The notes under the pieces are model-generated. The model saw only the letters and a list, made by a program, of their open reading frames with translations, did not search any database and was not told the origin of the DNA. A DNA stretch of 35,387 nt from a virus (lineage: Duplodnaviria; Caudoviricetes): positions 1 through 35,387 of the IMG/VR virus record IMGVR_UViG_3300013767_000214. One strand, given 5' to 3'. The translations under genes were made by a program, and so were the position numbers. Below, in pieces: positions 1 to 35,387 of the stretch (position 1 is its first letter; each line of letters opens with the position of its first letter).

Positions 1-81
1 GGTCCTCTCCTGGTCGGACGGGCATGTGCCTTACCGTACACGAGCGGATTGCGCTTGCAAGGCGCGGGATAGATCAAAATG

Positions 82-618
82 TTAGCGGGCGATGGCTCTG
101 ACGTAAGCCTGACAGGCCTGCAGGGCAATCAGTCCCTGATCGCCGGCGTCGGTGATGCCGATAATTCGTTGAGCATGCGCCGGGTCAAGTCGGGCTCGCG
201 CGGCTCCATGAACCAGGCCGCCGCTGGCGGTGGTGGCGGGCACTGCACAGCCAGGGGCGGCATCACTGGCGTCGAGGAGGACTGACAGGCGCAGATCAGC
301 AGTGGCAAGGCGGTCGCGCAGGCGACCTTGATCACGTTGTGCATCGCTCAAGGCTCGGTAATGGGTTTGGTCATTGGCCTGCAGCTGTTGTTCCAGCGCC
401 AGACGTTTAGCCTGTTCGGCCTGCTGCTGGGCAGCGGCCGTCTGGCTCAGTTGGTTGAGCGTTTCGCTCTGCGCCCTGGCAATGTCCGCCAGCTGCCGGC
501 CATAACGCCAATCCTGAATCTGCCAGGCCAGCGCCGCCGCACCGCCGGCCACAACGGCCAGCAGCACAGCGATGCCGATGGCCCGGTAAGACGTCGGAAT
601 CAGGTCGAGGACTGGCAT
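82..618 (-). CDS. Rz-like inner-membrane spanin (i-spanin)
   Basis: N-terminal TM segment (AIGIAVLLAVVAGGAAALAW), WQIQDWRYG, long coiled coil, C-terminal ALQACQAYV; overlaps the endolysin 3' end. Confidence 0.9.
   Translation of the reverse strand: MPVLDLIPTSYRAIGIAVLLAVVAGGAAALAWQIQDWRYGRQLADIARAQSETLNQLSQTAAAQQQAEQAKRLALEQQLQANDQTHYRALSDAQRDQGRLRDRLATADLRLSVLLDASDAAPGCAVPATTASGGLVHGAARARLDPAHAQRIIGITDAGDQGLIALQACQAYVRAIAR
129..344 (-). CDS. Rz1-like outer-membrane lipoprotein spanin embedded in Rz
   Basis: Alternate frame fully inside Rz; signal peptide with lipobox-like LLICAC, then Pro-rich CPPPPPAAAWFM. Confidence 0.8.
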   Translation of the reverse strand: MHNVIKVACATALPLLICACQSSSTPVMPPLAVQCPPPPPAAAWFMEPREPDLTRRMLNELSASPTPAIRD

Positions 619-1163
619 AACACCGCCCTCGCCCGCGCCCAGAGCTGCAGGCGATCATCCAGCCCGTTCAAGCCGCCATTGATCCGACGGGTGATGCTGT
701 TGAACTCATCCCGGTCCGCCAAGGCATTGAGCCCGTTCTGCGCCCAGAACCAGGCCGCCGACTCGGCGGCCCATTGCGGTTGCTCCAGCAGTTCCGGCAG
801 GTTCAGGAGACGCTCATCGCCAAACAGCCCGAGACTGCATTGGCGATAGTTAGCGCGGCCGGTGATCTGAATCAGCCCTCGACCGCGAAAGCGCTGGCCG
901 TCGCCGTCGGCTTCCGGGGTATTGCCCAGACGGGCAGCCAGCGGCCCCGTGTCGTACTTGGCCAGATACTGGTCACTGCCCAGCTCGCGGACATAACGCA
1001 ACTGCCCGGACTCATGGCCGACTTGCGCGAGGAAAGCAGCAACGCGTTTTGGGGTATTGATCTGGCGATTGGACATGGCGCCATTGAGCGCAGAAACGAA
1101 AACGCCCGCTTGGGAGCGGGCGTTGGGCATGATCTTGAGCAGTTGCCCTTCGGTTACAGGCAT
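600..1163 (-). CDS. Glycoside hydrolase family 19 endolysin (pyocin lytic enzyme)
   Basis: AAFLAQVGHES, FRGRGLIQITGRANY, SAAWFW and ITRRINGGLNGLDDR motifs. Confidence 0.95.
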   Translation of the reverse strand: MPVTEGQLLKIMPNARSQAGVFVSALNGAMSNRQINTPKRVAAFLAQVGHESGQLRYVRELGSDQYLAKYDTGPLAARLGNTPEADGDGQRFRGRGLIQITGRANYRQCSLGLFGDERLLNLPELLEQPQWAAESAAWFWAQNGLNALADRDEFNSITRRINGGLNGLDDRLQLWARARAVLCQSST

Positions 1164-1177
1164 GAAGTGGTCCTCAC

Positions 1178-1786
1178 TTATTTATCTTTAGCGCGAAAGA
1201 GCGAAAGCAGCGGATTCGTCGACCCCTTGGGTTCAGACAAGATCAACGTCGGCCATTCGACATCAAGGGGATAACCGGGTTGTTGTTCGATCCGGTTCAG
1301 TGCCACGCAATAGCGTTTCCAGTCCAGCAGGGCGGACTTTTCCTCCGGCGTGGCATCCCCCAGGTCTACGGCGTATTGAAGGGGGGAGATGCGCATGGCG
1401 GCTTCGCGCAGGCGGCTGTCTCGATCTTCCAGTACACGTGCCTTATCACCCGCTTCCTTCGCCGACAGATCAAGTTGCCATTCTCCATCGCGCCAAACGT
1501 AATACTGGCCGGGCCAGGGCTTATCGGTGAAACCATCAGGCAACTCGCCTAACTGTTCCCAGGTCGTCGATACGCCTGTCTGCGTTTGAAACACAGTGCC
1601 ACGGCGGTCACGTAGTTCCTGGGGAAGACCGTCAATCCAGGCCCATACAAAACCTTTTCCCGGCTGGGCAAGCTCATTAGGCAACTCGACGGCATTACTC
1701 GGTAATTGCACACCCAGCCCCGGAACGACAGGAAACGTAATAGGCCCAACCAATTGGTAGGCGCTGTCGATTAAATAATTTGGCAT
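1178..1786 (-). CDS. Tail fibre assembly chaperone C5 (Tfa-like)
   Basis: Follows fibre F5; C-terminal PLQYAVDLGDAT..E...L..WKRY.VALNRI.QQPGYP..VEWP; ATG 1786 chosen for the GAGGT RBS. Confidence 0.85.
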   Translation of the reverse strand: MPNYLIDSAYQLVGPITFPVVPGLGVQLPSNAVELPNELAQPGKGFVWAWIDGLPQELRDRRGTVFQTQTGVSTTWEQLGELPDGFTDKPWPGQYYVWRDGEWQLDLSAKEAGDKARVLEDRDSRLREAAMRISPLQYAVDLGDATPEEKSALLDWKRYCVALNRIEQQPGYPLDVEWPTLILSEPKGSTNPLLSLFRAKDK

Positions 1787-1793
1787 GTACACC

Positions 1794-2873
1794 TCAAATC
1801 AGTTTGATTCGGCCGGGGTAGGCAATGTTCCGCGGACGAGTAACACCACTGTGATTCATCAATTCAGCATCAGGTAGTTGTGTTACAGCGACATTCGGCC
1901 AGATGTACTTAACGGTACATCCTGGATATGCAGCCAAATAGCCAACATCAAAGCCCAGTTGCTTCTTCTGGTTGAGCATGTCAGTGGCAAATATGATGTT
2001 GTCTCCAATGCCATTGTCCCCATGCACCAACGACCCCTTTTGCCAGGTACCCGGTGCACGCTCAGGGTCGACAATATGCCCCTCGGACCACACCCGTAAG
2101 AACTCGCCCCGGGCCTCAGGAGTGCGGAAAGTCGTGGAGCCATCCCCCGGAGTCCATGCACCGCCGCGATCAAGTTCGGGGCGTAACATTCCAGACTGTT
2201 GCGCGTGGTCCCAGAGCCATGGCCACTCGGCGCGATTAAGGATCGAGCCGTTCAGAGCACCGTAGCCTCCTGGCATCAATGCCACGGTTGTTTCAAAGAC
2301 AGGACGCCCCAACGCCGTTCCATCAAACCGCCCTACAGGCCACCAACTACCGGCACCGTCACTGCGCAAATGCCACCAGTCTCCCGCCCCCATCAACACC
2401 AGAAACGGATAGCCGCTGGCCCGCAAGTGCGTGTGAAACTTCAGAGTGTCAGTACCAGAACATTGGACAACCAGCCGGTTACCGCTGTTATCCACTCGCC
2501 GCACGATGACATCACGAACACCTAACGCCGCATTGGCAGCAGGCAGAGTGATCGTGAGCGTATTGGCATCGCCATTGACCAACACAAGCCCCAATTCTTG
2601 AGGAAGTAACACTTTGGAGTCGGACAAACTGGTCACCAGAGAACGCATTGGGCTCTCTTTCGCCATGATCACCTGCAAAGCCTTCAATAGTTGCTCAGTG
2701 TCTGCTTCAGACGGTACCAGTCCCGCACTCGCAATAACCGTCAGCAATTCCTGGGTAACACTGTTACCCCATGTCGCGGGGATCAACGACCCCGGTGTCC
2801 CGGCCACCGGGTTTTCATCGACAAACTTGCCATTCACCAGCCCTATACCGGGTACACTTTTTGGATAATCCAA
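1794..2873 (-). CDS. Tail fibre F5 (359 aa, TTG start) with collar-like domain
   Basis: Shared MDYPKS..GLVNGKFVDENP..GTPGSLIPA.WGN N-terminus; GDGSTTFRTPEARGEFLR collar motif; terminal TRPRNIAY. Confidence 0.9.
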   Translation of the reverse strand: MDYPKSVPGIGLVNGKFVDENPVAGTPGSLIPATWGNSVTQELLTVIASAGLVPSEADTEQLLKALQVIMAKESPMRSLVTSLSDSKVLLPQELGLVLVNGDANTLTITLPAANAALGVRDVIVRRVDNSGNRLVVQCSGTDTLKFHTHLRASGYPFLVLMGAGDWWHLRSDGAGSWWPVGRFDGTALGRPVFETTVALMPGGYGALNGSILNRAEWPWLWDHAQQSGMLRPELDRGGAWTPGDGSTTFRTPEARGEFLRVWSEGHIVDPERAPGTWQKGSLVHGDNGIGDNIIFATDMLNQKKQLGFDVGYLAAYPGCTVKYIWPNVAVTQLPDAELMNHSGVTRPRNIAYPGRIKLI

Positions 2874-3054
2874 TATTTCGCTCCTTATTGGTTTTCCACT
2901 GATTGACTGGCGAACGAACCCGCTGCAGTGCTCAGGGCACTCCAGTCAAAACAATATTTAACGGTTAAAAAACTAGAGACTTGTTATCTGCACCCGGCAG
3001 CGCTGGCGATGGCAAGTGTCAATCCGGTTTCTGTACACAAAACCAAAGCCGGTC

Positions 3055-3561
3055 TCAGGAAAGAGAAGGTTCTACTGGCTGCACGGGCTTTCTGACGCGC
3101 TTTTTCCTCACAGGCACGGCTGCGATACTTGCAGGGGCGATCAATACCGGCCGTTCAGCCAACTCTGGAAACTTTTCCGTGGCAGGCCAGTTCCGCAAGT
3201 CGCGGCGGTAGGTTTGCAAACTCTCATATTCCGCCGCTGCTAACGTGGTTCCCCCACCTGCCTCCAGTTCATCTCGATGCCTTGAAACAATACCGTCCGT
3301 TGCAGCCAGTTGAGCATCACGCCAAACGCGTTCACCAAGTATCAACGCCTCCTCCGAAAGGGAAGGGGGATCGACAAGAATCGGATAGCCATCAGTTGCA
3401 CGCGCAGCAACTTTTTTAGGGCTTGTAGCCAGTTGCATCAGTATGGACTCCCAATACCCTCTGCTGATTTTTATTACATCAGCGGGTATATCCTGATCGT
3501 TAAGCCCAACCAAGTAGACCCCACAAGTGCTTGGACTAAATAAAACCATTGCATCATTCAT
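3055..3561 (-). CDS. Tail fibre assembly chaperone C4
   Basis: Abuts the F4 stop; FSPSTCG.Y..DIPAD N-terminus, ERVWRDAQL...RHRDE...YRRDLRNWP C-terminus. Confidence 0.8.
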   Translation of the reverse strand: MNDAMVLFSPSTCGVYLVGLNDQDIPADVIKISRGYWESILMQLATSPKKVAARATDGYPILVDPPSLSEEALILGERVWRDAQLAATDGIVSRHRDELEAGGGTTLAAAEYESLQTYRRDLRNWPATEKFPELAERPVLIAPASIAAVPVRKKRVRKPVQPVEPSLS

Positions 3562-4461
3562 TTAGAATCCCACCGCACGATATTTGACAAGCCAACCTGC
3601 CGAAAACTGTCCGGCCATATTCCAAAGTTTCAGTGTACAGCCCTGCTTGGTGTCAGAGCCGATAGCAAGGATAGCTACAGCACCACCGCTCCCCACATGA
3701 TTTGCAACAATTGAACTCACTGCATTCGGAAAAGAGACCGGAAACGTAACATAAGCATTCCCACTAGCATCAGTTACACCACTCCCCCACTGTTCAATCA
3801 TTCCGCTTGGGTGTTTCTGAAAACCACTTACTCCCAGACTCGATGAAAACATTGGCGAGTATTTCAGTGCGGCATCTCCAGAGTCCAAGCTCCAGCCTCC
3901 GCCCCTAAGCCGTCGAAAAACGGCGACAGCGCCAGATGCAAAGGAGAAAGGACCATTGTCTCCATTATAAGCGCTCAGCTTTTCTCCATTTTTAGCTTTT
4001 ACTGAAAAGTTACCAGGTGCCAACCAGGAAGAGGTGATCGTAATAATCGACCCCGCCGGAACTGTTGAATATTCGGGAAGAGTCGCTGTTGCAGCTGCAT
4101 TGACAACCGACAATCGACCTACATCCGCACCGGTTAGAACGACATCACCTGTATAACTTGTTTCCCCTGCACAACTACCGATAGCTCGCTGTACGAATTC
4201 GGTTGTGGCAAGCATTCTGCTGGAGTCAAACTGCGAGGCGGTCTCAAATAGACCGTTACCGCGCAGAGCAGCTAATAGCTGAGTATTTAGCCCCTCTGTG
4301 GGCACTATCCCAGCAGCTTGAATTACATTCAGCACTTCCTGTGTAACCGCATTCCCCCAACTCGCCGGAATCAACGACCCCGGCGTTCCGGTAACCGGGT
4401 TTTCATCGACAAACCTGCCATTCACCAGCCCTGCGCTGGGTACACTTTTTGGATAGTCCAC
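3562..4461 (-). CDS. Tail fibre F4 (299 aa, GTG start), gp53-like C-terminal domain
   Basis: Shared N-terminus; LATTEFVQ repeat motif; GFQKHPSGMIEQWG...VTFPVSFPNA...YRAVGF; visibly lower GC. Confidence 0.9.
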   Translation of the reverse strand: MDYPKSVPSAGLVNGRFVDENPVTGTPGSLIPASWGNAVTQEVLNVIQAAGIVPTEGLNTQLLAALRGNGLFETASQFDSSRMLATTEFVQRAIGSCAGETSYTGDVVLTGADVGRLSVVNAAATATLPEYSTVPAGSIITITSSWLAPGNFSVKAKNGEKLSAYNGDNGPFSFASGAVAVFRRLRGGGWSLDSGDAALKYSPMFSSSLGVSGFQKHPSGMIEQWGSGVTDASGNAYVTFPVSFPNAVSSIVANHVGSGGAVAILAIGSDTKQGCTLKLWNMAGQFSAGWLVKYRAVGF

Positions 4462-4532
4462 TGTTTATGTCCTGATCTGATTTCTATTGACCAACCCACA
4501 GGCTGGAGCGATCTGCAGTGCGCGCCACATAC

Positions 4533-4556
4533 AAAAACGTCCGCTCAAGGCGGACG
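4533..4556 (-). terminator. Intrinsic terminator between C3 and F4
   Basis: Minus strand CGTCCGC-cttga-GCGGACG-TTTTT. Confidence 0.65.
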
Positions 4557-4617
4557 CTGGGTCTGATCGACAACACTGCAGTGATCCTTCAAATGCGATT
4601 CGATACCCCGGAATCGC

Positions 4618-5100
4618 TTACGGCCAGGAGAGCATCCCTGCCAGCCAATGCGGCGCCTCGGGACGGGCGGTTGCTTCGGGGAAATGACTTGAGGCCGGCC
4701 ACTCGCGCAGCGCCTGGCGGTGTTCCAACAATTCCAGGTACTGCTGCGCCGTGAGCGTCGTGCCCCGACCCAGGTCTTGCTCATCGCGATGCCTTGCAGC
4801 CAGCCATTGGCTGGCTGCAAGGCTGGCACTGCGCCACTGGCGCTCTTGTGTCACGGGATCTTCGCTGGCGGTATTCAACGTATCGGGGGCTGATAAAACT
4901 GCCGGTGTCTCCGGCGCGGGCAAAGGCTCAGCCGTCTGTTCGATGCTCCGCACCTCTGCACCCAATTCAAGGTCAACGCCCTCGGGAACCGGCACCATCG
5001 AGGTCAGAAACTCAGGGGCGAACAACTCGGTAATCGCGTAGCCACCGGTATCGATCAGCTCAGCGACAATCCCTTCCTCCACACGTGCATACATGGCCAT
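4618..5100 (-). CDS. Tail fibre assembly chaperone C3
   Basis: Abuts the F3 stop; C-terminus ERQWR..L...QWL..RHRDE...RQALREWP resembles C4. Confidence 0.8.
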   Translation of the reverse strand: MAMYARVEEGIVAELIDTGGYAITELFAPEFLTSMVPVPEGVDLELGAEVRSIEQTAEPLPAPETPAVLSAPDTLNTASEDPVTQERQWRSASLAASQWLAARHRDEQDLGRGTTLTAQQYLELLEHRQALREWPASSHFPEATARPEAPHWLAGMLSWP

Positions 5101-6021
5101 TTATGCGTACTCCCAGATTTCACAAAAGGCGTTGCCGCCCGCGCCACTCAGGCACGAGGCCGTCGCACTGTTCGAGCAACTACCGCCACCGCCTGAACCT
5201 CGAACACCGGGGTCCGCGTTGAGATTCACCCCGGAAAAGGCGCCCCCGCCATCGAATGGACTGGCGCCTCCGCCTCCAGATAGAAGCCCCCAATTCGGAT
5301 TACTCATTGCGTAGCCACCCGTCACACCGCGTGCACTGACGAGGTTGCCTCCCGTGACGAGTCTTCCACCGACGCCTCCCTGGATGAAAGCGACGGCGGG
5401 CATGACAAAGGTGCCCGCTGGCCCGCCCGCCCCGCCTGCAGCAGTCATGTAAATGCCAAAGGAGGCCATTCCTCCCGCAGCCCCCGTGGTATTTCGAGGC
5501 ACGCCACCAGCTCCCAGGGTAATCGGCACGCCCGCCAGTATTTCTGCGTTCACATCGAAGAGGCTCTCGGCGTAAGCACCTGAACCACCGCCACCACCCA
5601 AAGCCTGGGCGTTTCCCGTGACAGGCGAGCACCCGCCTCCCGAACCACCGGCCCCCACCAGCCGCACACGAATGCGTTTGGCCTTGGGGTCGGCGCGATA
5701 AACCGTGATCCCGACGGTGTCGAATTGCTTGACCGCCAGCAAGCGGCCTACCGCATCAGTGATGCCGTAACCGCTCAACGTCGTGGGCGTGTTTTTCAGT
5801 TTGGTGAAGTCGACCAATGCGCCAATGGCTTGCGCCAACTGATCGTTTTGGGCTTCGTCCGGCGTCAGCCCGGCTGCCTTGATGACATTCAGGATTTCCT
5901 GGGTCACCCCATTGCCCCAGGCAGCGGGAATCAGGGAACCCTGCGTGCCGATCACCGGGTTTTCATCAACAAACCAGCCGTTGACCAAACCGACGCTGGG
6001 AATACTTTTGGGATAGTCCAT
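5101..6021 (-). CDS. Tail fibre F3 (306 aa) with glycine-rich distal domain
   Basis: Shared N-terminus; PTTLSGYGITDA fibre motif; GAGGSGGG/GGGGGSGAY Gly-rich domain ending IWEYA. Confidence 0.9.
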   Translation of the reverse strand: MDYPKSIPSVGLVNGWFVDENPVIGTQGSLIPAAWGNGVTQEILNVIKAAGLTPDEAQNDQLAQAIGALVDFTKLKNTPTTLSGYGITDAVGRLLAVKQFDTVGITVYRADPKAKRIRVRLVGAGGSGGGCSPVTGNAQALGGGGGSGAYAESLFDVNAEILAGVPITLGAGGVPRNTTGAAGGMASFGIYMTAAGGAGGPAGTFVMPAVAFIQGGVGGRLVTGGNLVSARGVTGGYAMSNPNWGLLSGGGGASPFDGGGAFSGVNLNADPGVRGSGGGGSCSNSATASCLSGAGGNAFCEIWEYA

Positions 6022-6068
6022 ATCGTTGTCCTCCCGTCCTGTCTGATCGGGTTTCTTGAATGAATATG

Positions 6069-6094
6069 AAAACGCCCACTGAGTCAGTGGGCGT
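6069..6094 (-). terminator. Intrinsic terminator between the F2/C2 cassette and F3
   Basis: Minus strand ACGCCCACTG-act-CAGTGGGCGT-TTT. Confidence 0.6.
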
Positions 6095-6135
6095 CAGGCT
6101 GTGTGCAAGAACCGAGACTCAATACGAATCCGGAG

Positions 6136-6225
6136 ATTGATCCGACCGCTGAACATGGCACTGTTCAACGAAGAAATGAAAACGCCCGTTTGAGGACAGG
6201 CGTTGAGGAGGATTGCCCGGAGTTG
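6136..6225 (-). pseudogene. Degenerate 5' fragment of a GH19 endolysin gene
   Basis: Ungapped match to 1056-1145, 63/90 nt by hand count; reads QLRAILLNACPQTGVFISSLNSAMFSGRIN vs QLLKIMPNARSQAGVFVSALNGAMSNRQIN. Confidence 0.8.
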
Positions 6226-6383
6226 GCAACGGCTCCGGTTTTTTTCTTGAATTCCTTATACCGCTCATCATCCTGGGAAACGACGCCTTGGTTCTCCCAA
6301 ACACTCGCATCCTGCACAGCCGAAAACTCCGCGATAATCGCTTTTCGTTCTTCACTGTCGAATTGAACGTTGATCACATCCAT
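6165..6383 (-). CDS. Small fibre-associated protein C2 (putative chaperone)
   Basis: GGAAG RBS just after F2; VQFD......IIA.F...QD...W.NQG.V..DDERY; last ~20 codons read out of frame through the endolysin remnant. Confidence 0.65.
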   Translation of the reverse strand: MDVINVQFDSEERKAIIAEFSAVQDASVWENQGVVSQDDERYKEFKKKTGAVANSGQSSSTPVLKRAFSFLR

Positions 6384-6395
6384 AACTTCCACCTG

Positions 6396-7364
6396 TCAAT
6401 TAAATGAATAGCCGCTTATGTAAACTTCAAACAGCGCAGTGCCTGCCGTGCTCTGGCAAGTCATATAGACGGTCTGACGGGTGACCACCGGAAGCGAATA
6501 GTTCCCTGCAATACCAGCACCTGGAGCAAGCTGACTATTAATAATCTGCTGCCCTATTCCAGCACCATCGGCATTCAAAACTAGAGTTACACCTGAAAGA
6601 GCGGTAGAGCTATTGGCTATTAAAAGCTCACCACTAATTTCAAACGCGTTCGGCGGAACAATGCCTGAAATTGATAATGGTGAAGCACTCAGGATCGCGA
6701 AACCGCTATAGGCGGAGTGCAGCGGTATATAAACCTTGCGCCCTCGCTGCGCACCGACCTTGAACATCCCTGATTCATTTGTTGGCCAGACACTGATCAA
6801 TGCGGAAGCGTTATATCCGGCGGGCATTCTGGCGCCATCGTAGACGCCAGCAGCGACCGTCGAGGTGCTGTTGACCGCCAGAATGCTACTTTCGCCAGTG
6901 ACTGAGTTGTAGATGGCATAAAGCGCCACAAAACCATTGGTCGGCGCAGCACCGGCATCCATGCCTCCGGCACCGACGGTGGCGAGGTTTACCGTTTTGC
7001 TGAAGTTCGCCAGTCGATAACCCGCCCCGCCCATGGTTGGCTGAACTGTCACTTCATCAGCCTTGAAGGTGCCTGTAAGAGAAGCGACTGGTATTGAAAA
7101 ACTCGCATTCCTTAACAGTCCGGAAATAGTGCCGACCCGTTGCGAGGAAGCATCCACCAACTTCTGGATCGCCTCCAACAGTTGCCTGTTGTTTGACTCC
7201 GAGGCACTCAAACCGGCGGCACCAATGACCCCCAGGATTTCTTCAGTGACCCCATTGCCCCAACTGGCCGGAATCAAAGATCCCGGCGTTCCGGCTATTG
7301 GGTTTTCATCGACAAACTTGCCATTGACCAAGCCTACGCCGGGCGTGCTTTTTGGATAGTCCAT
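6396..7364 (-). CDS. Tail fibre F2 (322 aa)
   Basis: Shared N-terminus (MDYPKSTPG); NLATVGAGGMD.G.AP..GFVALYAIYN...MPAGY.ASALISVW distal domain. Confidence 0.9.
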   Translation of the reverse strand: MDYPKSTPGVGLVNGKFVDENPIAGTPGSLIPASWGNGVTEEILGVIGAAGLSASESNNRQLLEAIQKLVDASSQRVGTISGLLRNASFSIPVASLTGTFKADEVTVQPTMGGAGYRLANFSKTVNLATVGAGGMDAGAAPTNGFVALYAIYNSVTGESSILAVNSTSTVAAGVYDGARMPAGYNASALISVWPTNESGMFKVGAQRGRKVYIPLHSAYSGFAILSASPLSISGIVPPNAFEISGELLIANSSTALSGVTLVLNADGAGIGQQIINSQLAPGAGIAGNYSLPVVTRQTVYMTCQSTAGTALFEVYISGYSFN

Positions 7365-7494
7365 ACTTTTCTCTAAGTGTATTTGATCCGCACCGACCAT
7401 TAATCAAGGTGCAGTAGGCGTAAAAGATCGCCCATCAAGAAAGGGCGTTAGTGTTCTTTACAAGAGGCTCAATCGAACCCGACACGGGCCCTGA

Positions 7495-8010
7495 CTACTG
7501 CACCAAGTCACTGACGACCTTGCCAATCGCCTGAACTGCGTTATCAGCCACTTCCCGAGCCTGTTCGGTCTTGCCCTTGGCGAGCTGCGCCCGGATCTTT
7601 TCCTTGGCCTTCAAGCGCAGGGTGCGCAGGGCCAACACACGGTCATTGAACTCGGCCGACTTATCGAGAATATCGTTGGCGGCCTCTTCGGCGGTCCGGC
7701 CCTTGACGGCCCAGGCGCCTACGGACAGCGGGACGGCTTTTGGGGGATACCCCGCCTCCTTGAAGGCCCGGGCGTCGGCGGCAGCGTTCGCATATTCCAT
7801 GGCCCGCAGCGGATCCCCGGTAATGGCCTGGCGCGCGCTGTCTGCCGCGGCGTCCACTTGAGCGCAAAGGCGCTCTGCGTTCGGGGCTTCGACCTCGACC
7901 GCTTTTGCCGGGTCGAGCACCCATTGAGCGCCATCCCAGTCATGGGCTGGCGAGGGCTGTACAGGACGCAGCTCATCGTCGAATTGATGCATTTCCTGAA
8001 TGACTTTCAT
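7495..8010 (-). CDS. Fibre-associated chaperone C1
   Basis: ATGA overlap with the F1 stop; PSPAHDWDG.QW and VDAAADSAR...GDPLRAMEY. Confidence 0.75.
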   Translation of the reverse strand: MKVIQEMHQFDDELRPVQPSPAHDWDGAQWVLDPAKAVEVEAPNAERLCAQVDAAADSARQAITGDPLRAMEYANAAADARAFKEAGYPPKAVPLSVGAWAVKGRTAEEAANDILDKSAEFNDRVLALRTLRLKAKEKIRAQLAKGKTEQAREVADNAVQAIGKVVSDLVQ

Positions 8011-9158
8011 CGGATCAGCTCCCAGGACAGATTGACGTTTACAGCGCTCGAGAAATTGACGGCAATACCGGTCGAGTAATCGGTTTGCGAAAACGTTTTA
8101 ATCCCCATGCTCAGAAGCAGCTCATCACTGGTGGCATTCGCGACGTTATAGTTATGTTCGGCTTGATAGCTCTGCCAGAGCGAACGCAGTTCTGAATGAT
8201 CGAAACTTGCGGTAAGGGCGGTGACGGTTGTGTCTCCGACTTCGTTAGTCGTAAAAATCCTGACCGACTCGCCGGCAGTGCTCCAACCATCCCATCCATA
8301 GGAAACGTTTTGCAGAGGTGTCAAAAATGAGTAATTCCCGCCACGCCATCCCCCTGGCGCAAAACCCACACTGGTAAGGGCTGTGGGAGAAGGCGTCGGA
8401 TTACCCACGACAAGACGTGCTGCCCGGGCATGCGGATCCAGCGGAAGATAAACCACACCACTTCCGTTGACCGTCTGAGTCCAGGTCAACCGCGCGCGGT
8501 TGTAGATCAGCCGGACGACTGGCAGCGTTCCCGGTGCCGCAGTCACGACCCAGGCAAGACACATATCCAGCGGCGTGGACTGAAAACCGCCACCGGCGGC
8601 GCCATTCACGGTGCCCTTCAGTGAATCCGGAGCGCCGTCGTAGATCGCTCCGCGCTGCATGTAAAACGTCAGCGCCCCGCCAATCACCTGCGCCCTCAAG
8701 AAGTACCCCGAGTTAGGCAGCAGGTCCGCGCTGCTCCATGCCGTGGTCAGGAACGTACGCGAGCGGCCCAACTGCCCGGCCAGCACTTCCTGACCGAGAC
8801 TGAGATACACCCCCGCGGGAATCGACACTTTGCCGCCACTGGTCGAGACGGCGGTCGGGGTCACCGGCAAACGCGCATCGGCCGTCGCCACCGTCGGCAA
8901 GGGCAATGCCGCCAGAGGCAATGCCAGATCCTGGTTCCAGCCCTTGGCGGTGACCGTCTGAATCGCCTGCAGCAACTGGTCGTTCTTCGCCTCGTCCGGG
9001 GTCAGCTCACCCGCCTTGATGACGTTCACGATCTCCTGCGTGACGCCATTGCCCCAATCCGCCGGAATCAACGATCCCGGCGTGCCGGTCAACGGGTTCT
9101 CATCGACGAACTTGCCGTTGACCAACCCCGCACTGGGCACACTCTTTGGATAATCCAT
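8007..9158 (-). CDS. Tail fibre F1 (383 aa), first fibre after the baseplate genes
   Basis: Directly follows the gp48-like gene; shared N-terminus. Confidence 0.9.
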   Translation of the reverse strand: MDYPKSVPSAGLVNGKFVDENPLTGTPGSLIPADWGNGVTQEIVNVIKAGELTPDEAKNDQLLQAIQTVTAKGWNQDLALPLAALPLPTVATADARLPVTPTAVSTSGGKVSIPAGVYLSLGQEVLAGQLGRSRTFLTTAWSSADLLPNSGYFLRAQVIGGALTFYMQRGAIYDGAPDSLKGTVNGAAGGGFQSTPLDMCLAWVVTAAPGTLPVVRLIYNRARLTWTQTVNGSGVVYLPLDPHARAARLVVGNPTPSPTALTSVGFAPGGWRGGNYSFLTPLQNVSYGWDGWSTAGESVRIFTTNEVGDTTVTALTASFDHSELRSLWQSYQAEHNYNVANATSDELLLSMGIKTFSQTDYSTGIAVNFSSAVNVNLSWELIR

Positions 9159-9168
9159 TGCCTAGCCT

Positions 9169-9768
9169 CTAGTCGTAATTGATGTGCACCCGCGTGTGGG
9201 CCGGAGCGCTGCGATGGATCAGGCATTCCAGGGCGGAGCCCGGGTTCATGCCGAAGCGTTCGCCCCAGTAGCTGGCGCCGTAACGGCGACCCAGCAACAG
9301 GCGGCCACCGGTGTTGAGGGTCCACATGAACTGCGCCTGCCAGGTGCCGAAATGCGCCGCACCGAAACGCGCGCGGCCCATGCGGGGCGCTTCGAGTTCG
9401 GTGATGGTGGCGTTCGGGTAGCCCTGGGTGCGGGCGATTTCCACGTAATAGCTCAGAGCCTGGCTGCCAACGGCGAGCAGGCGCCTGCGCACGGCGAGGC
9501 GGCGGTCGTCGAACAGCGGGGTCAGGCCCAGGCACGGGTCGGGCAGGTTCATCACCCGCTCCCAGTCCGGCACCAGCTCGCTGACGCCGGCCGGGTCCAT
9601 TTCGTTGAGCAGGTCGGCGGCGCGGGCGTCGAGGCGGGCCAGTTCCTGGGAGAGGTCCTCCAGTACCTGTTCCAGTTCCGGCACCCGCTCCGGATCCCAG
9701 GCCGGACCGCTGGGCAGCAGGCTGCGCAGCTGGGCCTGGTATTGCGCGGCGGTTCTTATTCCAGCCAT
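9169..9768 (-). CDS. Mu gp48-like baseplate wedge protein (YmfQ/DUF2313)
   Basis: LLPSGPAW, EL.PDWERV..LPD.C, LECLIHR.APAHT; position after the gp47-like gene. Confidence 0.9.
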   Translation of the reverse strand: MAGIRTAAQYQAQLRSLLPSGPAWDPERVPELEQVLEDLSQELARLDARAADLLNEMDPAGVSELVPDWERVMNLPDPCLGLTPLFDDRRLAVRRRLLAVGSQALSYYVEIARTQGYPNATITELEAPRMGRARFGAAHFGTWQAQFMWTLNTGGRLLLGRRYGASYWGERFGMNPGSALECLIHRSAPAHTRVHINYD

Positions 9769-10796
9769 ACGCAACCTCCGAACGTCAGCAGCTGATTGCT
9801 CGCGGCCGGTACGTCAGCGGTGGGCGCCATCAGTTTGTGATCGTTCTCGCCGGTGGCGCTGCTGATGGCTTCGGCGATATGGGTCAGCAACAGGGTTTCA
9901 CCGAGACCGGCTTCGCGGTTGTGCAGGTCACGCAACTGGGCTTCGACGGCGGCGCGCACGGCGCTGGTGTCGGGGGTCAGGCGCAGGCGGTAAGTCACCG
10001 GCTGTTGCACCGGCGCCAGCACATGCAGCTCGGCCGTCACCGGGCGCAGCGGCTCGATGTGGGCCTGGACCTCGGCCAGTTGCGCGGCGTCCGGCACCGG
10101 TTGCGGATCGTCGTCACGCATGACGAACAACCCCACCGTGCCCGGGCCCAGGTAGCTGCCGCGGCACCAGGCGCGGGTGATCCCCGGACACTCCAGGGCC
10201 CAGGTTTCGTAGTCTTGCGCCGAACCGCCGTGAGGAATGATGCGATAGGAGCGGATCACCCGCGAGCGCAGCGATTCCAGGCTTTCCCGGGCGATACCGC
10301 CGGTCAGCCCCGGCGCCAGCACGGTAAAGGTACCGGCGATGCCCTGGATCGGCTGCACTGGAATCAGGGTCAGGCCGGCATCGGCATTGCCCAGGGAGCC
10401 GGCGTCCAGTGCCGCGATGGTGGTGCTGTTCAGGCCGTTGCTGGTGGTGCGGGCGGCGGTCACCTTGTAACTGCGACCGTCACTCGATTGCAGCAGGGTG
10501 TCGACGTCCAGTACCGCACCCGCGCAGGCCATGAAGCTGACGCTGCCGTGGGCGGACTGGGCCGCTTTACGCGGCTGGTTGAGGCGTAGCGCGGCGATGC
10601 GTTCCAGGGTGGACTCATCGGCCTTGTCCGGCAGAATCTGATCGGCGATCCAGTCCAGATAGCCATAAAGGCCAAAGGCTGTGCCGCTCAGGGTTCGGGC
10701 CAGGACTTGCGCATCGGACTGGCGCAGCGAATCGCTGGCCAGGTCGCTTTGGGTGCGCTTGATCAGCACCGGCAGCGAAGGCGTTTCAAACGGCAT
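9756..10796 (-). CDS. Mu gp47/baseplate J-like protein
   Basis: QILPDKADE, PHGGS..DYETWALE.PGITRAW. Confidence 0.92.
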   Translation of the reverse strand: MPFETPSLPVLIKRTQSDLASDSLRQSDAQVLARTLSGTAFGLYGYLDWIADQILPDKADESTLERIAALRLNQPRKAAQSAHGSVSFMACAGAVLDVDTLLQSSDGRSYKVTAARTTSNGLNSTTIAALDAGSLGNADAGLTLIPVQPIQGIAGTFTVLAPGLTGGIARESLESLRSRVIRSYRIIPHGGSAQDYETWALECPGITRAWCRGSYLGPGTVGLFVMRDDDPQPVPDAAQLAEVQAHIEPLRPVTAELHVLAPVQQPVTYRLRLTPDTSAVRAAVEAQLRDLHNREAGLGETLLLTHIAEAISSATGENDHKLMAPTADVPAASNQLLTFGGCVWLE

Positions 10797-11184
10797 AGGT
10801 CACCTGCCAACTGTGTTCGGGGTTAATGTCCAGGCGCTCACCGTCGGCCAGGATCAGCACCGTGCGCAGGTTCAGGCGCTGGGCGTCGAGGCGTTCGCTG
10901 AGGACTTCGATGGCGCTGCAATGACCGTCGTCGATCAGCCATTGCAAGGCTTCGCGGGCATAGAATTCGGCGTCGAGCTGGGTCTGCCGGGTCAGCTTGA
11001 CCCGGCGCAGCAGCCACAGCCGCGAGCCGATGCGGTCGTCGGCAACGGTGGGAAAACTATCGCCCCACCAACCGAAGCGGTCGTCGTCATCGAGCACGTC
11101 ATCGTCGGCCGCGCGGCGCCAGGTGAAGAGACTGATGAGCACCGAACGGGTCAGTGCGGCCTTGAGGTCATGACTGATAAACAT
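10786..11184 (-). CDS. Mu gp46-like baseplate protein
   Basis: ISLFTWRRA..DD, GWWGD, IGSRLWLLRR.K, YAREALQWLIDDG. Confidence 0.92.
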   Translation of the reverse strand: MFISHDLKAALTRSVLISLFTWRRAADDDVLDDDDRFGWWGDSFPTVADDRIGSRLWLLRRVKLTRQTQLDAEFYAREALQWLIDDGHCSAIEVLSERLDAQRLNLRTVLILADGERLDINPEHSWQVTYAV

Positions 11185-11693
11185 CACTGGCCTCCTGCGG
11201 GGGCGCCGGTCTGGCCACTGCCTGGCTGGACGCCCGGGTGGACGTGTTTGATCTGGCTGATACCGCCCGCGACCTGGTCGCCCTGGGAAACGATCTTGCC
11301 GGTCTGGTTCAGGGTCGGCGTATCGATGTTCACGGCGGTACTGGCGCGGATGTTCAGGGTGCTGGTTTCGATGTCGATGATCCGCCCGCGCTTGAAGTGG
11401 ACCTTGTCCCCTTCGTCGGTGTAGATCGCCACTTCGCCGGGCGCCAGGGCCTTGAGGCGATAGCGGCGGTCAGCGACCACCAGCACCACGGCATGGGAGC
11501 GATCGCCGCCCAGGAAAGTCGCGATCCCTTCGGCACCGGCCAGCGGATTGCTGGTGAAGCCATAGGGTTCGAAATGCTCCATGTCGTCGTTCACTTCACC
11601 GGCGGTCAGGCGCATTTGCAGCGATTGCAGTTTGTTGGCCGAGTTGGCGAGCACGACGGTGCCGCGCGCCAACAGGCGTGTCAGTAGGCTCAT
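11184..11693 (-). CDS. Mu gp45-like baseplate spike
   Basis: EHFEPYGFTS.P..GAE, GEVAIY.DEG, C-terminal HVH metal-binding motif. Confidence 0.92.
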   Translation of the reverse strand: MSLLTRLLARGTVVLANSANKLQSLQMRLTAGEVNDDMEHFEPYGFTSNPLAGAEGIATFLGGDRSHAVVLVVADRRYRLKALAPGEVAIYTDEGDKVHFKRGRIIDIETSTLNIRASTAVNIDTPTLNQTGKIVSQGDQVAGGISQIKHVHPGVQPGSGQTGAPAGGQ

Positions 11694-11716
11694 TGGATTT
11701 TCCTTGGATATAACAC

Positions 11717-11851
11717 CCGTAGCAGCTGCCGAAGGCTGCGTTCGGGCGCGTAGCGGCCGTAAAACCTGAATCGACGATTAACCTGAAGTACCGCAGCGCC
11801 TGATTTCACGACTGCTACGCAGCCGAACGCAGCCTTCGGCAGCTGCTACGG
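11717..11851. repeat. REP doublet/REPIN-like inverted repeat
   Basis: Perfect 29-bp inverted arms CCGTAGCAGCTGCCGAAGGCTGCGTTCGG (11717-11745, 11823-11851), intergenic. Confidence 0.8.
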
Positions 11852-11863
11852 ATTAATGTGAAC

Positions 11864-12904
11864 TCAGGTTTTGGGCGGTACCGGGTTGGCATCGAACGTA
11901 TGGGGCGGCGCCACTTGCAGGGTGGTGATGGAGCCCTGTTCGGACAGTGAGTAAGTGACCTTGGAGATCAACATGTCCTGATCGAATCCCAGCACCTTGT
12001 CGATCACCCGTACCAGCGTGTTATGCCGCCACAGGTCGCCGTTGGACTGACGCCAGCCTTGCACGCGGTAGGTGGTGGTCAGCGCTTTGCCCGTGCGGGT
12101 GGCGCTTTCCCAGTCGGCGCGTTGCTGAGCCAGTTCGAAGGTGAGTTGAGCGCTTTCGCTGATGACCGTGACCCGTTTGCGTGGGGCGCCGATATCAGTG
12201 GCCGTGCCCGAGACTTCGCTGACCGCACTGCCGCTTTTCTCGTTGTTGCCCTTGTGCTGGCCGATCACCCGGTATTCGGAGAACACCTGGCTGAAGTCCA
12301 TCGGCGCATTGGCCGACAGGATGTTCTTGCCCAGCTCCAGCGCATCGCTGGCCCGTCCGCCGCTGCCAGGCTTGGCCAGCAACACCCGGCCTTCGGCATC
12401 GTCGGTGGAGAACACCCGGTACAGGGTCAACAAACGGTCGATGGACTGGAACACCGTTTCGCCCGGCACGATGCTGTGCTTGCTCAGCTTCGTGGTTTGC
12501 GGGATTTCGCTGACCACGCCCACGCCATAGGACGACGCGAGGGACTGAACAATGCTCAACAGGCTTTGTTCCTGCCATTGGCTCGGGCGGTTGATCGCCG
12601 CGCAATCCACCAGGTCCTGGGTCAGCGAACTGCCCTCGATGTTCAGGCTGATCTGCCTGCCGTCGTAACTGACCGGCGCCTTGTACACATGCCCGGTGAG
12701 CACCAGGTCGGAACCGATCCGTACCTGGCAGCGCGAGCCGGGCTTGATCGGCTTCACCAGGGTCTGCCCCGGCCACTGCCAGGTGATGTTGAGGGTGAAG
12801 GTGCGGAACTGACGCTCCAGGTCCGCACTGATTTCGACGCTTTTCCAGCCGCCATAATCCAGACCGTCAACGGTCAGGGTGACGGTGTTTTCCGGTTCGG
12901 TCAT
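11864..12904 (-). CDS. Mu gp44/gpP-like baseplate hub protein
   Basis: YGGWKSVEI, T.DLVDC.A, PGETVF, L.LGKNIL, VQGWRQ..GDLW..N. Confidence 0.92.
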   Translation of the reverse strand: MTEPENTVTLTVDGLDYGGWKSVEISADLERQFRTFTLNITWQWPGQTLVKPIKPGSRCQVRIGSDLVLTGHVYKAPVSYDGRQISLNIEGSSLTQDLVDCAAINRPSQWQEQSLLSIVQSLASSYGVGVVSEIPQTTKLSKHSIVPGETVFQSIDRLLTLYRVFSTDDAEGRVLLAKPGSGGRASDALELGKNILSANAPMDFSQVFSEYRVIGQHKGNNEKSGSAVSEVSGTATDIGAPRKRVTVISESAQLTFELAQQRADWESATRTGKALTTTYRVQGWRQSNGDLWRHNTLVRVIDKVLGFDQDMLISKVTYSLSEQGSITTLQVAPPHTFDANPVPPKT

Positions 12905-12907
12905 GGC

Positions 12908-14146
12908 TTACACCTCGGCGACTTTCAGGTCGGTCTGAGGCAGGAAGCCAGGATGGATCGCACTGTTGCGCTGAATCACTTCACCGACCCGCGTGGCGTC
13001 GCCAAAACGCTGATAGGCAACCACCAGCGCCGGCAGGTTCTGCTTGGGCTCCAGGGTGATCAACCGCACCCCCGACGAGGACACCGCCGTGAGATGGCCG
13101 AACAGCTGCTGACGCAAGGCGTTGAGCGCCTGATAGTGCAAGGCATCGGCCTTGAGGGCGGCTTGCCACATCGCGTCATTGAGCACTTTGCGCAGGGTCA
13201 GCACATCATCGAGCACCGGTACGTCCTGGCGCTGCACCGGTTGCACCGCCTGCTGCGTCACGGACGGCGTGGAGGTCAACTTGACCACCGGCGTGGCCAC
13301 CGGCATCTGCGCCACTTTGTAGCCGATCTTCACCAGCAAGGCGTCCTGTACCAGGTTGGCCATGGCCTGGGCCGCGGCCACCGTATCCTTGCCGGTGGTG
13401 AGTTTCGGCGTGTCGATTTTCTTCACCGCCTCGACCTGCTGCGAAGCATTGGCGAGCACGCCGCGATAGCCCTCGCGGGCGAAGTCCTTGAGCTCCTTGA
13501 TGTCGCCGAGCAAACCCTTGAACTCCGCGCTCACCTCCTTGGGCAGTTCCTTGACGGCCCTGACCAGCAGACTGAGCTCCTTGTAGGTCTCGATCAGTTC
13601 CTTGAACTCGTGCTCGATGACCTCATAGACATCCTTGAGGCAATCGCGCAGTTCCTTGACCGCGATCCGTGCGGCCTTGATCAGGCTCATCGCATCCTCG
13701 AAACGCCGCACCGCCGAGCCCAGCAGACTGTCGGCCGACACCAGCAATTGCTCGCGGGAATTGACCACCGGGGTGGGAAACTGCAGCGGCTGGTCAGGGT
13801 GAAACTTCAGGGCGAAGGTCACCAACCCGCCGTCCTGGCGGGTGTGGGTCATTTCGCATTCGCCGACCTTGACCTGCATCCGCCCCAGCCACGGGTGAAC
13901 CAGTTCACCCGTGCCCTGCTCCAGGGCCTCGAGCAGTTTGTCGCGCTGCTCCAGGCAATCCTCGCCAACGATGAACGCCGTCAGATCGTGGATTCTGGCC
14001 TGCCGGCCAAGCCCCTCGAAAAATGCCTGGTCACGCTGGGGATACTCATGCAACTGACCTTTCTGGCCGACCGGGGTTTTCGCCTGATCGACCCAGAACC
14101 CGACGCCGCGAAACGACGCCGGCAACAAACGATCACGCCAGCTCAT
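12908..14146 (-). CDS. Mu gpN-like DNA circulation/tail protein
   Basis: WRDRLLPASFRGV.F, HEYPQRD, G.LVHPWLG, N..IHPGFLP. Confidence 0.92.
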   Translation of the reverse strand: MSWRDRLLPASFRGVGFWVDQAKTPVGQKGQLHEYPQRDQAFFEGLGRQARIHDLTAFIVGEDCLEQRDKLLEALEQGTGELVHPWLGRMQVKVGECEMTHTRQDGGLVTFALKFHPDQPLQFPTPVVNSREQLLVSADSLLGSAVRRFEDAMSLIKAARIAVKELRDCLKDVYEVIEHEFKELIETYKELSLLVRAVKELPKEVSAEFKGLLGDIKELKDFAREGYRGVLANASQQVEAVKKIDTPKLTTGKDTVAAAQAMANLVQDALLVKIGYKVAQMPVATPVVKLTSTPSVTQQAVQPVQRQDVPVLDDVLTLRKVLNDAMWQAALKADALHYQALNALRQQLFGHLTAVSSSGVRLITLEPKQNLPALVVAYQRFGDATRVGEVIQRNSAIHPGFLPQTDLKVAEV

Positions 14147-16136
14147 TGGAACCTCCTAGGGAAAGTGAGCGATAGCCGATACGCGGCGTCAGGGACAGGC
14201 CCGGCTGGTTGATCTGTGGCTGGTCGGTGCGCATGCCCGCCGGCGCATTTTCGAAGCGCACCGTCAGGCCGCCTTCGAGTTGCGTGCGGTTGTTGGCGGC
14301 GCTCTGCTGCACCAGGGCGTTGGAGCCTTGGGGCAGGTTGCGGGACAACGGCGCAGCGTCGGCGCCAAAGAATGCCGGCGCCAGTTCGCCTTTGCCTTCG
14401 GCATTGGTTTTCTGCTGCGCCTGGGTCAGCCCTTCGACCTGGCCGGTGATCTTGGCGATGAAGCCGCCAAAACTGCCGCCGAGCATTTCCTTGATCGGCG
14501 CCATGATGCCTTTGAGCTTCTCCCACAAGCCGGAGAACCACTCGGTGATCGGCTCCCAATGGGCGGCGATCATCTCCATCGGCGACCAGTCGAACAGGCT
14601 CTTGAACAACTCCTTGACCGGCGCCGTGACCTGGAGCAACGAGTCCCACAAGCCGGTGAAGAATTCCCGCACCGGCACCCAGGCCGCATTGATCAGCGGC
14701 ATTGGCGACCAATCGAACAGCGCCCTGAAGAACTCGCCTATCGGCTGCGCCAGCGCCTCAAGGCTTTGCCACAACTGCGAGAAATAGCTGCTCAGCGGAT
14801 CCCAGACAGCACTGATCAGGGGCATCGGCGACCAGTCGAACAACGCCCTGAAGAACCCGGCTATCGGCTGCGCCATCGCCTCTAGGCTTTGCCACAACTG
14901 CGAGAAGTAATTGCTCAGCGGATCCCAGACCCTCCTGATCAGCGGCATCGGCGACCAGTCGAACAGGCTCTTGAAAAAGTCCACAACCGGCGCGGTCAAC
15001 AGCACCAGACGGTCCCAAAGCGCCGAGAAGAAGCCCAGCAACGGCTGCCAGTACCTGATCACCATGCCCAGCGGCGTCCAGTCAAAAATCTTCTTGAGAA
15101 ACCCGGTCACCGGCACCGAAAGAGCCCGAAGCAAATCCCAGATTGCGGAGAACAGACCGGTCAACGGCTGCCAATTGTCGATGACAATCCCCAAAGGACT
15201 CCAGGAAAACAGGGTTTTGAAGAAGTCGACAAGCGGAGCCGCAGCCACTGTGATGCTCTGCCAGAGCGACTGGAAAAACTCACTGGTTGCGCCCCAGGCA
15301 TCTTCAAGCAGAGCCATGGGAGACCAGTCAAAAAACGCTTTGATATTGTCCAGGGCTTGCGCCGTCGCATCGCTTGCCGCCCCCCAGAGCTGTGACATGT
15401 ATCCGGTGATTGCGCCCCAGCTGCCGCGCAGTGCCTCAAGAGGGCTCCAGTTCAACAGACCTCTGAATACGGCAAAGGCCGATTCGGCAGCGCCCTTTAC
15501 CGCCCCCCACACCCGACTGAAGAACGCCGAAATCGGCTCCCAGTTGGCCACAATCAGGCCGGCTGCCACGGCGATGCCCATGGCAATCAGCATGATGGGA
15601 TTGGTCTTGAGCACCATGCTCATCAGGTCGAAGACCTGGGTTGCGCCCGTCACAGCCGTTTGCATGGCCGAAAAGGCAATGGCCCCGGCCGCCAGGCCTT
15701 CAACCAGCTTCGGGTTGTCGTTAAGCAGGCTGCCAACGTTAGTCAGCAAGGGCTCGAGGCCAACCACCAACGCCCCCACCGCCGGTACCAATGCGGCGTC
15801 GATGGCCCCCGAGACCTTGGCCATCGAAGCGCTGAACACATTCATGTTTTGCACGGCACTGCCAGGCACGGCAGGCAAGTCGACTTTTTTCGCCGACTCA
15901 CCGACCTCGTCCAGCTTTCCCTGGAAGGCCGCGGACGCCTTGATACCGTCCACGAACGGCGTGATGACACTACCGCCCTTGAACAGCCCGCTGATGTCCA
16001 GCTTGCCGATACCGACCTGTTCCAGGTTCTTTTTGAAACCGTCGATTTTCACTCGAAGGCCGGCGAGCTTGGGAGACAGCTCATCGATGCCCGTCAGCAA
16101 GAACGCCGTTTTCTCAGTTTTTTCTGTCTCTGCCAT
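14133..16136 (-). CDS. Tape measure protein, module 2 (~667 aa)
   Basis: Follows the tail chaperone; TNPI.LI..GIAVAAGLI..NW hydrophobic segment; Trp-periodic repeats. Confidence 0.9.
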   Translation of the reverse strand: MAETEKTEKTAFLLTGIDELSPKLAGLRVKIDGFKKNLEQVGIGKLDISGLFKGGSVITPFVDGIKASAAFQGKLDEVGESAKKVDLPAVPGSAVQNMNVFSASMAKVSGAIDAALVPAVGALVVGLEPLLTNVGSLLNDNPKLVEGLAAGAIAFSAMQTAVTGATQVFDLMSMVLKTNPIMLIAMGIAVAAGLIVANWEPISAFFSRVWGAVKGAAESAFAVFRGLLNWSPLEALRGSWGAITGYMSQLWGAASDATAQALDNIKAFFDWSPMALLEDAWGATSEFFQSLWQSITVAAAPLVDFFKTLFSWSPLGIVIDNWQPLTGLFSAIWDLLRALSVPVTGFLKKIFDWTPLGMVIRYWQPLLGFFSALWDRLVLLTAPVVDFFKSLFDWSPMPLIRRVWDPLSNYFSQLWQSLEAMAQPIAGFFRALFDWSPMPLISAVWDPLSSYFSQLWQSLEALAQPIGEFFRALFDWSPMPLINAAWVPVREFFTGLWDSLLQVTAPVKELFKSLFDWSPMEMIAAHWEPITEWFSGLWEKLKGIMAPIKEMLGGSFGGFIAKITGQVEGLTQAQQKTNAEGKGELAPAFFGADAAPLSRNLPQGSNALVQQSAANNRTQLEGGLTVRFENAPAGMRTDQPQINQPGLSLTPRIGYRSLSLGGSNELA
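14520..15560 (-). repeat. Tandem 123-bp (41-aa) repeats within tape measure 2
   Basis: W(S/T)P codons recur at 14581, 14704, 14827, 14950, 15073, 15196, 15319, 15442. Confidence 0.85.
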
Positions 16137-16306
16137 CACTGCACCTGCTGCATCGCATTGATCCGTTGCGCGTGCTCCAGGGACTCCCGGAGCACATCCA
16201 GTGGCCTGGCCATCATCTGTTCGGGGTCAACCTTCCAGAACCAGGCCAGGTCATAGGCGACAGCGATCAGGTCGGTGATGGCCCCGATGCCGCACTCATG
16301 AAAAAA
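16136..16306 (-). CDS. -1 frameshift extension of the module 2 tail chaperone (G-T type)
   Basis: Slippery T TTT TTC at 16300-16306; -1 frame FHECGIGAITDLIAVAYDLAWFWKVDPE...QQVQ* ends overlapping the tape measure ATG. Confidence 0.8.
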   Translation of the reverse strand, partial: FFHECGIGAITDLIAVAYDLAWFWKVDPEQMMARPLDVLRESLEHAQRINAMQQVQ

Positions 16307-16563
16307 CTCGCGACAGCCCAGCTCAGACCGTTGAGGTCGGCCAGATCCAGCTGGTTGACCGACGACGGCGGAATGCCGGCGCAGACCGCGATGTATTTGG
16401 CCGCGACATCCATGTCCAGGCTGACTTCTTCGCTCTTGTCGATTCGATACGGCAGCGCCTTGATCGCCCGCACTTCCTGCACCGTCGGACGGCGCAGGGT
16501 CAGTTCGGTGAGCGGCTCGCCGTGGGCCTCGATGGCCACTTGCAGCTTCACGGCCTGAGTCAT
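16267..16563 (-). CDS. Tail assembly chaperone (Mu gp41-like)
   Basis: Between tube and tape measure; ELTLRRPT, GIPPSSV.QLDL.D. Confidence 0.88.
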   Translation of the reverse strand: MTQAVKLQVAIEAHGEPLTELTLRRPTVQEVRAIKALPYRIDKSEEVSLDMDVAAKYIAVCAGIPPSSVNQLDLADLNGLSWAVASFFMSAASGPSPT

Positions 16564-16907
16564 TGCCAGGTCCCCTTCACACCGTTGAAGACCAGCGAGA
16601 TAGAAGCGTCGTCGCCCTTGGAAACCGGCTCATCCACCAGATAGGCACCGGCCAGCACGAAGACCTTGCCGTTGTTGAATTCGCAGGTAACGGTCATGTC
16701 GGTACCGGCAACCAGCTGCTTGAGCGGGAAGTCCGGGGTGTGCAGCGCCGTGACCTTGAAGGTCGGGGTGATCTCGGTTTCCTTGTAGAAACCCGGTACG
16801 ACGGTTTCACGCTTGGTGGACATCAGCGGGGCTTCGCAGCCGCCGTTGATGGTCAGTTGAGCACCGTCGACTTTGACGTAGCAGGTACCCGCAATCAGTT
16901 GACCCAT
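16560..16907 (-). CDS. Tail tube protein (Mu gpM-like)
   Basis: IAGTCYVKVDG.QL, GFYKET...P; follows the sheath; GGGAG RBS. Confidence 0.9.
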   Translation of the reverse strand: MGQLIAGTCYVKVDGAQLTINGGCEAPLMSTKRETVVPGFYKETEITPTFKVTALHTPDFPLKQLVAGTDMTVTCEFNNGKVFVLAGAYLVDEPVSKGDDASISLVFNGVKGTWQ

Positions 16908-16925
16908 GGTGTATCTCCCTTCAAT

Positions 16926-16948
16926 AAAAAGCCCACGCAAGGTGGGCT
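16926..16948 (-). terminator. Terminator-like hairpin between sheath and tube
   Basis: Minus strand AGCCCAC-cttgc-GTGGGC-TTTTT. Confidence 0.6.
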
Positions 16949-16973
16949 GAACTCACACAGTGAAACGCGCCCC

Positions 16974-18470
16974 TCAGGCCGCGTTGTCGTACTGCAGACG
17001 GAATTGGTTGAGCAGTGCGAAGACGCGCAGACCGTTGATGTAATCCGGCGGGAACAGCACGTTGATGCGGCTCGGATCCTGAGTGTCGCGCTCGACGATC
17101 AGGTGCTCGGCGAACAGCTCGGCGTTTTCCACGTGGCCTTCCAGTTCGAGCTTGGCGTACTGGGCGATCAGCTCACCGCGAATGGTGCTCGGGGTGACGA
17201 TCGGCTGACCGGCGCCGAAGCGGGTACCGTCGGCGGCCAGCTTGTGGCGCCCGTACTTGCTGGTGATCACGCTTTGCAGGCGACGCACGATGAACGCCGA
17301 CTGGTGCATGGTTTCGCTGTCCAGGTAGGAGTTGTCCGCCTGGCCGTAAGCGTTCTTCTGGTAGGTGGTGATCGAGCGCTGAATGCGCACGTAGCCGCCT
17401 TCGTAGTACGCCGTGGCGATACCGTAGTTGAGCAGCGACTGACGCTCGGTCAGGGTGAAGCGCTCGCTGGCCGGGGCCGGATCGACGCCTGGCAGGCTGC
17501 CGCTTTGCGTCGGACGGCTGGCGTCGGCGGAGATGAACACCGAAGTACGGGCAGCCAGGGCGGCGGCCTGAACCCAGAACGGTTGTGGCACACCCGGCTC
17601 CAGCGCCTGGATGGTCACGTGCTGGTCGTTGCGGGTTTGACCGGCAGCCACCAGGGTACCGACCGTACCGCGCTTGGCGGTGTAGACGTGACCGAACAGT
17701 TGCTTGGCCCAGGACCAACGACCGACGCTGTCATCCATGACGGCTTGCCAGGTGTTGAGACTGGCCACATCGGTCCACGGCATGCAGATGAACTCGAATG
17801 GTTCATCGCCCAGCGCAGCGACCGCTGCGACCTGGTCAGGCACACCGGCACCGCCGGTCATTTTACCGATGGCGGTGGTCAGGCCGGCCGGGGTGCTTTC
17901 GCCGTTGCTCTTGCCCAGACGATTGAACTGCAGGCTGATGTCGTTGCCGCTGTCGCCGGTCCATTTGGCATTCAGGGTGACAACGCCTTCGACCGCGGTC
18001 GCGGTGACGGGCAGATCGGCTGCCGCGTTGACTTTCTGGGCCAGGGTGGTGGCCGCCTGAGCGGCGGTCGCGCCGTTGACGATGGCCGCCTGCACACGGA
18101 CACCGCCCACGTACAGGTTGAGCACGCCGCTTTCAGTGGCGGTGCCGGTCAGGGTCAGGACGCCCTTGGCAATGCTGCCTTCGGTGCTGTGCAGCGGCAG
18201 GCACCAGATTTCGCCGACCGGGTCGGTCTTGCGGAAGGTTTCGTACATGGAGGCCAGCATCGAGCCCTGACCGCCAATGCTCTTGGCCAGTGCCACGCTG
18301 GATACCAGCACCAGTTTGCCGACATCGGCGCCGGCCACGTTGTCGTTGACCTGAGCGACGATCAGGCGGCGCATGGCCGACGAAGCGCTATTGGCTGCCG
18401 AGTTGTCCATCTCGGCGTAGAACAGCGGAACACGAATGTCCGCGGGAATGTTGCTGAATCCGATCGCCAT
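16974..18470 (-). CDS. Contractile tail sheath (Mu gpL-like)
   Basis: IP.DIRVPLFYAEMDNS.AN, ITTYQKNAYG..DNSYLDSET, VTPS.IRGEL; 498 aa. Confidence 0.95.
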   Translation of the reverse strand: MAIGFSNIPADIRVPLFYAEMDNSAANSASSAMRRLIVAQVNDNVAGADVGKLVLVSSVALAKSIGGQGSMLASMYETFRKTDPVGEIWCLPLHSTEGSIAKGVLTLTGTATESGVLNLYVGGVRVQAAIVNGATAAQAATTLAQKVNAAADLPVTATAVEGVVTLNAKWTGDSGNDISLQFNRLGKSNGESTPAGLTTAIGKMTGGAGVPDQVAAVAALGDEPFEFICMPWTDVASLNTWQAVMDDSVGRWSWAKQLFGHVYTAKRGTVGTLVAAGQTRNDQHVTIQALEPGVPQPFWVQAAALAARTSVFISADASRPTQSGSLPGVDPAPASERFTLTERQSLLNYGIATAYYEGGYVRIQRSITTYQKNAYGQADNSYLDSETMHQSAFIVRRLQSVITSKYGRHKLAADGTRFGAGQPIVTPSTIRGELIAQYAKLELEGHVENAELFAEHLIVERDTQDPSRINVLFPPDYINGLRVFALLNQFRLQYDNAA

Positions 18471-18652
18471 TAGTTGGCTCCCTCTGGTTGTGCCGCTTGC
18501 ACGGCGTTGATTGTGATATCGCCATCGGCCAGACGTCGGCGCCACCAGGCGCTGTCCGACACTTCACGCCCCTCGCGGGGCAACAGGTCGCCCGCTTCCG
18601 GGTCCGGCACGACACGGCCTTCGGCCGGCAGTACGGTGATGCGTTCGCTCAT
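18470..18652 (-). CDS. DUF2635 / Mu gp38-like small tail protein
   Basis: P.EGR.VPDP..GDLLP.EG..V....WW.RRL.DGD. Confidence 0.88.
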   Translation of the reverse strand: MSERITVLPAEGRVVPDPEAGDLLPREGREVSDSAWWRRRLADGDITINAVQAAQPEGAN

Positions 18653-19233
18653 TGCTTTACGTCTCCTGAAAAAATCATCTCCAGGCGCCCGTCGGGCCCT
18701 GGACGTTTCAAATTGGGGTCCGCCGGGTCGATGGCATCGACCCTTACCGTGACCCCGGTAAAGGACGGCAAGCCGTCCAGTTCACGCTCACGCCAGGTCT
18801 CCGCCGTCTGGCTGGCCCGGTTGCGGCCCAGCTGGAACTCGGCGAAAAAGCGCAGGCGGTAAAGCACGCGAGCGGTGTTGATCGACACCAGCTCACCACC
18901 GTCGTATTCGATCGGGTCGTAGTCCTTGTCCGGCTTGAACCCCACCAGGGCGCGCCATAGTTCGGCGCGCAGGTCGTGCAACAGATCCAGCGCTTTTGTG
19001 CCGTCCGTGGCGTCAAGCACCAGGATGATTTCGAAGCGGTCGCGGATCGGTTGGCGGGTGAGGTTCTGCGCGCTGCTGTCACCGGCCTGATCGGCCAGTG
19101 GGGTGACGTGGGCCGAAGGTGTCGGCAGATCGGCCTTGCCCTGCAGCAAGGCCAGATCGACACCCACCGCAATGTGGTTGGCAAGGCTTGGGCATTGCGC
19201 ACGCAACTGCGTGAGGATCGGGGTGATCTTCAT
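18649..19233 (-). CDS. Tail terminator/completion protein (Mu gp37-like), first gene of module 2
   Basis: LRAELWRALVG..P...Y.PIEYDGG, DPADPN...PGPDGR.E; position before DUF2635 and sheath. Confidence 0.8.
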   Translation of the reverse strand: MKITPILTQLRAQCPSLANHIAVGVDLALLQGKADLPTPSAHVTPLADQAGDSSAQNLTRQPIRDRFEIILVLDATDGTKALDLLHDLRAELWRALVGFKPDKDYDPIEYDGGELVSINTARVLYRLRFFAEFQLGRNRASQTAETWRERELDGLPSFTGVTVRVDAIDPADPNLKRPGPDGRLEMIFSGDVKQ

Positions 19234-19314
19234 GGTGGTGTTCCAGAATGAAATAGGGTCCGCAGAACCCTGCAAGACCCTGTGGGGTCGGTGTCGAAGC
19301 GAGAAAGGGGTGAA

Positions 19315-20343
19315 TCAGTCCTTGGCTTGAGCCTTGGGATCGAGGCATGTCGCATCGATCAGACAGCGATAGCTGTTCTCGCGGTTGCCACTGGCCGTGA
19401 CCTTGTCGATCGACCAGCGTCCGCGCATGAAGTCCGGCCAGGTCGAATCGAGCAGCACCAGCCCTTCAGCCGCCAGCCGCGGATCGCCGGGGCAGGTGAT
19501 CTTCACCTTGTATTTTTCCCGGAGCATCTTGCGCACTTCGCCCTCGGCTACGGCGATGGCGTCAGCTTCATTGGGCTGGGTCTGGCGCAGGGTCTTGTAC
19601 GGTGCAAGACCGATTTCGACCCAGCGCAACACGCAGGCTGCGGCATCCCAGTAACAGGTCCTGCAGCCCTGAGTCTGCTCGCGGGCGGACTCTTCAAGGG
19701 TGGCGCTGATGAAGGCGTGATCGCCGGGACGATTGTTGCTGGTCACCGACAAGCTCACGTCCGCCAGCACTTTGCCCGACAGCGATTTGATTTGGCCGGG
19801 CCGCGCCAGCACGTACAACTCGTCGAACGGTTTGGCGACCACCTTGTACTTGGTTGCCAGGCGAGTCAGAAAGCTCATGTCGGTTTCGTTGGACTGGTCG
19901 ATGTGCTCGATCCTGATCAACGACACTTCGGGATCGACCCGCGGCGAAAAACCGTGCCGCGACACCAGCTCACGAAACAGCGCACCGAGAGTGGTCGGGC
20001 CGTGACTGGCCGTGCGCCGTTGCTTGAAGCCGGTTTCGTCGACGGCGCTGAACGGTGCGGCGGTGGCCACCAATGTCAGGCGAAAGGGGAACAGTGTCGG
20101 CGTCAGGCGAGTCACTTTGAACTGGCCTTTGTCGACCATTCCCGATTCCAGATAACCGACCAGCAGGCCGATCTTGCCACCCAGACTCGGCAGCCCTTCG
20201 AGTCCTTCCAGATCCAGCGTCAGGGTCAATTGATCGGACTCGATACCGGCGGCATCAATATGCTCCCAACTGATCAGACGCTGATTGAGCAGGGCCGAAT
20301 TGGCCCCGTAGATTTCTACCGCTGGCGTGAACCCCAGTGCCAT
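19315..20343 (-). CDS. P2 gpD-like late control/baseplate hub protein
   Basis: D..G.ESD.L.L.LD, HIDQSNETD..FLTRLA. Confidence 0.9.
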   Translation of the reverse strand: MALGFTPAVEIYGANSALLNQRLISWEHIDAAGIESDQLTLTLDLEGLEGLPSLGGKIGLLVGYLESGMVDKGQFKVTRLTPTLFPFRLTLVATAAPFSAVDETGFKQRRTASHGPTTLGALFRELVSRHGFSPRVDPEVSLIRIEHIDQSNETDMSFLTRLATKYKVVAKPFDELYVLARPGQIKSLSGKVLADVSLSVTSNNRPGDHAFISATLEESAREQTQGCRTCYWDAAACVLRWVEIGLAPYKTLRQTQPNEADAIAVAEGEVRKMLREKYKVKITCPGDPRLAAEGLVLLDSTWPDFMRGRWSIDKVTASGNRENSYRCLIDATCLDPKAQAKD

Positions 20344-20352
20344 GCAACCTCC

Positions 20353-20565
20353 TTAATCCCAGGCAGAGACCGGTTTGATCGCCGCCGGCTTCGAGTCGAG
20401 TTCGGGCAGTACGACCCAGATGCCCGCAGGCAGGACCGGGCCGTGTTCGGCCAGGACCGGATTGAGTTTCCACAGCGCCTCTTCGGCGGCGTCGTCACTG
20501 CGACCGGTTTCGCGGTAGAGCAAAAGATTCACCGAATCACCGGCCACGCTTCGCACCTTACGCAT
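20353..20565 (-). CDS. P2 gpX-like tail protein
   Basis: GDSV..L.YR..G, NP.LA..GPVLPAG..V.LP, terminal WD. Confidence 0.9.
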   Translation of the reverse strand: MRKVRSVAGDSVNLLLYRETGRSDDAAEEALWKLNPVLAEHGPVLPAGIWVVLPELDSKPAAIKPVSAWD

Positions 20566-20941
20566 TGTTGAACTCCGATAATTCAATGATCCAGTCGACC
20601 ACCATTGCCGTGCCGTCATCGATGATCTGGCCTTGGGTTTCCTGAACGGAATTGATTCGCCACAGGCCCCAATTGCGGCCGATCCCATCGATCAGCGGCA
20701 GCGGTATACGCAGAGCCTGTAACACGCGCAGTTCATCGAGCCGATCCATGGCTACCGCGTACATCGACTTGCCGGTGATGGTCAGCGTTTCCGGTTTTTG
20801 TCCGGTCTGGCTGGATTTGGGTTTACTGGTGAGGATCGGCAGCTCTGTCCAGCCTCCGTCCGACTTGCGCAACAAAGAGTGGTACGCGAAGTTGCGCGAC
20901 AGGCCGAAAATGAAACTGCCCAGGGCCATTTGTTGCTTCAT
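20558..20941 (-). CDS. P2 gpU-like tail protein
   Basis: MALG.FIF, P.PLIDG.G..WGLW.I..V.E. Confidence 0.9.
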   Translation of the reverse strand: MKQQMALGSFIFGLSRNFAYHSLLRKSDGGWTELPILTSKPKSSQTGQKPETLTITGKSMYAVAMDRLDELRVLQALRIPLPLIDGIGRNWGLWRINSVQETQGQIIDDGTAMVVDWIIELSEFNNA

Positions 20942-23217
20942 CAGGCGACTCCATCGGTCAGTGCTGCGTTACGTCGGGTGGCAAGGGGGTTGGTACTCAT
21001 CGCCGGAATGAATTCAGCGTTGAAATGGTTTTGCATGACCTGCGAGATCATCGCGCCAACCTTTTCGGAACTGGCGATTTCGCTGCCACTGATCTGAATC
21101 GACGGCGAGTAGGTAAATTGCTGGTTTTGCGTCTGAGCGCTGGACAGATCTTTGGCGACCTGCGCAGGAGGGGCGAGTTTGTCCTCAGGAGGCGTCGCCA
21201 GTTGTTCACCCAGATAGGAACCGGCTATTCCACCCAGAGTCCCACCGATGAATGTTCCGATGCCGGGCGCAATGAACGTACCGATGGCGGCGCCAATGGC
21301 GGCCCCGGCCAGTTCGCCGGCGGCACCTTTGACAGCTTTGTCGTCGCCTTCGCGCCAGCCTTTCAACCCCGTATAGGCGGCGTGGGCAATGGCCAGTGGC
21401 GCGCCAATCTTGACGGCGGGCAATGCCTTGGCAACCATCGGCATGAGCTTGGCCCCGGCGCCTTCAATCAATGGCATGACTTTGGCGCTAGCCCCTTTTA
21501 GCCATTGCGGCCGCAGGTTCTTGGCAACATCGCCCACCATTTTGAATCGGGTTATCGCATCGTCAAACATAGGTGCGATCCTGGCCGTCACACCGCTCAA
21601 GCGGCTGCCCCCACGGGTACCTGGAGCCGTGGTACGAGGCCGGGCCCTGGAAGATGCGCGCCGACCTGATTTGCGACCGGATCGTTTGTTTTTCCGACCA
21701 TTACCGTCGTCATCGCCGGCTATCCCGTCTGCACTATCCGGCGGCAATCGCACGGTTGCCAGGCGCAACAGCTTCTTGTAAGCCACGTCGAGCACCGAGG
21801 CGATGCCGGACTTCAACTTACCTCCCACAAAGGGAGTGGCTGCTGCCCCGAGCAGAACCAGTCCGGCAGTCAGAGCCGGAAAAGCTTCTGCCGCTGCGCT
21901 CACGCCATTGACCAGTGCGGTGAGCCCCACTGCGGCACCATCGGCCAAAGGAGCCAATGCAGTGCCGAACGCGGTAGACAACCGGTTCAGACTCGCATCC
22001 AGCGCATTCCAACGCCCCTGCGAAGTATTACCGAACGCCTCGGCGGATTGCGCCGCTGCACCCGCGTCTGCGCCAAGCTCCGATGTAGCGTATTTGCGCT
22101 TGTCGGCCACCTGCGAGAATGCGTTTTTTACATCCTCCGGTTTCTTCAGCAGCTCAAGAACCCTGGCGTCGTTTTCGCCGAACAGCGTCTTCGTCAGTGC
22201 TGCCCGTTCTTGCACAGGTTGTTTATTGAGTGCCGCAAGAACCGAGTTGATGGCGCCAGGAGCGTCCTTGTGCATCTGGCCGGCCATCGACTCGGGGTCC
22301 AGCCCCAGCTGGGTCAACGCCGCACGCTGCTGCGTCGAAGCCGCTCCGCCCTTGGCCAGCACCGAGGTGATTCCCTTCAGTGCCGCGCTGGCGCCCTCCT
22401 TGTCCGCGCCACTGTTGAGCAGTGCCGCCGCAAATGCGGCCACCTGCTCGGGGGTCAGTCCCGCAGCGATCGCGCTCTCGCCGGAACGTTGCACCACCGA
22501 ACCGATGTCGGCAGCCTTGGCATCCAGGCCACTATTGCCAAGGTGGCTGGTTGCATCGGCCAGATCCTGGCTCTGGTACCGATCCAGCTTCAGCGACGAG
22601 CGCCAGGCCGCCAACATCTCGCCGGCCGTCTTGACGTCCATCTTGAATGCCGATGCGTTGATCGCGGCATCACGGGAGAACCACTTTAGTTCGTTCGCCC
22701 TCTGATCGCCCTTGGCCCCATCGGCAATACCGGATCGGGCTCCGGTGAGTTGCACTTGCAGCAGATCCGCGCTGGTCGCGCCACTGCCCGCCACCTGCTT
22801 CTCACTGGCGAGTTCCAGAATGCTCTGTGAATGCGTCTGCAACTGGTCGTTGTTCAGCTTGAGCAACTGATTGAGTTCAACCAGCGCGGTCTCGTTGGCC
22901 ATGCCCGATTGCATGAGTTTCGGTGGCGGACGTTGCTCGATCTCGGCCTTGAGTTTCGACTTGGGTTCACTGCCGGCCGAAGGGGCCGAGACGCTGACTT
23001 TGACCAAGGATTGCTGCGAGCTCAGTGTTGTATTCAGCGTTTTCAATGTTTCGCCGAGCTTGACCTGTTCCAGGGTCAGCTGGCGGATGTCCAGGCTGGC
23101 CGTGCTCAGCGCCAGGCCCAGATCCGTCACGGACTGCCCGCCCGTCAAGGGGCCGCCGCCAAACGCCATGCCTGACTGTTCGCCGGCGGCCATGAGTGCA
23201 AATCTGTTCTCTGCCAT
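20941..23217 (-). CDS. Tape measure protein, module 1 (758 aa, TP901-type core)
   Basis: Ala-rich helical protein after the chaperone; Gly-rich hydrophobic C-terminal region GAAIGAAIGTFIAPGIG. Confidence 0.9.
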   Translation of the reverse strand: MAENRFALMAAGEQSGMAFGGGPLTGGQSVTDLGLALSTASLDIRQLTLEQVKLGETLKTLNTTLSSQQSLVKVSVSAPSAGSEPKSKLKAEIEQRPPPKLMQSGMANETALVELNQLLKLNNDQLQTHSQSILELASEKQVAGSGATSADLLQVQLTGARSGIADGAKGDQRANELKWFSRDAAINASAFKMDVKTAGEMLAAWRSSLKLDRYQSQDLADATSHLGNSGLDAKAADIGSVVQRSGESAIAAGLTPEQVAAFAAALLNSGADKEGASAALKGITSVLAKGGAASTQQRAALTQLGLDPESMAGQMHKDAPGAINSVLAALNKQPVQERAALTKTLFGENDARVLELLKKPEDVKNAFSQVADKRKYATSELGADAGAAAQSAEAFGNTSQGRWNALDASLNRLSTAFGTALAPLADGAAVGLTALVNGVSAAAEAFPALTAGLVLLGAAATPFVGGKLKSGIASVLDVAYKKLLRLATVRLPPDSADGIAGDDDGNGRKNKRSGRKSGRRASSRARPRTTAPGTRGGSRLSGVTARIAPMFDDAITRFKMVGDVAKNLRPQWLKGASAKVMPLIEGAGAKLMPMVAKALPAVKIGAPLAIAHAAYTGLKGWREGDDKAVKGAAGELAGAAIGAAIGTFIAPGIGTFIGGTLGGIAGSYLGEQLATPPEDKLAPPAQVAKDLSSAQTQNQQFTYSPSIQISGSEIASSEKVGAMISQVMQNHFNAEFIPAMSTNPLATRRNAALTDGVA

Positions 23218-23223
23218 GCCGCT

Positions 23224-23394
23224 CTACTCCTGTTTCACGCCAAGGCGAGTGATCGCTATGTCGTAGCGGCGCAACGCCTTTTCGGCGTCCCATTCCAGAA
23301 TGTCCGCCTCACTTACCGGGTAAATGAGCGGCACGATATCGAGGATTACTTCGATGTCGCGTTCCGAAAGTAGGCCGCCGGCTGGTTTAAAAAA
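23224..23394 (-). CDS. -1 frameshift extension of the module 1 tail chaperone (E+E' type)
   Basis: Slippery T TTT TTA at 23388-23394; -1 frame KPAGGLLSERDIEVILDIVPLIY...LEWDAEKALRRYDIAITRLGVKQE* ends 6 nt before the tape measure ATG. Confidence 0.82.
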   Translation of the reverse strand, partial: FFKPAGGLLSERDIEVILDIVPLIYPVSEADILEWDAEKALRRYDIAITRLGVKQE

Positions 23395-23927
23395 TCGTCT
23401 ATGCGCACCTGCAGCTGAGTCCAGTCAGGAACGGTCAGTTGGGCCAGATCGGGGATCATCAGGCCGGTGCAGTGAGCGGTGATGAACTCGGCGCGTTCCT
23501 TGGCCGTTTTCAGTTTCTTCATCACTTTGGTGGCACGCAGCGCCGGCATTTCCAGGCTCAGCGAGTTCACGGTGCGGCCGGTGACGGCGAGCGGCTTGAG
23601 CAGCTGTACCTGATCGGGGTCGTCCGACGGCTGTGCGTCTTCAACCTGATCCAGAAAGTACGACGCCGGACGGGTCGACATCTCGTGTACGTACTGGGCG
23701 ATGCTCACGTAGTCCGGGCGTTTGAGCTGGTCGAGTTCCTTGACCGACAACCCGGTGGCCAGCAGCGCCAGTTCGAAGAACTGATCGTCTTCATCATCGC
23801 CGGCGCGTTCCAGCGCTTCTTTTTGCGCGGCGTAGAACAGCGGCTTGAGCTGGATCTGCTCGATCTGCGAGCCGTCGTCACCGGTGATCGGCGACAACAA
23901 GTCATGCTTGGGTGGCATCCACGACAT
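23346..23927 (-). CDS. Tail assembly chaperone (gpE-like, two tandem domains)
   Basis: Between tube and tape measure; two similar halves ending TGL...L.QL..PD[YW]. Confidence 0.85.
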   Translation of the reverse strand: MSWMPPKHDLLSPITGDDGSQIEQIQLKPLFYAAQKEALERAGDDEDDQFFELALLATGLSVKELDQLKRPDYVSIAQYVHEMSTRPASYFLDQVEDAQPSDDPDQVQLLKPLAVTGRTVNSLSLEMPALRATKVMKKLKTAKERAEFITAHCTGLMIPDLAQLTVPDWTQLQVRIDDFLNQPAAYFRNATSK

Positions 23928-23958
23928 GAAAGGAATTCCTTGGTGATTCTTGAGGGTC

Positions 23959-24053
23959 CCTGTGGGAGCGAGCTTGCTCGCGATGACGGCGTCACATTCG
24001 ACATTGATGTCGACTGATCTACCGCTATCGTGGGCAAGCCCGCCCCCCACAGG
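23959..24053. repeat. REP doublet (REPIN)
   Basis: CCTGTGGGAGCGAGCTTGCTCGCGAT ... ATCGTGGGCAAGCCCGCCCCCCACAGG imperfect inverted pair, fluorescent-pseudomonad REP style. Confidence 0.85.
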
Positions 24054-24078
24054 TTTTGTGTCAGGTACGCCTACCGGA

Positions 24079-24585
24079 TTACGGCATCAGCACCGCACGA
24101 CGCGCATCACCGAGGATGTCGACGCCGTTGAACACGAACTTCTGGGTGCGCACGTCGATGTCGATCACCGGCACGCCGTTTTCCAGGCGGTTGTAGGTAC
24201 GGCAGGACAGCTCCAGATTGGTCTTGGGTTTATCGCCCATTTTCACCGGGGTTTCCTCAAGGGATTTCAACTTGCCGCCGACGGTGTGGTAGGTGAACCA
24301 GGTGTTGCCGTCCTGATCCTGACCGGCTTCGCGCACGTTCAGCAGGATGTCGTCGCCCAGCTTCACACCCAGCGCGAGCATGACTTCCGGGCCAAGGCCT
24401 TGCAGGGTCAACTTGGCGCCGAGCGCTTTGCCGCCCTTGACCATTTCTTCGACGATAAAGCGCCCGCCACGCATCTCTTCCATGTCGAATTCGATCTTCG
24501 GCGGGGTGAACTCTTCAACGGTCGCCGACAGCGGCAGGCCTTGCAGGGTGGCCGCGATGGCCTGTCTTACGCGGTTGGTAAACAT
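24079..24585 (-). CDS. Major tail tube protein (P2 FII-like)
   Basis: EEFTPPKI, EMRGG, IDID......NGVD; follows the sheath. Confidence 0.9.
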   Translation of the reverse strand: MFTNRVRQAIAATLQGLPLSATVEEFTPPKIEFDMEEMRGGRFIVEEMVKGGKALGAKLTLQGLGPEVMLALGVKLGDDILLNVREAGQDQDGNTWFTYHTVGGKLKSLEETPVKMGDKPKTNLELSCRTYNRLENGVPVIDIDVRTQKFVFNGVDILGDARRAVLMP

Positions 24586-25751
24586 TAGAGAACGTCCTCC
24601 AGGAACTGCTCGATGATTTCGTCACGGGCGTTGAGTTGATAAACCATGTGTTCGTTCGGCGCGTAGCGGCCGTAGTCGATGACCACGTACCAGGTGCCGT
24701 TCTTGTACTTCTCGACGCTGTTCAGCTCGGGGTGCAGGTACACGCTGCCGCCGGGGATGGTTTCGTCGGCGACCAGGGTTTGCAGCCAATCGTTGATGCG
24801 CTTGACCTCCTGGTCCATGAACGACTTGGTCAGGTTCTTGGCCATGGCCTTCTGACCGGCCTTGACCAGCTTGCGGCTGATGGCGTCTTCCAGGCCCACG
24901 TAGCTGATGAACTTGCCGGTGATGGAGCGGTTACCCAGCAACGAGAAACCGCCGAGCACGGTGCGAGCGTAGTAGCTGATGCCGTAGCGGTTGAGCAGGT
25001 CGCCTTCGGTCGAAGTGTCGAGGATGTTGTATTCCACGGTCCGCGAAACGTCTTCGGCGTAAGTCACCTGGTTGCCCGGGCTCTCCCACTGCTTGACCTT
25101 GGCCAGCGCGGCGATGGCCAGGCTCGACGGCGCCAGGAACACGTTCTTCTTCGCCGCCTTGGAGTACACGGCCGGCATGTTGTGCACGACGAGGCAGCGA
25201 TCGAAACCCAGATCCGCGCCACCCAGCTCCTTGCTGTAGGTCACCTGGTCGGCGACCGAGGCGTCCTTGCCGTCGAGCACCACACGGGCCTTGATGCGCT
25301 TGCCGAACGAGGCGAACTCGCTGGCCACCGCCTTGGTGCCGGTGAAGCCTGGAGCACCGATGATGGTCAGGTCTTCCGGGACACTGCCCAGGGCAGCCAG
25401 GCCGAGCTTGCGGCCGGTGGTGGCGTCGATGCCGCCAATCACGTTGTTGACAGTGTCGGCCGGGGTCGCGCCCGCCTCGACGATCACCACATACACCGGC
25501 ACCTTGACCACTTTGAGGATCTGGTACACCGCGTGATACAGGGTGCCTTCCTCGGAACCGGTCGGGTCCAGCAGCGCCTGGGTGGTGAAGCTGTTGATGC
25601 GGAACGGTGCGTTGCGCGGAATCAGCGGATCGGCCTTCGGCGCGGTGCCGACCAGACCGATGACGTTGTCACCCAGGCCACCCATGGCCTCGGGGGATTC
25701 AGTGGCATTCACGGTAATGCCGTTGTGCTCGAAGTTCAGAACCTCAGCCAT
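24585..25751 (-). CDS. Contractile tail sheath (P2 FI-like)
   Basis: FEHNGI, VIGLVGTAP, IIGAPGF, WESPGN, GF.LLGNR, PNEH; 388 aa. Confidence 0.93.
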   Translation of the reverse strand: MAEVLNFEHNGITVNATESPEAMGGLGDNVIGLVGTAPKADPLIPRNAPFRINSFTTQALLDPTGSEEGTLYHAVYQILKVVKVPVYVVIVEAGATPADTVNNVIGGIDATTGRKLGLAALGSVPEDLTIIGAPGFTGTKAVASEFASFGKRIKARVVLDGKDASVADQVTYSKELGGADLGFDRCLVVHNMPAVYSKAAKKNVFLAPSSLAIAALAKVKQWESPGNQVTYAEDVSRTVEYNILDTSTEGDLLNRYGISYYARTVLGGFSLLGNRSITGKFISYVGLEDAISRKLVKAGQKAMAKNLTKSFMDQEVKRINDWLQTLVADETIPGGSVYLHPELNSVEKYKNGTWYVVIDYGRYAPNEHMVYQLNARDEIIEQFLEDVL

Positions 25752-25753
25752 GG

Positions 25754-25975
25754 TTATTCAGCCTTCTTGGTGGTGGCCTTCACGGCCTTGGTGGATGGGG
25801 TGGCCGCTTCGGCCGGTTGGCGCGCCGCAAGGACGCTGGTCAGTTCCAGGCGGCCGGCGGCACGCAAGGCACTGGCCTCGACATCAAGCAGTTCGAGCTC
25901 CTGGCCGACGCTCGACCAGTGGCCGCCCCCGGTGGGGAACGGCACCAGGACGGTGTATTTCTGGCGGATGGACAT
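25754..25975 (-). CDS. Small hypothetical protein preceding the sheath
   Basis: GGAG RBS; YTVLVPFP.GGGHW...GQEL.L...A..L..AGRL; ends 2 nt before the sheath ATG. Confidence 0.75.
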   Translation of the reverse strand: MSIRQKYTVLVPFPTGGGHWSSVGQELELLDVEASALRAAGRLELTSVLAARQPAEAATPSTKAVKATTKKAE

Positions 25976-25995
25976 GTGCGAATTTCTCCAGATGC

Positions 25996-26055
25996 AAAAA
26001 CGCAAAAGCCCCTGTGCGGGGCTTTGTGCGGGCGAAAAAAAACCGCTTGCGCGGT
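25996..26055 (-). terminator. Two tandem intrinsic terminators after the module 1 fibre cassette
   Basis: ACCGC-gcaa-GCGG-T8 (26035-26055) then AAAGCCCC-gcaca-GGGGCTTTT-GCG-T5 (25996-26025). Confidence 0.75.
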
Positions 26056-26061
26056 GAGGGA

Positions 26062-26319
26062 TTACTTCAGGAAAGCAGGTGGCTCAGGCCAAACGACCGC
26101 AAACGGGTCGCCGATGTCTTGTGGAACATCACGCAGAGCCTGCCGGTAGATCACTACCTCGTTGCGCTGCGCCTCGCTCAATGGGTGATCCACAGTCTGC
26201 ATGGCGTCTGTAACGGCCAACAACTGATTGCGGCGCGTACGAATTGAAGCCCATTCAGCCAGGGCAATAGACTCAGGATTGGTTTTATACTGTGCCTTCA
26301 CTTCATTAACCTCGCTCAA
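26062..26319 (-). CDS. Phage tail (fibre) assembly chaperone
   Basis: W..IR..RN.LL..TD.....D.P.......YRQALRDVPQ...P..V.WP..P; TTG start abutting the upstream stop. Confidence 0.85.
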   Translation of the reverse strand: MSEVNEVKAQYKTNPESIALAEWASIRTRRNQLLAVTDAMQTVDHPLSEAQRNEVVIYRQALRDVPQDIGDPFAVVWPEPPAFLK

Positions 26320-26937
26320 TTAGAACTCCACCTTTTCAGTGAGAGACAGTTTAGACTTGATACTACCAACAGGGATCATTGCACCAATACCAGCTTGCAT
26401 TGTGTCAATACGAACCGTCGTCACATAGATATTAGGAAACTTGAGACGAATCACCACATTACCTTTGGTATCGGTATAGATTTCCGGGGACATATTCCCA
26501 AAAACAGCCTTATTCAAAACTGCCCGTTGAGGCGAATAGCAATAACCGACGACAGTTTCATCGACAATCGTAGCGCTACCATAGCTATAACCGCGAATAT
26601 TGAACCAGAACATCTGTTCATGCGTATTGATATTCACAGGCAGCTTGAAGTGCATATAAACATTTGCCGAGGTTCCGAGATCAACCTCTGAAAAACCTCC
26701 TGACGCTCCGGCATTTTGCGGGCCGCCGGTACCCCATACACCGCCTTGAAACACGTTCATGAGGACCGTGCCCTGCTCACCGATCACGCCGACCATGTCT
26801 TTTTTGTTTCGGAAGTCATCGAACTCGGCCCGCGCTACATTCATCCTGTCATCGATTTGCGCGATTTTCCCGTTGACAACCTTTGTCAGGCTATCCGCTG
26901 CCGTGACAAGATCATCAATCTTCTGCTCAATACCCAT
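26320..26937 (-). CDS. Putative receptor-binding/distal fibre protein of module 1 (205 aa)
   Basis: N-terminal coiled coil (IEQKIDDLVTAADSLTKVVNGKIAQID) plus beta-rich C-domain; lower GC; between fibre adaptor and chaperone. Confidence 0.65.
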   Translation of the reverse strand: MGIEQKIDDLVTAADSLTKVVNGKIAQIDDRMNVARAEFDDFRNKKDMVGVIGEQGTVLMNVFQGGVWGTGGPQNAGASGGFSEVDLGTSANVYMHFKLPVNINTHEQMFWFNIRGYSYGSATIVDETVVGYCYSPQRAVLNKAVFGNMSPEIYTDTKGNVVIRLKFPNIYVTTVRIDTMQAGIGAMIPVGSIKSKLSLTEKVEF

Positions 26938-27089
26938 GTTACCCCCTACATTATTAATTCGACTTGCCCTGGTATTGCACACCAGGACCCAAAATTGACC
27001 AACACCAGCGTGTTTCCCCTATTGCATAGAGAGATGCCAGCCGGTGACAAAACTTAAAACACCAACATGCCGGAGCACCCACGCCCCGC

Positions 27090-27620
27090 TTACTTGCTTT
27101 CAAGTTCCATAACACGAAACAAGACGCCCAGGTGTCTCGCCATATTGTTGATATTGGCCGTCGCGACCGTGGCAAACTCCTCGGTCAATAGCACGTTGAG
27201 GTTTTCAGAACCGACAACCACCTTCACGCTATCCGCTGGTAGCGACGAAATATCGAGGGTGAATTTTTGCAGTACACGGGCAGCGCCGGCCTTGTAGGTC
27301 AGCAGCTTTCCTGCCACCGAATAAACAGCCAGCAACGTACCGCTGGCGAGATAGAAACCAAACTCGCCAATCTCGTATTCATCCGGACCGCTGAACAGCG
27401 CGGCCATGCGCAGTTGTCGGGAGCCCAGGTCCTCATAGTCAACAATCGCCACCCGTTGCCGCTCGTCGCGAAGGGCCGTTTCCGAGCCGTTCGGGTCATA
27501 GCGGGCGGTGCCGGCGCCAATATGGGTAATCTCACCTTTCAAGCCTTGGTTCTTTGCCCGCAACACTTCATCCAGACCGGCGGAAGTGAAGCGAACCAAA
27601 CGCGTAATGTCTTCTGTCAT
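27090..27620 (-). CDS. Short tail-fibre N-terminal/adaptor protein (gpH N-terminal-like, 176 aa)
   Basis: FT.AGL, ITHIGAG, ETAL.DE..R, IGEFGFYL.SGTLLAVYS; follows gpI. Confidence 0.8.
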   Translation of the reverse strand: MTEDITRLVRFTSAGLDEVLRAKNQGLKGEITHIGAGTARYDPNGSETALRDERQRVAIVDYEDLGSRQLRMAALFSGPDEYEIGEFGFYLASGTLLAVYSVAGKLLTYKAGAARVLQKFTLDISSLPADSVKVVVGSENLNVLLTEEFATVATANINNMARHLGVLFRVMELESK

Positions 27621-27690
27621 AGCTACGCCCTGAGGTCGTAATCGTTAATGGTGTAGTGCTGGGACACCCCAGCACCCTTGAGCCGAGCCC

Positions 27691-28350
27691 TTAGGCCAAA
27701 TTCGGGAGTGCCCCAGAAAGAATCAGTTCACCCTCGGAAAGCGGCGTGTGCGCCGCGCTGGCAGCTACAAGCGAGCCGCGTAGCCTCACGTCAGGCAACG
27801 CACTCGACTGGCTGTCATCGCCGATACACAGGCTCGGGTCGGCCCCTGCCGAGACCCGCAGGCCACCACTCGTTTCGTGAACGATGGTGATGGTTGCCTC
27901 GTCTCGCTCGCTCTTGGCCGCATCAATGCGCCGTATCAAGCGATTGTGATCGCCGCTCGACCAGCTCCGACCGATGATCGCCTGCACGTCGAAGGTGTAG
28001 GGATTACCGAGAGGTCTCTGCTCGTACCAGGCAGAGATATTCGGTGTGAAACCCAGCGATTCGACGGCATGACTCAACGCTTTATTGGTTCCGGCCTGCC
28101 GTTGGATCTGCCAGGACAGCGAGACGGTCAGGCGCTTCTCTGGCTCGCTGGCGCCCGCGTCCCATTCGCTGACACCGCGATCCGCTGCGAGATATGGCAA
28201 GAACGCTGCCGGCGTGTTGGCTGGGCTCATCAGTTCAGGGAATGGCGGGGCAATGCGATCGAGCAACTGGCCGAAACCGAGATCGAGTGCTTTTTCCAGA
28301 GGCGAGCTGTTCGTCGGTAACAAGCTCGGACGAGGGGGTTGATCACTCAT
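27691..28350 (-). CDS. P2 gpI-like baseplate/tail protein (C-terminus possibly frameshifted)
   Basis: SLLP.NSSPLE.AL, P..FLPYLA.DRGV.EW, GT..AL..A.ESLG. Confidence 0.88.
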   Translation of the reverse strand: MSDQPPRPSLLPTNSSPLEKALDLGFGQLLDRIAPPFPELMSPANTPAAFLPYLAADRGVSEWDAGASEPEKRLTVSLSWQIQRQAGTNKALSHAVESLGFTPNISAWYEQRPLGNPYTFDVQAIIGRSWSSGDHNRLIRRIDAAKSERDEATITIVHETSGGLRVSAGADPSLCIGDDSQSSALPDVRLRGSLVAASAAHTPLSEGELILSGALPNLA

Positions 28351-29342
28351 AGCGTGAGTACCTCAACCTCGACGCCCATACAGTACGGGGCCTGAAAGGC
28401 CGTGGTCACGATGGGCGCCACTGGCTCGAGGATCTCCAGTTGTACCGCGCCGGCGGTATGTATCGTGTAGTCGATCCAGCTCGGGTCCACCCGCCCTTCC
28501 AATCGATGACAAGCATCAGCATAGGCCTGTAGCTGTTTTTGCGCGGCGACCTTTGTCAGCCCCGAATCCGGTCCGGCATTGATCTTCGCGACCACCCGGA
28601 TCTTGTAGCGTTTGATTTCGGCCCCCTGCACCATGACGCGATCCGTTTCCGGCTTCACATCAGGGCGAGCAAAATGACGGCGAACACCATCCAGTAGATC
28701 GTCGGATGGCGTGCCATCACCCTCTCGAGAAAGCACAGTAACCTGCACCCTGCCGGGTGACATACGGCGCGCGTTGCCATCCTTGACCTGTGCCGCATAG
28801 CCATCCGGATCAAAGCTGTAGGTCACCGTCACCACGCCCGGAGCCGTGGTTTCCACCTTCACCGCAGGCCGTTCGCCCAAGGTGAACACCTCGCGGCGAT
28901 ACTGCATCCGCGAACCGGCGGCCGGCGCATGGGGCGCCAGGTAGTAACGCAGCCGGGCATCATCGTCGCTTTCGTAAGTGGGTTGGATCGGCGGGAATGC
29001 CGCAGGGTCTCCCGGGTCCAGCAGTTGGCGCTCGAGCCCCATGTCCGCCAGGCGTGCATCCAGGTTGCTGCCGGTCGCCCACCAGGCCAGCATCTGCTTG
29101 ATGCGGGCGTTGTATTTGCGCTCGTGGGTTTGCAGACGCACACAAAAAGCCTCGAGGGCCAGGGTCAGCAGCTCGCTTTCGTTGTCGAGACTGACTTGCA
29201 GCTTGGCCGCATTTTCCGGCGAGCGGGCAGCAACGTAGTCGACGACGAAGGCCTTGAACTCTGCAAGCAGTGTCTCGAACGTCTCGACCGTGACAATCGC
29301 CGGTTCCGCCAACTGGTTTTGACCGGGTATCAGCATGCTCAT
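28347..29342 (-). CDS. P2 gpJ-like baseplate protein
   Basis: ATGSNLD, ESDD..R.R, AAGS..QY, PG.V.VTVLSR.GDG, DVKP.TD.V.V. Confidence 0.92.
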   Translation of the reverse strand: MSMLIPGQNQLAEPAIVTVETFETLLAEFKAFVVDYVAARSPENAAKLQVSLDNESELLTLALEAFCVRLQTHERKYNARIKQMLAWWATGSNLDARLADMGLERQLLDPGDPAAFPPIQPTYESDDDARLRYYLAPHAPAAGSRMQYRREVFTLGERPAVKVETTAPGVVTVTYSFDPDGYAAQVKDGNARRMSPGRVQVTVLSREGDGTPSDDLLDGVRRHFARPDVKPETDRVMVQGAEIKRYKIRVVAKINAGPDSGLTKVAAQKQLQAYADACHRLEGRVDPSWIDYTIHTAGAVQLEILEPVAPIVTTAFQAPYCMGVEVEVLTL

Positions 29343-29671
29343 GTCACGACCTCAAATGTCTGTTTACGGTTTTTCCAGGTGCCAGCGAAGCGCAACAACA
29401 GCCCCGCACCTCGACGACTGGCGACAATGACCTCAGGCTCAAAATCACCAATGCCGTTCTCCTTGTTGTAAAACGCCTGTGCTGCATGGCTCTGCGCAAG
29501 GATCAACACGTCATCGCCGACGTTCTGCCCCAGTAAGCCTGGGACCAGCGATCCATACAGCGGGCGCTTTTGACGAGTGCCCAGCGGCGTGGTCAACGCG
29601 CGGGTTGCGCGCTGCACAAACTGGAGCCAGTCGTCGACCGCGGCCCCGGTGTTTCTATCGACTCCAATCAT
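29339..29671 (-). CDS. P2 gpW/gp25-like baseplate protein
   Basis: G.DR.TG, LTTPLGTR..RP.YGS. Confidence 0.9.
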   Translation of the reverse strand: MIGVDRNTGAAVDDWLQFVQRATRALTTPLGTRQKRPLYGSLVPGLLGQNVGDDVLILAQSHAAQAFYNKENGIGDFEPEVIVASRRGAGLLLRFAGTWKNRKQTFEVVT

Positions 29672-29682
29672 GGGAAGTCCCC

Positions 29683-30294
29683 CTATGCGGTACTGATGAC
29701 TCGTCCCTGGTGATCCACCACAGGGCCGAGGAAATGCACGCCGGAGGCGTCGAGCACCAAGCCGACCGCGCCCAGCTTCAACTCGATGGCCTGCGGGGTC
29801 AGCGCCAGCCGGGCCGGACCGACCGTCAACTCGACCGACTCCCGCGAGCCCTTGAACGCCGTCTGTCCGTTGCTCCAGCTCAGGACATGGCTGGCATCGT
29901 CGTAGCTGCTTTCGGTGCCGTCCTTGTGCAGGCGGCGTGTCAGCGTGGACACCGTCGAAGCCGGGGGGAACCGGTTGCAGTTCAGGCCGAACAACGCGAC
30001 CGACTGCCCGCCGCTGTCACCGCTACCGTAGTTCAGCAGCAAGCACTGTTCACCCACCGAAGGGATGCGCGACTCGCTCTGTTCGCCAGCGCTGGGGTTG
30101 AAGAACCTGATCGCCGGCGTCAGCAGCTCCCCATGGCTGACCTTGCAGGTGTTGCTGGCCGCATCGACCGCCACGCACACGCCGATGCGGCAGAAGCTGT
30201 CGGCGCGTCGGTGCAGATCGTCGAACTCGGTCTCCATCTCGGCCAGGCGCTCGATAATCGGGCCCAGCTGCATACGCAGGAACTGGTCAAACAT
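29683..30294 (-). CDS. P2 gpV-like baseplate spike
   Basis: RIG....VD, PSVGEQC.LL..G, DGT...YD...H.L; ATG overlaps the upstream stop. Confidence 0.88.
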   Translation of the reverse strand: MFDQFLRMQLGPIIERLAEMETEFDDLHRRADSFCRIGVCVAVDAASNTCKVSHGELLTPAIRFFNPSAGEQSESRIPSVGEQCLLLNYGSGDSGGQSVALFGLNCNRFPPASTVSTLTRRLHKDGTESSYDDASHVLSWSNGQTAFKGSRESVELTVGPARLALTPQAIELKLGAVGLVLDASGVHFLGPVVDHQGRVISTA

Positions 30295-30826
30295 GGGGCC
30301 AGCCCTCGAGTGTCTGGTATTGATCCGGGTCGTCGATGTTCGAGACCTCCCAGGTGCAGGCGAACTTCGGTGTCCCGGTCGGGTCATCGAGCAGTGGCTG
30401 ACCTAAGTACAGAGTCTGGGTGAACGAAACCGTCCACGCGTCGTACGTCTGCTCGCCGCGGATCAGCGTCGACGGCACCGCTTCGATGCTCATCGGCAGG
30501 TCGCACTGCCCTCCCGGTAACCACCAACGGTTATCCGTGGCGAGATCCTTCAACGCGCTGGCCAGGTCGCAAGCCTCCAGCCCCGAATTCGCTCGCGCCC
30601 GGGACACCACGACTTGCAGCGAAATGGTCAGGACATGAGCTTTACGCCCATCCTTGCCACGGATGCCGGGGGCATCGCGTTCGATCGCGATCAGGATCCA
30701 GGCCTGATCGACTACTCCGTCGAAGTCCTGGTGACTCCCGACCTTCAGGTCTGGATAAGCCATCCGCAGCGCCTCGGCGATAGCGAAAAACAACTCCGAG
30801 GGCTTCTCGATAACTTTTGGGGACAT
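30287..30826 (-). CDS. Hypothetical tail protein, first gene of module 1 (tail completion-like)
   Basis: Position between holin and gpV; DNRW.LP..QCD.P, W.VSF.QTLYLG. Confidence 0.7.
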   Translation of the reverse strand: MSPKVIEKPSELFFAIAEALRMAYPDLKVGSHQDFDGVVDQAWILIAIERDAPGIRGKDGRKAHVLTISLQVVVSRARANSGLEACDLASALKDLATDNRWWLPGGQCDLPMSIEAVPSTLIRGEQTYDAWTVSFTQTLYLGQPLLDDPTGTPKFACTWEVSNIDDPDQYQTLEGWPHV

Positions 30827-31005
30827 AAGCGGTTTTCCTGTTCAGGTATCACTGCGCCAGATCACCACCGGACGCTGCGGCGCCGGTATGCGCACTATCC
30901 GTGGAGCCGCCATGGGTGCCGAACTGACGCACCCCGTCGGCCAGCTCCTGGCCACGTAGAAACTCACCGCGCGGCTCAGATGGCGCGGTCGAATTTGATG
31001 AAGAC

Positions 31006-31356
31006 TTACTGCTGATCCGGGTTGGAGCTACGTGGAGTCGGGTCATCTAACCCGATCCGCTTGGCCGCCCAGCGCTCGTAAAGTCCGATGGCCACATCGG
31101 CGCCCGCCATCGCGGTGAGACAGCCGAAAGCGCCGGCGGTCCAGATCGATACGCCAGCGGCGTACAACAGCATGATGGTCGAGACCCCGCAGATCACGCA
31201 GGCCCCGGAGCGCAGGGCCAGACGCCGCGCCAGCAACCAGCCGCGGGCGCCCTCCTTGTCGGCGCGCCACATCTCGCCGGACACGCCGCCCACCAGGGCG
31301 AGGACGATGACAAGCCAGATAGGCATGTCCAGCAACGCTTGCTGCTCGTTTGTCAT
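31006..31356 (-). CDS. Holin
   Basis: 116 aa with several hydrophobic segments; strong AGGAGGAG RBS; first gene after the repressor, as in R-pyocin loci. Confidence 0.9.
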   Translation of the reverse strand: MTNEQQALLDMPIWLVIVLALVGGVSGEMWRADKEGARGWLLARRLALRSGACVICGVSTIMLLYAAGVSIWTAGAFGCLTAMAGADVAIGLYERWAAKRIGLDDPTPRSSNPDQQ

Positions 31357-31467
31357 GTCACTCCTCCTGAGTGGAAAAAGGCCAGTGAACTGGCCGGGTA
31401 AGAAATCGGTTTGGCTTGTGCATCAATCGTGCATATCTCTGGATGACCCACGGGAGGTAGGCATTCC

Positions 31468-31492
31468 AAAAAGCCCGGTCGCCCGGGCTTTT
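31468..31492 (-). terminator. Intrinsic terminator in the leader upstream of the holin
   Basis: AAAAGCCCGG-gcga-CCGGGC-TTTTT, extendable by GCATT/AATGC. Confidence 0.75.
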
Positions 31493-31673
31493 CAGTAATG
31501 CTGTCCTTGATCTTTCGGCGCTACTGGCGCGGTACGGATCCATTTAAATTGTTCCTCCGACCGCGACCCTGTCCGCCGGATAACTGCTTCTGGTGCTTTA
31601 CGCTGCACACCCGGGTCAGTTGCCAACCCTCTGAACCGTTGAGGCCGGTTCATCGCTGCCTTTGCTGTACCAC

Positions 31674-31682
31674 TAAAGAGCG
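31674..31682 (-). promoter_or_regulatory. boxA-like Nus-factor site
   Basis: CGCTCTTTA about 30 nt downstream of the predicted TSS; matches the lambdoid/rrn boxA core. Confidence 0.45.
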
Positions 31683-31716
31683 GTGTTGCTCGCCGTTGTT
31701 GAGCGGCTTGAGACGA

Positions 31717-31745
31717 ATAATATGCATCAATGCATATGCAGTCAA
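31717..31745 (-). promoter_or_regulatory. Sigma70 promoter of the tailocin operon
   Basis: TTGACT-17 nt-TATTAT (-35 at 31740-31745, -10 at 31717-31722). Confidence 0.75.
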
Positions 31746-31789
31746 TGCAAAAATGCATTTATTTATGCACGACAAATGCACGGACGCAT
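31722..31789. promoter_or_regulatory. Three ATGC-N6-GCAT palindromes (putative repressor operators)
   Basis: 31722-31735, 31745-31758, 31776-31789, overlapping or flanking the promoter. Confidence 0.65.
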
Positions 31790-31831
31790 GAGATCCGCAT
31801 AGATAAAGGCTTTGAGGGTTTTCAGCAGGCG

Positions 31832-31859
31832 AAAAAAAACCCGCTCAATGGCGGGTTTT
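31832..31859 (-). terminator. Terminator of the repressor gene
   Basis: AAAACCCGC-cattga-GCGGG-T8 just after the stop codon. Confidence 0.85.
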
Positions 31860-31876
31860 ATCTGACAGCGACGAAA

Positions 31877-32611
31877 TCAGCGGGCGTACATGCCCCACCA
31901 GAAGACGTGACCGAGAATGGTGATCTGCTCTTCCTGGATTTCCTGGAAGCTGTAGTCTTCGTCCGGATGCTCGTCGCGGTTGAAGCTGCGCAGACGGATA
32001 CCGGTAGGCAGGCGGTAGAGTTGTTTCACCCGCAGCTGGCCGTTGTGGTTGATCGCATACAGGTCGCCATCGACGATGTCGCCAATTGCGCATTTACCGG
32101 CATTGACCCCCACCGTGGCGCCGTCGCGCAGCACCGGCAGCATGCTGTTGCCGCGCACGGTGACGCACTTGGCCTGATCGAACTGCACGCCATTGTGACG
32201 CAGGCTGCGCTTGCCAAAGCGCAGGCTTGAGCGCTCGCTCTCTTCGATGACGAATCTTCCTGATCCAGCAGCCAATTCAACCTCACGAAGAAAAGGGACC
32301 GACACCTCGTCGTCATCGACAGGTGTATCGTCGTCCCACAGGCTTATGTCCTTGAGTTCCGAGTGAACCTCGTCGCGGGCAGACGTCTTGGCCAGCGCGA
32401 CATCCGCGCGCCCGCGCAATTGATCGGTGCTCACCTGGAAATACTCGGCGATACGCGAGATGTGCTTATCCGAAGGATCGACGATCTTGCCGCTGAGAAT
32501 CCGCGAGAGAGTGGATTGAGGCACGCCGGTTCGACGGTGAAGCTCCGTAGGGGAGATCCCGTTGCGATCCAGCAGCTCTCTTAAGACGGTAGAAACATTG
32601 CGCTTTTGCAT
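31877..32611 (-). CDS. prtR: PrtR-like CI/LexA-family repressor (XRE HTH + S24 peptidase)
   Basis: HTH (ELHRRTGVPQSTLSRI), Ala-Gly cleavage site ELAAGSG, catalytic GNSM and RVKQL. Confidence 0.92.
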   Translation of the reverse strand: MQKRNVSTVLRELLDRNGISPTELHRRTGVPQSTLSRILSGKIVDPSDKHISRIAEYFQVSTDQLRGRADVALAKTSARDEVHSELKDISLWDDDTPVDDDEVSVPFLREVELAAGSGRFVIEESERSSLRFGKRSLRHNGVQFDQAKCVTVRGNSMLPVLRDGATVGVNAGKCAIGDIVDGDLYAINHNGQLRVKQLYRLPTGIRLRSFNRDEHPDEDYSFQEIQEEQITILGHVFWWGMYAR

Positions 32612-32647
32612 AACGCGCATATTGCTCGTTCTCTTTGCGGATGACAA

Positions 32648-32661
32648 ATGCTTATTTGCAT
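32648..32661. promoter_or_regulatory. ATGC-N6-GCAT operator upstream of prtR (autoregulation)
   Basis: GACAA-ATGCTTATTTGCAT; same GACAA flank as the 31776 site. Confidence 0.55.
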
Positions 32662-32807
32662 AATTAATGCATAGCTCTCCTAAGTAGCGGGGCTTTCATC
32701 CCTGCGGAGGCCAGACTGCCCATGGTAACCTTGCGCCCATCGCGGAAAAGCCGGGCTGATGCCCCTCCTTTGCCCCACACCTTTCAACGAATTTGCCTAA
32801 CTATCCG

Positions 32808-35387
32808 ATGAATAAAGCTATCTCCGATCTGTCCTCCCACACCCCGATGATGCAGCAGTACTGGCGCCTCAAGAACCAGCACCCGGATCAGCTGATGTTC
32901 TACCGCATGGGCGACTTCTACGAGATCTTCTACGAAGACGCGAAGAAAGCCGCCAAGCTGCTGGACATCACCCTGACCGCGCGCGGGCAATCGGCCGGCC
33001 AGGCGATTCCGATGTGCGGGATTCCTTACCACGCCGCCGAAGGTTATCTGGCGAAGCTGGTGAAGCTGGGCGAATCGGTGGTGATCTGCGAGCAGGTCGG
33101 CGATCCAGCGACCAGCAAGGGCCCGGTGGAGCGTCAGGTCGTGCGCATCATCACGCCCGGCACCGTCAGTGACGAGGCGCTGCTCGACGAGCGCCGGGAC
33201 AACCTGATCGCGGCGGTGCTGGGCGACGAGCGTCTGTTCGGCCTGGCAGTGCTGGACATCACCAGCGGCAATTTCACCGTGCTGGAGATCAAAGGCTGGG
33301 AGAACCTGCTGGCCGAGCTGGAGCGCATCAATCCGGTGGAGCTGATGATCCCGGATGACTGGCCACAGGGCTTGCCGGCGGAGAAGCGTCGTGGCGTGCG
33401 TCGGCGTGCGCCCTGGGACTTCGAGCGCGACTCGGCGCACAAGAGCCTTTGCCAACAGTTCTCCACCCAGGACCTCAAAGGTTTCGGTTGCGAGAACCTG
33501 ACGCTGGCCATCGGTGCTGCCGGCTGCCTGCTGAGCTACGCCAAGGAAACCCAGCGTACCGCCCTGCCCCATCTGCGCAGCCTGCGTCACGAGCGCCTGG
33601 ACGACACCGTGGTGCTCGATGGCGCGAGTCGCCGCAACCTGGAGTTGGACACCAACCTGGCCGGCGGCCGCGACAATACCCTGCAATCGGTAGTCGACCG
33701 CTGCCAGACCGCCATGGGCAGCCGCTTGCTGACCCGCTGGCTGAACCGTCCGCTGCGCGACTTGCAGGTGCTGCAGGCGCGGCAGACCTCGATAACCTGC
33801 CTGCTGGACGGCTATCGCTTCGAGAAGCTGCAACCGCAGCTCAAGGAAATCGGCGATATCGAGCGGATTCTGGCGCGTATCGGCCTGCGTAATGCCCGTC
33901 CACGGGACCTGGCTCGCCTGCGCGATGCTCTGGCGGCATTGCCTGAGCTGCAAGTGGCGATGACCGAGCTGGAAACCGCTCACCTCAACCAGTTGGCCCT
34001 GACCACCAGTACTTACCCGGAACTGGCGGCCTTGCTGGAAAAGGCGATCATCGATAACCCGCCCGCGGTGATCCGTGACGGCGGCGTGCTGAAAACCGGT
34101 TACGACGCTGAGCTGGACGAGTTGCAATCGCTGAGCGAGAACGCCGGACAGTTCCTGATCGACCTCGAGGCACGGGAAAAGGCCCGCACCGGCCTGGCCA
34201 ACCTCAAGGTCGGCTACAACCGGATTCATGGCTACTTCATCGAGTTGCCGAGCAAGCAGGCCGAGCAGGCACCGGCGGACTACATCCGCCGCCAGACGCT
34301 CAAAGGCGCCGAACGCTTCATCACGCCAGAGCTGAAGGCCTTCGAGGACAAAGCCCTCTCCGCCAAGAGCCGGGCACTGGCGCGCGAGAAGATGCTGTAT
34401 GAAGCCCTGCTGGAGACGTTGATCAGCCATCTGCCGCCGCTGCAGGACACCGCCGCGGCATTGGCCGAACTGGACGTGCTGAGCAACCTGGCCGAGCGCG
34501 CGTTGAACCTCGACCTCAATTGCCCGCGTTTCGTCAGCGAGCCTTGCATGCGCATCACTCAGGGTCGCCACCCGGTGGTCGAGCAAGTACTGACCACGCC
34601 CTTTGTCGCCAACGACCTGAGCCTGGATGACAGCACCCGAATGCTGGTGATCACCGGTCCGAACATGGGCGGTAAATCCACCTATATGCGGCAAACCGCG
34701 CTGATCGTGCTGCTCGCCCATATCGGCAGCTTCGTACCGGCGGCCAGCTGCGAGCTGTCCCTGGTCGACCGGATTTTCACCCGGATCGGCTCCAGCGACG
34801 ACCTGGCCGGCGGACGCTCGACCTTCATGGTCGAGATGAGCGAAACCGCGAACATCCTGCACAACGCCACGGACCGCAGCCTGGTCCTGATGGACGAAGT
34901 CGGCCGCGGTACCAGCACCTTCGACGGCCTGTCCCTGGCCTGGGCTGCGGCAGAACGTCTCGCCCACCTGCGGGCCTATACGCTGTTCGCGACCCACTAC
35001 TTCGAACTGACGGTCCTGCCGGAAAGCGAGCCATTGGTCGCCAACGTTCACCTCAATGCCACCGAGCACAATGAGCGAATTGTGTTCCTGCACCACGTTC
35101 TGCCTGGCCCGGCCAGTCAAAGCTATGGCCTGGCGGTCGCTCAGCTGGCCGGGGTACCCAGTGACGTCATCGTGCGGGCTCGCGAACATTTGAGCCGCCT
35201 GGAAACCACCAGCCTGCCGCACGAAACACCGTCCCCGGCACCGGGTAAAGCTGCGGCGCCGATGCAAAGCGACATGTTCGCCAGCCTGCCGCACCCGGTA
35301 CTCGATGACCTGGCCAAGCTCGACCTGGATGACATGACCCCGCGCAGAGCGCTGGAAATGCTCTATACATTGAAGACACGCATCTAA
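32808..35387 (+). CDS. mutS: DNA mismatch repair protein MutS
   Basis: [17 protein letters not shown], Walker [37 protein letters not shown]. Confidence 0.99.

What the first reader, a model, noticed from the sequence alone, without database searches (positions are those of the whole stretch)
31357..31716. Structured ~350-nt leader with boxA and a terminator but no antiterminator gene: candidate cis-acting RNA antitermination element
Seen on the minus strand between the promoter (TSS ~31710) and the holin: boxA-like CGCTCTTTA (31674-31682); a 7-bp hairpin TGAACCG/CGGTTCA (31632-31652); a nested stem AACTG..GGTGT-loop-GCACC..CAGTT (31582-31621) whose GACCC can alternatively pair with upstream GGGTT or downstream GGGTC; a GCGC-cagta-GCGC hairpin; then a strong terminator (31468-31492). 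No convincing ORF lies here. Known: P. aeruginosa pyocins need PrtN, lambdoid phages use N/Q with boxA, and HK022 uses protein-free put RNA. No PrtN/N/Q-like gene is in the window. Inference: this leader may convert RNA polymerase to a termination-resistant state (put-like or Nus-dependent) to transcribe ~31 kb, or it may release a ~240-nt sRNA. A trans factor encoded elsewhere is not excluded.
Basis: partly seen in the sequence, partly recalled or inferred. Interest (0 to 1): 0.75.

Follow-up and report, generated by a model that had tools for sequence, protein, structure and literature searches.

The report
Double-pseudoknot leader RNA of tailocins
In front of this Pseudomonas tailocin (phage-tail weapon) operon sits a conserved 106-base RNA with two covariation-supported pseudoknots, also found at the head of temperate-phage early operons and plasmid conjugation operons, which likely lets RNA polymerase read past stop signals without a dedicated phage protein.

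Summary
The motifs are real and the leader is strongly conserved. Its core (31661-31556, minus strand) folds as two tandem pseudoknots plus two stems: 98.6% of cells pair and 22 of 33 pairs show two-sided changes. The RNA is in 76 of 80 related prtR loci; the 4 without it lack tail genes. It also sits at the lambda nutL/HK022 putL position of temperate phages (cI upstream, same strand, 31 of 45, never opposite) and ahead of VirB- and Dot/Tra-type conjugation operons. No N-like gene follows it; 4 of 5 complete host chromosomes lack PrtN and Q families. boxA matches the host rRNA boxA (74 of 76 exact) but is optional elsewhere. No Rfam family or paper found; not put by sequence. Best reading, untested: a cis-acting, host-only processive antiterminator (0.55). 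Against: no PR copy, few terminators in two other operons, and a hint of a stable processed fragment. Earlier agents of this scan found the same RNA on other genomes.

The parts
31877..32617 (-). prtR/ptbA, cI-like repressor (HTH + peptidase S24), upstream on the same strand like cI before PL
   Evidence: Pfam; same arrangement in phages
31832..31859 (-). Terminator-like hairpin and U run ending prtR
   Evidence: sequence
31715..31790 (.). ATGCAT-rich repeats over the promoter, inferred PrtR operators
   Evidence: near matches cluster here; single others at 32661 and 8001
31717..31745 (-). Sigma-70-type promoter (PL equivalent), start predicted near 31710
   Evidence: conserved, 55-181 nt before the core
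31674..31682 (-). boxA, identical to the first 9 nt of the Pseudomonas 16S-leader boxA
31632..31661 (-). Domain 1: H-type pseudoknot, AGGC (31661-58) with GCCT (31645-42) across stem P1 (31652-46/31638-32); conserved linker AGCGA
31582..31629 (-). Domain 2: stem P2 (31629-25/31617-13) whose loop AAC(T) (31621-18) pairs with (A)GTT (31585-82), enclosing stem P3 (31611-07/31596-92) and its conserved loop
31556..31580 (-). Stem P4 with two single-G bulges
   Evidence: 7 of 8 pairs with two-sided change
31518..31530 (-). P5 hairpin with CAGYA-type loop
   Evidence: loose pattern in 74 of 76 relatives
31462..31500 (-). P6: long bulged-A hairpin; in tailocin loci its top is a terminator-like stem with 5 U (31488-31468)
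   Evidence: (70 of 71 with at least 5 U)
31375..31395 (-). Second terminator-like hairpin before the holin ribosome site
31006..31356 (-). Holin, first gene of the operon
   Evidence: Pfam PF16085
19315..30826 (-). P2-like contractile tail module
1178..19275 (-). Mu-like contractile tail module and fibre/chaperone genes
16930..16948 (-). Internal terminator-like site between Mu-like sheath and tube, also at this place in two relatives; others at 26055-26005, 6204-6071, 4558-4536, 1124-1101
82..1163 (-). Lysin (GH19) and Rz, end of the operon

Best explanation
The leader of this mutS-linked tailocin operon carries a conserved double-pseudoknot RNA, shared with the cI-PL leader of temperate Pseudomonas phages, that likely folds as it is transcribed, likely binds the host RNA polymerase and would make it resist termination over the 31-kb operon with no phage protein. 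Shown: structure by covariation, position, distribution, boxA identity, terminator-like sites, absence of known antiterminator families. Inferred steps: DNA damage cleaves PrtR (by analogy with P. aeruginosa, PMC10598620); the single promoter fires; boxA loads host Nus factors as an optional aid against Rho; the RNA modifies the elongation complex as HK022 put does; the modified polymerase passes P6, the second leader terminator and the internal terminators, reaching lysin and Rz. In tailocin loci P6 carries a U run that phage and plasmid copies lack, and would stop polymerases that were not modified.
For: Structure: 98.6% of 1100 cells paired, 22 of 33 pairs with two-sided change, 0 of 500 shuffles reached that; slid controls 32-50% paired. 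Both pseudoknots held in 26 of 27 parsed sequence types from a metagenome search whose pattern named neither partner; the failure was a chance match. Position: after PL in PseuP_224, Medea1, Orimi01, F116, LKA5; cI-like gene upstream on the same strand in 31 of 45 phage-type loci, opposite in 0; this is where put replaces nut in HK022 (PMC9378689). Portability: in 8 of 27 plasmid hits viewed, 5 lie just before virB1, 1 before a Dot/Tra-type operon, 2 in IS-broken versions of the latter; no NusG/RfaH paralogue in 3 plasmids and 2 phages, control rang in 10 of 14. No partner protein: downstream genes differ between loci, no antiterminator family in 38 plus 8 ORFs, N36 in 0 of 7 phage records; five complete chromosomes with RNA and tail genes have PrtN 0 of 5, PF03589 0 of 5, Q 1 of 5. 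Need: 18 sense versus 4 antisense strong terminators in those five operons, 5 versus 3 in the window. Loss: 4 of 9 tail-less loci versus 0 of 71 others (Fisher 8e-5, not corrected for kinship); the holin between leader and tail is kept, so the leader loss is a separate deletion.
Against: No read-through or polymerase binding was measured. One copy per phage immunity region, none on the PR side, whereas put and nut occur on both. No sense-strand terminator hit in 6 kb of the PseuP_224 PL operon and only weak ones in 7 kb of a virB operon. 5 of 9 tail-less loci keep the RNA. boxA is absent from 16 of 43 phage-type and 12 of 158 tailocin-type loci, and can also promote termination (PMC12360218). 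Domain 1 is remodelled in F116 and LKA5. The N36 search had no true positive control and N proteins diverge fast; PrtN-family genes occur elsewhere in 4 of 5 relatives. A constitutive cis antiterminator directly before a terminator is hard to explain except as a filter. An RNA run holds a short deep contig over the core ending in adapter at 31665, which hints at a stable fragment.
Confidence: 0.55

Rival explanations
1. The RNA is a nut-like loading site for a dedicated protein antiterminator or activator, encoded elsewhere and not recognised by current families.
For: boxA directly upstream in 76 of 76 GTDB loci, as in nut; invariant unpaired motifs AGCGA and GCAGC look like a protein site; a terminator after the RNA makes sense if the factor is limiting; PrtN-family genes elsewhere in 4 of 5 relatives.
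Against: No conserved or Arg-rich first gene in the 48 phage-type loci listed; PrtN, Q and N families missing from most complete hosts and phages tested; one RNA serves phage, tailocin and two conjugation systems with no shared gene seen.
Confidence: 0.17
2. The leader yields a stable, processed 80-240-nt RNA that works in trans (decoy for a host protein or defence system); it heads the operon only because that promoter is strong and early.
For: Compact double-pseudoknot fold; in run X9 contigs over 31582-31665 have depth 378-550 against 27-105 for three flanking copies, one ending in adapter at 31665 (contig depth is a poor measure); terminator downstream in tailocin loci; CsrA-like genes in some of the same PL operons.
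Against: In every context viewed it lies on the sense strand ahead of an operon, never as a stand-alone gene; phage and plasmid copies have no U run at P6; RNA contigs run from the leader through P6 into the holin.
Confidence: 0.15
3. The RNA acts after transcription: it shields the long mRNA from 5'-end-dependent decay, with P6 as an RNase III-type processing or translation element for the first gene.
For: P6 is a long bulged helix just before the first ribosome site in phage and plasmid copies and recurs within PseuP_224.
Against: A 5' shield does not explain boxA selection or passage of internal terminators; a cut in P6 would part the core from the mRNA (inference).
Confidence: 0.08
4. The RNA is a ligand-sensing riboswitch or attenuator that controls only the P6 terminator.
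For: Pseudoknots with conserved unpaired nucleotides resemble aptamers; a terminator follows in tailocin loci.
Against: No overlap with the terminator; core-to-P6 spacing varies (about 113-276 nt from the core start); downstream genes share no metabolic theme; no Rfam hit.
Confidence: 0.05

Closest known systems
HK022 putL/putR antiterminator RNAs (PMC9378689: parts 1-2 of 9 and passages read)
   Same: Just behind PL in place of nut, no N gene; the 5' domain has crossing helices (A3-G7 with C15-U19; C10-G14 with C30-G34 read from the sequence), which I read as the same H-type topology as domain 1.
   Different: No sequence likeness (781 of 1000 shuffles score as well; no model hit); 106 versus about 70 nt; second pseudoknot and two extra stems; no PR copy; often paired with boxA; Pseudomonadaceae only in the genomes searched.
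Lambda nutL (boxA-boxB) with N (passages of PMC8632103, PMC12360218)
   Same: cI - PL - boxA - structured RNA - long hairpin - first gene order (lambda order recalled).
   Different: No boxB hairpin and no N-like gene found; boxA optional.
rRNA-leader boxA antitermination (NusA/B/E/G, SuhB, S4)
   Same: 9 of 9 nt identical to the Pseudomonas 16S-leader boxA.
   Different: The tail is GT.. rather than ACAA; the rrn complex is described as acting on pausing and Rho (PMC8632103), whereas this operon has intrinsic terminators.
Bacillus EAR/epsC RNA (passages of PMC2864571, PMC8632103)
   Same: Structured RNA in a long operon with antitermination activity.
   Different: No Rfam hit; other phylum and context.
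PtbA (PrtR)-only tailocin clusters at mutS-cinA (passages of PMC4684702, PMC10598620)
   Same: Same locus type: ptbA on the same strand as tail genes, no prtN.
   Different: The passages seen describe no leader RNA; the review says the regulation is unclear.

Membership tests
HK022-type put | Lies directly behind an early lambdoid promoter with no N gene | tested here: met
HK022-type put | Sequence and two-stem fold alignable to putL | tested here: not met
HK022-type put | Copies at both PL and PR | tested here: not met
   one copy per immunity region in 5 whole records; a post-cro position is seen only on plasmids
HK022-type put | 5' crossing-helix domain | tested here: inconclusive
   topology alike, lengths and sequence differ
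HK022-type put | Binds the beta-prime zinc-binding domain and antiterminates without other factors | not testable with these tools
   needs in vitro transcription or structure
lambda nut/N | boxA | tested here: met
   74 of 76 exact; absent in 28 of 201 loci
lambda nut/N | boxB hairpin and cognate Arg-rich N protein | tested here: not met
   family search is weak for N
rrn-type boxA site | Matches host rRNA boxA and is conserved amid variable flanks | tested here: met
rrn-type boxA site | NusB/NusE/SuhB dependence | not testable with these tools
   needs mutants
Any Rfam 15 family (EAR, C4, riboswitches, ribozymes, Rsm sRNAs) | Reaches gathering score | tested here: not met
PtbA-type mutS-cinA R-tailocin locus | mutS, same-strand prtR, holin, tail modules, lysin, no prtN, no capsid family seen | tested here: met
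   cinA lies beyond the record end

The most novel reading that the evidence does not exclude
A second, structurally distinct class of protein-free antiterminator RNA in phages: a tandem-pseudoknot module that grips Pseudomonas RNA polymerase, optionally teamed with the rRNA boxA, and has been reused as a portable cassette to drive tailocins and two unrelated conjugation machines, standing in for N, PrtN and RfaH.
Probability: 0.4. Interest if true: 0.88.

Novelty: new variant of a known kind. Interest (0 to 1): 0.72.

Why it matters
How the PrtN-less tailocins of plant-associated Pseudomonas are switched on is stated as open (PMC10598620). This gives a concrete answer: a lambdoid cI-PL-type module plus a folded RNA, with exact base pairs to break and repair. 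RNA-only antiterminators are few (put, EAR, RARE in the passages read), and a double-pseudoknot one shared by phages, bacteriocins and plasmids would be a new fold for the job and a possible part for expressing long operons in Pseudomonas. Even if the function differs, it is a well-supported RNA family missing from Rfam.

Tried and rejected
61-codon leader ORF as a leader peptide: start in 27 of 76, lengths scattered, no PHROG family; in Q8r1-96 it is annotated as an extension of Com. Known RNA family: no gathering hit; the best E-value hits are terminator look-alikes. put homology: rejected. PR-side copy: none (one hit at E 0.19 ignored). Wider spread: 10 of 151 family genomes, none of 150 further class-wide genomes, no E. 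coli match; these are samples. Dropped rows: 4 of 21 loci and 7 of 67 were chance matches; 27 of 67 loci were not parsed (imperfect P1 or chance); the hairpin pattern mis-hit some rows and was recounted. Sequencing runs: only contigs with 11-21% word share, all from relatives; they cannot show level or strand, so they are hints only. Fremin 2023 (PMC10690425): motif strings absent from the readable tables, which by their legend describe candidates rather than give alignments; the alignment archive was too large to read, so the motif may be among those candidates. Word search of earlier findings gave nothing. No protein fold or complex job was run: no candidate partner protein was found.

Full report
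Setting. The window is a whole 35-kb record classed as a virus, but it is a chromosomal tailocin locus: mutS, then on the minus strand a cI-like repressor, a 520-nt gap, holin, a P2-like and a Mu-like tail module, lysin and Rz. Passages of PMC4684702 describe this locus type (ptbA on the tail strand, no prtN), and passages of PMC10598620 say its regulation is unclear.

Observation. The promoter at 31745-31717 is the best sigma-70 match in the window; three weaker 9-of-12 matches lie at 21566, 6361 and 188, fewer than shuffles give. ATGCAT repeats cluster at the promoter. Rfam gives nothing.

Conservation. The best 80 of 501 PrtR relatives were fetched by protein, not by the motif, so they lean to close kin. 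The core is in 76 of 80. Exact boxA is in 74 of 76, although the distance from promoter to core ranges from 55 to 181 nt; its 8-mers are the most shared in the variable 5' leader. The same 9 nt begin CGCTCTTTAACAA, found six times in each of two chromosomes; the three copies checked lie before 16S rRNA. The four loci without the core have cinA right after the holin. Nine of 80 loci have cinA within the 4-kb flank; 4 of these lost the RNA against 0 of 71 others. Tail genes were verified in five of the 71.

Structure. A first alignment of 35 sequences supported P1-P4 and the loop pairing of P2 (14 of 33 pairs with two-sided change). A covariance model found diverged prophage copies in which AGGC/GCCT becomes GGGT/ACCC and AAC/GTT becomes CTC/GAG. 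A viral search naming only the CTC loop and P3 gave 17 true copies of 21, each with GAG at the predicted place. On 34 sequences, 98.6% of cells pair and 22 of 33 pairs change on both sides; the alignment was fitted to the nested stems, not to the pseudoknots. A metagenome pattern that named neither partner gave 60 full-length copies of 67; both pseudoknots held in 26 of 27 parsed types, with a third state CAC/GTG. Cells count sequences, not events, but at least three pair states occur in domain 2.

Where else it sits. In PseuP_224 and Medea1 it lies just behind the leftward promoter, downstream of cI; in Orimi01 it lies behind the promoter divergent from the cro-like gene, with no cI annotated. 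A diverged copy is at the same place in F116 and LKA5 (50 bits; domain 2 intact, domain 1 remodelled). In 45 phage-type loci a cI-like gene is upstream on the same strand in 31, opposite in none, undetected in 14. This is the place where HK022 carries put instead of nut (PMC9378689). It is also on 27 Pseudomonas plasmid records; of 8 viewed, 5 precede virB1, 1 precedes a Dot/Tra-type operon and 2 are IS-broken versions of that. Three follow a cI/cro pair, a PR-like place. It was found in 10 of 151 family genomes and in none of 150 further class-wide genomes.

Is there a partner protein? Genes after the RNA differ from phage to phage and none has an N-like arginine-rich start; 38 plus 8 ORFs hit no antiterminator family; N36 is absent from 7 records (no true positive control). 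NusG/RfaH paralogues are absent from 3 plasmids and 2 phages. PrtN-family genes occur elsewhere in 4 of 5 relatives, but in 0 of 5 complete chromosomes that carry RNA and tail genes; Q families occur in 1 of 5 and 0 of 5.

Is read-through needed? In tailocins, apparently: the leader hairpin has at least 5 U in 70 of 71 relatives, and strict terminators number 18 sense against 4 antisense in five relatives, some at matching places. Elsewhere it is less clear: F116 has one strong site after its fourth PL gene, but PseuP_224 has no sense hit in 6 kb and a virB operon only weak ones. There the target would be Rho polarity or pausing (inference).

Expression. Only contigs of relatives were available. 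In two RNA studies the contig carrying the holin ends at 31676-31694, near the predicted start, while two DNA-like runs continue into prtR; three such contigs run about 5 kb past the leader. One run has short deep contigs over the core ending in adapter at 31665. Both are weak hints; the second favours a stable fragment.

Comparison. It sits and probably works like put but is not a member: putL was located in the HK022 record, scores no better than shuffles and is not hit by either model. That put's 5' domain is an H-type pseudoknot is my reading of the pairs in PMC9378689; the paper does not use the word. It has nut's boxA but no boxB or N. Ten literature searches and passages of PMC5737381, PMC2864571, PMC7815802, PMC11109978, PMC8632103 and PMC12360218 showed no description of this RNA. 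Subscription papers are not covered, and the Fremin 2023 alignments could not be read. Earlier agents of this scan reported the same RNA on other genomes, mostly for a subgroup with an added GGA array; my reading was recorded before that look-up, and their notes are not independent support.

Verdict. A real, new RNA family with a well-supported double-pseudoknot fold. Cis-acting antitermination is the best reading (0.55) but rests on position, distribution and absences, not on a measured activity. Interest 0.72.

Noticed in passing
window 1124-1101 and 6204-6181 (minus): A strong terminator-like hairpin lies inside the start of the lysin coding sequence; a look-alike at 6204 suggests a remnant lysin start in ORF 6165-6392.
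   Followed up: no
window 31500-31462; L082 6179 and 6557; L207 7154: The bulged-A P6 hairpin precedes the first ribosome site in phage and plasmid copies without a U run and recurs within a PL operon; possibly an RNase III-type site.
   Followed up: partly
L221, L235, L335 (F116 gene 24): CsrA/Rsm-like genes lie among the first genes behind the RNA in several phages.
   Followed up: no
L027, L030, L033 and similar loci, 5' of boxA: One group of tailocin loci has about 110 extra nt of GGA-containing repeats between promoter and boxA; this window lacks them.
   Followed up: no
L208 4669-6002, L265, L266, L207, L264: virB operons of these plasmids sit behind a phage-type cI/cro pair or a same-strand cI-like gene, suggesting damage-inducible control borrowed from a prophage.
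   Followed up: no
L254-L261: PrtN-family genes occur as close pairs far from the tailocin locus in four relatives.
   Followed up: no
L083 5841-6324 (Orimi01): No cI gene is annotated between the cro-like gene and the leader, yet the RNA is kept.
   Followed up: no
window, whole record: The record is classed as a virus but is a mutS-linked double tailocin with no capsid family among the ORFs scanned.
   Followed up: yes
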